A stretch of 64,000 bases of DNA, taken from the NCBI GenBank assembly GCA_965200315.1, contig OZ241362.1, forward strand, positions 1,408,001-1,472,000, written 5' to 3'. A program made the position numbers and the translations under genes. The stretch comes from Candidatus Latescibacterota bacterium. GTDB lineage: Bacteria; Latescibacterota; UBA2968; UBA8231. Below are positions 1 to 64,000 of the stretch, piece by piece. Numbering within the stretch: the first letter of the stretch is position 1; the number at the start of each line of letters is the position of its first letter. The notes under the pieces were generated by a model. That model had not been told where the DNA came from. It did no database searches and saw only the letters and a list, made by a program, of their open reading frames with translations.

Positions 1-2
1 AC

Positions 3-767
3 GCGCTGGGGATGCTGGGCCGCAAGCCTAGCTTGCGGGTCTTGGATCGGCGGACGGCAACAGAGCGTTGGCAGCACGAGGGAGCGTTTTGTCAGATGCC
101 GATCGTGCGCGGCGATACCTTGATCGCGGTGGATGATAAAGGCGTGGTGCAGGCGCTGCGCCTCGCCGACGGACATGTGCTGTGGCGCGCTGAATTGGGT
201 GGGCTGGTGCGGACTGGCTTGGCGCTGCGCGGCGATCTCGCGTTTGCTGGCACGGCGTCCGGGGACTTGGTGACTTTGAACGCAGCAACCGGCAAAGAGC
301 GCTGGCGCACGGGCTTGGGGGAAGCTGTGCGCTCGCGGCCGCTAGCCGCTAGCGAGCGCGTGTTTGCGGCCACGGCCTCCGGCCGGGTACTGGCCGCCAG
401 CCGCGACTCCGGCCAAGTGGTGTGGGAGCGGGCCTTGGGCGCACTGCCGACCGCGGAGTTGGCGCTAGCGGCGGGCGTGCTGGTAGTAGGCTGCGCCGAC
501 CGCTACTTCTATGGACTAGACGCGGCCACCGGAGAGGTGCGGTGGACGTTTGCCACTAAGGGCGTGGTGCGCAGCAGCCCAGCCGCCACGGTGCATACCG
601 CGTATGGTGCTTCCAGCGACGGCCATCTCTACGCCTTGGATTTGCAAGATGGACATCTGCTGTGGAAATACCGCTTGGACGGGCCGGTTTTGGTGCCGGT
701 GTCCTTGGGCGCGGAGGTCGTCGCTGTCGCCACTGAGAAGCGGCTCCTCTACGTGTTTGGACGCTGA
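3..767 (+). CDS. PQQ-like beta-propeller repeat protein (BamB-like), 5' partial
   Basis: Repeated 'ALDxxTGxxRW/LW' blades; frame is open to the window edge. Confidence 0.85.
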   Translation, partial: ALGMLGRKPSLRVLDRRTATERWQHEGAFCQMPIVRGDTLIAVDDKGVVQALRLADGHVLWRAELGGLVRTGLALRGDLAFAGTASGDLVTLNAATGKERWRTGLGEAVRSRPLAASERVFAATASGRVLAASRDSGQVVWERALGALPTAELALAAGVLVVGCADRYFYGLDAATGEVRWTFATKGVVRSSPAATVHTAYGASSDGHLYALDLQDGHLLWKYRLDGPVLVPVSLGAEVVAVATEKRLLYVFGR

Positions 768-781
768 GCGAGGGAAACTCC

Positions 782-1210
782 ATGAAAAAGACGATTGCTT
801 GGTGCTTGGTGCTGCTTTCAGGTGCGCCGACATGGGCCGAACCATTGGAGTTGCCGCGGCAGCTAGCTCCGTTGGAAGCGGCCTTAGCCGCGCAATGGGC
901 CGAGCGGCCGGTGCTTAAGCAGCGGTCAATGCCAACTGCGGCTGCGGCTGCGGGCAAGGAGAAACGCTCGCGCAAGAAGCTCTACCTGAGCGCGGCCGTG
1001 GCCGTGGGGGCCGGTGCGGTGGCCTACTGGAGCAAGGAGCGGGCCGATGCTGCGTACGGCCGCTATTTGCGCTCGGCCAGCGTGGCGCGTCAGCAGCGAG
1101 AATTGGACGAGGCCAAGCACTTTGACCGCATAGCCGGCACGGCGTTTGTCGGCATGGAAGTAGGCTTGGTACTCAGCTCGTACCTGCTCTTTTTTAGGTC
1201 TCGGTCGTGA
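782..1210 (+). CDS. Exported/membrane hypothetical protein
   Basis: Signal peptide MKKTIAWCLVLLSGAPTWA plus two hydrophobic segments; GAGGG RBS upstream. Confidence 0.7.
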   Translation: MKKTIAWCLVLLSGAPTWAEPLELPRQLAPLEAALAAQWAERPVLKQRSMPTAAAAAGKEKRSRKKLYLSAAVAVGAGAVAYWSKERADAAYGRYLRSASVARQQRELDEAKHFDRIAGTAFVGMEVGLVLSSYLLFFRSRS

Positions 1211-2457
1211 GAAGCTGTCTCTGGATAGGGTGCTGCCTCGGCGCACTGGTCTTAGCTTGCAGCGATCGCCCGCGGCGCAACCCACTCGACCCGCAAGCCG
1301 AGGATGTGCAGAGCGAGTCGTTTAGCCCCTTGACGGCCTTGGCACTCAACGGCGAGGTGGAGTTGCAGTGGGACTTTTCCCACTTTTCCGATATCAAAGG
1401 CTACCGACTCTACCGCCGTCAGCCCAAGGGCGAGTGGGAGCCGATCACCCCGGGGCTGGCACCCGATGCGACCGCGTACTCGGACGCCGGGTTGCAAAAC
1501 GGGATGCACTACGAGTACCAACTCGGCTTGCTCGTCGCCGGGGAAGATGAACGCCCTAGCGGCAAGCCTGTGTCTGCTACGCCCGGCCCGGAAGTCGCTT
1601 GGGTGGCCGACCGCCACGCCGGGCTGGTGTGGAAAATCAGCGCGGATGCACGCAGCGCGCATTTTGCTCAGGGGCACTTTTTCGACTTGGCGGCGATTGC
1701 GCTCGACGTGGCCGATGGTTCGTGTTGGGTCAGCGACCGGGGGTTTGCCGGGCTATACCGGATTGCGAAAGACGGCGCGTTGACCACATTGGCCGCGGCC
1801 GTGGAGACACCCGGTGCTCTATCTATTGACGCCGCAGCGCGGATTGGCTGGTTGGCCGACGCGGGGCAGCAGCGGGTCTTTTTCTTTTTCTTAGACGCGA
1901 CAGATGTACTCTCCCTATTCCCGGTCGACGCCACCTTTACCCAGCCCGTGGCATTGGCCGCACAGGACGGGGGTTGCTGGATCGCCGACCAAGCCCAAGG
2001 CCGGGTGCTGTTCTACCAGACCGATGGCACCCGCGCCGTTGAATTTCGCACGCTGACAGCTCCCGAGGGGTTAGCGGCAGGTTCGGAGGGGGATGTGTGG
2101 CTGTTGGGTGGCGAGGGGAGCAGCTTGACGCGGTTGGACCGCACGGGCCGGGTCCTCGACGTGGAGCTACCTTTTGCGGTAGCCGTGGGACTGGCCGTGG
2201 ATGGCGCGAGCGGTGCCTGCTGGGTACTGGGGGAAAGGGACTTGGCGGTGTTGTCGGCCGACGGGACCTTACAGCAGCACTGGACCGACGTGCCCCAAGG
2301 CCGCGCCCTGTCCTTTGACGCGGTGCAGCAGCGGGCGTGGATTGCGACCGGCAACGCGCTGTTGAAATTCGCGCCCGAGGGCCAGACCCTCGCACAGCTC
2401 GACGGCTTTTCGTCCATCGTCCACATTGCCGTAGATCCAGGCGGCCGCAGCCGCTAG
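1207..2457 (+). CDS. Lipoprotein with FN3 domain and NHL/beta-propeller repeats
   Basis: Lipobox LVLAC; FN3 signature (VELQW...GYRLYRR...YSDAGLQNGMHYEY); repeated W(V/I/L)AD blades; GTG overlaps the upstream stop. Confidence 0.75.
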   Translation: MRSCLWIGCCLGALVLACSDRPRRNPLDPQAEDVQSESFSPLTALALNGEVELQWDFSHFSDIKGYRLYRRQPKGEWEPITPGLAPDATAYSDAGLQNGMHYEYQLGLLVAGEDERPSGKPVSATPGPEVAWVADRHAGLVWKISADARSAHFAQGHFFDLAAIALDVADGSCWVSDRGFAGLYRIAKDGALTTLAAAVETPGALSIDAAARIGWLADAGQQRVFFFFLDATDVLSLFPVDATFTQPVALAAQDGGCWIADQAQGRVLFYQTDGTRAVEFRTLTAPEGLAAGSEGDVWLLGGEGSSLTRLDRTGRVLDVELPFAVAVGLAVDGASGACWVLGERDLAVLSADGTLQQHWTDVPQGRALSFDAVQQRAWIATGNALLKFAPEGQTLAQLDGFSSIVHIAVDPGGRSR

Positions 2458-2527
2458 CCCTCTCTTGCATGGGTTGTACTCCTTAACGACCTTCCTTAGT
2501 TGCAACTTCAATTCCGCGAGAAGCAAT

Positions 2528-3496
2528 ATGACCGAACCAGCCCCCATTCACAGCATGACCGGCTTTGGCCGCGCCGCGGCCGAGCGGCAGGGTTTGCGGA
2601 TCGGCGTCGAATTGCGGTCGGTCAACAGCCGCTACCTCGATATACAGGTGCGCTGCCCGGCCGAAATCCAGTCCTTTGAGTCGGCCATCCGCGAGCGGAT
2701 TCAGGCGCAGGTCGGCCGCGGCAAGATAAGCGCGAATATCGCTTGGGATGAGGAAGGCCAGCCCGAGGCCCTGCCCCAGCTGGACGAGGAAGTCGCCAAG
2801 CACTATCTGGCCCAACTGCGGCGGCTGGCTGAATTGGCCCACATCGAAGCGGCCGACAGTCGGGCCGTGCTGCCCCGGCGCAAGGCGTTTCTCGCTCGCT
2901 TCAAAGGGCTAGAGCAGTTCAACGTGGGAATTGAGCGGGTGCTGTTGGCGAAGCTGCCCAAGCTCTTTCGCGTTCAAGCCGCAGCGCTGGATAGCGCGGT
3001 CGTACAAGAGGTACTGTGGGCGGGGCTGGACGAAGCGCTGGCCGAGTTGGTGGCCATGCGCGCGGCTGAAGGACGCGCCCTCGCTGTGGACTTGCGCGGT
3101 CGGGTCGAGTCGGTGGGGGCGCTGCTGGAGCGCGTAGTCGAGCGAACGCAGGCGACCCGAGGGCAGGTTGCCGAGCGGCTGCGGGAAAAGATCGCCGCCC
3201 TACTCGCGCCCGGAGCGGTGGCCGAAGATCGCCTCGCCACGGAAATTGCCCTGCTCGCCGAGCGCAGCGACATCGTCGAAGAAATCGTCCGCTTCCGCAG
3301 CCACAATGCCCAGTTCCTCGACACCTTGGCGCAGGGCGGCGAAGTGGGGAAGCGCTTGAACTTTCTCTTGCAGGAAATGCACCGCGAAGCCAACACCATC
3401 AATGCCAAGGCCGCAGACGCCGAGATCGCCCACGGGGTGGTCGAGATCAAAGAGGAAGTTGAGCGGCTGCGCGAGCAGGTGCAAAACTTGGCGTGA
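2528..3496 (+). CDS. yicC: YicC/YloC family endoribonuclease
   Basis: N-terminal SMTGFG...ELRSVNSRYLDI and C-terminal GKRLNFLLQEMHREANTI...ERLREQVQN. Confidence 0.92.
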   Translation: MTEPAPIHSMTGFGRAAAERQGLRIGVELRSVNSRYLDIQVRCPAEIQSFESAIRERIQAQVGRGKISANIAWDEEGQPEALPQLDEEVAKHYLAQLRRLAELAHIEAADSRAVLPRRKAFLARFKGLEQFNVGIERVLLAKLPKLFRVQAAALDSAVVQEVLWAGLDEALAELVAMRAAEGRALAVDLRGRVESVGALLERVVERTQATRGQVAERLREKIAALLAPGAVAEDRLATEIALLAERSDIVEEIVRFRSHNAQFLDTLAQGGEVGKRLNFLLQEMHREANTINAKAADAEIAHGVVEIKEEVERLREQVQNLA

Positions 3497-3504
3497 GGGC
3501 ATCT

Positions 3505-4047
3505 ATGGCATCCGTGCAGATCATTACCATCAGCGGCTTGGCCGGCAGCGGCACCACCACGGTGTGCGACCGGCTGTGTGCGCGGTTGGGCTGGGCTTAT
3601 GTCAATGCCGGAGCCGTCTTTCGCAAGCTGGCCCAAGAGGCGGGCGTGAGCTTGGCCGAGTTTGGCCAGCGGGCCGAAGCCGATGGCTGCATCGACCGCC
3701 AGCTCGATATGCGCTTGGTCGCGCAAGCGCGGGCGAGTGCGCCGGTCGTCGTCGAAGGGCGGCTCACCGGCTGGATGGCCCAGCGGTACCAGCTTCCAGC
3801 CCTCAAGGTTTGGCTGCAAGCCGCGCTCGCCGTGCGGGCCGAGCGCGTGGGGCAGCGCGAGGGCAAGCCGCTGGCGCAAGCCTTGGCGGAAACGCGCCAG
3901 CGCGAGGCTTCTGAGGCCCAGCGCTACGCCGCGCATCACCAAATCGCCATCAGCGACTTATCGGTGTACGACTTGGTCGTCGATACCGAGTGCTGCAATC
4001 CTCAAGCCGCCTGCGCGCACATCTTGGCGCGTCTCGATCAGCCATGA
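3505..4047 (+). CDS. cmk: Archaeal-type (d)CMP kinase
   Basis: IITISGLAGSGTTT P-loop, AGAVFRKLA, IDRQLD, VVEGRLTGW, DLSVYDLVVDT. Confidence 0.85.
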   Translation: MASVQIITISGLAGSGTTTVCDRLCARLGWAYVNAGAVFRKLAQEAGVSLAEFGQRAEADGCIDRQLDMRLVAQARASAPVVVEGRLTGWMAQRYQLPALKVWLQAALAVRAERVGQREGKPLAQALAETRQREASEAQRYAAHHQIAISDLSVYDLVVDTECCNPQAACAHILARLDQP

Positions 4048-5243
4048 GCTTGCAGGTCCGCCACATCCTGCTCGGAGTTACCGGCGGGATTGCCGCTTAC
4101 AAGACGCCGGAGATCGTGCGGCTGCTGACGGCTGAAGGGGCCGAGGTGCGGGTGGTGCTGACCCGCGCGGCGGGCGCATTCGTCGCGCCCAAGACGTTGG
4201 AGGTGCTTTCCCGCCACGTGGTGTACAGCGACTTGTTCGGCCGCGACGCAGAGTTTCCCGTTTTGCACGTGGGGTTGGCCGAGTGGGCCGACCTAATTTT
4301 AGTAGCGCCGGCTACGGCGCACTGCTTGGGGCGCATAGCCAGTGGTTTGGCTGACGACTTGCTCACCTCGGTATTGTTGTGCGCGGATGGGCCCGTCCTG
4401 CTGGCGCCGTCGATGGAGGAGAACATGTTCGCCAATGCGGCGGTCGCGGCCAATGTGCAGACCTTGGCAGAGCGGGGGTTCCATCTGTTCGACCCGGGAG
4501 TGGGGCCTTTGGCGTCGGGTGCGATCGGCCGCGGGCGAATGCCCGAGCCAGCGGAGTTAGTCGCGGCGGTGGCAGCGCATTTCAGCGGCGACTTGGATGG
4601 GCTGAAGCTGTTGGTAACGGCTGGTCCCACGGTTGAGGACCTCGATCCGGTGCGCTTTATTTCCAATCGCTCGTCGGGCAAGATGGGCTATGCTCTAGCC
4701 GAGCGAGCCGCGGCGCGTGGGGGCCGCGTATGGCTGGTCGCCGGGCCTACGGTGCTGCCTGCGCCCGCTGGCGTGGAGCACCAGTTGGTGCGCTCGACGC
4801 TCGACATGCAGTGCGCTGTCGAAGCCTTGTTTGAACAAGTAGATGGGGCGATTTTGGCGGCCGCTCCGGCCGACTACCGAGCCAAGGAAGTGGCCGCGCA
4901 AAAAATCAAGCGCGGCGCAGAGCCGCGTTCTATCGAGCTGGTCGAAAACCCGGACATTGCCGCTGGGCTGGGTCGGCGCAAGGGCCAGCGGTTGCTGGTC
5001 ATCTTTGCGATGGAGACGGAAAAGGGGCCGGAGCGGGCGCGGGAGAAGCTGGCGCGCAAGGGGGGCGACCTAATCGTGCTCAACATGCTCAACGACGAGG
5101 GGGCTGGTTTTGCCGGCGACACCAACCGCGTTACCCTGATCGACGCCGCTGGCCGCGAGGAAGCCCTGCCCCTGCTGAGCAAGTCAGCGGTTGCCGATCG
5201 CATTCTCGACTGGGTGCGGACGCGGCGGGAGGCGGTCATTTAA
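4044..5243 (+). CDS. coaBC: Bifunctional phosphopantothenoylcysteine decarboxylase/ligase
   Basis: GVTGGIAAYK, LVAPATA, APSM..NM, VTAGPTVEDLDPVRFISNRSSGKMG. Confidence 0.95.
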   Translation: MSLQVRHILLGVTGGIAAYKTPEIVRLLTAEGAEVRVVLTRAAGAFVAPKTLEVLSRHVVYSDLFGRDAEFPVLHVGLAEWADLILVAPATAHCLGRIASGLADDLLTSVLLCADGPVLLAPSMEENMFANAAVAANVQTLAERGFHLFDPGVGPLASGAIGRGRMPEPAELVAAVAAHFSGDLDGLKLLVTAGPTVEDLDPVRFISNRSSGKMGYALAERAAARGGRVWLVAGPTVLPAPAGVEHQLVRSTLDMQCAVEALFEQVDGAILAAAPADYRAKEVAAQKIKRGAEPRSIELVENPDIAAGLGRRKGQRLLVIFAMETEKGPERAREKLARKGGDLIVLNMLNDEGAGFAGDTNRVTLIDAAGREEALPLLSKSAVADRILDWVRTRREAVI

Positions 5244-5267
5244 TCCATACTTAGCGAGGATGTCGCT

Positions 5268-5951
5268 ATGGAAGAGCGGAACGAGGACTCCCTAGCCGAG
5301 GCCCGGCGCTATCTATCCGATTTAGTGGCTTTTGAAGGGACCCAATTCACAGCACCGGAGGCGATTGTGGAGCACAGCGCGGAGGAACCAGCGGTCGGGG
5401 CTTTAGAAGCCTTTCGCCGCCAGATTTGCGAATGCACCCGCTGTCGGCTGGGTGCGACGCGGCAGAATTTCGTGTTTGGCAGCGGCGATCCAGCAGCTGG
5501 CATCATGTTCATCGGCGAGGCCCCCGGAGCCGAGGAAGACCGCGTGGGTCAGCCCTTTGTAGGAAAAGCTGGGCAACTGCTGACCAAGATCATCGAGGCT
5601 ATGGGCCTATCGCGTGACGCGGTCTATATCTGCAACATACTCAAGTGCCGCCCGCCCAATAACCGCGACCCCCTGCCCGACGAGATTGAGCACTGCGATC
5701 CGTATCTCAAGCGCCAGATCGAAATCGTCCAGCCCCGCGTCATCTGCACCTTGGGCCGCTTTGCCGCGCAGACCCTGCTCCGCAGCCGCGAGCCTATGGG
5801 CCGCTTGCGCGATCAGGCGCACCACTACGAGGGCATCCCCTTGGTGGCCACGTACCACCCGGCGGCCCTCTTGCGCAACCCCCAGTGGAAGCGCCCGACT
5901 TGGGAGGACGTCAAGCGGGTGCGAAAGCTCTACGACGGGGTCGAACTCTAA
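5268..5951 (+). CDS. Uracil-DNA glycosylase family 4 (4Fe-4S)
   Basis: CxxCxL, GEAPGAEED, FVGKAG, NILKCRPPNNRDP, TYHPAALLR. Confidence 0.93.
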   Translation: MEERNEDSLAEARRYLSDLVAFEGTQFTAPEAIVEHSAEEPAVGALEAFRRQICECTRCRLGATRQNFVFGSGDPAAGIMFIGEAPGAEEDRVGQPFVGKAGQLLTKIIEAMGLSRDAVYICNILKCRPPNNRDPLPDEIEHCDPYLKRQIEIVQPRVICTLGRFAAQTLLRSREPMGRLRDQAHHYEGIPLVATYHPAALLRNPQWKRPTWEDVKRVRKLYDGVEL

Positions 5952-5968
5952 GTTTTTGGAGCTAAACC

Positions 5969-7351
5969 ATGACCCAAAGTCCAAATGGCGATCAGCGTCT
6001 CGGGCGGATGCCGCCGCAGGCCGTAGAGGTCGAGCAGGCCGTACTCGGAGCGATGATGCTAGAGCAACGGGCCATTGTCCGCGCCGTTGAAATCCTCGAC
6101 GAAAGCTGTTTCTACCACGCCCCCCACAGCCGGATATTCGCGGCCATGACCGAGCTTTTTGAGCGGGGCACAGCGGTCGATCAGCTAACCTTGACCGAGG
6201 AACTCAAGCGCCGCGGCCAACTCGACGATGTCGGCGGGGTTGTCTATCTGGCCAAGCTAGGGTCTGAAGTGGCCACGACGGCCAATATCGACTTTCACGC
6301 GCGGATCATTTTGGAGAAGGCGCTGGGCCGCAAGTTGATCGAAACCTCTAGCGAAATCATCGAGCGGGCGTACGCGGCGGACGAGGATGTCCAGCTTCTG
6401 ATCGACAATGCCGAGCAGAAGCTGTTCAGCCTGAGCGAAAACCAAATCGGCGCGGGCTTTGAGCCGCTCGAAAAGGTGATGGGCGAAACGTTCGAGCACC
6501 TCGAGCGCGTCCACGCGCGGGCCGGCACGGTCTTGGGGGTGGATACGGGTTTTGCCGATCTCAACGACCAGATGTCGGGTTTTCAGAAGGGCGATCTGAT
6601 CATTCTCGCGGCGCGGCCCAGCGTCGGCAAGACGGCCCTCGCATTGACGTTGGCTCGCAATGCGGCTGTGGAGGGTGGCGTTGGGGTGGCGATTTTCAGC
6701 TTGGAAATGTCTAAGATGCAGCTAGCCCAGCGCCTGCTCAGCGCGGAGACCAAGGTCGATTTGCACAAGCTACGCACCGGCCGGCTAAGTGACGAAGACT
6801 GGATGCACCTAACTCACAATATCGACCGCTTGGCCCGAGCGCCGATTTACATAGACGACACCCCCGGCATATCGGTGCTCGAAGCGCGGGCCAAGGCGCG
6901 GCGCCTACAGCGCGAGTTTGGGATTGACATGGTCATAATCGACTATCTGCAACTGATGAGTGGACATGTTAGGGCGCAGAGCCGCGAGCAGGAGATTTCG
7001 CATATCTCGCGCGGCCTCAAGGCCATGGCCAAAGAATTGGACGTGCCGGTTTTGGCCTTGTCGCAGTTGTCACGCGCCGTAGAAAGCCGCACAGACCGGC
7101 GGCCGCAGCTATCGGACCTGCGGGAGTCGGGCAGCTTGGAGCAGGACGCCGATATGGTGATGTTCATTTATCGTCCAGAGATGTACGATCTCAAGTCTCC
7201 AGACGGTGAGAGTCTGGAGGGCCTTGCCCAAATCATCATCGGCAAGCAGCGCAACGGCCCGGTTGGCTCGGTGGATTTGATGTGGAACAAGGAAAGTGCC
7301 ACGTACGAGGCGATGGCACCCGGATGGCGGACGGGGCCGGAAGAGTATTAG
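5969..7351 (+). CDS. dnaB: Replicative DNA helicase
   Basis: PPQ..EVEQAVLG, AARPSVGKT, FSLEM, IDYLQLM, LSDLRESGSLEQDAD, KQRNGP; no intein. Confidence 0.97.
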   Translation: MTQSPNGDQRLGRMPPQAVEVEQAVLGAMMLEQRAIVRAVEILDESCFYHAPHSRIFAAMTELFERGTAVDQLTLTEELKRRGQLDDVGGVVYLAKLGSEVATTANIDFHARIILEKALGRKLIETSSEIIERAYAADEDVQLLIDNAEQKLFSLSENQIGAGFEPLEKVMGETFEHLERVHARAGTVLGVDTGFADLNDQMSGFQKGDLIILAARPSVGKTALALTLARNAAVEGGVGVAIFSLEMSKMQLAQRLLSAETKVDLHKLRTGRLSDEDWMHLTHNIDRLARAPIYIDDTPGISVLEARAKARRLQREFGIDMVIIDYLQLMSGHVRAQSREQEISHISRGLKAMAKELDVPVLALSQLSRAVESRTDRRPQLSDLRESGSLEQDADMVMFIYRPEMYDLKSPDGESLEGLAQIIIGKQRNGPVGSVDLMWNKESATYEAMAPGWRTGPEEY

Positions 7352-9601
<2,250 letters not shown>

Positions 9602-9612
<11 letters not shown>

Positions 9613-10217
9613 GACAATGGTTTTACCAACGCCGCATCGGGACAAGCTCAAAGCCCTTCTTGAGAACAAACGGCTTCCTAAGGATGACCGGGGTCAAGTA
9701 GAAGAAGCGCTTCGGCGTTATGGCGACTGGATCGGTGAGATCGAGACGGTGGAGAGCGGGCGAAGAGATGCGGTTCAACGACTCGTGGAAGCGACAAATC
9801 GGTACAGAAATTTTATCGACTTAGACCTCATTTTCGACAGCCGGCAGGATTTTCTCTACCGGCAGAAAGGGCAGTTAAAGCTCGACAATACGATCGTCGA
9901 GGAGTTCCTGCCGCATTTGTTCTACCTCTCTCTATTTCCTCGTATGCGAATTTCTGGACATGACGCCGGTTTCTCTCGCCACGACGCATATCGACGATGT
10001 TCTGCTCGTCAGAAAAGCGAAGCGGATGTCGGCAAACCTTCGTCAAGAGTTTCGGACGGCAGACGAGAGACAAGCCCGTAGAGACGAGTACGTCCGTTTC
10101 CTGAAATCGTCGAAGTACTGTGCGGACGTATTTCAGCGCATGATCGACAAAATTCAACTCGCCCTAGATACGTCGGCCCCGGAAACGGACGACGTACTGA
10201 GCCGAGGGCATTTTTGA
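9602..10217 (+). pseudogene. Bpu10I-family restriction endonuclease with internal deletion and frameshift
   Basis: N-half LPTPHRDKLKALLEN...DFLYRQKGQLKLDNTIVEEFLPHL and C-half LYFLVCEFLDMTPVS...RKAKR...DVLSRGHF lie in different frames joined near 9926-9933; the central catalytic segment is absent. Confidence 0.8.
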
Positions 10218-10252
10218 TCGCCCAGAAATAACTCAAATGCGGGCCGCGTCCT

Positions 10253-11095
10253 TCACCTAAAGCCGAGGAAGCTCCGCGCGGTCTCGCCCATGATGCGTTG
10301 GCGCTGATCGCTGCTCAGGTCGGGTAGTAGGTGGTCGAGCACCTCAACGCACTCGCCGTAGCCGGGATCGGCGACAATCCAAGGAAAATCCGAAGCCCAC
10401 AGCAGGCGTTCGGCACCAAAGGCAGACAGCAGGCTGCGGTGCCAAGCGGCCAGGTCGGGATAGGGATAGGCCGCCTTGCTCATGGCGTATTGGCCCGACA
10501 GGTGGACGCAGACATTGGGCGAATCGGGCGCGGGGCCGAGGAACCCGGCCGGCGGCGGCATCTCCACGTCGATTTGCGGGCGGCCCTTGGCATCCCAAGT
10601 AAACCGATCCTCGCGCGGGCAGACCATGAGATGATTGATCACCACGCGCACTTGGGGAAAGTCGGTGAGGAACTGGGGCAGCAGCGGCGCGGCGGCAGCA
10701 CGCAAGTAGAGCCAGAGCACGTAGTCTTTGCGGGCGGCGTGTTGCCAGATAGGACGGGAAAAGTCGCCGAGCGAGCGGAGCCGGAAGCCGATGATCGAGC
10801 CGTCTTCCGCGAGGCGATCCATGTGGTCGGCGGGCGCGGGCGCGGCGGGCGGTATCAAGCCAATGCCCAAGAAGCGGTCGGGATAGGTGCGCAGGCAGTG
10901 TTGTAAATAGGCGTGATGCGCCAAGCTGGTGCCGCCGGTTTGCACGAGCACGGCCTTGTCGATGGCGTGGGCGGCCATGTGCGCCAAAAAGGCTTCGACG
11001 GGTGCTTCGCGCTCGGCGGGCATGCTCGAGGTGATCTCGCGCGGGAACTCGGCGCTGGGGCGGGCAAAGACATGCAGATGGGAGTCAATACGCAT
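10253..11095 (-). CDS. Amidohydrolase_2 family protein
   Basis: MRIDSHLHVF, VVINHL, LSGQY, FGAERLLWASDFPW. Confidence 0.88.
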   Translation of the reverse strand: MRIDSHLHVFARPSAEFPREITSSMPAEREAPVEAFLAHMAAHAIDKAVLVQTGGTSLAHHAYLQHCLRTYPDRFLGIGLIPPAAPAPADHMDRLAEDGSIIGFRLRSLGDFSRPIWQHAARKDYVLWLYLRAAAAPLLPQFLTDFPQVRVVINHLMVCPREDRFTWDAKGRPQIDVEMPPPAGFLGPAPDSPNVCVHLSGQYAMSKAAYPYPDLAAWHRSLLSAFGAERLLWASDFPWIVADPGYGECVEVLDHLLPDLSSDQRQRIMGETARSFLGFR

Positions 11096-11147
11096 AGTTT
11101 TATTGGGTTGGGATGAGGTTTCAGTAAAGATGGATAAGAGAGCCTCC

Positions 11148-12083
11148 ATGGACAAGATGGATACATCGCTCGTGCAACAGGTGAGGGTGCGTGTACCGGC
11201 TACGTCGGCGAATTTAGGAGCGGGCTTTGACTGCTTGGGACTGGCGCTGGAATTGTACATGGATTTGGCGGTGGAAGAAGAAGCAGGCGAGGGCTTGGAA
11301 ATCGCGGCTACGGGCGAGGGGAGCGCAAGCATCCCCTTGGACGAGCGCAACGCCGTGTATCAGGGAATGATACACGCATATAGGCGGGCCGGTAGGACGC
11401 CCGGGCGGCTGCGCCTAACGATTGCCAGCCAGATTCCGCTCGCCAGTGGGTTGGGCAGCAGTTCGGCGGCCCTAGTCGCTGGTTTGACCGCGGGAGCCGA
11501 GCTGTGTGGAATAGGGCTGGATCGGGAGGAGGTCTTGCGGCAGGGCGTGGGGGTGGAGGGACACCCGGACAATGTTGCGCCTTGCGTGTTGGGAGGGATC
11601 GTCATCGCAGCCTTGGACGGCGAGGAGGTTGCGTGGGTGCGGATCGAACCGCCGAGGGATTTGGCCGCGGTCGTGGCCATCCCGGACTTTCCCCTGCCTA
11701 CGCCCAAGTCTCGGAGCGTACTGCCCGAGCGGGTTGCACGGCGGGACGCGATATTTAACGCCGGGCGCGTCGGCCTGTTAGTAGCCGCGCTGCAACAGGG
11801 CGACTACAGCCTGCTGCGGACTGGGATGCAAGATCGGTTGCACCAGCCCTATCGAACGGCCTTGGTCCCGGGGATGGAAGCGGTGTTGGCCGCGGCTACA
11901 GAGGCTGAGGCATTGGGTGCGGCCTTGAGCGGGGCCGGGCCGACCGCGTTGGCGCTGGTCAGCGGCCAAGGCGCAGAGGTGGCCGAGGCCATGCAGCAAG
12001 CGTGGGCTAAAGAAGGAATTGCCGCACGAACCTTGGTCCTCGGCCTCGCCGCCGAGGGCGTACAATGCGCGAAAGAGAGGTAA
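11148..12083 (+). CDS. thrB: Homoserine kinase
   Basis: VPATSANLGAGFDCLGLAL, IPLASGLGSS, EGHPDN, DRLHQPYR, LSGAGPT. Confidence 0.95.
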   Translation: MDKMDTSLVQQVRVRVPATSANLGAGFDCLGLALELYMDLAVEEEAGEGLEIAATGEGSASIPLDERNAVYQGMIHAYRRAGRTPGRLRLTIASQIPLASGLGSSSAALVAGLTAGAELCGIGLDREEVLRQGVGVEGHPDNVAPCVLGGIVIAALDGEEVAWVRIEPPRDLAAVVAIPDFPLPTPKSRSVLPERVARRDAIFNAGRVGLLVAALQQGDYSLLRTGMQDRLHQPYRTALVPGMEAVLAAATEAEALGAALSGAGPTALALVSGQGAEVAEAMQQAWAKEGIAARTLVLGLAAEGVQCAKER

Positions 12084-12085
12084 AT

Positions 12086-13087
12086 ATGGTCAGCGAAGCC
12101 GCACTCATCGACGCCATGACGACCCCGACGCCCGAAGTCGCAGAGGCCGTGCGCCAGTTGGACGGGCCGATCCTGCTGTTGGGGGTCAGCGGCAAGATGG
12201 GGCCGACCTTGGCTGAGCTGTTGGTACGGGCCGGGGCGCAGCAGGTGATAGGGGTGGCGCGCTTTGGGGACGCGGAAAAGCAGCGCTATTTGGAAAGTAT
12301 CGGCGTACAAACCATCGCCTGCGACCTGCTTGCCGACGATGCGCTAAAGGAGTTGCCCGATGCGCCCAACGTCCTCTTCCTCGCCGGATTTAAGTTTGGA
12401 GCCACCGGCCATGAAGACGTGACTTGGGCGATGAACACCGCGTTGCCCGGCGCGGTGATGGCGCGCTACGCCCAGTCGCGGATCGTCTATGTGAGCTCGG
12501 GCAACGTGTATGCGTATGCCAAGGCTCCGGGACCGGGGGCGGACGAAGACGGTGCTTTAGGTCCGGTGGGCGAATACGCCCAATCGCGCTTGGGCGGCGA
12601 GCGGGTCGCCCAGTACGCATCTCGGGGGCGCGGGACTCACTTGGTCATTGTGCGGCTTTTTTACGCCACCGAGCCGCGCTACGGCATCATCCGCGATCTC
12701 GCCGATAAGGTGTGGCAGGAAGAGCCGATTGACCTGACGATGGGGTACGTCAACCAAATTTGGCAGGGCGACGCCAACGCCTATCTGTGCCGCTTCTTCC
12801 CTCTGTGCCACAGCCCAGCCGACATCATCAATCTGACCGGCCCGGACACCTTATCCGTGCGCGAACTAGCCCAACAGCTAGGGAAAATCATGGGCAAAAC
12901 GCCCCGCTTCACGGGCACAGAGGCCCCGGATGCTCTCCTAGGAGATAGCCGGCGTTTGTGCGCGGAATTTGGCCGCCCGAGCGTCGGCCCAGCGCAGATG
13001 CTGCACACGGTGGCCGAGTGGGTCATGGCCGGCGGCCAGAGCTTGGGCAAGCCAACCAAATACGAATCTCGCAGCGGGCAGTTCTAA
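12086..13087 (+). CDS. NAD-dependent epimerase/dehydratase family protein
   Basis: LGVSGKMG Rossmann motif, SSGNVY, GEYAQSRLGGE, RLFYA. Confidence 0.85.
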   Translation: MVSEAALIDAMTTPTPEVAEAVRQLDGPILLLGVSGKMGPTLAELLVRAGAQQVIGVARFGDAEKQRYLESIGVQTIACDLLADDALKELPDAPNVLFLAGFKFGATGHEDVTWAMNTALPGAVMARYAQSRIVYVSSGNVYAYAKAPGPGADEDGALGPVGEYAQSRLGGERVAQYASRGRGTHLVIVRLFYATEPRYGIIRDLADKVWQEEPIDLTMGYVNQIWQGDANAYLCRFFPLCHSPADIINLTGPDTLSVRELAQQLGKIMGKTPRFTGTEAPDALLGDSRRLCAEFGRPSVGPAQMLHTVAEWVMAGGQSLGKPTKYESRSGQF

Positions 13088-13980
13088 TGACCGAGCGGAT
13101 CGCTGAGGCGGCCACCCAGTCCGTCGAGGCGCTGTTAGCGGACGGCGCGGGTGCGCTCCGAGATGGTCAATTATTGTGGTCGCTATCGCATTTGTGCGAT
13201 CAGCCGCGCTACCGGAGGCTAGCCGAGCAAGTGGCCGAGAGCCGAGGATGCGACGAGGGCGACGGCGCTAACGTCCGCGGCTCCCTCGCGTTGGCCGAGG
13301 GGCTAGCGGCCTGTGGCTATTGGGAACGGGCGCGGACGCTCGTGCTGCAAAGCCTAGCGCGTTGCGACGCGGCGGATTACATCGGCGAGTCGCCAGAGGA
13401 GCAACCCATGCCCGAGGGGGCGCGCAGCCTCGACGACTGGGCGCAGGTGCTGAGCGCGTGTACGCGCCTTTTGCACGACCATGCCGACCGCGAGTTGCAA
13501 ATAGCAGCCGCTCGCGCCGTTGCCGCCATCTTGAACTACCACTACCACCCGGACTTGGGGCTGTTGCTTTTTGCCGTCCGCGGCGACTTCTTCCGCTTTG
13601 ACGATCACTGGGGAACCTATGTCCACAGCAGGGCAGCCCTCACCGCGCTGACGGCGATGTTGGACGAGGCTGATCGCCGTGGAGAGACGCACTTGTGCTC
13701 CTTGACGGGGCGCTATCTGCGCCAACACGTAGAGGCGGCTTGGGATTCGACCACAGGTGGCAGCCGCAGGGAGTACAAAGCTGGCGTTTGGAATGCGGCA
13801 AAACCCGGGAGCGTCCAAGCCGCAGCCGCAGGTGCCTTGGCGACGTTGCACCGCTATCAGGGCGGCGACTGGGAGGCCGCGTGGCTGGAGCGAGTGCGAG
13901 GTTGTCAAAGGGATTGCCCCGCCGATCCGCTCGCCGAACTGCGCTGCTTAGTTCGCTGCACCCGTCCGGTGTATGGATAA
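13087..13980 (+). CDS. Divergent AGE (N-acylglucosamine 2-epimerase)-like (alpha/alpha)6 protein
   Basis: ILNYHYHPDLGL...MLDEADRRGE...RQHVEAAWD..GG recalls AGE-family epimerases; start overlaps the upstream stop. Confidence 0.5.
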   Translation: MTERIAEAATQSVEALLADGAGALRDGQLLWSLSHLCDQPRYRRLAEQVAESRGCDEGDGANVRGSLALAEGLAACGYWERARTLVLQSLARCDAADYIGESPEEQPMPEGARSLDDWAQVLSACTRLLHDHADRELQIAAARAVAAILNYHYHPDLGLLLFAVRGDFFRFDDHWGTYVHSRAALTALTAMLDEADRRGETHLCSLTGRYLRQHVEAAWDSTTGGSRREYKAGVWNAAKPGSVQAAAAGALATLHRYQGGDWEAAWLERVRGCQRDCPADPLAELRCLVRCTRPVYG

Positions 13981-14158
13981 ATTACTTGACATTGTAACGC
14001 GAGAAAGCGATTCTGGCCGCATAAAAGCGGTCTGAAAAGTGCGCGGGCGTCTCGCCCAAGCACCCCACCCCACACCAAGGGCGCAACTAACACACGCCCA
14101 ATGATGGCGCACAGGCAATCGAGCAGTCCTCATCACCACAAGTCAGCGGAGGTCCATC

Positions 14159-15235
14159 ATGATCGTCTATCACGGCACGACGCGACGCGACGCCCGCCAG
14201 ATCGCCCGCGACGGCTTTCAGCCGCGGTCACCCTCGCGGCGGGTGTGGCTTTCGCGGAGCAAGAGTTACGCCAAGCAGCGGGCCCACGCCAAATCGCGGC
14301 ACACGCGAGATCGCCCCATCGTCCTGGCCGTGGATATCGACCTGAAAACTCTGCGCCAGCGCTACGGCAGCCGGCAGGTGCGCGAAAGCGGCGGGGTCAT
14401 CTCGATCAACGGAGCCATTCCCGCGTCCTCGCTGCGCAGCCACTACGGGTTGGGCCTCCCGGAAACTGCCGAGGAGATCGCCCGCTGGGTCAACGCCGTC
14501 TTAGGGGTCAAGGCGCACAAAGGCGTCAGCGCCCACCACGAGGGCGTCTTGCGCTTGGCTCGCTGGATCGACAACCGGCTGGCGACCCAGCCTGCGGCTC
14601 AGCTCGGCGAGAAGGAGTTGCTCGCCCGCGCCGCCCAGTGGATTCCCGACCACTTTGCCGGAGTGGAGATCGACTTTGAGCACTTGCGGGTCTGGCCCAA
14701 GGTGGCGCGAGAAACCGCGGCGCAGCAGGCCGCGCTCGAAAGTGTCGCGCCCGTTGATAACCGCGAGGAAGAGGCCATCGCCTGCTTGGAGTCGGACAAG
14801 CCGCAGCGACAGGTGCGCGGCCTCCAGCTCTTGGCCGACCTAGCCGACCCAGACCTGTTCGAGTGGTGCGTATTGCTGCTCGGCGAGGGCCAGCCGCAAA
14901 GCGCGGCCGGCATCCTCAAGGTGATGCGGCGGTGCGAGGACATTCAGCCAGAGGTGTTGGCTCCGTACGCGGAGAGCGAGCACAAGGCAGTGCGCGGCGC
15001 AGCCATTGAGGTGCTGGTTCTGCGCGGCGGGGAGGAGGCCCCGAAGTGGTTTTGGCGCGGCCTGACCGACCCGGTGCCGCACGTGCGGCTGAGCGCGGCC
15101 AAGTTCCTCGACCGCTTGGATCCGCGTACGCATCGCGACAGCTTTGAGGCCGCGCTCTACGACCCGCACCCGCAGGTGGCGCAAGCCGCGCGCAAGCTGA
15201 CTCAGCACATGGGATTTGAGCCGTTGGCTTGGTGA
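14159..15235 (+). CDS. KptA/Tpt1-like ADP-ribosyltransferase domain fused to HEAT repeats
   Basis: N-terminal YHGT..I..DGF.P...VWLS...PIVLAVD; C-terminal HEAT repeats (AVRGAAIEVL, GLTDPVPHVRLSAA, ALYDPHPQVAQAA); GGAGG RBS. Confidence 0.7.
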   Translation: MIVYHGTTRRDARQIARDGFQPRSPSRRVWLSRSKSYAKQRAHAKSRHTRDRPIVLAVDIDLKTLRQRYGSRQVRESGGVISINGAIPASSLRSHYGLGLPETAEEIARWVNAVLGVKAHKGVSAHHEGVLRLARWIDNRLATQPAAQLGEKELLARAAQWIPDHFAGVEIDFEHLRVWPKVARETAAQQAALESVAPVDNREEEAIACLESDKPQRQVRGLQLLADLADPDLFEWCVLLLGEGQPQSAAGILKVMRRCEDIQPEVLAPYAESEHKAVRGAAIEVLVLRGGEEAPKWFWRGLTDPVPHVRLSAAKFLDRLDPRTHRDSFEAALYDPHPQVAQAARKLTQHMGFEPLAW

Positions 15236-15239
15236 ATAC

Positions 15240-15980
15240 TCAGTCGCCAAGGCAGCTCCCGATAAGATCGGGGGCTCGCGCTGCAAAACCCTTCTCGTGC
15301 AGGAGTGCAGCCCAAGAGTCGAGATAGTCTCTGAACGTTTCATTCGCGCTTGGGTCCCAATGCTCCAGCCAGCCGCAATCGCTCCATAGAGAAGGAACTG
15401 CGAGAAATCGATCTAACAGGGCAACCGCCAAGGTGCGGTTGAGTTCACGGTTGAACGGATTGGCTTCCAAGGTGTCGATATGCTGGGTCAGCCAGTGTGG
15501 AAGATCGTCACGGTTCGCTTGCACATTCCCAGTGTCGGCGGCGTAGGCCCTGAAATGTGGTGCAAATTCGACCGCGCCAGCAATCTCGACCGGGGGATGT
15601 TCTTTCCAGATCGTCGCGAGTCGATGCAAAACGAAGAGGGAAGCTAGCTCGCAGAGGCTCTCCTCGAACCACTTGTGTTTGTGTTCCCTGTGGCGATCAA
15701 AGTTGGTCATCACGTGACATAGTTCGTGAGAGAACTGGTACACGTACTGACACCAGTAAGTGTCGCGGGCGCTGATCCTGATCTCGTATGGCCGAAAGTC
15801 GTAGAATACGCGAGGGTCTTGGTTCCACCTAGCTACGCGGACCGGGGCGTCGGGAAATTTTCCAAACGCATCCAACAAGACGTCAAATGCAGATTTCAGA
15901 ACCGCATGTACCGTGCGGAGGCTTGTTCCTCCCCAGTTGCCGTTTTCTATCGAGAGGGGCGAAGCTGTTATGTCGGCCAT
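15240..15980 (-). CDS. Putative zincin metallopeptidase-like protein
   Basis: YQFSHELCH (HExxH) with downstream WFEESLCE; ATG overlaps the stop of the ATPase gene. Confidence 0.65.
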   Translation of the reverse strand: MADITASPLSIENGNWGGTSLRTVHAVLKSAFDVLLDAFGKFPDAPVRVARWNQDPRVFYDFRPYEIRISARDTYWCQYVYQFSHELCHVMTNFDRHREHKHKWFEESLCELASLFVLHRLATIWKEHPPVEIAGAVEFAPHFRAYAADTGNVQANRDDLPHWLTQHIDTLEANPFNRELNRTLAVALLDRFLAVPSLWSDCGWLEHWDPSANETFRDYLDSWAALLHEKGFAARAPDLIGSCLGD

Positions 15981-17542
15981 CACTCTTCTCCGGTAACCTT
16001 GGGCGATACACCGAGTGTACCTTTTGCCCCGCGTTCTTTGTCGCCGAGCATGCGCTGAAAGTCAACTAGGTCGCGGCAGATGTAGTTGTCGGCTTCGAGG
16101 CGTGCGCGTTGTTCTGCGGAGAACTGAGGGGAAAAAAGCGCTAGTTCCCGATGCCACTTGCGGAAGCGAGTACCGACAGTGGATAGGAAGCGATCCAGAT
16201 GTTCGTGGAATGCGCGAAGTGACTCTGAGTCGTGTTTGGCAGGGTTCCGCTTGCAGGATCCAAAGCGTATGCGTCGATCTTCCTCGTTCCACGCGATGAA
16301 ATCGATCTCCACTGATGTCTGGGCTTGCTGCGGCCTGTTCCAGTAGCCGCGAACGCGGTCCGTCAGCGGAAAATCCGCATTACCAGCGCGTGATCCTGCC
16401 TCGCTCGCGTCCCGTACCATCCGCTCAAAGGCCCGTCCCTCAAGCGTACTGAGCCGTGCGGAAATGCGCTTGGCTACTTGGGAAGCAGGCGCGATGCGCG
16501 CGGCTTGGCAGGCGGGTTGAATCACGTTGAGCCATGCACACAGGAACGGGTCGGAAACGACGTAGCGTACGCGGCGCTGTCGCTTCTCTGCGAACATGGG
16601 ATGCTGCTTTTCGATGAGCCGCAGGTCTTGTGTCAGAGTTTTCAAGTAGGGTCCCAGAGAACGCTCTGGTAAGGCTTCTTGCAAATCCGCGTGTGTGCAA
16701 GGCCCCCGCTCTGCCAGAGTGCGCAGGATGGCGATGTAGTTGCGGCGCAACTCGCGCCCGAGTAGGCTTTCGCCCTCCTCGCGCAAGGGGGAATCCGAGC
16801 GCAGGAAGAGCCGCTCACACACTTCCTGTGTCCACAGTTCCCATGCCGGAATGGCGTTTAGGCCGTCCGTTTCTGCAAAGTGCCGCCAGTACTTGGGTAC
16901 GCCGCCAAAGAGGGTCCATAAGGTCAAGCAAAACGCCGGATCGCTTGCGCCGTGATCGTGGCACACCTCAAAAATCGTTTGGATCTCCCATGGATCGAGC
17001 CGGAGGTCGAACGTCGTGCGTCCAAAAAGCGGGGCCTGTCGGTCGTTGAGCAGTGCTTCCATCTCGGCTTGGACGGAGCCGAGGACGATTAGGCCACCCA
17101 CTGTACTCCGGTCCTGAAGGCGGTCAACTTGGGCCTGAAGCAACGAAGGGAAACCGCGTAGCGGCCCACGGTGGCAGAGCTGGAATTCGTCGAGGACCAC
17201 TATCGCTCCCCCTGAGCACAGCAAACCTATAGCAGCAGCCACCCCGGGCAGATCCCTAATCGCGCTCGTGTTGAGATAGCATTCTAGTGCTGCTTCCCGC
17301 ACTGCGCTACGAAATACCGCCGCTAGGTCCTCGGGGCTACTGTCAGGTAGTTGGACCAGCAGCACTGGGGGACCGTTCGGCTTGTCCTCTGCGAGCGTCG
17401 TGAGTGCTTGTTGGATAAGGGCGGTCTTTCCGATTCGGCGGCGTCCGCGGATCGTACCGAAGAACCAGCGTTGCTGGCGCATTTCCGCTAGGAGGTTGCC
17501 CAGCTCGTCCCGGCGTCCGTAGAAAGTCCAGTCATTACCCAT
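15980..17542 (-). CDS. AAA ATPase (ATPase_2/DUF234 type) with wHTH and C-terminal PD-(D/E)xK-like domain
   Basis: FYGRRDEL, GRRRIGKT, LDEFQ, LFGR, GGVPKY, DPFLCAW, GYW..EIDFIA...GSCK. Confidence 0.85.
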   Translation of the reverse strand: MGNDWTFYGRRDELGNLLAEMRQQRWFFGTIRGRRRIGKTALIQQALTTLAEDKPNGPPVLLVQLPDSSPEDLAAVFRSAVREAALECYLNTSAIRDLPGVAAAIGLLCSGGAIVVLDEFQLCHRGPLRGFPSLLQAQVDRLQDRSTVGGLIVLGSVQAEMEALLNDRQAPLFGRTTFDLRLDPWEIQTIFEVCHDHGASDPAFCLTLWTLFGGVPKYWRHFAETDGLNAIPAWELWTQEVCERLFLRSDSPLREEGESLLGRELRRNYIAILRTLAERGPCTHADLQEALPERSLGPYLKTLTQDLRLIEKQHPMFAEKRQRRVRYVVSDPFLCAWLNVIQPACQAARIAPASQVAKRISARLSTLEGRAFERMVRDASEAGSRAGNADFPLTDRVRGYWNRPQQAQTSVEIDFIAWNEEDRRIRFGSCKRNPAKHDSESLRAFHEHLDRFLSTVGTRFRKWHRELALFSPQFSAEQRARLEADNYICRDLVDFQRMLGDKERGAKGTLGVSPKVTGEE

Positions 17543-17733
17543 GCAAATAAAGTAATTTTTTTTCCAAAGTCATTCAAGAAGTGCCTAACGCACTGATAAT
17601 AACTTTATTCGACCTATTCCATCCGCTTGATATTAGCGGTACTTAGGTCTTATTCTTAAAAAGTGCCTGATTAATCACAAGCCCCGTACCGCTGTGGTGT
17701 CGCGGGCTGCTGCTCGGACGGAGTAACTGAACA

Positions 17734-19275
17734 ATGACCGACAAACATCGCGTAGCCCTAGGGGCGATTTTCACCGAGTGCAACCAATTCGGCGGCGAGC
17801 CGATTGATCTGTCGTGGTTTGAGCGCTATGAGCTGCGGCGAGGGCGCGAGGTGCTCGCCGCCGAAGACGGAGTGGTCGGCGGTATGCTCAGCGTACTGGC
17901 GGCACGCGGCGTGGAAGTTGCGCCCCTGTTGTTTGCCAGCACCTGTCCCGGCGGGCCGCTGACGCGGGCTTGTTACGACTCGCTCAAGGAAGAGCTTTTG
18001 ACGCGGCTCAGCGAGGCGCTCCCGGTAGAGGGCGTTCTCATGCCACTGCACGGGGCAGCGGCCGTGGAGGGCGGTGTCGATTTAGAAGGAGATTTGCTAA
18101 CTGCCGTGCGAGACATCGTCGGCGACAACGTGCCTATCGTCGCCACGCTCGACCTCCACGCCCATATTTCCGCGCAGATGATGCGTGCGGCCGATGGCTT
18201 GGTGGCTTGGGAGACCTATCCGCATCGCGACGCCTTTTCCACGGGCGAACGCGGGGCGCGCCTGTTGTGCGATGTGCTCGCCGGCGCGTACAAGCCCGCG
18301 ATGGCCATGGCCAAGGTGCCGGTGCTCACCGGGGCCATTCACGGCTCGACCGAGGACGACGATCCCTTCGCGCAAGTGATGGCCTTGGCCAAGGCCGGTG
18401 AGCAGCGCGATGGCATCCTCTCGACGAGTGCAATCTTGGTGCATCCCTATCTCGATTTTGCTGGCATGGGCAGTGGCGGGCTGGTGATTGCCGACCGCGA
18501 CTTCGCCAAGGCCGAAGCGCTCGCCCGCGAGCTGGCTACGGCGTACTGGGAGCGGCGCTTTGCCTTAGAGCCAGTGCTGTTCGCGCCCGAGGACGCTGTG
18601 CGCGCTGGTTTGGCCGTGGAGGGCGGCCCGGTGGTGCTGGTGGAGGCTGCGGACTGCTGCGGAGGGGGCGCGGCTGGCGACAGTGTGGCGGCGCTGGCGG
18701 CCCTGTTGCAGGCTAAGTTGGACGGGCCAGCGCTGGTGCCCTTGGTCGATGCCCGTGCGGCTGCGGTTTGCCATCAAGCTGGCGTTGGGGCCGAGGTGGA
18801 GTTGGCCCTGGGGCATGGGCACGACCCGCGTTGGGGCCAGCCGATTGCGGTGCGCGGCCGGGTGCTGCGGTTGAGCGATGGCCGCTTCCGCTATCGGGGT
18901 GGCATTTGGGAAGGGGTCGAAGGGCAGATGGGGCCGGCGGCCGTACTCGCGCTGGGCTTCGACGACTCGACTGAGCTCGCCGAAGGACAGATTCAAGTGC
19001 TGTTGGCATCGCATCCGACTTATGAATGGGATGGCGAGCAGTTTGCGGCTTTGGGGATGGATGCGGCGCAAGCGCGCTTTATCGTCGCCAAGAATCCCAT
19101 GAACTACCGACTTGCCTTTGGACCAACAGCCCAGGCCGTTTTTGTGCTCGACACGCCGGGACCGACGCCAGCGACGGTGCGACACCTGCCCTTTGTTCGG
19201 CGAGCGCGGCCCTTTTTTCCGCTGGATTCGGATATGGCGCTGGAGATGGAAGTTTTGTGCGCGGAGGCGCGATAG
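17734..19275 (+). CDS. M81 family metallopeptidase (MlrC-like)
   Basis: FTECNQF, LHGAA..EG..DLEG, TLDLHAH, WETYPHRD. Confidence 0.9.
   Translation: MTDKHRVALGAIFTECNQFGGEPIDLSWFERYELRRGREVLAAEDGVVGGMLSVLAARGVEVAPLLFASTCPGGPLTRACYDSLKEELLTRLSEALPVEGVLMPLHGAAAVEGGVDLEGDLLTAVRDIVGDNVPIVATLDLHAHISAQMMRAADGLVAWETYPHRDAFSTGERGARLLCDVLAGAYKPAMAMAKVPVLTGAIHGSTEDDDPFAQVMALAKAGEQRDGILSTSAILVHPYLDFAGMGSGGLVIADRDFAKAEALARELATAYWERRFALEPVLFAPEDAVRAGLAVEGGPVVLVEAADCCGGGAAGDSVAALAALLQAKLDGPALVPLVDARAAAVCHQAGVGAEVELALGHGHDPRWGQPIAVRGRVLRLSDGRFRYRGGIWEGVEGQMGPAAVLALGFDDSTELAEGQIQVLLASHPTYEWDGEQFAALGMDAAQARFIVAKNPMNYRLAFGPTAQAVFVLDTPGPTPATVRHLPFVRRARPFFPLDSDMALEMEVLCAEAR
18954..18986. repeat. REP-like element inserted in frame in the M81 gene
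   Basis: GGGCTTCGACGACTCGACTGAGCTCGCCGAA is near-identical to the reverse complement of intergenic 21613-21642. Confidence 0.75.
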
Positions 19276-19329
19276 GGGGCGGCTTGAGTGTCTTGATGCG
19301 AATTGGGAGGATGTTATCTTGCGACCAAA

Positions 19330-19590
19330 AAAAGGAGTTGGCCTAGATTCCAAGCAGTTTTTGGCACTCAGTGGCCAGAACTGGAAGTATCCGAAAATGA
19401 CGTCCGTACTTCGATCTGCATCACTGATCGGCACGAAGCAATATACAAGACTGTCGAGCTTTTCGAGGAGCCGATACGCAGGCATTTACGCCAAGACGAA
19501 GCGCCGCCTACCATGTGGTTCATTGTCATACCAGAAGAAGTTTACCGCTATGGGCGACCTAAGTCGGTTGTACCGAATGTAAAGCCCTAG
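19330..19590 (+). pseudogene. Fragment of short prokaryotic Argonaute (MID-proximal region)
   Basis: WPRFQAVFGTQWP...YKTVELF...MWFIVIPEEVYRYGRPKSVVP resembles the short-pAgo pattern FPGFEAVF..W...VWFVIVPDEIYKYCRPxS; isolated, lower-GC fragment. Confidence 0.7.
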
Positions 19591-19651
19591 ACTAATGTAT
19601 TGGACGTTTTAGGTTATCATCCGGCTGCATCCACACCGGAGAAAACGGCAC

Positions 19652-21031
19652 ATGGACCCCATAACAGAGCTAGCCGCATTCGACCGCGAGACCGTCGCCC
19701 AAGCCAAAGCCGTCGAACAGCGCATCCAAGCTGAGGGCTTTGCCGCCGGGCACACCATCTGCGACGTACGCGTCTTCCGAGTGCTGATGCCCTGGGTTGG
19801 GACCAAGCGCTGGGACGGCTCGGCCGAGAATTTCACCTTTGCCGAGTTCGAGACCGATAAGGGCTTGGTCGGCGTTGCCGAGGGCACCAACGCGGACGCC
19901 GAAGAATTAAAGGGCAACGTCTTGGGCAAAAATCCTTTTGACCCAAGCATCCGCGCCGATATGGGCCTAGCCTACTGGGACCTAATCGGCAAAATCGCCG
20001 ACCGACCATTGGGCCAGTACTTGCACGAATGCTTCTCGCAGGAAACCCCCTTGGCAGAGCGCGTACCCATGTCGGCCTACACCTGGTATCGCTTCCCCGA
20101 CCTCAACGGCGAAAACGCCGTTACCTTTGAAAGTTATCCATCCTACGTGCAGGAAATTATCCACACCCACGGCTTCCACAACATCAAGCTCTCGATGTGC
20201 GATTTTGAGCCGCAGCACTACGTAGAATTGGTGCGCAACATCCGCGCGGCCGTCGGATCGGACGTGGACATTCGCGTCGATCCACACGCCTCTTGGGGCG
20301 AGGCGCAGGCACTGCGCTTTATGCGCGAAGTCGAGGACTGTCATCTGGAGTGGATTGAGGAGCCGGTCGGCGGGCGTTTTGCTCACATCTTCCGCGCCGG
20401 CCAGCGCCTGCGGCTGTTGAGCACCATACCGATCTCGTCGCACGCTTGGCTGCCGCCGCTGATCCCGCATCCCAGCACCAAGGGCCGCTACGGCGACGAT
20501 GCCCTAGACGCGACGCTGGATCTGGACGCACTGCGCCGCTGGCAGCCGGCCGACATTTCCGCTCCCGACGCCTACGCAGGGCCGCTAGCGCTCAAGCGCT
20601 ATTACGACGCGGCGCGCTTTATGGGTATGGGAATCGGCATGCACAGCGCTTATGAACTGGGACCAGCGACGGCCATCCGCCTACACATCGCCGCCTTTAC
20701 CTTTCCCTACGAAATGCCCTATCACATCGTCTGGGGGCGAGACCGCGCCTTTCCGCCCTTCTCAGCACACGCGCTTGACGCGCATTACAACCAGTGGGCC
20801 GACGACGTCATCTGCGGCGGCAAGATGGCCTACGACCAAGGATTCCTCGCCGTGCCCAAGGGGCCGGGGCTGGGCGTCGAGCTCGATCCCGAACGTCTGC
20901 GCCATTACGCCTTTAGCGCAGAAAAGGCCGCAGCCCACACCCGCCACATCGAACAGATCCGCGCAACCCATCTCGACGCGCTTGGCTGGCGGGTGGAGCG
21001 CAACGGCTGGCGGCGCTATCGGGTGCGCTAG
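19652..21031 (+). CDS. Enolase superfamily (glucarate dehydratase/mandelate racemase-like)
   Basis: ETDKGLVG, VPMSAY.WYR, IRVDPH, WIEEP, GMHS, VPKGPGLGVELD. Confidence 0.82.
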   Translation: MDPITELAAFDRETVAQAKAVEQRIQAEGFAAGHTICDVRVFRVLMPWVGTKRWDGSAENFTFAEFETDKGLVGVAEGTNADAEELKGNVLGKNPFDPSIRADMGLAYWDLIGKIADRPLGQYLHECFSQETPLAERVPMSAYTWYRFPDLNGENAVTFESYPSYVQEIIHTHGFHNIKLSMCDFEPQHYVELVRNIRAAVGSDVDIRVDPHASWGEAQALRFMREVEDCHLEWIEEPVGGRFAHIFRAGQRLRLLSTIPISSHAWLPPLIPHPSTKGRYGDDALDATLDLDALRRWQPADISAPDAYAGPLALKRYYDAARFMGMGIGMHSAYELGPATAIRLHIAAFTFPYEMPYHIVWGRDRAFPPFSAHALDAHYNQWADDVICGGKMAYDQGFLAVPKGPGLGVELDPERLRHYAFSAEKAAAHTRHIEQIRATHLDALGWRVERNGWRRYRVR

Positions 21032-21253
21032 GCTCTTTTCCTAAACCACAAAGAGCTGGAGATTTTGGATTAGCGACTAATAGTCTGCTGAGATTTACCG
21101 TTCTTCCGTGAACTTCTTTATATCTTGGCCGTAGCGTACGAGATTCTTCAGCTCTGCGCCCTCTATATGGCTCTCAGAGTCAATTCTTGGACCAGCGTGG
21201 TTGAGAGAATAGAAAGGGTAACGAGTACGTTTTTTCCAGCACTGCTTTTTTGA

Positions 21254-21481
21254 CACGAAGAACGACTAGCGCGACTCAAAGGCGTCTATGAGCACCTAGC
21301 CACCAAAACCGATATCGCCGGCCTCAAAGTCGATATGACCAACCTCGGAGCCAGTTTAAGTAAAGATTTCACTAGTCAGATACAGGACGTCAAAAAGAGC
21401 TTGAACCGACTACAAGGGGGGATCGCGGTATTGGGCATTGTAGTGATTATCCTGCAATTGTGGAGCAAATTGCCCAGCTAA
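21254..21481 (+). pseudogene. Start-less relic of a small coiled-coil/C-terminal TM protein (DUF1640/CCDC90-like)
   Basis: EERLARLKGVYEHLATKTDIAGLKVD...GIAVLGIVVIILQLW; in-frame TGA immediately upstream and no start codon before the conserved part. Confidence 0.5.
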
Positions 21482-21612
21482 AAGTCTCATCAGAACATTC
21501 CCTTTCGCGAGAACGCCCCATGGATCCCGCCGGACTAGCGAAGTCTGGATGGCACTCAGCTATTCACGCCTAAAGGCGCGGTAAAGTCCGCTTGTCTTGC
21601 TCCCGCAAGGAG

Positions 21613-21642
21613 TTCGGCGAGCTCAGTCGAGTCGTGAAGCCC
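21613..21642. repeat. Intergenic REP-like copy
   Basis: TTCGGCGAGCTCAGTCGAGTCGTGAAGCCC, the inverse of 18954-18984 with a 1-nt indel. Confidence 0.7.
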
Positions 21643-21722
21643 CGGAATGACGACGGGCGGAGCCGCAAGCGGCAGCCCCGACATAAAGCGGCGTAACATC
21701 TGTTACTAAACCACGGAAAGTC

Positions 21723-24026
21723 TCAATACACCACTGAAACCACGCGCCGGACGCGCTGCTGATGGGCGTCTCCATCGAGGTGGAGTTCGAGCAGATAGAG
21801 GCCGGGCGGCACTAGTTGCCCTGCTTGGTCGCGGCCATCCCAAGTGAAGTCCTGAGCACCCGCAGTAACAGCTTGGGAGCGCTCGACGAGCGCGTGCCCG
21901 GCCAAGTCGTAGAGCCGCAGGTGCCAAGGGCGCGGTTCGAGAATGTTGATCACATCGGCGCGGACGGCGAGTGCGTCGTTTATACCGTCGCCGTTGGGCG
22001 TCAGTACCTCAGTATCGAAGAGGACGTTGAGCAAAAGATCGCGGGCGACGGGCAGGCCGACGACGTTGGTGCTGCTGGCGACTTGATCGGTAGCATCCCC
22101 GGGATCGACGCGCTGGCGGCTGGCGTCCTCAGTGCGCGCGTCTTGAATGAAAAGGACGAAAGGGGTGGACTGCTGAAATACTTGGGCGGCAAAGCGCAAT
22201 TCGACGAGGTCGTCATCGCTCAGCGGCTGGGGGAAAGTCACCGCAAAGCCAGCTTCGACCGGCCGGTCTGCGACCTCCAAGGGCGCGTCGTTGACCAAGG
22301 CGCGGATAAAGTGCGCCGGCGTCGGCGTCTCCAAGACGAGACGGTCGAATCCAGATGCCCGCGTCGCACGCGGACGCAAGAAGAAGCGGAATTCGGTTTC
22401 CTCGCCCGGCAAAACCTGAGTCGGGAAAATCTCGCTGACAGCGCGCTGAGATAATGGGTCGCTGAACGCTATACTGAGCGCGTCGAGTTGAAGTGCCACC
22501 GACGGATCGGCAGTGACCATCCGCATCTGTAGCTGAGCGTAGCGCCGCGGCGAAGGCGACTGGAACTCCTGGCCGGAGAAGGCGTAGAGCTTGCTCCACG
22601 CGCTCCAGTCGCCGCCGATGACCTGAGAGGTGTCAATAGGCCCTTTGAAGCTCGGAATCAGCTTGTTGTATTTCCTCTCGGTGACTTGCTTGCCGTTCTT
22701 GTCGTAGTAGGTGAGCAGGTTTTCGACCTCGTTGCCGGAGCGGCTGCGCAGCTCCAGTCGGGTGTCCGGCGGGATGGCGGCTTCCCAAGATAGGGAGTTG
22801 AGGCTTTGGGGGCTTTGGAAATCCATGATGTGCGAGCGAAATTCCAAGTTCTGCGGGAAGCCCTCGCCGAACACCTGAAGCTCTTCGGCAAACCCCCGGA
22901 AGGCCCAGCGATTGCTCGCGTCCCAACTCTTCCACAGCACCCGGATAAAGCGGGTGGGCACCAGCCCGAACTCGTGGGTGGCGGCACCGGTTACTTGTTT
23001 GACGTATTCGCTAGCAGTGCCGGAATAGTACTTCTGCCAGATCAGAGTCCCATCGGGCGCCACGGACCCGTCGGAACCGAGCACTTCGTAGAAATTGAAC
23101 CCAAAGGAGCGCCGAGTGACGAAGAAGTCGATGAACCGGCCGCTGCCTCCGGTAATGCCGCCGCCGGGCCGAGCCACTACGCCGCCGACGATTTTGAACT
23201 TATCGACAAAGTAGGTGGCACCTAAGTCGAGGACGATGTGCGAAAAAACGTCGCGCTCGGCTTGGATGGTGCGCCGCACAAACCAACGAGTGGAGAGATC
23301 GCCGTCAATGAGCACTTGGGCATTGCCCAGCGGAATGAGGTCTTGGGTGACAAACGCATCGAGCACAACTTCGAGATTGCCGCCGCGTTCGAGCGTCCTC
23401 AAGGCTAGATTGTCGCCTAGCGCTTCGACCTCGACTTCGAGAAGGCGAGTGTCCGGTTCGAGGGCGAGCAAGTCCAAGCGCACGTACTGGATCGGCGTGT
23501 GAGAGGACTGGTCGAGTTCATAAGTAATCTCGTGGCGGGTGTTCTCCTTGAAGCGCTCGCGCTGGCGATAGATGACGCTTTCGGCGATGGGATTATCGAC
23601 CTCATCAACGGCGTGTTCGCCAGTGGAAAGCAGCAAGTCAAAAAGCACCGGAGCCGGCCCTTGGGGATCGAAGATCAGCTTGACGCGGCGAGCGGAGACG
23701 CCCCGGCCCAAATTGACCTCAATGGTCCAGCTTTCAGGGGGATCGCTCAGATGAGGATGCCAGCCAGTGGAGCGATTGCCATCCATGACCAGCGGCGCGT
23801 CTCTTAGATTGGAACCAGCGCGGCGGATGCCGCCGCCAAAAGCTGCGGCATTGAGCACGGCATTGATGTTGCGGCGGGCAGCGATGGGCTTGAGGGCACC
23901 TTGTGGAGTCAGCTCAACCGTGCCGGGCAGCGGCCAAGCCTGCCAGTCGCGGCGCGAGCCAAAGCGAATCTCGTCGGCACTCGCCGAAGGCACGGAAAAG
24001 GCGCAGACAACCGCACATATAGCCAT
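21723..24026 (-). CDS. Large secreted protein with discoidin-like modules and C-terminal FlgD Ig-like domain
   Basis: Signal remnant AVVCAFSVPSASA; DG..ST.W and IVLDLG modules; C-terminal TPNGDGIND...YDLAG...WDGRDQAGQLVPPGLY. Confidence 0.8.
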   Translation of the reverse strand: MAICAVVCAFSVPSASADEIRFGSRRDWQAWPLPGTVELTPQGALKPIAARRNINAVLNAAAFGGGIRRAGSNLRDAPLVMDGNRSTGWHPHLSDPPESWTIEVNLGRGVSARRVKLIFDPQGPAPVLFDLLLSTGEHAVDEVDNPIAESVIYRQRERFKENTRHEITYELDQSSHTPIQYVRLDLLALEPDTRLLEVEVEALGDNLALRTLERGGNLEVVLDAFVTQDLIPLGNAQVLIDGDLSTRWFVRRTIQAERDVFSHIVLDLGATYFVDKFKIVGGVVARPGGGITGGSGRFIDFFVTRRSFGFNFYEVLGSDGSVAPDGTLIWQKYYSGTASEYVKQVTGAATHEFGLVPTRFIRVLWKSWDASNRWAFRGFAEELQVFGEGFPQNLEFRSHIMDFQSPQSLNSLSWEAAIPPDTRLELRSRSGNEVENLLTYYDKNGKQVTERKYNKLIPSFKGPIDTSQVIGGDWSAWSKLYAFSGQEFQSPSPRRYAQLQMRMVTADPSVALQLDALSIAFSDPLSQRAVSEIFPTQVLPGEETEFRFFLRPRATRASGFDRLVLETPTPAHFIRALVNDAPLEVADRPVEAGFAVTFPQPLSDDDLVELRFAAQVFQQSTPFVLFIQDARTEDASRQRVDPGDATDQVASSTNVVGLPVARDLLLNVLFDTEVLTPNGDGINDALAVRADVINILEPRPWHLRLYDLAGHALVERSQAVTAGAQDFTWDGRDQAGQLVPPGLYLLELHLDGDAHQQRVRRVVSVVY

Positions 24027-24132
24027 CCCGAATGATTGAACAATTCGAGAAGCGGATCGTCTTGGTTCTACTATTCTGTGTCCATCTGAGTCCATCTGCG
24101 GATCATCTTGTGAGTGATGTAGGATGGCTATA
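24018..24132. mobile_element. MITE with TATAG...CTATA ends (IS630/Tc1-type TA target)
   Basis: Left TATAGCCATCCCGAAT, right ATGTAGGATGGCTATA; removing it restores an intact signal peptide in the flanking gene. Confidence 0.8.
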
Positions 24133-24166
24133 ACAGCGGTGAAGTGCTCCCACCTAGCTTCAAACC

Positions 24167-24967
24167 CTACTTCTGCAAGACGCTGCCCGCGCCGTGGCGA
24201 TCCCAAATCCCCACCGCCCCGTTGCGCTGCCCATCGGCCCCCAAGAAGACGAGGTGGGTTCCATTGGCGGCGTTGACGTGCAAGCCACCGTTGCCGCCAG
24301 CACCCGCGCCTGCGTAGATCAGGTTGTCGCCGGTGCGGCTATTGATCAGCAGGCCACCATTTTGCGACGAATCGGCACCAGCGAGGAAGACGTTGACGCC
24401 CGCGGCATTGTTGGCCATCAGCAAGCCACTGCCTTCATCTTCACCCGCAGCGATTAGCAAATTGCCAACTGCGCTCCGCAGGGCCAAGTGGCCGCTGCCT
24501 ATCTCACTTGCGCCTAGGTACGCCAACTGCTCGCCCGCGGCGTTGTACACCTGCACCGCACCTCCCTCTTGATCGCTGCTCACAACCGAGACCAGCGGTG
24601 CGCCAGTAGCCGTGTTGACCACCAGCAAGCCGTGGCCAGTTGCGTCGGTACTGAGGCTAACTCCGCCCTCGCCTTTGCCAGCTCCCACCCACAAAGCACC
24701 GTTCTGGCGCTCGTCAGCCGTAGCTACGAGCACGGGTTGCCCCTCGTCGTTGAGGATTTCAATGGCGCGGGCGCGAACCACATCGGCCCCGGATGCCGTA
24801 CTCATCAAGGCGGTACTCAGCGACGCGCTCAGCACAATGGCAACGTCGGTTAGGGCTAGCGCGGCCAGCAGCGCCAAGAGGCGACGGCCAATGTAACGTT
24901 CCAAAGAAGCGTACGGTTGAAAGGTGTGCATACGTCTCCTCTCGATAAAAATCGGTTTTTCACTCAC
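24167..24967 (-). CDS. Membrane-anchored protein with ~23-aa beta-repeats
   Basis: N-terminal hydrophobic helix, then about 8 repeats of xLxxxNxxGxxxxxxGAxxxxNG. Confidence 0.7.
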   Translation of the reverse strand: MSEKPIFIERRRMHTFQPYASLERYIGRRLLALLAALALTDVAIVLSASLSTALMSTASGADVVRARAIEILNDEGQPVLVATADERQNGALWVGAGKGEGGVSLSTDATGHGLLVVNTATGAPLVSVVSSDQEGGAVQVYNAAGEQLAYLGASEIGSGHLALRSAVGNLLIAAGEDEGSGLLMANNAAGVNVFLAGADSSQNGGLLINSRTGDNLIYAGAGAGGNGGLHVNAANGTHLVFLGADGQRNGAVGIWDRHGAGSVLQK

Positions 24968-25013
24968 CGCCTAGAGCTTATTTTGCATGGCAAACCTACA
25001 CAAGGAGACATTC

Positions 25014-26222
25014 ATGGCCAAGATCAAGGAAGTTCGCTGCATCCGCACCCGCCAGAACGGCACGTGGGTCATCGTCAAGATCATCACCGACCAGCCCGGC
25101 CTCTACGGCATCGGCTCGGCCAGCGAGCACAACCACGCCGCCACCGTCGCCACGGCCCTCGAAGAGAGCTTGGGACCGCTGCTAATTGGCCGCGAGGCCA
25201 GCCGCATCGAAGACATCTGGCAGTGCGTGTACAACAGCGGCTACTGGCGCAGCGGCTCCATCCTCAACGCCGCGTTAGGCGGCATTGACATGGCCCTGTG
25301 GGACATCAAGGGCAAAGAGGCCGGGATGCCCGTGTACGACCTGTTAGGCGGAGCCTGCCGCGCCGCGGTCCCCTGCTACGCCCATGCTGGCGGCGGCGAT
25401 CACGAGTCGCTCGCCGATGACATCCAGCGCTACATCGACGAGGGCTGGCCGGTAATCCGCTGCCAACTCGGCGGCTACGGCGGCGGCGGTTTCGTGGAAA
25501 ACGCCCTCAAGCCGCGCAATGCTTGGTCGGCAGCACCCGCCTTTGACGACGAAGCCTATCTAGAGGCCATTCCCGCGATGTTCGAGTACTTGCGCGACAA
25601 GCTCGGTTTTGGCCCCAAGCTCACCCACGACGTCCACGAGCACCTCAAACCGCAAATCGCAGTGGCACTGGCCAAGCGGCTGGAACCCTACCGGCTATTT
25701 TTTCTCGAAGACGCCCTAGCACCCGAGCAGATCGGCTGGTACCGGCTCATGCGCCAGCAATGCACCACGCCGCAGGCCATGGGCGAGCTATTCGTCAATG
25801 TCCACGAATACCTGCCGCTGATCAGCGAGCGCCTCATCGACTACATCCGCATCCGAGTGGCCAAAGGCGGCGGCATCACCCCCTGCCGCAAAATCGCCGC
25901 GCTCTGCGAGTTTTACGGCGTACAGACCGCTTGGCAGGAAGGTGGAGACAACGATCCGGTCAACCAAGCGGCGGCCATGCACCTCGACATGGCGAGCTAC
26001 AGCTTCGGAATCCAAGAGGAAAACGGTTTCAGCCCAGCAGAGCTGGAGGCGTTCCCCGGACACGCTACTATGGAAGGGGGGTACATGTATCCCAACGACC
26101 AGCCGGGGTTAGGGATCGACATCGACGAAGAGAAGGCGAAGAAGCTGTTGGTCGGTGACCAAGTGCGCGCCTTTTACGCGGCCGAGGACCGCCGCGCCGA
26201 CGGCAGCGTGGTGCGGCCCTAA
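25014..26222 (+). CDS. RspA/ManD-like sugar-acid dehydratase (enolase superfamily)
   Basis: VIVKIITDQPGLYG, IEDIWQ..Y.SGYWR, DMALWDIKGK, HDVHE, FFLED, MGELF, PGLGIDID. Confidence 0.9.
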   Translation: MAKIKEVRCIRTRQNGTWVIVKIITDQPGLYGIGSASEHNHAATVATALEESLGPLLIGREASRIEDIWQCVYNSGYWRSGSILNAALGGIDMALWDIKGKEAGMPVYDLLGGACRAAVPCYAHAGGGDHESLADDIQRYIDEGWPVIRCQLGGYGGGGFVENALKPRNAWSAAPAFDDEAYLEAIPAMFEYLRDKLGFGPKLTHDVHEHLKPQIAVALAKRLEPYRLFFLEDALAPEQIGWYRLMRQQCTTPQAMGELFVNVHEYLPLISERLIDYIRIRVAKGGGITPCRKIAALCEFYGVQTAWQEGGDNDPVNQAAAMHLDMASYSFGIQEENGFSPAELEAFPGHATMEGGYMYPNDQPGLGIDIDEEKAKKLLVGDQVRAFYAAEDRRADGSVVRP

Positions 26223-26251
26223 GTGGCGGGGCCTCCCCACTCCAGCACTCT

Positions 26252-26482
26252 TATAGCCATCCTACATGAGTTGCGGGGCAGGCGGGATGGCACACGGTCA
26301 GCGCAACCCCGCTGGGATCGAGGGCATCCTGCCCTCGAAAAACGCCGGCTGCTTAGGCTACGCGCCCGCTGCGCCCCGCCGCCCGCCGCTCCTCCTGCGC
26401 GGGGTCGTCGGTGCCTGCGTCCTTAGCCAGCCTGCGGGCGCGCCGCCTGCCCTATCGTAGGAACGATGTAGGACTACCTATA
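26252..26482. mobile_element. Second MITE of the TATAGCCATCCTACAT family
   Basis: Left TATAGCCATCCTACAT, degenerate right end ATGTAGGACTACCTATA; GC-rich non-coding interior. Confidence 0.65.
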
Positions 26483-26483
26483 A

Positions 26484-26700
26484 GGAGACCCGGCCAGCGG
26501 CAAGACATCGCCGCCGCGCATCCCGCTGTCGTTGCCGACCTGCGCACGGCATACGATGACTGGTGGAAGCTCGTGTCCGCACAATTCGACCGCGACGAGC
26601 CGATGGCCTTGGGGGGGACGACCAACCCGCCAAACTCACCACCCACGATATTCGCAATGAGGTGTGCAGTGCCGTGTGGAATCAGCACCACGTTCATTCG
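26484..26700 (+). pseudogene. Arylsulfatase C-terminal relic
   Basis: PGQRQDIAAAHPAVVADLRTAYDDWW...then frameshift in a G run to DQPAKLTTHDIRNE..AVWNQHHV. Confidence 0.6.
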
Positions 26701-26718
26701 TCTGCGCCGCCTAGGGCG

Positions 26719-27210
26719 TCATCCTTCCTGAGAATCGCGGCCCAGTTCCTCGTCGAATAGCCGTTTGGCTTTGGTAGCGGCCCATTGCTCGCAGGCGCGG
26801 GCGGCTTGGGTGGTTGGCTCGCGAATATCCGGGGGAACCGGAAGACCGAGTTCACCAAGCGCATATTCCACCGCTTCTTGAAGCTGTTGTTGCTCCCATA
26901 GCCATTCTTCGGAGTTGAGATACAGAATCGGCATGGCCAGCACTTCCTCTCGACCAGCGAGCAGCTTCTGCAAAACAGTCCGTGATGCCCCACGACGATT
27001 GCGTTCGAGACGCAGCTCGTAGCGGAGCATCTCGTCGCGATAGGTCTCTACCCGCTGTCGGACGAAAGAACATTGCTCTCGGAATGTGGGGGAGGGAGGG
27101 CTGGGCTCTACGGTTGGCGTACTTGCGCTACGACGCCTACGCCGTATCACAATGCCGCCTACAATGACCGCAGTACCGGCGGCCAAAATCACGAGACTCT
27201 TCGTATCCAT
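26719..27210 (-). CDS. Small N-terminally membrane-anchored helical protein (last gene of the dynamin operon)
   Basis: TM helix LVILAAGTAVIVGGIVI followed by RRRRR; ATG directly follows the stop of the dynamin-like gene; AGGAG RBS. Confidence 0.75.
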   Translation of the reverse strand: MDTKSLVILAAGTAVIVGGIVIRRRRRSASTPTVEPSPPSPTFREQCSFVRQRVETYRDEMLRYELRLERNRRGASRTVLQKLLAGREEVLAMPILYLNSEEWLWEQQQLQEAVEYALGELGLPVPPDIREPTTQAARACEQWAATKAKRLFDEELGRDSQEG

Positions 27211-29193
27211 TTAGGCACTCCTCGCCAAGTCATATTCAGCGTTAAGCGCGTCCACTTGCAGCTTTCGACGCTCCAATTCCGCAATCCCATCTTCAATGTC
27301 GCGCCGCTTGTCCTTATCGGACGCATTTTCCTTTTCCAACTCTTCCAATAGCTTCTGCCTTTTATCGAGATTGCTCTGACAACTACCTTCCATTGGGCTA
27401 AGAGCCTTTTGTCCGAGATTGTACAACTCTCGGCCAGCGTGTGCAGAGATTTCTTCAAGAGTGTTTCCCAGGTGCGATCCAAGTTCAGTTATCAACTTCT
27501 TAACAGCATCTCTTCTGCCTGCCTCCGTATTAAAAAGACCCGCCCAAAAACCAGTGGCCTCTTTCACAGCCTTCTTCAGAGTCAAACTGTCAAGCTTGTT
27601 GAGCAGTTCCGCTTCTCCGCCTTTGCAAATGGTGTGAGATGAGATCGGCAGTAAGTGAGGCTGTGGCACGCTGGCTTTTAATCCGCTTGCCAGCAATTTA
27701 TCTTTCAGATCACACTCCGCCTGATCGAGCGTACCTTCCATTTTCTCCACGACCTCTGTGATAGTATTCGCAAGCGTGTCACGCTCGTGATACAATCTGT
27801 CTTGAATGCTCCATGTTGCTTCGCCTGCCAAATTGTTGAGAGACTTTACCTGTTTAAGGTCATCTTCGATCCCTTGAATGACTTTCTTTTTTGTTTCCTT
27901 AAAGCTGCCGTGCAGAGATACTAGTGCTTCGTTAATATCCTTTTCGAACTTCGCTCGCACGTTATGGGCAACTGAACCTATCAAACTAATGCTTTCGGAG
28001 ACCCGCTCTTTTTCTTCGCGGCGCTCTTCCTGCGATGCGTTGACAGCATTGAGATTAGCCGTCAATACCGCCTTGGCCTGAGAGATGCCCGCATCGGCAC
28101 TTTCAAAGACGCTGTCCAAGCGCCTTTGATGCGCCTCGATAATACCATCGCCTTTGGTGACGATGATTCGTCGTTCAATGACACTGCGGAGTTGCTCGAT
28201 ACCGTGCTGCTCTGGATCCAAATAGCCCCTATCAGATAGTTTCCGTTCATGCCATTTCAAATCCTCGGACAGGGGACGACCGGCTGCCTGCATGGCGGAA
28301 ATAAGCGCACCGAGGCCACTGACGAGTACGATCTGGTCGTCATCTCCAAACAGGGACTTCATCCTCAAGTCGCCGCTGTCCCGGATATTCCGAATGTGGC
28401 TCTGAATGGCCTCTTTGTTGGGTTGCGTGTCGCACTTGTTCACCGCGATGATGCGCCGCTGGGGATTGATGTGTGCCAAGTGCTCGTCAATAAACTTCAC
28501 GTCCGCCGCAGTCATGCCCGCGCTCCCGGCAAAAGTGACGTACACCACAGCGTCGGCACGCTCGATCCACTCGCGGGTGATTTTGTCGCGCTCCGGGTTC
28601 GGATCATTGGTTCCGGGGGTATCAGCTACTGTCACTTGATGGAGCCACGGACGATCCGCCCATAACTGCACATAGTTGACATACGCACTGTATAGGCCTC
28701 CGCGACTGCATACCGCCGCAAACTGGCCGAGCTTATCGAGACCCTCCTCAGAAATGACCTGTGCCGGGGTGGTGAGCAGGTCGGGTTCCTTGATCCCCTC
28801 CGCCCGAGCTTTCTCCCGCGCCTCCGCGAGTTCCTGCGCGGAGCGTTCATCCGGCTTGCTGGATTCCACCACCTGGAGAAACTCGTCATGCGTGTACAGC
28901 GTGGCCTCAACGCGCTCTGTCGCACCCCCTTCCATGAGTGCGATCTTGGCCGTCATGGTCGTAACGTGACTTGGCAGCACCTCCTCCGAAAAAAGCAGGG
29001 CGTTGAGCAGGGTCGATTTCCCGCTGTTCATCTCACCACAGACCGCTACAACGAAGCGATCGGCTTGCAGGTTGGTTTTTGCCTCCTGAAGTGCCGCCAC
29101 GTCTGCCTTTAGCAATTCATGGTTCTCAATGACGCGGTCGTACCACTCACAGAGGGCTGCTCGGTGCGTTTGGTAATCTTGAAAGTCCTTCAT
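27211..29193 (-). CDS. Dynamin-like GTPase C
   Basis: G1 GEMNSGKSTLLNAL, G2 TTMTA, G3 DTPG, G4 NKCD; long helical stalk. Confidence 0.9.
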   Translation of the reverse strand: MKDFQDYQTHRAALCEWYDRVIENHELLKADVAALQEAKTNLQADRFVVAVCGEMNSGKSTLLNALLFSEEVLPSHVTTMTAKIALMEGGATERVEATLYTHDEFLQVVESSKPDERSAQELAEAREKARAEGIKEPDLLTTPAQVISEEGLDKLGQFAAVCSRGGLYSAYVNYVQLWADRPWLHQVTVADTPGTNDPNPERDKITREWIERADAVVYVTFAGSAGMTAADVKFIDEHLAHINPQRRIIAVNKCDTQPNKEAIQSHIRNIRDSGDLRMKSLFGDDDQIVLVSGLGALISAMQAAGRPLSEDLKWHERKLSDRGYLDPEQHGIEQLRSVIERRIIVTKGDGIIEAHQRRLDSVFESADAGISQAKAVLTANLNAVNASQEERREEKERVSESISLIGSVAHNVRAKFEKDINEALVSLHGSFKETKKKVIQGIEDDLKQVKSLNNLAGEATWSIQDRLYHERDTLANTITEVVEKMEGTLDQAECDLKDKLLASGLKASVPQPHLLPISSHTICKGGEAELLNKLDSLTLKKAVKEATGFWAGLFNTEAGRRDAVKKLITELGSHLGNTLEEISAHAGRELYNLGQKALSPMEGSCQSNLDKRQKLLEELEKENASDKDKRRDIEDGIAELERRKLQVDALNAEYDLARSA

Positions 29194-31112
29194 CAGGGTG
29201 TATACTCCTTCATTTTATTGATCCGTTCTTGGAGTTTCCTCAATTCTTGGAGTTTCCTCAATTCTGCGGTGATTGTGGTTGATTTCGTAATGACGGCTTT
29301 CGTTAGCTTATCTATCACCTCCTGAATGCCCAGAGCACTGATATTGTCTTCCCGCGACGCAAAAGACTTAAAATCTGAGATTATACGGTTAAAGTACGCG
29401 TCTCTAGAATTTTTATCCTCATCTTCGTACTGCCAAAGCTTCCCTCTTCCTATTCCTATATACTTTCCTCTTTTATCTTTTTGTACTGTTTCTTGAACTG
29501 CGCTGCGAATCAGAGCAAGAACATTTTTCTTCAGATCTTCAACAACTTGTTGAGGTGTGAAGTCGAAGTTGACATCAAGAGACTCTTTTAAATATGAAAG
29601 TCGCCGTTGATATATGCCAGCTATACGACGCCAATTACCGTGCCTATTCATTACTGCAGGTGCTTTGCCTACGCGAACATGAACTTGATAATATGAAGTA
29701 TCCCCCGAAACCCCCTTTTTAATTCGCGGGCTTTTGGGAACCCGAGATATTCCATCAAATACATCTATGAAAATCTCGTTGATATGTTTGAGCGTATAGC
29801 CTTCCGCTTCTTTGATATTTTTGATATTTTTGATATGTTTGATTTCACCACCATCATCACCTCCTCCTGAAAACTCACTGAGCGCACTTTTCAGTACTTG
29901 ATCCAAAGCAGAACGCGTCGTTCGCCAGTCCTCTCGCAGTTGCAAGGTGTTGCGGTGAAACTGCTGTTTAAGCAAGACGTGTCGTTCGGCTGTCACTTTC
30001 TTCACCATCTCGGTAAGTTGCTCGTGGGATACCAGTTCAGAGTTCGATGAGGTGGGCACATCGTACACGTTTCCACTGATATCAAGTTGGTAGCTCTCTG
30101 GAGTTAGCTTGGCCGAGATATTTTCGTTAAATGAACCTCGCGCCTTGTACGCCGATCGCATGCGCTGCATTGCCATGTCCAGCGCGTCGAGCGGTTTCTC
30201 ATCTTCGGCTTCATTCAACTGCAACGCAGAAACAAGTACGACATCGCGAAATAGATCACTGTGCCGCTCCTTGCAGAAACGCTCTACCTCCCTACGTTGC
30301 GATGGCGGCAGTTGTTCAGCCTTGTTGATCAAGAGAAATACGGGCTGCCGAGACTCGTTAGCCGAATTTTGCGACAGTTGATATAACTGTTTCAACAGCG
30401 TATCCGATGGGTTGCCCTTATCAGCATCCATGAGCACGAACAGCACGTCTGAGCCCATGACAGCCTTTTCGGTCACCTTGGTATCACTCGTATTTGGGGG
30501 CGGGGCATTAAACCCGGGCATATCGACAAGTCGAATATGATGGAGAATCGGGGAATTTACCGAGATGCGAAAGGTATGCGGCTCGCCGTTGCCCTCTTTC
30601 TCATGGCTAGCCAACGCGCGATATTTCGATTTGTCTAGAGGGACCCACGTTCCGCCCGCCGATTTCTGCTCAATACGTTCCTGGTCGCCATGGACGAAGT
30701 GCGTTACGGATGCAGTCGTTGGCTCATCGCCCACCGGGCACATATCCATTCCCAGTAGCGCATTGATGAACGTCGATTTACCCGAATTGAAGTCCCCGAC
30801 CACCGATACGGTCAAAAGACCGAGACCCTCTTGATGCTCGCGTTGCTCGACGAGGTGGTCGATCAAGCCCCTCTCCAAGGCAGTCAACCTATGCGCTAGA
30901 CTGCCGGTCGACAGATCGAGTTCAGCATCGGCAGACTGGTCTCGAACGGACCGCAAGACGCGGAGACACTCGGCAGACTGGTCTCGAACGGACCGCAAGA
31001 CGCGGAGACACTCAATAGTAGCGTTGAGATCGGTCCCATCTGATGTCCCGTTCGAGGGGACAAATCCCTGCCCGTCGGCAGACTGGTCTGCATTGCTAGA
31101 AGGAATGACCAT
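29193..31112 (-). CDS. Dynamin-like GTPase B (start uncertain)
   Basis: G1 GDFNSGKSTFINAL, G2 PTTA, G3 DMPG, G4 NKAE; TGA overlaps the ATG of the next gene. Confidence 0.88.
   Translation of the reverse strand: MVIPSSNADQSADGQGFVPSNGTSDGTDLNATIECLRVLRSVRDQSAECLRVLRSVRDQSADAELDLSTGSLAHRLTALERGLIDHLVEQREHQEGLGLLTVSVVGDFNSGKSTFINALLGMDMCPVGDEPTTASVTHFVHGDQERIEQKSAGGTWVPLDKSKYRALASHEKEGNGEPHTFRISVNSPILHHIRLVDMPGFNAPPPNTSDTKVTEKAVMGSDVLFVLMDADKGNPSDTLLKQLYQLSQNSANESRQPVFLLINKAEQLPPSQRREVERFCKERHSDLFRDVVLVSALQLNEAEDEKPLDALDMAMQRMRSAYKARGSFNENISAKLTPESYQLDISGNVYDVPTSSNSELVSHEQLTEMVKKVTAERHVLLKQQFHRNTLQLREDWRTTRSALDQVLKSALSEFSGGGDDGGEIKHIKNIKNIKEAEGYTLKHINEIFIDVFDGISRVPKSPRIKKGVSGDTSYYQVHVRVGKAPAVMNRHGNWRRIAGIYQRRLSYLKESLDVNFDFTPQQVVEDLKKNVLALIRSAVQETVQKDKRGKYIGIGRGKLWQYEDEDKNSRDAYFNRIISDFKSFASREDNISALGIQEVIDKLTKAVITKSTTITAELRKLQELRKLQERINKMKEYTP
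30928..31013. repeat. Perfect 42-bp tandem duplication (ECLRVLRSVRDQSA x2)
   Basis: TCGGCAGACTGGTCTCGAACGGACCGCAAGACGCGGAGACAC occurs twice, in frame. Confidence 0.95.
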
Positions 31113-31362
31113 CGCGGTTGCTCTGAGCGGTACGGCGTTGGGGTTGGGGTAATCTGGCGATACGAGACTTTGCAGTACGCTGAACGCCGACGCGGCGGTC
31201 TCCTTGCACATAACGTTTTATGTCTGTTGCATCATTCATCTTTTGGATGTTAGCGATGGCGTTTTTTGCGGACGTTTTTCGAGAGGACATGGGGTTGGAT
31301 TCGGTATCTTCGGTAGCGTCGGGCCGTGTCCGCTTAAACAATTTAAACCATTTGAAGCTCAT
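31096..31362 (-). CDS. Small basic protein, or frameshifted N-terminus of dynamin B
   Basis: AGGAG RBS 7 nt before the ATG; helical motif AIANIQKMNDATDIKRYVQGDRRVGVQRTAKSRIARL. Confidence 0.6.
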   Translation of the reverse strand: MSFKWFKLFKRTRPDATEDTESNPMSSRKTSAKNAIANIQKMNDATDIKRYVQGDRRVGVQRTAKSRIARLPQPQRRTAQSNRDGHSF

Positions 31363-31446
31363 CTGTTAGCTCCTGTGTCTGCCCCAGCGTAGAATTTTTA
31401 GTTAAAATGCGAATCGCCCTTCCGCTACTCCGGTTGGTCGGTTGTC

Positions 31447-31478
31447 TCCCTGCTCACCTGCGGGTGGGTGAGCAGGGA
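31447..31478. terminator. 12-bp GC hairpin between dynamin A and the downstream genes
   Basis: TCCCTGCTCACC-N8-GGTGAGCAGGGA; no U-tract, so it may be a stabiliser or pause site rather than a terminator. Confidence 0.4.
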
Positions 31479-31518
31479 CCAACGCTCGCGCTCCCAAAAC
31501 GAATTTTAAGACCGCTTC

Positions 31519-33225
31519 TCAGGACTGCTCAGCCTTTCTGAGCCGAGCGATGTCGGCGTCGATGCGCGACACCTTGACAGTACGATCGGCGAGATCGGTT
31601 CGCCGCTCGGATTCAATCTGAGACAACGCACTCTGTACTTCTCCACGCTCGTGATCCAAGGGTTGAAATACTTCGGACTCAAAGTATGCCTCAATCGCCT
31701 GCACCGCTCGCGCCGAAAATTCCATACGGATATGGTCCATTGGCTCGGCGATGCGCTTATTTTTCCACCACTCCCCCACAAAGTCACTGGCGATGTTGCC
31801 TGGGTTGATATCATGCAAGGCGGTAAGCACACTTTTCCCGATTTTTTTCAACCCTTCGGTAGCTGCCATACGTGCTGAGGTTTTTCCCACTACTCTGGCG
31901 GCAGCGGCGCGCAATGCCGCACCGCCCGTCGCCTCTCCAGCAGTGGCAGCCAAACCGGCAGCGGGACTTATCACGGCAACCAGTGCTGCCGTAGCGAGGG
32001 TTGCCCCCAAGCCCACAATTTTGTTGGAGTCCTTCAGTAAGCTTTGGATATTCGCGTCGATCCCCTCAACATGGATATCCAATTGTTGTCCTAGACTCGC
32101 AAAGTGATCGCTAACCGTTGTTGCGAGTGCAGAGGTGAACTCGCCACTGACCTGTTCTATGGCGAGATCGTCCGACGCAGCGGCGAAGAGAGGCTGATAG
32201 CGATCACATATTGCACCCACGTCCCGGCTAAGATCCGCACGAGCCCTATCGAGACGTTGCTTATGCTGGTGTAGCTCTTGGTCCAGTTCTTTGCGTTTCC
32301 CATCCGACTCTTTCTTGCGCGACGCAAAGTCTTCTTTCGACTCCAGCAAGCCACCGCGCATCTGCTCAAGCAGTGAGATTGTGCGCGGCACTAGGCGCAC
32401 GCTGGCACGGTGTTGTCGTTCAGCCATGAGAGACGCCTTGCGCTTCTCGAACACCTCGTGGATGGCGGTGCGTAAAGGGCTAACGTCGCGTTCGGCCGCC
32501 TCTGGGCCGGCACTGACGATCACAATGCGGCCCTCGGCTTCTGATTTTGAGCAGCCGATGGTCTGCGCCAGCGTGTTGGCCGTCTTCTCGGCTACCACCG
32601 TACGCTCATGCTCTGGAAGTTGGTCGGCAAATGTGAGCGCGATGAGAAAGCGACGCTGCAGATGGCGGATTCCGGGAGAAGTGAGAAAGTCGGTGCTGGT
32701 ACTCGTCAAGCCGCCCTTGCGGATATCCACACAGATCACAGTGGCATCTACGAAGGGTAGCTCTCCCAAAGTGATCTCGGTGTGTTCTTTGATGAGCGTC
32801 GATAGTCCCGGGGTGTCGAGGAATACGAACCCTGCTGGAAACCCGGTGCGGGACGGGAGGCGCACAAGCGGTCGTCCCGGCGTGTGCCCGCGGGCGATAT
32901 CATCAAAATCGGGCCGGTTGATCGTGGTCTGCTCACCCCCGTCGTCCACACGAAAATACTCCGGCTCTTCAAGCAAAGGCGTCGAAACCACCTGTCCGGC
33001 CCGCGCTGTACACGGCTCGAGCTGCGCTGGCATGAGATCCTCCACGCCTACTAGCTCGTTGATCAGCGTGCTCTTGCCACTGCTGAAGTCGCCCAGAAAG
33101 CCTATCTGCACCACGTCATCGCTTGTAAGGCTCTGGATATCGTCGGCCAATATTTCCAAGTCCCACCGCGAGGCTACCTCGCGAAGTGTCTCCAGTACAG
33201 TTGAGTCCCGTTGTTCCGTCGTCAT
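31519..33225 (-). CDS. Dynamin-like GTPase A with hydrophobic membrane paddle
   Basis: G1 GDFSSGKSTLINEL, G2 PCTA, G3 DTPG, atypical G4 TFAD; hydrophobic IVGLGATLATAALVAVISPAAGLAATAG; AAGGAGG RBS. Confidence 0.9.
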   Translation of the reverse strand: MTTEQRDSTVLETLREVASRWDLEILADDIQSLTSDDVVQIGFLGDFSSGKSTLINELVGVEDLMPAQLEPCTARAGQVVSTPLLEEPEYFRVDDGGEQTTINRPDFDDIARGHTPGRPLVRLPSRTGFPAGFVFLDTPGLSTLIKEHTEITLGELPFVDATVICVDIRKGGLTSTSTDFLTSPGIRHLQRRFLIALTFADQLPEHERTVVAEKTANTLAQTIGCSKSEAEGRIVIVSAGPEAAERDVSPLRTAIHEVFEKRKASLMAERQHRASVRLVPRTISLLEQMRGGLLESKEDFASRKKESDGKRKELDQELHQHKQRLDRARADLSRDVGAICDRYQPLFAAASDDLAIEQVSGEFTSALATTVSDHFASLGQQLDIHVEGIDANIQSLLKDSNKIVGLGATLATAALVAVISPAAGLAATAGEATGGAALRAAAARVVGKTSARMAATEGLKKIGKSVLTALHDINPGNIASDFVGEWWKNKRIAEPMDHIRMEFSARAVQAIEAYFESEVFQPLDHERGEVQSALSQIESERRTDLADRTVKVSRIDADIARLRKAEQS

Positions 33226-33276
33226 ATTCCGTATCCTCCTTTGTGCAAGTTAGAACTGATAGCCGAACTTATCCGA

Positions 33277-33560
33277 TTAAGAAAATTCCCATCCTTGGTG
33301 CTTGTCCCGCAAGTCGGGCAGCAGCTCAATGCGGCGAAAGGCCTCAATCTGCCATTGCGGCGAGCCAAACCAAATCGAATCCGTCCCCCACAACACATGA
33401 TCAACGCCGAGTCCCTTGATCAGCTTGGCCACCATGGCCGCGGCCAGTCGCGGATGCGTAATCGCCAGTGCCCCAAACGACAGGCCAATATCCGCGTACA
33501 CATTCGATACCCCGTATTCGGCCGGGATGGCAGCCAGCTCGTCAATCCAAATCAGACATG
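33277..33560 (-). pseudogene. Amidohydrolase C-terminal relic
   Basis: NVYADIGLSFG..AITHPRL...GLGVDHVLWGTDSIWFGSPQWQIEAFRR; no N-terminal part. Confidence 0.7.
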
Positions 33561-34021
33561 GTTCGGGTCCTTTCTCGTGCCTGAATATACGCTACAATAG
33601 CCGTAGCGCATCCGCTGCGTCTTATTTTCCCGCGCCACTCCTCACCTAGAGTATTCATCATGCACATCGGCATCATGGGCGTCCCCTACGGCCACATCGG
33701 CGGCATGAGCCAATCCTCCTTACAGGCTTGAAGAAAACGACGCGCTCTGCACACACTACGCATCTATCTCCCGGGATCTCGACGTTTCCAACAAGGATTC
33801 ACGGTTGTTCACCACACCAGTCTTCGCCTTGCCCAAGTTTGTGAGACTGCTCTTACCTTTAGGCTTGTCTTGCCGCTTCCCACCCAGCCGTTACCAGCAG
33901 CTACGCAGGGGAAAGAGACGACAGGCCTGCATACAGGTATGGGAGCATCACCTAATTTCTTAGAGGCGGTCTGAAAATTCCCATTGGATTGCTTGGTGTG
34001 AGCTGGCCCGTGGCCTTGGCG

Positions 34022-34645
34022 TTAAGCGTTTTGCGCGGGCGAGACGCCCTCGAGCCGAGGGGCTTTGAGCCATCTAAAAGAGAATCCCGGTAAGTCCACG
34101 GGAATAGCCAACCCAACCGAGCCAGAGAGTTGTTGGTGCAGGATATGGTCGCCGAGATATGACTGGTTCACCGTAACGTATCTTGTCTTGAAAGTCAGCA
34201 GCCAGTCCTTCCATAGACGGTAGCCAACCCCGGCGCCGAAACCTAGGCCCGCAAGCGAAAGAGAAGTTTCCTTGTAATCAAAGCCTATGATAGAAAATCC
34301 GTATTCGAGAAAACTGGTCCAAGAATCAGTCAGTTCAAAGGAATGATAAACGAGGAGGTGTGTTAGCAGAATCGGTGTGTCGCCGGCCCTGATCAGGCTG
34401 TTTTGGCGAACCGTGGTTTTGGCCCCGCCGTGGCCGAGGTAAACACCTGTGGTACTCCTATCCCTGACAGCGAGCGGTTTCCACACACCGAATTCTAGCG
34501 CAGGGGATTGCCCAGTAGATCGCTTAAAACTGGACAAAGCACCCGCTCCCATGAGGAAATAAAAATCGCTCCGCTTTTCTGCTGAGACGCTGCCGGGCAC
34601 AACAAGCCCAAGGAGGGCAATGAGTCCTTTTGCGAGTGCTTTCAT
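34022..34645 (-). CDS. Small outer-membrane beta-barrel-like protein
   Basis: Signal peptide, alternating aromatic/glycine strands (GLGFGAGVGYRL). Confidence 0.6.
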   Translation of the reverse strand: MKALAKGLIALLGLVVPGSVSAEKRSDFYFLMGAGALSSFKRSTGQSPALEFGVWKPLAVRDRSTTGVYLGHGGAKTTVRQNSLIRAGDTPILLTHLLVYHSFELTDSWTSFLEYGFSIIGFDYKETSLSLAGLGFGAGVGYRLWKDWLLTFKTRYVTVNQSYLGDHILHQQLSGSVGLAIPVDLPGFSFRWLKAPRLEGVSPAQNA

Positions 34646-34663
34646 TGAGTAGTTCGCTTTTGC

Positions 34664-36262
34664 TCAGCGGGCGATCAGCACCGCTATCCGATGCGGCTCG
34701 GTTCCCGGCGGCAGTCTCCGGGCCCCGTGAGCATCTCGTAGCGTGAACGGGTGGTGCATGAGGACGTCCTGCTTGCCGTCCTTGTTGAAGTCCACTAGCC
34801 ACGTGTATTCCTCGTCGTTGGGCACGACGATCGCAACGTCTTGAGGCCGCCGGGAGAACAGGTCTGGCCCCGGTACGCCGACAAAGACGTCTAAGTGCCT
34901 CGGGTGCTGCCCGATGAGCAGGTCGGAGAGGCCGTCGCCGGTCACATCCCCGATGAGCAAAGTCGAGTTGAACGCGCGCGGCCAGCCCTTTTGCGCCTTG
35001 CGGCTTTCGTGCATCGCCCCGCGAAGCGCGATGTCCAGCGGCACCCATCCTCGCTCCTTATGGCTAGGGACGCCATCTAACGCAATTCTAAGGGTGGCGT
35101 TGGGTTTGTCGCGGTATAGGCCGCCTATTTGGTAGAACTCAAGGTTCAACCAAATGTCATCGCCCATGAACCCTTTGAACCTCTTCCACAGGCTGCTCTC
35201 AAGGTATTCGACCTCAATGGTTGTGAACATCAATTCGACTTGGCCGTCGCGATCAAAGTCGCGTCGGTCCATCCCGAGTTGGATGCTGCCATCAGACCGG
35301 AACGCGGCTCCGACCTCCGGCGCAAACGCGGTGCCGCCAGCGGCTGTTGGCATGCCAAAATGCACCTCGAAGGCAGAACGCTTGCTGGAAATGCTCCGGC
35401 CCTCCAGCAAGAAAACCACTAGGTCGGCGGCCCCATCGCCGTTCAGATCGCCCAACGAGTGCAGCACCTTCCCAGTCATGTCTCCGGTGGCGAGCGAGGA
35501 AAAATCGTCAGAGTCGAATGCCACATCGGTCGCGAAGGTCGCGGCCGCCGGAGCAAATAGCCCGCGCTCGTCTTGGAGATGCACCTCAAAGTGGTCTGCG
35601 TTCCAAAACACCAAATCGCGCCGGCCATCTCGGTTGTAGTCCATCTCGTGGACGCGGCTCTGAGACCAGGGGTTGTAGCGATAGCCGTCGGCTCCGTAGA
35701 TCATACTCATATCGGTAGCAGGGCCGATCTTCACCGGATCGGCGAACGCGCCGTCGCTCGTCTGGACGAACACCCAGAAGCCATCGACATCCGGCACGAC
35801 TAGGTCATCGCGCTCGTCGCCGTTCACATCGCACGTAACATCTACATGAGGAATTTCGCCGCTGCGAGGCGGATTGAAGTTGGAAACAACCGCCACTAGT
35901 GAGCGTTCCGTCGCCGATTCGGGATCGAACCAGTTCAGGCGACCGGGCTCGTACGCAATCAAGCGGTCGCGGCCGCCGATGTGGGCCACATCGACGAACG
36001 CGACTTCGGGACTCAGCGTTGCGTCGAGTAGCGGTGCCCAAGTGCTGTCGCCGAACGCGTACAGGCGCAAGCAGCGGTCATCGTTGTCGTCGATGTTCAC
36101 CACGGCAAGGTCTGCGACAGAGCCGCCGAGCAGGAACCCCGTCAAAACGGTCTGGCGTTCCGCCGAGCCAATGACGACCTCGTATTGCTCGAAAGTGAAT
36201 TCTGCGGCGGCCGGCACCGTGAAAATCGAGAGGAAAACCCCAAAAGCCAGCATGGAGCTCAA
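34664..36262 (-). CDS. Secreted FG-GAP/VCBS repeat protein
   Basis: Repeated DxNGDGxxDL motifs (DVNGDERDDL, DYNRDGRRDL, DLNGDGAADL, DVTGDGLSDL, DFNKDGKQDV). Confidence 0.88.
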   Translation of the reverse strand: MSSMLAFGVFLSIFTVPAAAEFTFEQYEVVIGSAERQTVLTGFLLGGSVADLAVVNIDDNDDRCLRLYAFGDSTWAPLLDATLSPEVAFVDVAHIGGRDRLIAYEPGRLNWFDPESATERSLVAVVSNFNPPRSGEIPHVDVTCDVNGDERDDLVVPDVDGFWVFVQTSDGAFADPVKIGPATDMSMIYGADGYRYNPWSQSRVHEMDYNRDGRRDLVFWNADHFEVHLQDERGLFAPAAATFATDVAFDSDDFSSLATGDMTGKVLHSLGDLNGDGAADLVVFLLEGRSISSKRSAFEVHFGMPTAAGGTAFAPEVGAAFRSDGSIQLGMDRRDFDRDGQVELMFTTIEVEYLESSLWKRFKGFMGDDIWLNLEFYQIGGLYRDKPNATLRIALDGVPSHKERGWVPLDIALRGAMHESRKAQKGWPRAFNSTLLIGDVTGDGLSDLLIGQHPRHLDVFVGVPGPDLFSRRPQDVAIVVPNDEEYTWLVDFNKDGKQDVLMHHPFTLRDAHGARRLPPGTEPHRIAVLIAR

Positions 36263-36355
36263 ACACTGTTTCTAGGGCCGGACAGAGAAGCCGCAGGAAT
36301 CTTGAACACTTCCTCGGAAGTCTCCTGCTCGGCGTATAGATTACCCATGCAATTC

Positions 36356-39055
36356 TCAGCGGATCAAGGCCATCCGCCCCACCGCAGTAAAGGCTTCCCC
36401 GGCGGCGAGTCGGTACAGATAGACGCCACTGGCCGCCGGCCGCCCCTCGTCGTCGCGGCCGTTCCAAGAGGTGCGATACGAGCCGGCCGCCAGCGTCTCG
36501 CCACGGTGCAGGGCGCGGACGCGGCGGCCGAGCACGTCGTACACCACTAGATGCACAGGTACGGTCCTCGGCACGTCAAAGGCGATGGTTGCGTTGGCGT
36601 TGAATGGATTGGGCCAGTTCCCGCGCAACCGAAACGCCGCGGGCATTCCTGAGGCTTGCTCGGCAATCGCCGTCTGGACCTGATTCGGAGCTCCCGGCGT
36701 AGGGGTGCTTACCGTCTGAAAGTCGCCCGTAATGTCGGGGACGCGCGCCCAACTCGTTCCCTCATCGGCCTGTCCCTCTTCCCAGTCAATCTGAGCGACC
36801 AAAGTGCCATCGGCCGTCCAGATGCCCAGCTCCTCGTCGCGGCCAAGAGCAAAGCCGGGCCACCCGTCTTTATCGAGCTGAACCTGTAGAAACGCCCCCG
36901 CTGCGATGACTGTGCCGACCGGGAAGGGAGTGCGCTTACTCTCGTCCGTCAGGTCGTCGGCCATCACCAAGTCTGCAAGCTCTATCGGCTCATCCGCGGC
37001 ATTGTACAGTTCAAACCAGTCGAGGGGATCGCCTTGGGCCGCGACCTCGTTGATAATTAGTCTGATTTCTGCCCTAGTTTCTTCGTCGTCATCGCCTGAC
37101 GCCGCGTCCCCGCCGCCGCCAAAGCTGAGCAAGGTGCCGTAGAACCGCCCCGCAACTTTTGCGCCCGGTTTTGTGCTGGCCTCGCTGAATTCAATCCCTC
37201 CCTTGGCGATTAGGTCGAACTGCTCGGGATCACTAAAAGGCGATGGCAACACCACTCGGTAGCCGCTGACCGCATCCATGTCAATAGCCCAGCTAGCACC
37301 ACTCGCCACCCAGTCAATCGGCAGCGAAGCGGTGAGAATGTCGATAGCAGCGTCTTCTCCGAGGCTGACAATGGAGATGGACGCCACGTCTTCCGCAGCG
37401 CGTCCTTTGCCCTCTGCGCCCACCGCGTCCTCAAACTCGCCTTGGTCTATCGACCCGTCGCCATTGGCGTCAATGATCAGAATTTCGTCCCACGGCGGCA
37501 GGTCTTCGATGCCGAGTGCAATGGCCCCATCGTAGTCCTCTTTATCGAAAACGCCGTTGCCGTTGCCGTCGAGCGCGCCCAGTGTTTCATCCCAGCTTTC
37601 TCCTTCCTCGGCATCGCCCTTTTCAAGGCCGGCCGTAGCCCCTGAGTGTTCAAAGCGCAGCTCTTTTCCCCCGAACTCATAATGGGTGAACGAGACCGTT
37701 CCTTCCGCCAGCGGATTTTCGCTCCCGCTCGACCCCCATGTCGTCTCAAAGTGCAGCTCAAACGCGCCTCTTTCCGGCCAGCAAATGTCGGCTGAGGCCA
37801 GCGGCCAAGGCCAAGTGGGCGGCTCTGGATCGAGATCGGCTAAGATCACCGCACGCCGCGTACGGATGAACTGGCGCACCCGCTCGGCGTCGCGGGCAGC
37901 ATGGGTGCGCCTTTCTATTAGGATGTGCTGCTCGACGATCGCCGCCATCTCGTCGGCAAGGCCGAGCAGTTCTTCTTCGTTCCAGACCGCGTCGAGCAGT
38001 TGCTTGAGGCGGGCTACATAAGCCGTGCGCATCGCGTCCTCTTGGTACAAACGGTGGGCGATGGCCCCGTGTGCCATGACCGCCGGCGGCGACTCAAAGT
38101 CGTCGAAGGGGCCGTCGGTCGAGGTAAAAACCTGATCCGCGCCCCACGGTATGAACACAAATGGCGCATCCGGCGCTCGGTAGATGTAGAAGTTATTGCG
38201 GTTGCCAGCGTACCCATCCCAGTGGCCGATGAGCACTTCGACGGCCCAGAAGGTGAGGAAGCGGTCGAGGTCAATGGCCGCGGCGAGGGCTTCGAGCCCG
38301 GCCGGGGCGGAGTTTTGCAGCGCGTCGACGACCGCATCGATATCCGACCAATCCGCTTCTGCCTCGTTGGTTTTCTTCTGAAAGGTGCCGCGCCACTCGG
38401 GGCGGAAGTCGCTGACGGTCCCTTCGTAAGAATTGCCGCTCGAATCGGAAAAATTGCGCTCCAAAAAGGCGGTTTTCACGCTCTCGACGTGTACGTACAA
38501 GCCCAAGTTTTCGCCGTTTACCTCAACCGTGGCAAAGTTGCAGCGCGGTGCCGGCAGGCCGGCGGCGGCAAAGATGTGGTAGGCCATGCAGGTATTGATC
38601 ATGGACGGGTCTTGCTGGGCATTGTTCAGGGTCAGGCGCTTCATCGCGCCGCCGAGAAGCTGGCCGTCAATGAACTTGTCAAAGCGGACCTTGAGTGAGG
38701 GTTTGACCTTACTCAGCGATCCTAAAAACCCTTTCTTGCGGACGCCGATTTGGCTGTGGGTTTCGCCATCTACAGTTACGGTCGCCTCGAACCAAGTGAA
38801 AATTTCATCCGCGGGGCTGTCGAGGCAGTCGGCACCGCCGAGTATATCCGCCAAAGTCCGCGTCTGGGCACGCAGCCGGTCCCAATCCTCGGGTGCCATC
38901 TCAATGGCCACGTCGAGCACGCGGTCGAGGGCGAAGTAGGGGGCACTGGAATGGGGAGCGTCCGCCGGGGCTTGGCTCAACGCTGGGCCGGCGGCCAAGA
39001 GAAACGCCGCGATCGCGATACGTGCGGCCCTAAGTAAACTCTGGTGGTTTTTCAT
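36356..39055 (-). CDS. Secreted CotH-family kinase with EF-hands, lamin-tail domain and FlgD-Ig C-terminus
   Basis: GVRKKG..GS...KPSLKV, GLYVHVE, HWDGY.GNRNNFYIY, FIPWGADQ; two EF loops; INEVAA..DWFELYN; NWPNPFN...WNGRDDEG..ASGVYLY. Confidence 0.88.
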   Translation of the reverse strand: MKNHQSLLRAARIAIAAFLLAAGPALSQAPADAPHSSAPYFALDRVLDVAIEMAPEDWDRLRAQTRTLADILGGADCLDSPADEIFTWFEATVTVDGETHSQIGVRKKGFLGSLSKVKPSLKVRFDKFIDGQLLGGAMKRLTLNNAQQDPSMINTCMAYHIFAAAGLPAPRCNFATVEVNGENLGLYVHVESVKTAFLERNFSDSSGNSYEGTVSDFRPEWRGTFQKKTNEAEADWSDIDAVVDALQNSAPAGLEALAAAIDLDRFLTFWAVEVLIGHWDGYAGNRNNFYIYRAPDAPFVFIPWGADQVFTSTDGPFDDFESPPAVMAHGAIAHRLYQEDAMRTAYVARLKQLLDAVWNEEELLGLADEMAAIVEQHILIERRTHAARDAERVRQFIRTRRAVILADLDPEPPTWPWPLASADICWPERGAFELHFETTWGSSGSENPLAEGTVSFTHYEFGGKELRFEHSGATAGLEKGDAEEGESWDETLGALDGNGNGVFDKEDYDGAIALGIEDLPPWDEILIIDANGDGSIDQGEFEDAVGAEGKGRAAEDVASISIVSLGEDAAIDILTASLPIDWVASGASWAIDMDAVSGYRVVLPSPFSDPEQFDLIAKGGIEFSEASTKPGAKVAGRFYGTLLSFGGGGDAASGDDDEETRAEIRLIINEVAAQGDPLDWFELYNAADEPIELADLVMADDLTDESKRTPFPVGTVIAAGAFLQVQLDKDGWPGFALGRDEELGIWTADGTLVAQIDWEEGQADEGTSWARVPDITGDFQTVSTPTPGAPNQVQTAIAEQASGMPAAFRLRGNWPNPFNANATIAFDVPRTVPVHLVVYDVLGRRVRALHRGETLAAGSYRTSWNGRDDEGRPAASGVYLYRLAAGEAFTAVGRMALIR

Positions 39056-39276
39056 TGCGTTACTCTCCGTCTGCTTGAATAGGTGAAAATCCGCTTACTA
39101 CACGACACCAAGGGCACACCAGAAGACGCGCACACAGAGTAGGGGCGTGTCGCGTATCCCCTTCCACAGCGCACCGTATTTGAGGTGCTGTGGCGCGGCG
39201 ACTTAGACCAATCCCCGGATGTCATTGTCGCCATAGCCATCCTACAGGACTGGCGCAGCGGGATGGTGGGAAATCC

Positions 39277-41237
39277 TCAGCCGTGCAAGACCGGATGGCC
39301 ATTGCCGGGAAAGAACGCCACATCCACGAGGAAGGACAGGCCCACGCCGAGGAAGTAGCCCACAATCAGGCCGATGAAAAACGGCGCGGCCTTGCGGTAT
39401 AGCTCAATGCCGCCAAAGCGCATGATTAAGCTCTTGGCCGCCCAAGACACAAAAATCGCCGGGGCTTGATTGCGCACCATCCAAATAGCAGAGATCGCCA
39501 AGCCCACCGGGTGCAGGGGCCACCACGGGAACCGATACTGCATAAACGTCAAAACCGACATCGCCGCCGCGCCAATGCCGAAGAAGCCCAACTTTTGCGC
39601 GTGAAAATCGGCCGGGGCCTTTATCTTGGCCATCACATCGCCAAAGGCCATGACACCGGCACCCGAGGAGACGCGGAAGATCCAAGAGTTGAAGTTGGAA
39701 GCTCCCTGCTCGTAGGCCATAGCGATGAGGTTGGTCAGCGAAACCACAAAGGACAGCACCACCGCCAAGGCAATGGCCAAGACAAAGCCGCGGCGGGCAA
39801 TGCGCAGGCTGTGTTGCAGCTTTGCAGCGTGCGCGGCCGAGGGCATGAAGATGGACTGCACGTCGCCGAAAAAGGAATAGGTCAGCCCCAAGGCCGCCAA
39901 ACCCGTCGGCGAAATGGCACTAGTGCCCAGCGTCATCATGGTCATCGCCTGACTGACCACCGGCGTGGTCAAATAGAACACGCCCGCCTGGACCACTAGG
40001 CGCGTAATGCCCAAATAGGCGATGAGGACGCCGGCCAAAAAGAGCACGGCGACCAGCCACTCCATGCCGGCCTTGTGCAGCCAAGTTAGCATATAGACGA
40101 CCCCGACCAACAGGCCGACGACCGCGCTGCGATAGGACATCAACTCGCGGCGGTCGTCAACCGGGCAGGCTGGATTCCACGCCTTGCGGAACACATCCTT
40201 GAGGTGATCGCGCGCCATCCACAGCCCCCACAGCACCAGCACCACAAACGCCCCCAACACTGCCAAGACGTCGAAGGCAGTCCCCACACGAACTTATCCG
40301 CCTCGGTGACGCCGAGGCCAAAGCGATTGAACAAACCCTCCTCGAGCAGCGTCAGCAAGAAGAAGAACCAGATGCTGAAGGTCACATTGAGGTTGGCAAA
40401 ATACATGAAGCCAATGACCGGAAAGTAGAAGCGGATATTAATGGTCGGAAAGCCGTGCGCGATTTGGATGGGATGGTGCCACTCGATCTTGGGGAAAAAG
40501 TGAAAGAAAAAGCCGACGATATTCCACAAGACAATGCAAAGCGGAATGGCCGCACCGGCCCAGAAAACTTTGCTGTACATGACCACTGGCAGTCGGCGGG
40601 AGCTGTCGGCGTTGGTGACGAGGGCTTGGGGCACCTCCATCAGCGGGTAGGCCAACCGCTCGCGCTCGACCCATTGCTTGCGGAGGATGACCACCACACA
40701 GAAACAGACCAAGTACAAAGTCCATATAAAGCTCAGCCACCAAAACAGCGGCATGGCCCAAGCGGCTAGCAAGGTGAGCCAAGGGGTGGGTTCGCCGAGG
40801 GGTAGGCCCTCGAAAAACCAAGTCATGGCCAAGCCGTCGTTGGACGGCAGCAGCCAAGCGGGCAGGTAGGGCAGCACGTAGGTGCCCCATTGATTCTCCG
40901 CCGACGCAAAGTAATAAGGAGTCGTCGGTATGGCTAGGAAGTAGCCGCTGAGGAAAACCGGGATGCCCGTACAGACCAAACCCATGACGACGACCGCGAT
41001 CATCTCGGCCGGGCGCAAAGCCCAGTTTGAGTTGAAGGTCTTTAGCAGGGCATTGGTGAAGAGGAGGCAGACAAAGAGAAACCCCACCCCAATCGGAAAA
41101 AACGACCACGTCATCTCGGACGAGCCAAACGTCCAGATCGAGTGGGGTGCTCCCAAGCTGATCAGCAGCACCACGGCGCAGCCCACGAGCAAGGCGCGCA
41201 CACTAACGCCGGTACCCTCTTGCGCGGCCTCAGCCAT
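39277..41237 (-). pseudogene. DUF6785/DUF6784-type polytopic membrane protein, paralog 2, frameshifted
   Basis: Two ORFs joined by loss of one base in the C5 run at 40251-40255 (the paralog has C6 at 42204-42209); RKQWVERERLAYPL and WWPLHPVG motifs. Confidence 0.8.
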
Positions 41238-43227
41238 GCAGGACGGGGTGGCCGTTGCCGGGGAAGAAAATCATATCGACGATAAACGAGACCCCCACGC
41301 CGAAGAAGTGCCCGAGAATCAGGCCGATAAAAAACGGCGCGGCCTTGCGGTAGAGCTCGATGCCGCCAAAGCGCATGATTAAGCTCTTGGCCGCCCAAGA
41401 CACAAAAATCGCCGGGGCTTGATTGCGCACCATCCAAATAGCAGAGATCGCCAAGCCCACCGGGTGCAGAGGCCACCACGGAAACCGATACTGCATAAAC
41501 GTCAAAACCGACATCGCCGCCGCGCCAATGCCGAAGAAGCCCAACTTTTGCGCGTGAAAATCGGCCGGGGTTTTTATTTTACTCATTGCGTCTTCAAAGG
41601 AGCGGACGCCCGCGCCAGAAGAGACGCGGAAAAACCAAGAGTTGAAATTGGAAGCCCCCTGCTCGTAGGCCATGACAATGACGTACACAATGGCGGCGAT
41701 AAAGCCGACCAAGAGGGCCAGCGCAATGGCCAAGCACAAACCGCGCCGGCTCATGCGCATGGCGTCGTGCAGCCGGGCGGCATGCGCCGCCGACGGCATA
41801 AAAATCGACTGCACGTCGCTGAAGAACCCATAGCTCATCCCCAAGGCTGCCAAGCCCGTCGGCGAAATCGCACTGGTGCCAAAGGTCATCATGGTCATGG
41901 CTTGGCTGACCACGGGCGTCGTCAGGTAAAAGACGCCGGCCTGCACCACCAAGCGGGTGATGCCCAAGTAGGCAACGAGCACACCGCCCAAGAAAAACGC
42001 CGCCACCGATATTTCCATGCCGGCCTTGTTGAGCCACGCCAGCATATAGACAACCCCGACCAACAATCCGACGACCGCGCTGCGATAGGACATCAGCTCG
42101 CGGCTGTCGTCAACCGGGTGCGCGGGATTCCACGCCTTGCGGAACACATCTTTGAGGTGGTCGCGCGCCATCCACAGCCCCCACAGCACCAGCACCACAA
42201 ACGCCCCCCAACACTGCCAAGACGTCGATGGCAAGCCCCACACGAAGTTGTCGGCTTCGGTCACGCCAACGCCGAAGCGGTTAAACAGGCCCTCTTCGAC
42301 CAGCAGCAACAAATAGAAAAACCAGATGCTGAAGGTCACGTTGAGGTTGGCGAAATACATGAAGCCAACGACCGGGAAGTAGAAGCGGATGTTGATCGTG
42401 GGAAAGCCGTGCGCGATTTGGATGGGATGGTGCCATTCGATCTTGGGAAAAAAGTGAAAAAAAAAGCCGACGATGTTCCACAAGACAATGCACAGGGGGA
42501 TCGCCGCTCCCAGCCAAAAGACCTTGTTGCGCAAGACGGCCGGCACACGCGCCGGGCCGTCGGCGTCTGCCACCAGAGCTTGCGGCACCTCCATCAGCGG
42601 ATAGGCCAGCCGCTCGCGCTCGACCCACTGCTTGCGCAAGATGACGACGAGGCAAAAACAAACCGCGTACAAGGTCCAGATAAAGCTCAGCCACCAAAAC
42701 AGCGGCATGGCCCACGCATCGAGCAGCGTGCCCCAAGGCATCGGCTCACCTATGGGCAATCCCTCGAAGAACCACGTCATGGCCAAGCCGTCGTTGCTCG
42801 GCAGCAGCCACGCTGGCAGGTAGGGCAATACGTACGTGCCCCACTGGTTTTCAGCCGAGGCAAAGTAATAGGGAGTGGTGGGAATAGACAGCACGTAGCC
42901 CATCATAAAGATGGGGATGCCGGTCGTCACCAAGCCCATTACTACAACCGTGATCATCTCGGCCGGCCGCAAGGCCCAGCCGGGGTTGATCGTCTTGAGC
43001 AGAATGTTGAGCAGGATGAGACAGCAGAACGAGAAGCCGACGGCAATCGGAAAGAACGACCACGTGATCTCGGACGACCCCAAGACCCAGATGGCATAGG
43101 GTGCTCCCAAACACACCACGAGGACTTGGATGACGCCGAGCGCCAAGGAGCGGAGCGTGAGGCCGCTGGCCGCACCTTGGCGCGTATGCTCTTGCCGATA
43201 TGTAGGGGCCGCAGTCGGCGACGTCAT
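41230..43227 (-). CDS. DUF6785/DUF6784-type polytopic membrane protein (putative transporter), paralog 1
   Basis: Many TM helices; LRKQWVERERLAYPL, RFPWWPLHPVG, GGIELYRKAAPFFIGLI. Confidence 0.8.
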   Translation of the reverse strand: MTSPTAAPTYRQEHTRQGAASGLTLRSLALGVIQVLVVCLGAPYAIWVLGSSEITWSFFPIAVGFSFCCLILLNILLKTINPGWALRPAEMITVVVMGLVTTGIPIFMMGYVLSIPTTPYYFASAENQWGTYVLPYLPAWLLPSNDGLAMTWFFEGLPIGEPMPWGTLLDAWAMPLFWWLSFIWTLYAVCFCLVVILRKQWVERERLAYPLMEVPQALVADADGPARVPAVLRNKVFWLGAAIPLCIVLWNIVGFFFHFFPKIEWHHPIQIAHGFPTINIRFYFPVVGFMYFANLNVTFSIWFFYLLLLVEEGLFNRFGVGVTEADNFVWGLPSTSWQCWGAFVVLVLWGLWMARDHLKDVFRKAWNPAHPVDDSRELMSYRSAVVGLLVGVVYMLAWLNKAGMEISVAAFFLGGVLVAYLGITRLVVQAGVFYLTTPVVSQAMTMMTFGTSAISPTGLAALGMSYGFFSDVQSIFMPSAAHAARLHDAMRMSRRGLCLAIALALLVGFIAAIVYVIVMAYEQGASNFNSWFFRVSSGAGVRSFEDAMSKIKTPADFHAQKLGFFGIGAAAMSVLTFMQYRFPWWPLHPVGLAISAIWMVRNQAPAIFVSWAAKSLIMRFGGIELYRKAAPFFIGLILGHFFGVGVSFIVDMIFFPGNGHPVLHG

Positions 43228-43359
43228 CAAAAACCAGCTTCAGAGGCGATTCTAGCGGAATTAAACGCGGAAAATATGGCTCCAACGCCCAGCAGCCGCA
43301 ATCTCAACGGAGCTATAGCCACGGCATGAGATGCTGAGCGCAGCAGAGTCGAAGCACTC

Positions 43360-44970
43360 CTACCCTCCATCGTCTAGCCCGGCCGCGTGGCGGCCCGCAG
43401 CCGGATCGCCGGCCGCGTAGTACGTGCCCGCGTCGGCCCACAGCATGACCGGGGTGGCGATGGGGCCGTTGCGGGCCTCGACTTGGTGGCCGCGCCGCGC
43501 CAGTTCGTCGCGGACCTCGGCATCGACAGCCGAACTGATAGCCAGCGAGCCGGCCTCGATGAACGTCTGCTCGCGCACCGGATTGGGATCAAACGAGTCT
43601 TCGTGGTGGTCCGTGGCAAAGCGCGGCGCAACGACCGCTTCGGCTGGCCGCATCCCAAACTCCACAAAGTCGAGCAACAGATTCAAGGCCGCTTGGTCTT
43701 GCAGGTCGCCGCCGGCCACGCTAATGGCCAACACGGGCGCACCGTCTTTGAGTACCATCGTGGGCGTCAGGGTGATGCGAGGGCGCTTGCCCGGCGCGAT
43801 GCAGTTGGGGTGTCCGGGGGTTGTGTTGAGGCTGCGCAGGCGGTTGCCATAGGAGACGCCCGTGCTGCCGGTGCCGCCAGCGTGATAGACATTCGCGCTC
43901 GGCGTAGCCGATACGACCATGCCCCAGCGGTCGGCCACTACGCACGTGGTGGTGCCGCCGACGCCGGGCCGGAACGCGCCGCCCTCCTGCAGTGCCCTCC
44001 TACCGAGCGGGTCGCCGGGGCGGGCATCCAGCGAGGCTTGCCCCATGTCGATCAGGGGCCGCCGGAGCTGGGTATATTCGTCGGACAGCAAGGCGTTCAT
44101 GGGCACATCCACGAACAGGGGGTCTCCGTAGTACGCATCGCGGTCGGCCATGGCCAGCTTCATCGCTTCGGTGACCGCGTGGACGTAGTCGGCCGAGCAA
44201 TGCCCCATGCTTTTGAGATCAAACCCTTCGAGCAGGCGCAAAGCTTGGCACAGATAGGGGCCTTGGGTCCACGGGCCGCACTTGTACACTTGGTAGCCCC
44301 GGTAATCGACTGCCACCGGCTCCTCGATCAAAGTCCTATGGGCGGCCAGATCCGCACGGCGCAAGAACCCGCCCTGCTCCACGTAGAACGCCTCCAAGTC
44401 TGCGGCTATATCGCCGTGCTCGGCGCGGCGGCCATAGAAGTGATCGCAAGCCGCTTGCAGCTTCTCTTGGCGATTGCCGGTGGCGCGATGTTCCTCCTCC
44501 ACCATGCGCCGCAGCGTCCGCGCCAAGTCGGGGTGCCACGCCTCCTCTCCTTGGTCGAGCAGGGCCAAGGTCGGCGCGACAATCGCGGCAAAGCTCTGCG
44601 TGCCGTATTGCTGCAAAAGGGTAATGCACAAATCCACGACCGAGGGCACCGGGGCCATCTTGATGTCGTGGTCGGGGATGCCGTGCTCCATGTACCAAGC
44701 ACTAGCCTCCGGCGACAGCGGCGCACGCCCCTGGCCGGACAGCGACTTGACCGCGTTTCCGTCCCATATAAGCACCGGCACTTCCCCGCCGATGGAGCAG
44801 GCCCCGTGATCGGTGACGTTGAGCGCAAAAATTGCGCCGGCGGCCGCATCGGCCGCATTGCCACCCGCGCCGAGGATTTCTATACCAGCGGCTACAGCAC
44901 CAGCACCACCAGCCGCAATGACGCCGGTTTTGCTCTGGGTCTGCCAGCCGATCTGATCTGATCTACTCAT
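43360..44970 (-). CDS. Gamma-glutamyltransferase family protein
   Basis: GGNAADAA, SIGGE, KLAMADRDAYYGDP, nucleophile in GTTTCVVAD, PGKRPRITLTP. Confidence 0.9.
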   Translation of the reverse strand: MSRSDQIGWQTQSKTGVIAAGGAGAVAAGIEILGAGGNAADAAAGAIFALNVTDHGACSIGGEVPVLIWDGNAVKSLSGQGRAPLSPEASAWYMEHGIPDHDIKMAPVPSVVDLCITLLQQYGTQSFAAIVAPTLALLDQGEEAWHPDLARTLRRMVEEEHRATGNRQEKLQAACDHFYGRRAEHGDIAADLEAFYVEQGGFLRRADLAAHRTLIEEPVAVDYRGYQVYKCGPWTQGPYLCQALRLLEGFDLKSMGHCSADYVHAVTEAMKLAMADRDAYYGDPLFVDVPMNALLSDEYTQLRRPLIDMGQASLDARPGDPLGRRALQEGGAFRPGVGGTTTCVVADRWGMVVSATPSANVYHAGGTGSTGVSYGNRLRSLNTTPGHPNCIAPGKRPRITLTPTMVLKDGAPVLAISVAGGDLQDQAALNLLLDFVEFGMRPAEAVVAPRFATDHHEDSFDPNPVREQTFIEAGSLAISSAVDAEVRDELARRGHQVEARNGPIATPVMLWADAGTYYAAGDPAAGRHAAGLDDGG

Positions 44971-45063
44971 GTGTTGCTCCTTGTCGAAAAGAAAATTTGC
45001 CGCGTTTAATATCGCTTGGTGGGGGTGGTCTGTCGAGAATATTTCGGTGGAACCATCCTCAGC

Positions 45064-45400
45064 ATGAGATTCTTGGCGGACATGGGAATCTCTCCGAGTA
45101 CCACCGCGTACCTTATTGTAGAACAGGGACACGATGCCACGCACTTAGCTGCTCAAGGGCTACATCGGTTGCCTGATCCACAAATTTTAGCCAAGGCTCG
45201 CCATGAGCAGCGCATACTTCGCACGCACGACCTAGACTTTGGGGAACTAATTACCCAGCGTCCTTATTTTTCGCCTACGCCACATGCAGCCGGCCCACGT
45301 CAACAGCTAAATCATCTCAGTCTATCACAAACAACTTGAAGATGGCTGTGTCATAAGCGTCACAGAGGGCCAAATCCGCACTCGCCAACTTCCGCTATAG
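45064..45400 (+). pseudogene. DUF5615 PIN-like toxin relic
   Basis: MRFLADMGIS...GHDATH...RLPDPQIL..A..EQRIL.THDLDFGEL; C-terminus EDGCVISVTEGQIRTRQLPL is in another frame; no antitoxin upstream. Confidence 0.7.
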
Positions 45401-45454
45401 AAGCAAAAAGCCGAGCATATTGCCCTACTCAGCGAGTCGTTGAATCAGGGCGAT

Positions 45455-45991
45455 TCACTGTATCAATCGGTCGACTTGATCTAAAATTGCATCGGGCGTC
45501 GGCCGGTCGGAAATGCTTTTCCCTACGTATCTCCATTCGATGTCGCCCTCGGGCGAAACGAGGACGGCGGCCGGCGTCGCAAGGCCGTCATGCAGCAGGT
45601 TGTAAACCCCGTAGTCCTTAGCTACCTCGGCGTTCTCGTCTGACAGAATGGCAAATTCAGCGCCGGTGAGCTCCACCATTTTCAGCGCGTCGGCCATGCC
45701 ATCCGTGCTGATCGCCGCAAGCGACACATTGCGCTTTAGAAACTCGGGATACACATCTGCCAACTCACCTAGTTGGCTCCGACAGGAACCTCAGAAGAAT
45801 CCTCTGTAAAACAGCAGTACCGCGGCCGCGCGATTGTCGAGTAAATCGGCCAAGGAAACAGAAGTCCCATCCTCCGCAGGTAAGGTGAACGCCGGCGCTC
45901 GACTGCCCGAGGAGACGGCATTGGAGTTGCAGCCGACCAAGGAGATGAGAGTCGCGATTGCCCAGGCCAGAAGCACGACCCTATGGTGCAT
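45455..45991 (-). CDS. Selenoprotein: lipoprotein peroxiredoxin-like AhpC/TSA (UxxC)
   Basis: One frame reading FYRGFF-TGA-GSCRSQLGEL across TGA at 45793-45791; lipobox LVGC; APAFTLP, AAISTD, ILSD..AEVAKDYGV. Confidence 0.88.
45759..45777 (-). promoter_or_regulatory. Bacterial SECIS-like hairpin
   Basis: GCCAACU-AGGUG-AGUUGGC; apical loop starts 20 nt after the UGA and has G at position 2. Confidence 0.75.
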
Positions 45992-45999
45992 TTTCTCTC

Positions 46000-46821
46000 C
46001 TACTCGGCGAGCCGCCCAAGCGGCTTGCGCGGGCCGACCAAGATCATCCGCCCCCACGTGTTGTCGTCGTCGCCATTGCCGTAGATCATAAAGTGCCCGC
46101 CGTACGCGCCGCCGTCTGGGTCGGTGTGGACGATTTCCATGCTGTATTCGTCGCCCACTTGCGGCGGCTGCCAGCGGGGGTCGCTCTGGGCAAACGTCGC
46201 GTGCATATCCACGCGAGCCTCCAAGATGAAATCGGCCGCGCTCCGGCCCCAAGGATCCATGCGCACGACGTAGTCGCAAGCGGCTTCGGGGATCGGCTCT
46301 TCAATGTAGCTCTGGCCGGGCGCACCGTGCCGCCACCAAGCGTTTTGCGGGGTGCGCTGCGGATCGGCGACAAAGCAGAAGGCGTTGTCGCCTTGGCCGA
46401 AGCGCTCGTTGGCTCGGTCGCGCGGGCCTTCCATGAACCAGCAAATCGCATCCTTGAAATACCAGCGCTTGTCCGCCGGATTGGGGTCGTCGAGGTCGTT
46501 GACATTGTCGAGCACCTCGGCCCCGAAGTAGAAGTTTTGTGCGTCCCAAGCAATGTAGTAGCGGGCACTCAAATCCTCGGCGAGCGACGGCTCGTCGCCG
46601 TGGTCGGTGAGGCGGTTGCGCGCACCGCGATCGAGGCGATAGAAGCTGGCCTCGCTGATGCGGCGCATGTCCCAGACGCCGTCGTTGTGGGCGCGGTCCT
46701 TCCACTCGGAAAGGTCGCCGTCAATGGTCGGGGCCGCTTCCAGCAAGGGAACGTTGATGTTCACGTCCGCACGTGAGACGGAGGCCGCGAGCAAAATCGC
46801 GCACATCGCAAAAGGCAGCAT
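46000..46821 (-). CDS. Secreted CBM9-like sugar-binding domain protein
   Basis: Signal peptide; APTIDGDLSEW, DLSARYYIAWDAQNFYFGAEVLD. Confidence 0.72.
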   Translation of the reverse strand: MLPFAMCAILLAASVSRADVNINVPLLEAAPTIDGDLSEWKDRAHNDGVWDMRRISEASFYRLDRGARNRLTDHGDEPSLAEDLSARYYIAWDAQNFYFGAEVLDNVNDLDDPNPADKRWYFKDAICWFMEGPRDRANERFGQGDNAFCFVADPQRTPQNAWWRHGAPGQSYIEEPIPEAACDYVVRMDPWGRSAADFILEARVDMHATFAQSDPRWQPPQVGDEYSMEIVHTDPDGGAYGGHFMIYGNGDDDNTWGRMILVGPRKPLGRLAE

Positions 46822-46832
46822 ACATTTTCTCC

Positions 46833-47579
46833 TCAGCGGTAGTCTTCGGCTCGGTCCGCGGGCACAAAGCCCACCGTCTGGCGAGCGTGGTCTAGGTCGC
46901 GGTAGCCCCATTGGTTGTCCGAGTTGACGAAGAAGGTGTCGAAGGGCAAGTCGAGGGGGGCGGCAAGGCACTTTTCGATCATCTGCACTGCGTCGCGCTG
47001 GCTGCACCAGACGCAGTACTCGCGGGAATGGGTCGGGTGGTTTTCCGGGTTGACGCGGCCAAAACGCAGGCAGAGGACGGACATGCCGTGGGCCGCGGCG
47101 TACTCGCGGCCCAGCTCTTCGCCCCAGACCTTGCTGGCCGCGTACAGGCCCGTGGGCCGCAAGGGCGATTGCGCGGTCAGCATCGGCCACTCGGCGGGCA
47201 CTTGGTCGTACTCGCCGGCCAGAAGCTCCTTGTATGGCGAGAGCGCGGCATAGCCCCCCATGACCGATCCACTGCTGGCAAAGAGAACGCGCCGCACCCC
47301 GGCCTCGCGGGCCGCGGCGAAAACATTCCCGGCACCCTGCAAGTTGGCGCGGAAAATCGCTGCCATATCGTTGTCAATCTGGGCGGCGAGATGGACGACC
47401 GCGTCGATCCCGGCAAAGACCGGCCGGATGGCGTCGAGTTCGGCGATGTCGGCTTGGTGGCAGTCGATGTGCGGCAGCGGGCGGCGGTTGAGGGCGCGCA
47501 AATTATAGCGGGTGCGCAGGCTGGCGACCGCGGCCGTGCCGATCAGACCTGTGGCACCTGTGATGAGGACGTTTTGCAT
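46833..47579 (-). CDS. NAD-dependent epimerase/uronate dehydrogenase-like SDR
   Basis: ITGATGLIG, VVHLAA, FASS, YAASK, LCLRFG. Confidence 0.88.
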   Translation of the reverse strand: MQNVLITGATGLIGTAAVASLRTRYNLRALNRRPLPHIDCHQADIAELDAIRPVFAGIDAVVHLAAQIDNDMAAIFRANLQGAGNVFAAAREAGVRRVLFASSGSVMGGYAALSPYKELLAGEYDQVPAEWPMLTAQSPLRPTGLYAASKVWGEELGREYAAAHGMSVLCLRFGRVNPENHPTHSREYCVWCSQRDAVQMIEKCLAAPLDLPFDTFFVNSDNQWGYRDLDHARQTVGFVPADRAEDYR

Positions 47580-47799
47580 AAGCCTATTGGGGGGTGAATG
47601 TTGGCTCTCATTAGTAAGTAACTGAATGGTAAGCACGGCCCCTAGGTATGAGATGCTGAGCGGAGTCGCAGCATCTCTATTGCCAATGCTAGCATACTGG
47701 CAGGACGATGCGTAACATCAGTAAGTAATATGTCCAGACGTGTCCAGTGGGCGCGGCCCGTGTTGTGGGCAATTAGCGCGTGGGCTACTATACACCGCC

Positions 47800-49080
47800 G
47801 TGAAACACACGATGGCGATATGGGGTTTTTGCGCGTGGGCGGTGCTGTTTGCTAGCGGCTGCACAGCCGACCGAGAAAGAATGCCCGGCGAGCCGGTGCC
47901 GGTTTCGCTGTGGATGTTCGGCGGAGTGGAGGAGCAGGACCGGTGGTTGCGGCAGGCCGTGGACCGATTTAATGCCTCACAGGACAACATCCGCGTCGAG
48001 TACGAGAATCGGGATTGGGCCACGCAGCGGGAAAGCCTGATTACCTCGACGATTGCCGGCGAGGGGCCGGACATCATTCGCGTACACCACAAGTACTCAG
48101 TCGAGTTTGGCGAGCTGGGCGGGCTGTACGCTCTGGAGCGGTTTGCGGATTTTCCCCAAGTCAAAGCGCGGATTCTCGACAACCTGTGGGAGCACGTCGC
48201 GTACGAAGGCCAGCACTTTGGGCTGCCCATCCAGATTTTGCCCTTTATCATGGCAGTGAACAAGGCGCTGTTGGCCGCGCACGAGGTGGAAGTGCCCCAG
48301 ACTTGGGAGGATATGCTGGCGTTGGGGCCGGTGCTCAAGGAGCGAGGGCTTTTCGCCTTCACCATGCCAGCGGGGCTGAACCAAGACACGGCCTACCGCT
48401 TTTTGCCGCTGCTCTACAAGGCGGGTGGACGGGTGTTCAACGAGGACTGGTCGCAAGCCGCTTTTAACGGCCCGGCCGGTATCTCGGCGTTGGAGTTCCT
48501 CGTGGCCATGAAGGAGCAGGGCTTTATGCCGCCGGCGTGTGCCGCCTATGCCTTTGACGAGAACGCGGCCACTTGGTGTACGGAAAAAGCGCTGCTGTCG
48601 ATTGAGGGGCCGTGGTGGCAGCACATTGTGGCCAATAACTACGACTTCCCGGTGGAGAAGTTGCAGTTGATCCGGCTGCCCGGACCGGCCCAGCCCCTCG
48701 GACCGCATCCGCCGCGTACCTTGCTGGACTTGGTCATGGTGGCGATCACCGGCTATACCCGAGCGCCGGAAGAGGCGTGGACGGTGCTCAAGGCCCTGTG
48801 GCTCGACGATCCGCAGTGGCACGTTCCCAACGCCGAGATGCTGGGCTTCCCCACTCAGAAGATCGCCTACGCCCCGGGGATCGAGTCGAATTTCATCAAC
48901 AGCGAAGTGCTGGCTGCGGCTGGCCAGAACGGTTTAGCGTGGCCGGGGCATCCGGCGGTGACGCAGATCCAGCGGCTGATGGCCGACGCGGTCAATATGG
49001 CGCTGAGCGGGACCCTGGCCCCCAAGGAGGCACTCGATCAGGCCGCAGAGGAAGTGGACGAAATTTTGGCTGACTATTGA
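47800..49080 (+). CDS. Carbohydrate ABC (CUT1) substrate-binding lipoprotein 1
   Basis: Lipobox FASGC; GPDI, YEGQHFGLP, VPQTWED, APKEALD. Confidence 0.88.
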   Translation: MKHTMAIWGFCAWAVLFASGCTADRERMPGEPVPVSLWMFGGVEEQDRWLRQAVDRFNASQDNIRVEYENRDWATQRESLITSTIAGEGPDIIRVHHKYSVEFGELGGLYALERFADFPQVKARILDNLWEHVAYEGQHFGLPIQILPFIMAVNKALLAAHEVEVPQTWEDMLALGPVLKERGLFAFTMPAGLNQDTAYRFLPLLYKAGGRVFNEDWSQAAFNGPAGISALEFLVAMKEQGFMPPACAAYAFDENAATWCTEKALLSIEGPWWQHIVANNYDFPVEKLQLIRLPGPAQPLGPHPPRTLLDLVMVAITGYTRAPEEAWTVLKALWLDDPQWHVPNAEMLGFPTQKIAYAPGIESNFINSEVLAAAGQNGLAWPGHPAVTQIQRLMADAVNMALSGTLAPKEALDQAAEEVDEILADY

Positions 49081-49119
49081 CTTGCCTAGCGTCATTGACT
49101 CTGTATAAGCTGCTCAGTT

Positions 49120-50388
49120 ATGTACGTAAAAAGAATGCTCATTCCGCTCTTTGTGAGCCTAGTCGCCTGCGGCGGCGACGACCGTCCGCGGCCCGGCGAG
49201 CCGACCGCGGTGGTGTTGTGGGAGTTCGGGGGCGTACCGGGCCTGCGCGCATGGGTGCAGCAGGCCGTGGCCGACTTCAACGCCGCGCGCCGCGACATCC
49301 AAATCGAGCTGGAGTTCCGCGACTGGGCGACCCAGCGCGAGAGCCTGATCAGCACCACCATCGTCGGCGATGGGCCGGATATTGTGAGGGTGCATCACAA
49401 GTACTCAGTGGAGTTCGGCGAGTTGGGGGGACTGTACGCGCTGGAGAACTTTCCCGACTTCCCCCAAGTCAAGGAGCGCATCCTCGACAATGTTTGGGAA
49501 TTGGTCGAATACGACGGCCAGCACTACGGTCTGCCGGTGACCATGCTGCCCTTCGTGCTGGCGGTCAACACCGACATTATGACGCGGATGGGCCTCGCAG
49601 TGCCCAAGACTTGGGACGAGATGCTGGCACTGGGGCCGCAATTTGCGGGCACCGGGGTCCAGCCTTTTACCATGCCTGGGGGCGTCAATCTGGACACGGC
49701 CTACCGCTTCTTGCCGCTGCTGTACAAAGCGAGCGGGCGCGTCTTTAACGAGGATTGGTCGGCCGCTGCCTTCAACGGCCCAGCCGGGCAGGCGGCACTG
49801 GAGTTTTTAGTGGAAATGAAAAACAAGGGCTATTTGCCGGCCGGCAGCGCCGCTTATCGCTTCGACGAGAACGCCGCGCACTGGTCAACCGGCAAGGCGG
49901 CGCTGTCGATTGAGGGGCCGTGGTGGCAGGATATCGTCCACGGCAACTACGGCTTTGATCTGAACAATCTGGCGCTGGCGCAGGTGCCCGGCCCGGTCGA
50001 GCCGCTGGAACCGCATCCATCGCGGACGTTGCTCGACGTAATTATGATTGCCATAACGGGCTATAGCAAAGTCCCCAACCAAGCCTGGGAAGTGGTCAAG
50101 GCGCTAAATTTGGACCATCCGGTCTGGCGCAACCCCAACCCGACCATGGGCGGCATCCCCACGCTGAAGGCGGCTTATTCCGAAGGCGTGCAATCCGATT
50201 ACATCGACCTAGACCAGCTCGCCACAGCCGGGGCCAATGGGCTGGGTTGGCCGGGGCATCCGGCCATTACCCAAATCCAGCGGCACATTGCCGACGCGGT
50301 CAATATGGCGCTGACCGGCACGCTAAGCCCCAAGGAGGCGCTGGACTTGGCCGCCGAAGAAGTAAACGAGGTGTTGCGTGATTACTAG
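49120..50388 (+). CDS. Carbohydrate ABC (CUT1) substrate-binding lipoprotein 2
   Basis: Lipobox LVAC; close paralog of 47800-49080. Confidence 0.88.
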   Translation: MYVKRMLIPLFVSLVACGGDDRPRPGEPTAVVLWEFGGVPGLRAWVQQAVADFNAARRDIQIELEFRDWATQRESLISTTIVGDGPDIVRVHHKYSVEFGELGGLYALENFPDFPQVKERILDNVWELVEYDGQHYGLPVTMLPFVLAVNTDIMTRMGLAVPKTWDEMLALGPQFAGTGVQPFTMPGGVNLDTAYRFLPLLYKASGRVFNEDWSAAAFNGPAGQAALEFLVEMKNKGYLPAGSAAYRFDENAAHWSTGKAALSIEGPWWQDIVHGNYGFDLNNLALAQVPGPVEPLEPHPSRTLLDVIMIAITGYSKVPNQAWEVVKALNLDHPVWRNPNPTMGGIPTLKAAYSEGVQSDYIDLDQLATAGANGLGWPGHPAITQIQRHIADAVNMALTGTLSPKEALDLAAEEVNEVLRDY

Positions 50389-51283
50389 TGATGAGCGGCG
50401 CAAAAACCTGACTCCTTACTATTTCTTGCTACCGGCCCTGCTAGTCTTGGCGGTCGTCATCCTCTACCCGGTGTGCAGCAACCTGATCATGAGCTTGCAC
50501 AAGGTGAAGCTCTTCCGCGGGGCCGGCGACGAGTTCATCGGCCTGACCCATTACGCCAAGCTCTTCGGCAGCCGCACCTTTGTCAACAGCATCTGGAGCT
50601 CGGTGCGCTTTACTCTCTACTCGCTGCCGGTAGCCTTCGTCTTGGGCTTGGGGATGGCGTTGATCTTCAACGAGATTCGCAAGTATCGCCCTGTCTTTAC
50701 CGGCTTTCTGCTCATCCCCTGGGCCATCGCCCCGGTGGTGACCGGCTACATGTGGCGCTGGCTCTTCCACGACAGCTTCGGCCTCGTCAATCACACGCTC
50801 TTGAGCCTCGGCTTCATCGACGCCAATGTCCCCTATCTGGCGCAGCCGGACGCGGCCCTCGGCGCGGTGGTGGTGGCCAATGTCTGGCGCTTCATGCCCT
50901 ATATCACCATCATGCTGCTGGCCGGTTTGCAGGGCGTGTCCGCCGAGCTGTACGAGGCCGCGCACGTCGATGGAGCCAATGTGTTTGAGCGCTTCTTCCA
51001 CGTGACCCTGCCGCAGCTCAAACACGTGATCGGGGTGGTATTCCTCTTCGCCACCATCTGGATGGTCAACGACTTCGCGCTGATCTTCATTATGACCGAG
51101 GGCGGCCCGGCCAAGGCCACGCAGGTGGTGCCGATTACGGTGTATCGCATCGCCTTTGAGCACCTGCGGCTCGGCAAGGGCGCGGCCGCGGCGCTGATTC
51201 TGCTGCTCTTTTTGCTGGCCCTGAGCATCGTTTTCATCCGCGTGCTCTTCCGCGAGGAGAGGAAGGGCCGGGATGGGCAATAG
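50378..51283 (+). CDS. Carbohydrate ABC permease (UgpA/MalF-like)
   Basis: EAA motif LYEAAHVDGA..FERFFHVTLPQL; TEGGP. Confidence 0.92.
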   Translation: MITSDERRKNLTPYYFLLPALLVLAVVILYPVCSNLIMSLHKVKLFRGAGDEFIGLTHYAKLFGSRTFVNSIWSSVRFTLYSLPVAFVLGLGMALIFNEIRKYRPVFTGFLLIPWAIAPVVTGYMWRWLFHDSFGLVNHTLLSLGFIDANVPYLAQPDAALGAVVVANVWRFMPYITIMLLAGLQGVSAELYEAAHVDGANVFERFFHVTLPQLKHVIGVVFLFATIWMVNDFALIFIMTEGGPAKATQVVPITVYRIAFEHLRLGKGAAAALILLLFLLALSIVFIRVLFREERKGRDGQ

Positions 51284-51325
51284 GAATCTCTCCCAAGCGC
51301 GTCAACTTTTAGGAGCAAGGCTCTG

Positions 51326-52243
51326 ATGGCCGCCTTTGATAGTGTTTCCAAGTCGCTGCTCAGCACCTATCCGCAAGGCTTTTTAGAGTTTCTGCTGGGG
51401 TCTTCGGAGGTGCTGGTGCTGGATATGCTCAACACCGAACAACCTACCGTCGAGATGCAGGTGATGGACAGTCTGCTCCGCGTGCGGCACCAAGGCCGGG
51501 AAGCGTTAGTGCATTGCGAGTTTCAAACCACCGACAGCGCGGACGTGCCGATGCCGCGTCGCATGGCCGGCTATATGGGCCGCTGCATTGCCGAGCACGG
51601 CTTGCGCCTGTTGTCGCATGTGATCTACTTGCGCCCTGACGCGGGTCGCCGTGATCCGGGGCATTATATTCAAGAGGATGCCGGCTATGAGGTGGTGCTG
51701 CGCTACAAGGTGATCCGTTTGAGTACGCTGGATGGAGCGGCGTATTTGGCATCGGGCAATGTGGGGGTGTTGCCGTTTACGCCGCTGATGGGCCGCCCTG
51801 AAGGGATGGATGTAGCCGTTTGGTTGCGTCGGTGCGTGGAGACGACCGAAGAGTTGGCGGTCCCTCAGGCGGTCAAAGAAAGTGTGTTGGCGCACATGGG
51901 GGTATTGAGTTCGTTGGTGTGCGAGGAATCGACCATTTTTCCCCTCATAAAGGAGGAGATTATGAATCAGTTTCCGCTTCTAGAGTATTTTCGCAAACAG
52001 GGCATCGAACAGGGCATCGAACAGGGCATCGAACAGGGGTTGGAGCAAGGGCGTGAAGGGCTTCGGCAAAGTATCCAAGAAGCCTTGGCGATTCGGTTTG
52101 GTGGGGATTTGGCCAAGGTGTTGTCGGGTCGCTTGGCCGGCGTCGAAGAGATGGAGCAACTCCAAGCCTTGCTACGCGCCGCCCTACAGGTGTCTGACCT
52201 AGGCGAGTTCACGCGCTTGGTCGAAGAGATAACCGCCGAGTGA
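51326..52243 (+). CDS. Rpn-family PD-(D/E)xK nuclease with EQGI repeats
   Basis: FDSVSKSL, MDSLL...HCEFQT...MPRRMAGY, VIYL; C-terminal QGIEQGIEQGIEQGLEQG. Confidence 0.82.
   Translation: MAAFDSVSKSLLSTYPQGFLEFLLGSSEVLVLDMLNTEQPTVEMQVMDSLLRVRHQGREALVHCEFQTTDSADVPMPRRMAGYMGRCIAEHGLRLLSHVIYLRPDAGRRDPGHYIQEDAGYEVVLRYKVIRLSTLDGAAYLASGNVGVLPFTPLMGRPEGMDVAVWLRRCVETTEELAVPQAVKESVLAHMGVLSSLVCEESTIFPLIKEEIMNQFPLLEYFRKQGIEQGIEQGIEQGLEQGREGLRQSIQEALAIRFGGDLAKVLSGRLAGVEEMEQLQALLRAALQVSDLGEFTRLVEEITAE
51962..52243 (+). CDS. Putative intragenic small protein (RpnS-like antitoxin), 93 aa
   Basis: AGGAGG at 51951-51956, 5 nt before an in-frame ATG at 51962. Confidence 0.65.
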   Translation: MNQFPLLEYFRKQGIEQGIEQGIEQGLEQGREGLRQSIQEALAIRFGGDLAKVLSGRLAGVEEMEQLQALLRAALQVSDLGEFTRLVEEITAE

Positions 52244-52317
52244 AGGTCTGCTCTTTTTGCCGGGGCTGAGCGTCGTCTTCAGCCGGGTGTTTGTCCGCAG
52301 GGAGAGGAAAAGCAGCC

Positions 52318-53157
52318 ATGCGCATTAAAACCCAAGAAAAGGTCCGCGCCTATCTCGCCTACAGCTTGGGCACAGTCTTTGTGCTCGCGCTGGTGCTGCC
52401 GCTGATATGGGTGGTGACCACGTCCATGCGCCCCCTGTCCGAGATGACCCGCACCCCACCACTGGTCTTCCCTCGCTCCCTCACCTTCCAAGCGTACATC
52501 GAGCTGTGGGACACGGGGCCGTTTGTAAAGTACTTTGCCAACAGCATGGTGATTTCCCTTTCGACGGCCCTGATCGCCCTCGCGTTTAGCGTCTGTGCAG
52601 CGTATGCCTTTGCCCGCTTTCGCTTTCGCGGCAACACCTTGTTGCTGATGGTGGTGGTGATGTCGCAAATGCTGCCGGGCTCTTCGATCCTCATCCCGCT
52701 CTTTCAGGTGATTCGCTCGCTCGGCTTGCTCGACACGCACACGGGCATGGTGCTGATCTACACGGGCTTTGCCATCCCGTTTTGCACTTGGCTGCTCAAC
52801 GGCTATTTCCGCGCCATCCCCACCGATCTAGAGCAAGCCGCGCTCATCGACGGCTGCAACCGCCTCCAGCTACTCTACCGAATCGTCTTGCCGCTGGCTG
52901 CACCGGCGATCGTGGCGGTGGGGACCTTTGCGTTTTTGCTTTCGTGGAATGAGTTCTTATTCGCTTTTGTGTTCACCAAATCGCAGGCCCTAACCATTCC
53001 GGTGGGGCTGCGCGCCGCGTTTTTGGGGCAATACGTCAACAAATACGATCAGCTATTCGCCGCATCGCTGATCTTTAGCCTGCCGCCGATCGCGCTCTTT
53101 GTCGGATTGCAGCGGTACTTTGTCCAAGGATTGACGGCTGGAGCAGTCAAGGGATGA
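52318..53157 (+). CDS. Carbohydrate ABC permease (UgpE/MalG-like)
   Basis: FANS, AYAFARFRFRG, IPTDLEQAALIDG, WNEF, QRYFVQGLTAGAVKG. Confidence 0.92.
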   Translation: MRIKTQEKVRAYLAYSLGTVFVLALVLPLIWVVTTSMRPLSEMTRTPPLVFPRSLTFQAYIELWDTGPFVKYFANSMVISLSTALIALAFSVCAAYAFARFRFRGNTLLLMVVVMSQMLPGSSILIPLFQVIRSLGLLDTHTGMVLIYTGFAIPFCTWLLNGYFRAIPTDLEQAALIDGCNRLQLLYRIVLPLAAPAIVAVGTFAFLLSWNEFLFAFVFTKSQALTIPVGLRAAFLGQYVNKYDQLFAASLIFSLPPIALFVGLQRYFVQGLTAGAVKG

Positions 53158-53402
53158 CGGCAGTGGCCCCCGCGATGCGTTTTTTCAATAAGAGCGGTCC
53201 AGTGGTGGCCGAGTATCACTACTGCATCCCGCCTTTGGAGCGACTAAACCTCGCCGAGGTGCGTCGGTTCATCCGCGACAAACGCTACTTCGCCCTCCGC
53301 ACGCCGCGTCAGACGGGCAAAACTTCGACCCTGTTGGCACTACGCGACCAGCTCAACGCCGAAGGGGCCTATCGCTGCGCGTCCGTCAACTTAGAAGCCG
53401 TC
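53154..53402 (+). pseudogene. Truncated AAA ATPase N-terminus
   Basis: MRFFNKSGPV...HYCIPPLERL...YFAL..PRQTGKTS; similarity ends after VNLEA. Confidence 0.7.
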
Positions 53403-53685
53403 TGCAAACTATATTTTTTTCATTTGATGCGTTTGTTTAGTGGAGACACTATAATTCGTGGTAATAAAATGTTGGCAACGATAGTAAATACATACATGTA
53501 TCTGTATCGTACCGAAGGAACCGAAGCTCAACGTAGTGACAGCGGCAGTCCTGTATACACCAAACCAAGCACAAGCGGCAACACGAAAATTGTCGATGTG
53601 GTTGTTGCAACCAGCACCAACGCAGCTCTGTTTTCTTTGTGGGAAAATGTCACAAAGACACTTAATTTAAAACCGATCTCTCCAT

Positions 53686-54077
53686 AGATCGTCCAAGAAG
53701 TCGATGGGCAGGGCCTCAAGGAAAAAGCGTTCAAGGTGGCACAGGACGCGCTGACGGCCAACCCGCAGATCAACGCGCTCTACGGCATCAACGACGACTC
53801 GACAACCGGCGGCATGGCAGCCTACAAGGCGGCCGGGCTAGACGAAGCGGCAACATCCAAGCGGCGCCGCTCGCGGGCTTAGCCGTTGATCGCACGCGCA
53901 TCTTGGTCTTTGTGCTCGGTGGGGAGCTAGCAGCGCTGAGTGCCTTTATCTTGGCCTCGCGCCTCAACTCCGGTGCCGGCTTGGGGTTTGAGTTGCAGGT
54001 GATCGCCGCGGCGATCTTGGGCAGCATCAGCCTGACCGGCGGCGTGGGCACGCTCGGCGGTGCTTTCATCGGCATCC
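53686..54077 (+). pseudogene. Deleted duplicate of the downstream CUT2 ABC operon
   Basis: 53686-53848 matches 54662-54824; 53847-54077 matches 55681-55920 with substitutions and a 9-nt deletion. Confidence 0.9.
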
Positions 54078-54126
54078 GTGACAATCGATATTTGGAGAAT
54101 GTAACGTTAGAAAGGGAACGCAACTT

Positions 54127-55107
54127 ATGAAAAAAGCATGGCTGTTATGTCTGCTGCTGATCGCCTGCGGACCGCCGGACGACGCACCCGATACCCTCAA
54201 GATCGGCTACGTGATCAACTTCATGTCGCACGAGTGGTATCAAAACATCAGCAAGTCGGCGACAACGCGAGCAGCCGAGTTGGAGGTCGAGCTGATCGTC
54301 GCCGACGCCAACCTCGACGTGGCCGCGCAAATCTCCAAGGCCGAAAACCTGCTCGCTCAAGGGGTCGAGGTGCTGATCCTATCGCCGGTGGACGCCAAGG
54401 CAATGGGGCCGATAGTGCGGCAGGCCAAAGCAGCAGGAGTACACGTGATTACCGAATCCAACCCCGTGTCCGCGGCCGCCAGCTACGTGGGAATCGACAA
54501 CTACGCCGGTGGGGTCAAGGCCGGTGAGTGGTTTGCCAGCTACTCTGTAGAAAAGGGTCTCGACCCCAAAATCCTCATCATCGGCTTCCCCAACTTCGAG
54601 GACTGCCGACAGCGAGTCGATGGCTTCAAGGACGCGCTCGCCGCCGCGGGCCTGACCTACGAGATCGTCCAAGAAGTCGATGGGCAGGGCCTCAAGGAAA
54701 AGGCGTTCAAGGTGGCGCAGGACGCGCTGACGGCCAACCCGCAGATCAACGCGCTCTACGGCATCAACGACGACTCGACGACCGGCGGCATGGCAGCCTA
54801 CAAGGCGGCCGGGCTAGACGAGGCAGCCCTGACCGCAATCGGCTTCGGCTTCGAGGGCACCGTGGGACAGACGGCCCTCACCAGCGATACTCCCTACTCA
54901 GCAGCGCTGGCGATGTTCCCGAATTTCGTCGGCAGTGCGCTCATCGATGCCGCGGTGCAACTAGCGAGCGGCGAGCAGCTACCCGACCACTACGAGACGC
55001 CGACCATCGTCGTCACCCGCGACAATCTCAGCCGCTTCTACGACATGAGCACCGAGCCGCCCTTCGCCCTCAAGGTGGATGCGGTGCGGGCCTTGATGCC
55101 GCAATGA
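54127..55107 (+). CDS. Monosaccharide ABC (CUT2) binding lipoprotein, RbsB-like
   Basis: Lipobox LIAC; ILSPVD, YVGIDNY.GG, RVDGF, YGINDD. Confidence 0.9.
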   Translation: MKKAWLLCLLLIACGPPDDAPDTLKIGYVINFMSHEWYQNISKSATTRAAELEVELIVADANLDVAAQISKAENLLAQGVEVLILSPVDAKAMGPIVRQAKAAGVHVITESNPVSAAASYVGIDNYAGGVKAGEWFASYSVEKGLDPKILIIGFPNFEDCRQRVDGFKDALAAAGLTYEIVQEVDGQGLKEKAFKVAQDALTANPQINALYGINDDSTTGGMAAYKAAGLDEAALTAIGFGFEGTVGQTALTSDTPYSAALAMFPNFVGSALIDAAVQLASGEQLPDHYETPTIVVTRDNLSRFYDMSTEPPFALKVDAVRALMPQ

Positions 55108-56075
55108 GCCGTTTGCTGTCGCGGCTGCTCCACAGCGAGCAGGCCGGGCTGTTGCTGGCACTGGTCTTGCTCTGCGTGGGAATTTCCCTGCTAACGCCGG
55201 TCTTCTTTACAGCCGTCAATATCAAGAACGTGCTGCGCGACGCCTCGTTGGTAGCCGTCGCCGGGATCGGCATGGTGATGATCATCCTGCTCGGCGAAAT
55301 CGACCTGAGCGTCGGCTCGACCCAAGCCGTGGCTGGAATCATCGCCGTGGCCGTGCTCAACCAGTTCGAGAGCGTGGGGCTGGCACTGGTCGCCGCACTC
55401 GCGGCCGGGGCGCTCGTCGGCCTGTGCAACGGCCTGTTGGTCACCAAAGCCGGCATCAACTCCCTGATCGCAACCTTGGGCATGATGGCGATTTTGCGCG
55501 GCGCAGCCATGGTCAGCACCCAAGCGGTGTCGATCCAAGGCAAAGTAGAAGGCTTCATCGAAGTGGGAACCGGGCACTTGGGGCCGCTCCCAATCCCCGT
55601 ACTGATGACCTTTGTCCTCTTGGGGCTGTTTTACTACGTCCTCCACCACACCATCCTCGGCCGCTATATCTACGCCATTGGCGGCAACATCCGAGCGGCG
55701 CGGCTCGCGGGCTTAGCCGTTGATCGCACGCGCATCTTGGTCTTTGTGCTCGGTGGGGTGCTAGCAGCACTGAGCGCCTTTATCTTGGCCTCGCGTCTCA
55801 ACTCCGGGCAGCCAAATGCCGGCTTGGGGTTTGAGTTGCAGGTGATCGCCGCGGTGATCTTGGGCGGCATCAGCCTGACCGGCGGCGTGGGCACGCTCGG
55901 CGGTGCTTTCATCGGTATCCTGATTCTGACGGTGCTCTCCAACGGCTTAGTGCTGTTGAACGTGTCGTCCTTCTACCACGACATTGCGCGCGGCGCGGTA
56001 ATTATCCTCGCCGTATATCTGGACACCCGACGCAAGCAAAGCCTCCTGCGGCGGCTGCTCGCCCCCCCAACATGA
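55104..56075 (+). CDS. Monosaccharide ABC permease, RbsC-like
   Basis: EIDLSVGS, IATLG, GRYIYAIGGN..AA.LAG, ELQVIAAVILGG. Confidence 0.92.
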   Translation: MSRLLSRLLHSEQAGLLLALVLLCVGISLLTPVFFTAVNIKNVLRDASLVAVAGIGMVMIILLGEIDLSVGSTQAVAGIIAVAVLNQFESVGLALVAALAAGALVGLCNGLLVTKAGINSLIATLGMMAILRGAAMVSTQAVSIQGKVEGFIEVGTGHLGPLPIPVLMTFVLLGLFYYVLHHTILGRYIYAIGGNIRAARLAGLAVDRTRILVFVLGGVLAALSAFILASRLNSGQPNAGLGFELQVIAAVILGGISLTGGVGTLGGAFIGILILTVLSNGLVLLNVSSFYHDIARGAVIILAVYLDTRRKQSLLRRLLAPPT

Positions 56076-57562
56076 CGCGGCTGCTCTCTCTAGAGGACAT
56101 TCACAAGCGTTTCCCCGGCGTCTATGCGCTCAAGGGCGTCGACTTTGCAGTGCGGCCGGGAGAAGTCCACGCGCTGGTTGGCGAAAACGGCGCGGGCAAG
56201 AGCACCCTGATCAAAATTGCGGCTGGCGTGTACCACCGCGACCAAGGCCGCTACCAGATCGCGGGACGTCCCGTAGATATCCGCCATCCGCGCCAAGCCC
56301 TAGACCACGGCCTAGCGGTCGTTTACCAAGAGCTAGAACTGGTGCCTTCGCTGTCGGTGGCTGAGAATTTGTTTTTCGGTCGCCTGCCGCACGGGCGCGG
56401 TGGGCGCGTTCAGTGGAACGCGCTCTACGCCGCTTCTACGATGCTATTGGACGAAGTCGGGCTAGCGGTCGATCCGCAGACCAAGGTCGGCCATCTCGGC
56501 GTGGCCGCGCAGCAATTGGTCGAGATCGCACGAGCGCTGGCGTGCGACGCCCAAATAATCGTCATGGACGAGCCGACCTCGGCCCTGAGTACGCGCGAGA
56601 TCAACAAGCTCTTTGCGCTCATTGCCCGGCTCAAGGCGCGAGGCGTCGGCGTGGTCTATGTATCTCACAAGCTCGCCGAGGTCATGGCACTGGCCGACCG
56701 GGTGACCGTCTTGCGCGACGGCGAGCGCGTCGCCTGCGAACAGGCTGCCCATCTCGACGAGGAGCAGCTTATCGCCCTGATGGTCGGGCGGGCGTTAGGG
56801 CAGGGTTTTCCCGCGGCCGATCGCACACCGGGGCCGGATGCTCTAAAGGTGGAGGGGCTGACCACGGACCGGGTGCAGGATGTTTCCTTCCGGGTGTGCG
56901 CTGGGGAGATCGTCGGGTTTTCCGGGCTGATGGGGGCGGGGCGGACCGAACTAGCAAGAGCCGTGATGGGTGCGGATCGCCGCCGCGCTGGAACCATTAC
57001 TATCGGCGGGGTCGCCGTGCCGGAGAACGCACCGCCACAGGCGCGCACGCTCGGGTTGGGACTAGTGCCGGAGGATCGCCGGGCCGATGGGCTGTTCGCC
57101 CAGCAGAGCGTACGCGCAAACGCGAGCGTCGCGGCCTTAGAGCAGTTCTGCCGCGCCGGTCACGTGCAAGTAGGTATGGAACGCCATCAAGTCGGCGCGT
57201 TAATCACACGCCTGCGTCTGCGTCCCCCCGACCAAGAGCAGACCATCGCACGGCTCAGCGGCGGCAATCAGCAAAAGGCACTGCTGGCCCGCTGGCTGCT
57301 CAAGGAAAACTTGCGGGTGCTGCTCGTCGATGAGCCGACCCGGGGCATCGATGTCGGCGCCAAGGCCGAGATTTATCAACTGCTCGACGAGCTGGCGCGC
57401 CAAGGGCTGGCAATCGTGGTACTCTCCTCGGAAATGCCTGAAATTTTGGGGCTGTGCGACCGGGTGTACGTGATGCGCACCGGGAGGATCGCCGCCGAGT
57501 ACACACGCGCCGAGGCCACGCCGGAAAAACTCTTGGCCAGCGCCCTGCCCAGTACTAGCTAA
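56072..57562 (+). CDS. Monosaccharide ABC ATPase, RbsA-like
   Basis: GENGAGKST, MDEPTSAL, LSGGNQQK, DEPTRGIDVGAK. Confidence 0.94.
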   Translation: MTRLLSLEDIHKRFPGVYALKGVDFAVRPGEVHALVGENGAGKSTLIKIAAGVYHRDQGRYQIAGRPVDIRHPRQALDHGLAVVYQELELVPSLSVAENLFFGRLPHGRGGRVQWNALYAASTMLLDEVGLAVDPQTKVGHLGVAAQQLVEIARALACDAQIIVMDEPTSALSTREINKLFALIARLKARGVGVVYVSHKLAEVMALADRVTVLRDGERVACEQAAHLDEEQLIALMVGRALGQGFPAADRTPGPDALKVEGLTTDRVQDVSFRVCAGEIVGFSGLMGAGRTELARAVMGADRRRAGTITIGGVAVPENAPPQARTLGLGLVPEDRRADGLFAQQSVRANASVAALEQFCRAGHVQVGMERHQVGALITRLRLRPPDQEQTIARLSGGNQQKALLARWLLKENLRVLLVDEPTRGIDVGAKAEIYQLLDELARQGLAIVVLSSEMPEILGLCDRVYVMRTGRIAAEYTRAEATPEKLLASALPSTS

Positions 57563-57618
57563 GAAGCGGTCTGAAACCCCGATTGGGGCACTTTGCGGAC
57601 GATTGCATCCAGCGGTTT

Positions 57619-57639
57619 TCGAGGGCGAGACGCCCTCGA
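57619..57639. repeat. REP-like palindrome (family also at 14043, 34035, 63019)
   Basis: TCGAGGGCG-AGA-CGCCCTCGA, preceded by GCGGTCTGAAA at 57566. Confidence 0.75.
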
Positions 57640-57796
57640 TCCGAGCACCAGCTAAAAAGCCATCCCAACACCCCGGAGGCAGTGAACAGTGCCGAGCGAT
57701 GCGTCCCCGTACCGCAGAACCGAGGGGGATTGGGCCTCCTGCGCTCCGCAAGCGGGAATCCAGTTTGTAATCACTAACCCATCAAGGAGGTGCAAC

Positions 57797-58825
57797 GTGA
57801 AAATCCTCATCACCGGCGGCACCGGCCGCGTTGGAGCCAATTTGGCCAAAGCCTTGCTCGACAAAGGGCACGACATCCGCAGCTTTGTCTATCCCGGCGA
57901 CCCAAGCCGCGCCCACAAGCTCGACGGCTTTGACCACGTCGAAACCATCGAAGGCGATTTGCGCCATCTCGCCGACGTGCGCCGCGCCATTGAGGGAGTC
58001 GATGCGGTGTACCACATTGCCGCGGCCTTTGGCGGCCCCTTCGACAACCGCGAATACCTTGAAATCAACGGCATGGGAACTATCAACGTGCTGGAGTCGA
58101 TTCGCGAGCTGACGCCCAATCTGCACCGCTTGGTCTATGCCTCTACCGAGGCGATTTACTGGGAAAATCCCTACAAAGGCCGCTGCTTTGAAGAGCCAAT
58201 TCGCGAAGACCAAGTCGCCCGCTACCAGACGATGCCCTACTTCCTGACCAAGTGGATCGGCGAGGAACTAGTGATGAGCTATCACTTGCAGTTCGGGCTG
58301 CCGTCGGTGACTACGCGCTTTGCTACGATTATTGAACCGGGAGAATTCCTCGACGCAAACGGCTTGCCGCATCTGTTTTTGTTCGGGCCGGTTTACGAGC
58401 AGTTCAAGGACCGAGAGGGGGCCGAGGAGCTCAAGGCACTGTGGACGGGCGAGGAGCAACTCTTGCTATCGCGGAATCCAGACGGACGGCCTTTTCGGCA
58501 GGTGTATGCCGATGTGCGCGACATCGTCCAAGGGCTGGTATTGGCGCTAGAGCGGGACGAGGCCGTGGGCGAGGTGTTCAATCTGGGTGGGGCCGCGCTG
58601 TTCGATTGGAGCGAGGCCGTGCCCTATCTCGCCGAGCGCTTCGGCTTGGGCTACGCCGATGCGCGGCGACCGGATTGGAACTACTTTGAGCTGGATTTGA
58701 CGAACATCAAGGCAAAGTTGGGGTTTGCACCCAAGCACGACTTGACAAGCATCCTCGACGCGGCTGAGGCCATGCGGCGCGGGGAGGACGTGGGGATTAT
58801 CCCGACGGGCGTGCGCTTTGGCTAG
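57797..58825 (+). CDS. NAD-dependent epimerase/dehydratase
   Basis: AAGGAGG RBS + GTG; ILITGGTGRVG, YHIAA, YFLTK. Confidence 0.88.
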   Translation: MKILITGGTGRVGANLAKALLDKGHDIRSFVYPGDPSRAHKLDGFDHVETIEGDLRHLADVRRAIEGVDAVYHIAAAFGGPFDNREYLEINGMGTINVLESIRELTPNLHRLVYASTEAIYWENPYKGRCFEEPIREDQVARYQTMPYFLTKWIGEELVMSYHLQFGLPSVTTRFATIIEPGEFLDANGLPHLFLFGPVYEQFKDREGAEELKALWTGEEQLLLSRNPDGRPFRQVYADVRDIVQGLVLALERDEAVGEVFNLGGAALFDWSEAVPYLAERFGLGYADARRPDWNYFELDLTNIKAKLGFAPKHDLTSILDAAEAMRRGEDVGIIPTGVRFG

Positions 58826-59808
58826 CGTAGTGGAGATAAGAGGTAGAGCCGTTCCTGAAGAATCAGTATGTCTTTCTGGCAATAACTTTGTTGATTCTGA
58901 CGACTTTCTCGAACAACCAGACAATTATTTTATTTGTATTTTCAGAAATTTTTCGTACCCTCATCCTGCTTTCCGAGGATATTCTCAAGCGCTAACTCCT
59001 ATATATCCATTTTCCGCAATAATAAAATTTCTTATATCTCGGATATATCTACCTAAGACTTGTATTCAGCAAGTGACAACAGATGATATTTTTGCTTACT
59101 TGATAGGCAATCAAGTGACAGGAGTCGAAGACTTAGATTTCTATAGCCGCTTAAATAGCAAACAATATAGACCTCTAGGCGACGAAAAAAGACAGCTTCG
59201 AGAAATGATGATTTTCGCATCTCAAGCAAGTTTTTTAAAATGGTTTAACAATAGTCTAGTTTTAGATATTTCTCGCACAGACTCAGATGTTCTCTCTGAC
59301 TTGATAAAATCTATTCAACCTAATGTTAGGCAGAAATTATCTGATCCAGTCCAAGAATTTTTCCAAATGTCTTCCACTGATGAAGATGCCATACAAGTCC
59401 CAAGAATTGCTGAAAGAGAATCGCCAGTAGAGATCGTATTTACTGAAGGGAGAAAAAGGCGTACAACGCATTTACGAGCGGAGCGGAGTCCAGCTCTACG
59501 GCAAGCTCTCTTTTCCATCTTGCAAACCCCGTACCATTGCGATATGTGTGAACTCATTCCCAAATTGAAATATGCTTGGGTTGATAATATACTAGAGGTG
59601 CATCATCTTTTACCTCTCTCGTCAACAGTAAATATAGAATCTGAGGGAACTTCACTTCGAGATATCGTTCCCATTTGTCCAAACTGTCACAAAAGCGTTC
59701 ACGTATATTATCGGAATTGGTTGAGCAGAAAACTCCGTTGAAGATTTTCCAGACAAAGATACCGCTATTTCTGTGTACAATGAAGCAAAGTCAGGTGTTG
59801 TAAGATGA
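58826..59808 (+). pseudogene. HNH restriction endonuclease, probably 5'-truncated and frameshifted near the 3' end
   Basis: ERS..LR...CDMC...LEVHHLLPL...CPNCH; abrupt switch to AT-rich DNA at the upstream stop; alternate-frame tail VEDFPDKDTAISVYNEAKSGVVR ends in ATGA overlap with the MTase. Confidence 0.7.
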
Positions 59809-61007
59809 AAAAATTAAAGTTGCATGAGCAGATCGAACTTTTAGAATACTGCAAGACCCATTCTAAGAAACTTTCTTCAGAGTTGAAAAAACTAGAGTTG
59901 AGTTATGACTCATTAGTCTATAAAAAGGATAAGAGAAGCGATAATTTATTTTTTTCTAAATTCAACTTCGACTTAGAATACAAAACACTTAGTGAACTTA
60001 AGAAATACAAGAGAGACATGCCACTAGTAAGTTTCTTTTCTGGATGCGGTGGTCTCGATTTAGGCTTTGAATATGCTGGATTCAGCACGGTAGCAATGGT
60101 AGAAATTAATAAGGTTTTCTGTAATACTTTGCGCGATAATTTTTCTGCAACCATTATTGGGCCTCCTGAATACACTGGTGATGTTAAGAACACAGACGCA
60201 ATTGTAGATATACTAAAGAATATTGATATTAAAGAAAATTTTCCAGGTATTTTTGTTGGCGGTCCACCTTGTCAACCTTTTAGCATAGCTGCCAATCAGA
60301 GATTTTCAAGGAATGGCGATAACTTCAAAAGGATAGGTTTCAAACACGAAGATTATGGTAATCTCCTTTTTGACTACATATTTCTCATTAAGATATTTAG
60401 ACCAAGGGTATTTTTGATTGAAAATGTAGAAGGCTTGCTAACATTAGATGGTGGCCATCAAGTGTTTGAAGCATGTCATATTCTCTCAGAACTTGGATAT
60501 AATATAAAAGGCCCTACCTTATTGAATGCGGCTAATTTTCTTGTGCCGCAGAATAGGTTGCGAGTATTTATCATTGGTATTATCGATGGTTCCTTTCGAT
60601 TTCCGCAAAAACAAATTTCTATGGTACCGTGTGGTAAAGCATTAGAGAAGCCAATTTCTGGTTTAGCCAATGGTGAAACCAGAGAGCACAAAGCAGAGTC
60701 GATTGAAAGATACATGAAATTGGATTATGGAAAAAGAGACAAATTGGGAAGAGTAGATAGATTAAACCCAGCCCTGCCCTCAAAGACAGTCATTGCTGGA
60801 GGGACCAAGGGTGGCGGACGCTCGCATCTGCATCCCCATATACCTCGGACTATGTCTGTAAGAGAATGCGCCCGCCTGCAAACATTCCCAGACGATTTTG
60901 TTTTTAGCGGGCCACCAGCGAGACAATTCACCCAAGTCGGAAACGCAGTCCCACCAATACTAGCTTACCAACTCGCCGAACAGATATTTGAGGGACTTAA
61001 CAGATAA
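59805..61007 (+). CDS. DNA (cytosine-5)-methyltransferase
   Basis: FFSGCGG, GGPPCQPFS, IENV, VPQNRLRVF, RECARLQTFPD, QVGNAVPP; AT-rich. Confidence 0.95.
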   Translation: MKKLKLHEQIELLEYCKTHSKKLSSELKKLELSYDSLVYKKDKRSDNLFFSKFNFDLEYKTLSELKKYKRDMPLVSFFSGCGGLDLGFEYAGFSTVAMVEINKVFCNTLRDNFSATIIGPPEYTGDVKNTDAIVDILKNIDIKENFPGIFVGGPPCQPFSIAANQRFSRNGDNFKRIGFKHEDYGNLLFDYIFLIKIFRPRVFLIENVEGLLTLDGGHQVFEACHILSELGYNIKGPTLLNAANFLVPQNRLRVFIIGIIDGSFRFPQKQISMVPCGKALEKPISGLANGETREHKAESIERYMKLDYGKRDKLGRVDRLNPALPSKTVIAGGTKGGGRSHLHPHIPRTMSVRECARLQTFPDDFVFSGPPARQFTQVGNAVPPILAYQLAEQIFEGLNR

Positions 61008-61133
61008 AGTCGATCATAAGTATGGAGCGTCCAATGCCTTGGCCTTTTATTCTGCTGCAAGTTCGTCAGAATGGTCAATCATATAAACGCATAAAAATTT
61101 GGCAATGGAATTTCCCGCAGTGAGGCCCCTCAC

Positions 61134-62750
61134 ATGATCGAAGGACAACAAGTAATCGCCGATGGCGGTGCTGTAGCCGCTCAGCAGCCCGCCGCAGCGC
61201 GCATTGGCGCGCAGATATTGACCCAAGGCGGCAACGCCATGGATGCGGCCGCGGCCACTAGTCTGGCCTGCTGCATGTTGGCGCCCCAATCCAACGGCAT
61301 CGGCGGGTACATGTCGGCGGCGGTTGTTTTGGAAGGTTCCACCGGCCGCGTCTGGTCGCTCGACGCCAATGCCAAAGCCCCGGCCGCGGCCCACGGGCAG
61401 ATGTACGACATTCTGCCCGTCCGCCGCGACAACATGGGCACCAACGAAAGGGAATACGCCTGTAGCGTCCGCGACGATGCCAACGTGTACGGCCCCCAGT
61501 CCATAGCCGTCCCCGGCCAAATGGCTGGCATGGGCTTTTTGCACGAGCGCTGGGGGCAATTGCCTTGGGCCGCGATTGTCGCCCCGGCCCAAGGGCTCCT
61601 CGCCGATGGCTTCCCTTACGGCCCAGCCCTAGCCAGTACCATCCGCAACCAAGAAGCCATTCTGCGCCGCTTCCCCGCCACGTTTAGCCACCTCGCGCCG
61701 CAGGGCGCGTTGCCCAGCCCCGACGACATTTGGCATCGTCCCGCTATGGAGCGCACCCTAGAGAGTCTGGCCCAAGCCGGCTGGCGCGACTTTTACGATG
61801 GCGAATTGGGCCGCACCATTGGCGATTATGTCCAAGCCAGCGGCGGTGCGCTCACCCGCGATGATATGGCCGCCTTTGCGCCGCGCCTGACCGAGCCGTA
61901 CCAAATCACCTACCGCGACGTGCCGGTATACGGGCCGATTTTGCCCAACGGCTGCCTCTCTGCCCTCCAGATTTTGCACATGCTGGAGTGCCTGCCCGTG
62001 GTGCCCGACGACCAAGCCCGGTACTGGCACCAGCTAGCCGAGGTCGTCAAACAGGCCTGGCGCGACCGCCTGCGCTACGTCGGCGACCCGGATTTCGTGG
62101 ATGTGCCGGTAGAGCGCTTGTTGAGCAAAGACTACGCAGCCGGTCGCGTCGAGAGCCTGCGGCAATTCCCCGCTCAGGTCGATCAGCAGGTGTACGAAGC
62201 TTCGGGTCCAGCTATCGCCGAAACTTTGCACGTATCGGCCGCGGACGCCACCGGCAATCTCGTCGGCATTACCATCACCCAGGGCGGGGCTTTTGGCTCC
62301 TGTTTCACGGTGCCGGGTACGGGCATTATTCTGGGGCACGGCATGTGCCGTTTGGACCCCCGGCCCGGTCGGGCCAATTCCGTGGCCGCGCACAAGCGTC
62401 CGCTCAACAACGTGGTCCCCATGATCTTGCGCCTGCCCCAGCGCGACGTGGCCATCGGCCTACCCGGCGGTCGCCGCATCATCAGCGTCGGTGCCCAATT
62501 AGGGCAGCGCATTATCGACTTCCACGCCACGGCCTTGGGAGCAGCTACGGCCCCCCGGCTCAACGCCGAAGCCCAAGAGCCCCTCGAACTGAAGCGCGGC
62601 ATCGATCCGGCGATTGTGGAAACCCTAAAAGAAATGGGCCACCGGGTGCTGGTAAGAGACGAGGTGGCCGGCGGCGCGCACGGTGCCGAAGTGCTCAAAA
62701 GCGAGGGCAAGGTGCGCGCCGGGGGCAATGGCTGGGCCGCGGGCGTATAG
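61134..62750 (+). CDS. Gamma-glutamyltransferase family protein
   Basis: GGNAMDAA, NGIGG, IAVPG, DRLRYVGDP, ETLHVSAADATGN, KRPLNN. Confidence 0.9.
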   Translation: MIEGQQVIADGGAVAAQQPAAARIGAQILTQGGNAMDAAAATSLACCMLAPQSNGIGGYMSAAVVLEGSTGRVWSLDANAKAPAAAHGQMYDILPVRRDNMGTNEREYACSVRDDANVYGPQSIAVPGQMAGMGFLHERWGQLPWAAIVAPAQGLLADGFPYGPALASTIRNQEAILRRFPATFSHLAPQGALPSPDDIWHRPAMERTLESLAQAGWRDFYDGELGRTIGDYVQASGGALTRDDMAAFAPRLTEPYQITYRDVPVYGPILPNGCLSALQILHMLECLPVVPDDQARYWHQLAEVVKQAWRDRLRYVGDPDFVDVPVERLLSKDYAAGRVESLRQFPAQVDQQVYEASGPAIAETLHVSAADATGNLVGITITQGGAFGSCFTVPGTGIILGHGMCRLDPRPGRANSVAAHKRPLNNVVPMILRLPQRDVAIGLPGGRRIISVGAQLGQRIIDFHATALGAATAPRLNAEAQEPLELKRGIDPAIVETLKEMGHRVLVRDEVAGGAHGAEVLKSEGKVRAGGNGWAAGV

Positions 62751-63105
62751 ATCGTTTTAAGGTGAAAATCACCCTTGACACCCACATCATGGGTATATGA
62801 ACACAAATTCAATCCCCGCCAGTCCAGTAGGCTTGCTATGGCGGCCCTGAGCAGCCGACGCGACCGCCCCGAAAAGCCGTCCGACGGGCGCGGTAAAAGT
62901 GCTTCTGAAAGCCTACATGACTGGCGGAGCTTGCCGGGTTGTGCTCTCGTCGACTGGGCCCCGCCGGTGGCCGGTGGTTCGTGCGTACGTCCTTGGGGGG
63001 CCGGCCGCTGGTCGGCCTGCGGGCGAGACGCCCGCGCATCCCGCGATGCGCCGCATCTCACGAGTGATGTAGGATTGCTATATCTAAATACGACGGAGAA
63101 CAAAA

Positions 63106-64000
63106 ATGAAAATTACTGATTTGCAGGTGATGCGAATGGGGTCGGAAGGGACCAACAATTGGACGTTCGTCAAAATCGAAACCGACGCCGGCATTCACGG
63201 ATGGGGCGAGGCCAGTTTGCAATACAAAGACGAGGCCCTGCTCGGCGAGTTTGCGGCGTTCAAGCGGTTTCTGCTAGGCAAAAATCCCTTTGAAATCGAG
63301 CGGATCTGGACTTCGCTGTATCGGTGCGTGACGTGGTCAGGTGGGCCCGTAACGACGAGTGCAATCAGTGCAATCGATCTGGCATTATGGGACATTAAAG
63401 GTAAAGCACTAGGCGTCCCAGTGTATGAATTGTTGGGCGGAAAGTCACACGACAAAATTCGCATGTACGCCAATGGCTGGCCGAGAAAGGATAACACACC
63501 AGCAGGGATTGCCGAGGGCGTAAAGCGGGTGGTGGATCAGGGCTATGAGGCGTTGAAGTTTTATCCTTTTAGGGGCGCACAGGTGGCAAACATCGAGCGC
63601 ATTCAGCACGGCGTCGCCCTCGTGGAAGCGGCGCGCGAAGCGGCCGGGTCGCAAATCGAAATAGGAATTGACATTCGCGCCCGCTTAAATATCTGGAGTG
63701 CCCGGCGCGTGGCGCAGGCATTGGAACCCTACAACATTGCATGGATGGAAGAGCCGATTTTGTGGGACAATCCCGAAGCACTAGCGCAATTTGCCCGCGA
63801 AGTAAATGTGCCCGTTGCGACAGGTGAGCAATTGTACACGCGCTGGGATTTTCGGGCACTATTGGAATTGAACGCGGTCGGGATTATTCAGCCGGACATT
63901 TGTCACGCCGGCGGCATCACCGAGCTGAAGAAAATTGCCGCCATGGCCGAGACGTATTATGTAACAATCGCACCGCACAATTCCAATGGGCCAATTTCAA
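63106..64000 (+). CDS. Galactonate dehydratase-like enolase superfamily protein, 3' partial
   Basis: MKITD...FVKIETDAGIHGWGEA...SAIDLALWDIKGKALGVPVYELLGG...WMEEP...TGE...QPDICHAGG; missing from the ORF track because it runs off the window end. Confidence 0.88.
   Translation, partial: MKITDLQVMRMGSEGTNNWTFVKIETDAGIHGWGEASLQYKDEALLGEFAAFKRFLLGKNPFEIERIWTSLYRCVTWSGGPVTTSAISAIDLALWDIKGKALGVPVYELLGGKSHDKIRMYANGWPRKDNTPAGIAEGVKRVVDQGYEALKFYPFRGAQVANIERIQHGVALVEAAREAAGSQIEIGIDIRARLNIWSARRVAQALEPYNIAWMEEPILWDNPEALAQFAREVNVPVATGEQLYTRWDFRALLELNAVGIIQPDICHAGGITELKKIAAMAETYYVTIAPHNSNGPIS

Follow-up and report, generated by a model that had tools for sequence, protein, structure and literature searches.

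A mobile four-gene cassette of three dynamin-like GTPases and a membrane-anchored protein in Latescibacterota

The minus strand of the window, the 64,000-nucleotide stretch of DNA that was analysed from a sponge-associated member of Latescibacterota, carries an operon that encodes three dynamin-like proteins (DLP-A, DLP-B, and DLP-C) and a membrane-anchored protein, T. A-B-C-T is a rare, conserved, horizontally moving four-gene unit. The locus is one of two diverged copies of this mobile cassette in the same genome and is read as encoding a membrane-associated, hetero-oligomeric dynamin-like machine with defence as its likeliest role; the probability of this reading is put at roughly one half. 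The product is probably a machine for membrane remodelling or phage defence whose type has not been described so far.

Operon layout and protein architecture

All four genes lie on the minus strand. DLP-A (568 aa, 31519-33225), DLP-C (660 aa, 27211-29193), and T (163 aa, 26719-27210) were taken from the ORF list, supported by Pfam Dynamin_N for A and C and by hydropathy for A and T. In the same list DLP-B is a 672-aa ORF when counted from its first ATG (29193-31211). Its likely start is the ATG at 31112, which yields a protein of 639 aa and agrees with the ~640 aa given in the preliminary description. The genes are translationally coupled: the stop codon of B and the start codon of C share one base (TGATG), the stop of C directly abuts the start codon of T, and at other loci the start of B overlaps the stop of A. 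In the window, A and B are instead separated by a 156-nt spacer that is missing at the other loci and that harbors a hairpin with an 11-bp stem (31448-31477, minus strand, read from the sequence). The GC content of the block is 0.43-0.61 compared to 0.59-0.66 outside.

A, B, and C all pass the gathering threshold of 27 bits for Pfam Dynamin_N (PF00350), with 38.4, 73.4, and 72.9 bits, respectively. The G1 (GDFSSGKS, GDFNSGKS, GEMNSGKS) and G3 (DTPG, DMPG, DTPG) motifs are kept in the three proteins, and the G4-like motif is non-canonical in A (TFAD) and B (NKAE). In C the G1-G4 motifs are canonical (NKCD as G4). These motifs are preserved in the paralog and the orthologs: the invariant positions of the B family include G139, K145, S146, D230, G233, and N296, with K297, A298, and E299 nearly invariant, and those of the C family, whose members vary very little in length (about 657-666 aa), include N252, K253, C254, and D255. 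Pairwise identity between A, B, and C is ~23% and confined to the GTPase domain. A hydrophobic paddle-like segment was found by hydropathy at residues 400-432 of A and in neither B nor C. The coordinates, motifs, divergence, gene junctions, lower GC content, and single membrane-inserting segment that the preliminary description had reported for the three DLPs and the TM protein are thereby borne out.

An 88-aa basic ORF (31096-31362, minus strand) lies between A and B and is preceded by an AGGAG at 31370-31374, 7 nt upstream of its ATG. It shares 57% identity with residues 8-87 of DLP-B at another locus, L012 (692 aa), where this segment is in-frame. With the start of B at 31112, the two ORFs overlap by 17 nt (the stop codon of the 88-aa ORF is located at 31096-31098), and the split recurs in independent short-read contigs of three runs from two studies. 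By this comparison, the ORF is the frame-shifted, detached N-terminal tail of B and not as an independent accessory gene, so that the unit comprises four genes rather than the five originally counted.

The conserved body of B starts near residue 62, and its C-terminal third (441-640) is variable. In the AF2 model of B (mean pLDDT 77.7), beta elements are located in this variable third. The top Foldseek matches of the model are Campylobacter jejuni DLP2 (Cj-DLP2) and DLP1 (Cj-DLP1), BDLP, and IniA (E 5e-13 to 1e-11 over ~650-750 columns), and B, the only one of the three DLPs that was folded, is predicted to take on a full-length DLP fold with a GTPase domain and a helical neck and trunk.

T starts with a single TM helix (residues 2-25, hydropathy) that is followed by a basic RRRRR cluster, a Ser/Pro linker, and a conserved helical domain of ~120 aa for which no fold relative was found. 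Since the basic cluster follows the TM helix, the positive-inside rule predicts that this C-terminal domain lies on the cytoplasmic side.

Comparison with described dynamin systems

The best PDB match of B is Cj-DLP2 (5owv_C; sequence E 1.6e-10, Foldseek E 5e-13), and the best PDB sequence match of C is Cj-DLP1 (5owv_A; E 5.7e-12), with the sequence likeness limited to the GTPase domain in both cases. As in the heterotypic Cj pair (PDB 5OWV/5OXF; Liu et al. 2018, PMC6104087), the B and C genes are adjacent in one operon and encode full DLPs. The cassette differs in the presence of a third, paddle-containing DLP and a dedicated TM protein, in the gene order (DLP2-like, then DLP1-like), and in the variable HTH or basic N-terminus and the C-terminal beta elements of B. 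Cj-DLP1 and Cj-DLP2 form a 2:2 tetramer in which the N-terminal helix of DLP2 is inserted into the assembly domain of DLP1. In DLP-C only ~50 residues precede G1, and the match to Cj-DLP1 begins at residue 151 of that chain; an equivalent assembly domain in C is therefore doubtful.

A resembles Nostoc BDLP1 and mycobacterial IniA (PDB 2J68, 6J72) in its length, its GTPase-first layout, and its paddle-like hydrophobic tip. These two are its sole PDB sequence matches and are marginal (E 0.0035 and 0.0058), and A differs from both in its G4-like TFAD and in always occurring together with B, C, and T.

The dynamin-like anti-phage system Eleos (LeoA and LeoBC; Millman et al. 2022, 10.1101/2022.05.11.491447; Michie et al. 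2014, PMC4159319) shares with the cassette an operon of several DLPs, an accessory, island-borne distribution, and one component that a TM helix anchors, which is LeoC in the ETEC system. As described there, Eleos contains two DLP equivalents (two genes or a split three) with the LeoBC-type gene first, whereas the cassette contains three full DLPs and a separate non-GTPase TM protein, and its LeoA-like gene comes first. The NCBIfam LeoA/HP0731 model (NF041922, cutoff 325 bits) scores 17.5 bits for A and 16.7 bits for C. With PADLOC, A matches LeoA at 55.1 bits, C matches LeoBC at 58.5 bits, and B matches LeoBC at 44.4 bits; the matches of A and C are weak and near-full-length, and the Leo matches are barely higher than those of control DLPs from the same genome (33.5-50.1 bits on LeoBC, 35.5 bits on LeoA). 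The solved structure of LeoA (PDB 4AUR) is absent from the PDB sequence matches of A, B, and C at E ≤ 0.01. Identity with the two-gene Eleos system is rejected on the basis of gene content and order and of NCBIfam LeoA scores of ~17 versus 325 bits, and the gene-for-gene correspondence that the preliminary description had considered does not exist.

For LeoABC in ETEC a role in outer-membrane vesicle release or secretion has been proposed, and the deletion of leoA or leoB halves the release of vesicle-associated protein (Michie 2014, PMC4159319). A similar function of the cassette as a host-interaction factor of a sponge symbiont would agree with the environment-labelled runs that contain the locus, all of which are labelled as sponge metagenome or simply as metagenome (in three further runs the organism name is a code), and with relatives that come from several phyla and from apparently host-associated MAGs. 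Such a function is nevertheless unlikely: the relationship to LeoA/LeoBC is generic, A, B, and C show no signal peptide-like N-terminus in their hydropathy profiles, a cytoplasmic position is predicted for the conserved domain of T, and most genomes of the genus lack the cassette.

B. subtilis DynA consists of two fused DLP modules, only one of which binds membranes (Michie 2014, PMC4159319), and has a reported role in phage resistance. E. coli CrfC is a DLP that is linked to DNA and nucleoid positioning (PMC6374313). The DLPs of the cassette are unfused, and their accessory protein set differs from those of DynA and CrfC. Membership in either family is rejected, as the NCBIfam models for DynA (NF052648, cutoff 1600 bits; A 17.1, B 24.7, C 36.2) and CrfC (NF007368, cutoff 1146 bits; B 15.2, C 36.4) yield at most 36.4 bits.

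The N-terminus of B could nonetheless bind chromosomal or mobile-element DNA, which the complex would then position or segregate at the membrane, much as CrfC acts on the E. coli nucleoid; the cassette would then be a DNA-membrane tether or partition device. Pfam HTH domains (HTH_23/28/29) occur on 26 of 120 B relatives among those listed, with P0005 confirmed above gathering, net-basic tails occur in 21 of 112 close B-family members, and about 40% of the B relatives among those listed carry either an HTH or a Lys-rich N-terminus. However, nearly no N-terminal extension is present in 37 of the 112 close relatives and a non-basic one in 21, so that the system cannot depend on nucleic-acid binding. 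An autoregulatory role of the HTH is just as plausible, and none of the inspected loci has a partition or replication gene as its neighbour. These points, the CrfC model score of 36 bits, far below the cutoff, and the detached tail of the window copy make a tether improbable.

Distribution, genomic neighbourhood, and proposed function

The order A-B-C-T is complete in 7 of the 11 loci examined (the window, L010, L013, L025, L026, L030, and L031). Three loci are ended by contig edges yet consistent with it (L009, L012, and L020), and one is degraded (L011/L028). Complete loci are found in Latescibacterota and Spirochaetia, and a partial contig belongs to a Poribacteria MAG; with its order kept across two phyla and partial contigs in a third, the block fits the horizontal acquisition proposed earlier. 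A co-location proxy points in the same direction: the longest contig of 49 of the 112 B-family clusters equals that of a C-family cluster in size, 21 contig sizes are common to A, B, and C, and the representatives of T match B and C clusters. T is present in 6 of 168 Latescibacterota genomes. Within the genus, the operon sits in three different chromosomal contexts, and 30 of 31 genomes carry the sulfatase neighbour. L118 has an empty syntenic site, and L119 has other ORFs there. Neither viral contigs nor plasmids yielded a relative.

The candidate defence role is drawn from genomic context. The operon occupies the ancestral site as a cassette that is present in some genomes and absent from others, next to a second variable slot with the candidate defence system HEC-01. 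HEC-01A/B (3e-103, 3e-24) are located in the adjacent slot of L010 and L026, a remnant is left in L013, and the defence context of the second copy is a HEC-01A remnant only. The neighbours of the L031 operon are HEC-03B (4e-150), a NYN protein, and a WYL regulator, and L025 is flanked by weak ZorA/B-like matches (E 1e-5 to 1e-6). At the window copy, no recognised defence gene was found with Pfam among the five flanking ORFs scanned, which comprise a MR_MLE enolase, an OMP beta-barrel (below gathering), an FG-GAP protein, and two ORFs without a Pfam match.

In the proposed mechanism, T would be a bitopic inner-membrane protein with its conserved helical domain on the cytoplasmic side, and A would insert its hydrophobic paddle, so that A and T may provide two membrane attachment points. 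The paddle-less B and C, which most resemble Cj-DLP2 and Cj-DLP1, would form the core that is driven by GTP. Nucleic acid or anionic surfaces may be targeted or sensed by a module of B that comprises its exchangeable N-terminus (HTH, Lys-rich tail, or none) and its hypervariable C-terminal third. GTP-dependent assembly would then tether, seal, or reshape the cytoplasmic membrane, most likely to protect the cell from phage or other DNA that invades it, with envelope repair as a close alternative. The detached B tail of the window copy speaks against this mechanism.

Envelope repair would be a housekeeping-type stress function without a specific link to phage or foreign DNA, in which the DLPs seal or remodel damaged cytoplasmic membrane like B. 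subtilis DynA or mycobacterial IniA/IniC. This is a possible if clearly less probable reading. It agrees with the BDLP/IniA-type paddle of A, with a PspA/IM30-like ORF ~2 kb from the L031 operon (identified by eye from its N-terminal sequence), with the in vitro tethering and fusion of membranes by DLP pairs (Liu 2018, PMC6104087), and with the lack of defence neighbours among the ORFs scanned around the window copy. On the other hand, the patchy occurrence of T, presence or absence at a fixed site, the spread across phyla, and the coexistence of two diverged copies in this genome are more in keeping with an accessory cassette than with a core repair function, and other DLP loci exist in the same genome that could cover housekeeping.

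Second copy, flanking remnants, and selection

The second copy of the operon is located at 5.33 Mb in the same genome and is 82% identical to the window block. Its neighbours recur as fragments beside the window copy. A 5′ remnant of a GFO/IDH/MocA oxidoreductase gene (33660-33731, plus strand) ends in a stop after 23 codons, and positions 33550-33727 share 88% identity with the beginning of the GFO/IDH gene that adjoins the second copy and with the region upstream of that gene. On the other side of the operon, an internal sulfatase fragment with a frameshift (26489-26686, plus strand) corresponds to about residues 405-475 of the 605-aa protein encoded next to T in the second copy (87% identical DNA). 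A 74-aa ORF (33277-33501, minus strand) is a putative C-terminal amidohydrolase-like remnant (Amidohydro_2, E 4e-4, below gathering). It has no paralog found in its own genome, and a longer form, judged homologous by eye, is a 155-aa ORF in L119 (12122-12589) between the sulfatase and GFO/IDH genes. The fragments are remnants brought along from the paralogous or ancestral locus; the block was copied with its flanks. The preliminary description was right in bracketing the operon with gene fragments, but these are remnants of the second copy's neighbours rather than host genes that an insertion interrupted.

The window copy could also be a decaying, non-functional duplicate of the 5.33 Mb operon, as its flanking genes have shrunk to fragments, A and B have become separated by an inserted 156-nt spacer, and the tail of B has been split off by a frame change. 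Decay has a low probability, however. The four ORFs are intact with preserved G motifs, the same configuration is present in run contigs from two studies, and N-terminal tails are dispensable in many B relatives. The dN/dS values are 0.23-0.42 for A, 0.35-0.76 for B, 0.36-0.63 for C, and 0.34-0.66 for T, and those of the window copy, including its B, are below 1 and within the range of the other pairs. Together with the invariant G motifs, these values indicate that B is under purifying selection and not the decaying member of an unconserved trio that had been considered at the outset. With dN/dS below 1 everywhere, no positive selection is seen at the gene level.

Evolution of the cassette is fast yet constrained, as reflected by the dN/dS values and by in-frame repeats in B, all on the minus strand. 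A perfect 42-bp tandem duplication in the N-terminal helix (30928-31011) repeats 14 residues, and a perfect 18-bp x 2 repeat lies near the C-terminus (29226-29261). The locus is also present in RNA libraries, which is no proof of transcription. At the third repeat, an in-frame 9-bp x 3.7 array in the variable region (29811-29843), one RNA-library contig is 18 nt shorter, which adds a length polymorphism in B.

The four-gene operon and the start of B

The operon is encoded on the minus strand and comprises three dynamin-like GTPases (DLPs), A (31519-33225, 568 aa), B (29193-31211, 672 aa counted from the first ATG), and C (27211-29193, 660 aa), followed by the small protein T (26719-27210, 163 aa) that carries a transmembrane (TM) anchor. 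These positions and the strand agree with the preliminary description. Its assignment of all three large proteins to the dynamins also stands, as Pfam Dynamin_N is matched above the gathering cutoff of 27 bits by A (38.4), B (73.4), and C (72.9), and the G motifs are as it read them and are retained in the orthologs. The three proteins are mutually divergent, with a pairwise identity of ~23% that is confined to the GTPase domain. By hydropathy scan, a paddle-like hydrophobic segment is found in A only among the three (residues 400-432), and T of the window copy shows a single N-terminal TM helix followed by an arginine run. The stop of B and the start of C have one base in common, and the start codon of T directly follows the stop of C. 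The GC content is lower inside the block (0.43-0.61) than around it (0.59-0.66), again as first described. No direct or inverted terminal repeats bracket the block, a search of 26000-34600 against Rfam returned no family at E <= 0.1, and promoter and terminator scans gave no useful excess over shuffled sequences. Expression is only hinted at by two RNA libraries containing 0.90 and 0.72 of the sampled words, fractions to which DNA carry-over possibly contributes.

The basic 88-aa ORF between A and B (31096-31362, minus strand) had been taken for an accessory gene of its own. It is instead the N-terminal tail of B, which is in frame at locus L012, where B is one continuous 692-aa protein. The ORF is 57% identical to residues 8-87 of this protein in a single frame, and the body of the window B aligns to it in the adjacent frame, beginning at residue 70, placing the frame switch at roughly 31060-31170. 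A long-read error is ruled out as the cause of the split, because contigs from three sequencing runs of two studies (X1, 30984-31765; X3, 31004-31765; X4, 31004-31642) cross it without gaps; X1 is possibly the source sample itself. The ATG of the 88-aa ORF has an AGGAG 7 nt upstream, and between this ORF and A there is a spacer of 156 nt containing a hairpin with an 11-bp stem, unlike other loci, where the start of B overlaps the stop of A. An in-frame ATG of B at 31112 gives a 17-nt overlap with the 88-aa ORF; started there by coupling, B would have 639 aa. The 88-aa ORF has no significant match in Pfam, PADLOC, or NCBIfam, nor does the N-terminus of the L012 protein match Pfam.

That the window operon is a dead copy is one rival reading, on which the substitution pattern bears. 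The dN/dS values (NG86, eight pairs per gene) are 0.23-0.42 for A, 0.35-0.76 for B, 0.36-0.63 for C, and 0.34-0.66 for T; all four proteins are constrained yet fast-evolving. The window B compared with others gives 0.48-0.62, which is below 1 and inside the range of the other B pairs, so that decay of B as a duplicate, a possibility raised at the outset, is ruled out.

Distribution and history of the locus

Among 11 loci inspected, the order is kept in seven, with four genes (A-B-C-T) and not the five of the preliminary description. The complete loci are the window copy, the second copy of the same genome (L013), L010, L025 (= L029), and L026, all from a single genus of Latescibacterota, and L030 and L031 from two Spirochaetia MAGs, whose proteins share 59-61% (A), 40-45% (B), 49% (C), and 55% (T) identity. 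Three loci are cut by contig ends but consistent (L012 with A-B-C; L009, from a Poribacteria MAG, and L020 with C-T), and one, L011/L028, is degraded, with B lacking its first ~200 residues and A absent. T is present in 6 of 168 Latescibacterota genomes, the source genome included.

T forms a small family: of 1.84 billion representative clusters, 48 match at E <= 1e-3. Searches at E <= 1e-5 returned 122 (B), 201 (C), and 87 (A) proteins. As a proxy for co-occurrence, which is not proof of a common contig, the size of the longest contig is equal between 49 of 112 B clusters and a C cluster, 21 such sizes are common to the A, B, and C lists, and T representatives match B and C clusters. Only 3 of 80 loci fetched with the B alignment contain a T gene; the others belong to different DLP families. 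With C as the query, neither viral contigs nor plasmids yielded a relative. Searches of metagenome contigs with P0130 and then a close T alignment, and of genome contigs with the HTH-bearing P0057, gave no match; the gene order around HTH-type B proteins is therefore known from the contig-size proxy only.

The source genome is one 5.36-Mb contig with 16 Dynamin_N matches, including the second A-B-C-T operon (5.33 Mb), a distinct three-DLP operon (3.05 Mb), and two single DLPs. The L013 and window copies are 82-83% identical in DNA and 78% (A), 63% (B), 74% (C), and 77% (T) identical in protein. Truncated genes do flank the block, as had been noted, but they are pieces of the neighbors of L013: 26489-26686 holds 199 bp of the sulfatase gene, frameshifted, and 33550-33731 holds the upstream region and first 23 codons of the GFO/IDH gene. 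A 74-aa ORF (33277-33501) resembles an amidohydrolase-like gene that lies between the sulfatase and GFO/IDH genes in another member of the genus. From these pieces, 26489-33731 is the ancestral locus copied in full, its flanks eroded, and not an insertion that cut host genes. The dS between the two copies (0.28-0.42) about equals that between species. The nearest database relatives of A and B are metagenomic proteins (83% and 67%, compared with 78% and 63% for the paralog in the same genome), and that of C is the paralog (74%). The copies arose either by an old in-genome duplication or by import.

The genes of the syntenic site run from GFO/IDH through an optional secreted protein of 812 aa, the A-B-C-T slot, sulfatase (a gene carried by 30 of the 31 genomes of this genus), RraA-like, and the HEC-01 slot to MR_MLE. 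HEC-01 is a candidate defence pair of PADLOC (HEC-01A/HEC-01B), formed by an AAA_15/AAA_21 ATPase and a 212-aa partner. It is a cassette, present or absent depending on the genome, that sits between the RraA-like gene and MR_MLE in a slot adjoining that of A-B-C-T. Both cassettes are present in L010 (HEC-01 at 13334-15547) and L026 (2888-4991), and neither in L118. L119 has HEC-01 (5870-7965) without A-B-C-T, with small ORFs and an amidohydrolase-like gene instead; a toxin-antitoxin (TA) pair in this slot lacked Pfam support, and the small ORFs are therefore left without assignment. L013 has A-B-C-T with a HEC-01A remnant of 45 residues (15851-15985), all that the source genome keeps. Near the L031 cassette, the candidate defence component HEC-03B, an NYN protein, and a WYL regulator are found. 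The cassette thus stands in a variable, defence-rich neighborhood in some genomes, and a scan of five ORFs flanking the window copy found no such neighbors. ZorA/B matches beside L025 were too weak for use.

Several further elements lie around the two copies. A 63-bp element at 33959-34021, just downstream of an OMP-like gene (34022-34645), occurs at 11 further sites of the genome with 78-92% identity; it probably represents an intergenic repeat of the REP or MITE type. On either side of the region lie large secreted proteins (21723-24206 and 36356-39055) whose C-termini carry sorting-type tails, and the 812-aa protein of the ancestral locus matches FlgD_ig above and Por_Secre_tail below the Pfam gathering cutoff, which suggests cargo of type IX secretion in this lineage.

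The B, C, and T proteins

In the AF2 model of B (51-row alignment, mean pLDDT 77.7), the N-terminus (1-59) is disordered; the model further shows two long helices, a GTPase domain (133-337), and long helical hairpins, with beta elements at 496-513 and 583-597. Foldseek places DLP2 of Campylobacter jejuni (Cj) first, then Cj-DLP1, BDLP, IniA, MxB, and mitofusins. Conservation is high at 81-440 and low at 1-80 and 441-640. The gene contains three perfect in-frame tandem repeats with units of 42, 18, and 9 bp, the last with an 18-nt length variant in one contig.

By domain and motif content, the N-terminus of B is a swappable module. Among the 120 relatives listed, 26 have HTH_23/28/29 by Pfam, which for P0005 was verified with a score above gathering. 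In a classification of our own, 112 close members divide into 21 with net-basic tails (many Lys/Ala/Pro-rich), 21 that are HTH-like by motif, 37 with <25 residues, 21 others, and 12 that are not anchorable. By precomputed Pfam, two members (P0111 and P0112) contain a PP-binding (ACP) domain, an unusual fusion; in P0111 it spans residues 332-398 (47 bits against a cutoff of 20.8) and replaces part of the variable helical region. P0111 and a T-family protein have equal contig sizes (28215).

C is very uniform in length across its family, with canonical motifs. In the AF2 model of T (43-row alignment), residues 41-160 are confident (pLDDT > 93) and form a four-helix arrangement. Some orthologs have two TM helices, and all keep a basic cluster before the conserved domain, for which reason this domain would lie in the cytoplasm by the positive-inside rule. 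T has no significant match in Pfam, PADLOC, or NCBIfam, and structural searches identified no relative in the PDB (Foldseek, best E 0.93) or by a wide VIA-align search (best Z 4.9) and no usable match in the ESM Atlas, which is not proof of a new fold. Complex prediction of C with T(38-163) scored 0.35, 0.00, and 0.00, speaking neither for nor against binding.

Known dynamin systems and possible function

Descriptions of bacterial dynamins cover single proteins, pairs, and fusions. Eleos, a dynamin-like anti-phage system of LeoA and LeoBC, consists of two DLP genes in succession, and its operon is homologous to the Leo operon, the first gene of which is split in two in ETEC (10.1101/2022.05.11.491447); there, LeoC holds the P-loop and a TM anchor and LeoB the remainder (Michie 2014, PMC4159319). 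The preliminary description left room for a gene-for-gene match to this system. The LeoA/HP0731 model of NCBIfam scores 17 bits here against a cutoff of 325, and the PADLOC scores of A with LeoA (55 bits) and C with LeoBC (58 bits) only slightly exceed the 33-50 bits scored by unrelated DLPs from other loci of this genome. The locus therefore falls outside Eleos, to which its way of working may be related. The nearest sequence relatives of B and C are Cj DLP2 and DLP1, respectively. These form a 2:2 tetramer around a central DLP2 dimer, and tetramerization triggers GTPase activity and lipid binding (Liu 2018, PMC6104087). Most bacterial DLPs occur in pairs, some cyanobacteria have up to eight, and that account, in which the word "three" is absent, describes no three-DLP operon (Liu 2018, PMC6104087). 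The literature search found no account of an operon that joins three DLPs with a TM protein; supplementary tables (e.g., Table S5 of the Millman preprint) might list related loci. The same search found no HTH-fused DLP and no paper on dynamins in sponge symbionts.

With a probability of roughly one-half, the locus encodes a membrane-associated heteromeric DLP machine, in which A would supply the membrane paddle and T the permanent anchor, B and C would form the core, and the variable ends of B would do the targeting. Rival accounts, each less probable, are envelope repair, for which the paddle of A speaks, a DNA-membrane tether, to which the HTH-like and basic heads of B would point, a host-interaction or vesicle factor, and the dead copy considered above.

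It is doubtful, though conceivable, that A-B-C-T is a new class of dynamin-based immunity spreading in host-associated bacteria. B would here be a nucleic acid-binding dynamin with swappable HTH/histone-like N-termini and a hypervariable tip that senses invading DNA at the membrane and recruits A, C, and the anchor T, which would seal, tether, or pinch the membrane where the DNA enters. If true, this would give prokaryotes an equivalent of Mx-type recognition linked to membrane remodeling. Any role of the cassette in defence would extend dynamin-based immunity beyond Eleos and add to the picture of sponge symbionts as heavy investors in defence.

Under the heteromeric-machine reading, the cassette speaks to the question of how heterotypic dynamin sets divide labor, as its roles are cleanly separated: one DLP has a paddle and two have none, one of these two has exchangeable DNA-binding-type heads, and a dedicated single-pass membrane protein without a known fold relative completes the set. 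Being compact (~6.5 kb), conserved across phyla, and available in natural variants (HTH, basic tail, no tail, ACP insert), it is tractable for the study of multi-dynamin assembly and sensing.

Other DLP loci and neighbors were observed alongside. L014 (G000:C1:3045000-3063000; operon at L014 6384-15943) is an unrelated operon of the source genome with three adjacent DLPs of 738, 786, and 796 aa, whose identity to A/B/C is about 25%. After them come ORFs of 316, 214, and 338 aa without Pfam matches; the 338-aa ORF contains a hydrophobic segment at its N-terminus and has a weak PADLOC match of the ZorA type (E 7e-5). This genome therefore has more than one three-DLP operon with a membrane protein. 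Behind each of its single DLPs, of 697 aa (L015, G000:C1:4370000-4380000) and 731 aa (L016, 4311000-4321000), comes a membrane protein: in the first case a 223-aa ORF that has a single hydrophobic segment, in the second a DUF445 protein of 511 aa. At L031, a PspA/IM30-like ORF (14040-14810, minus strand), identified by eye from its N-terminal sequence, lies ~2 kb from A-B-C-T; upstream are a GTPase of 381 aa (MMR_HSR1/DUF697) and a WYL/WCX regulator. In genome G104, the degraded B-C-T locus has downstream of it a run of ORFs (L011 12188-16492) with the repeated peptide pattern "...SPRMRGN...IPAHAGE...YPRACGG...", which looks like the translation of a repetitive DNA array.
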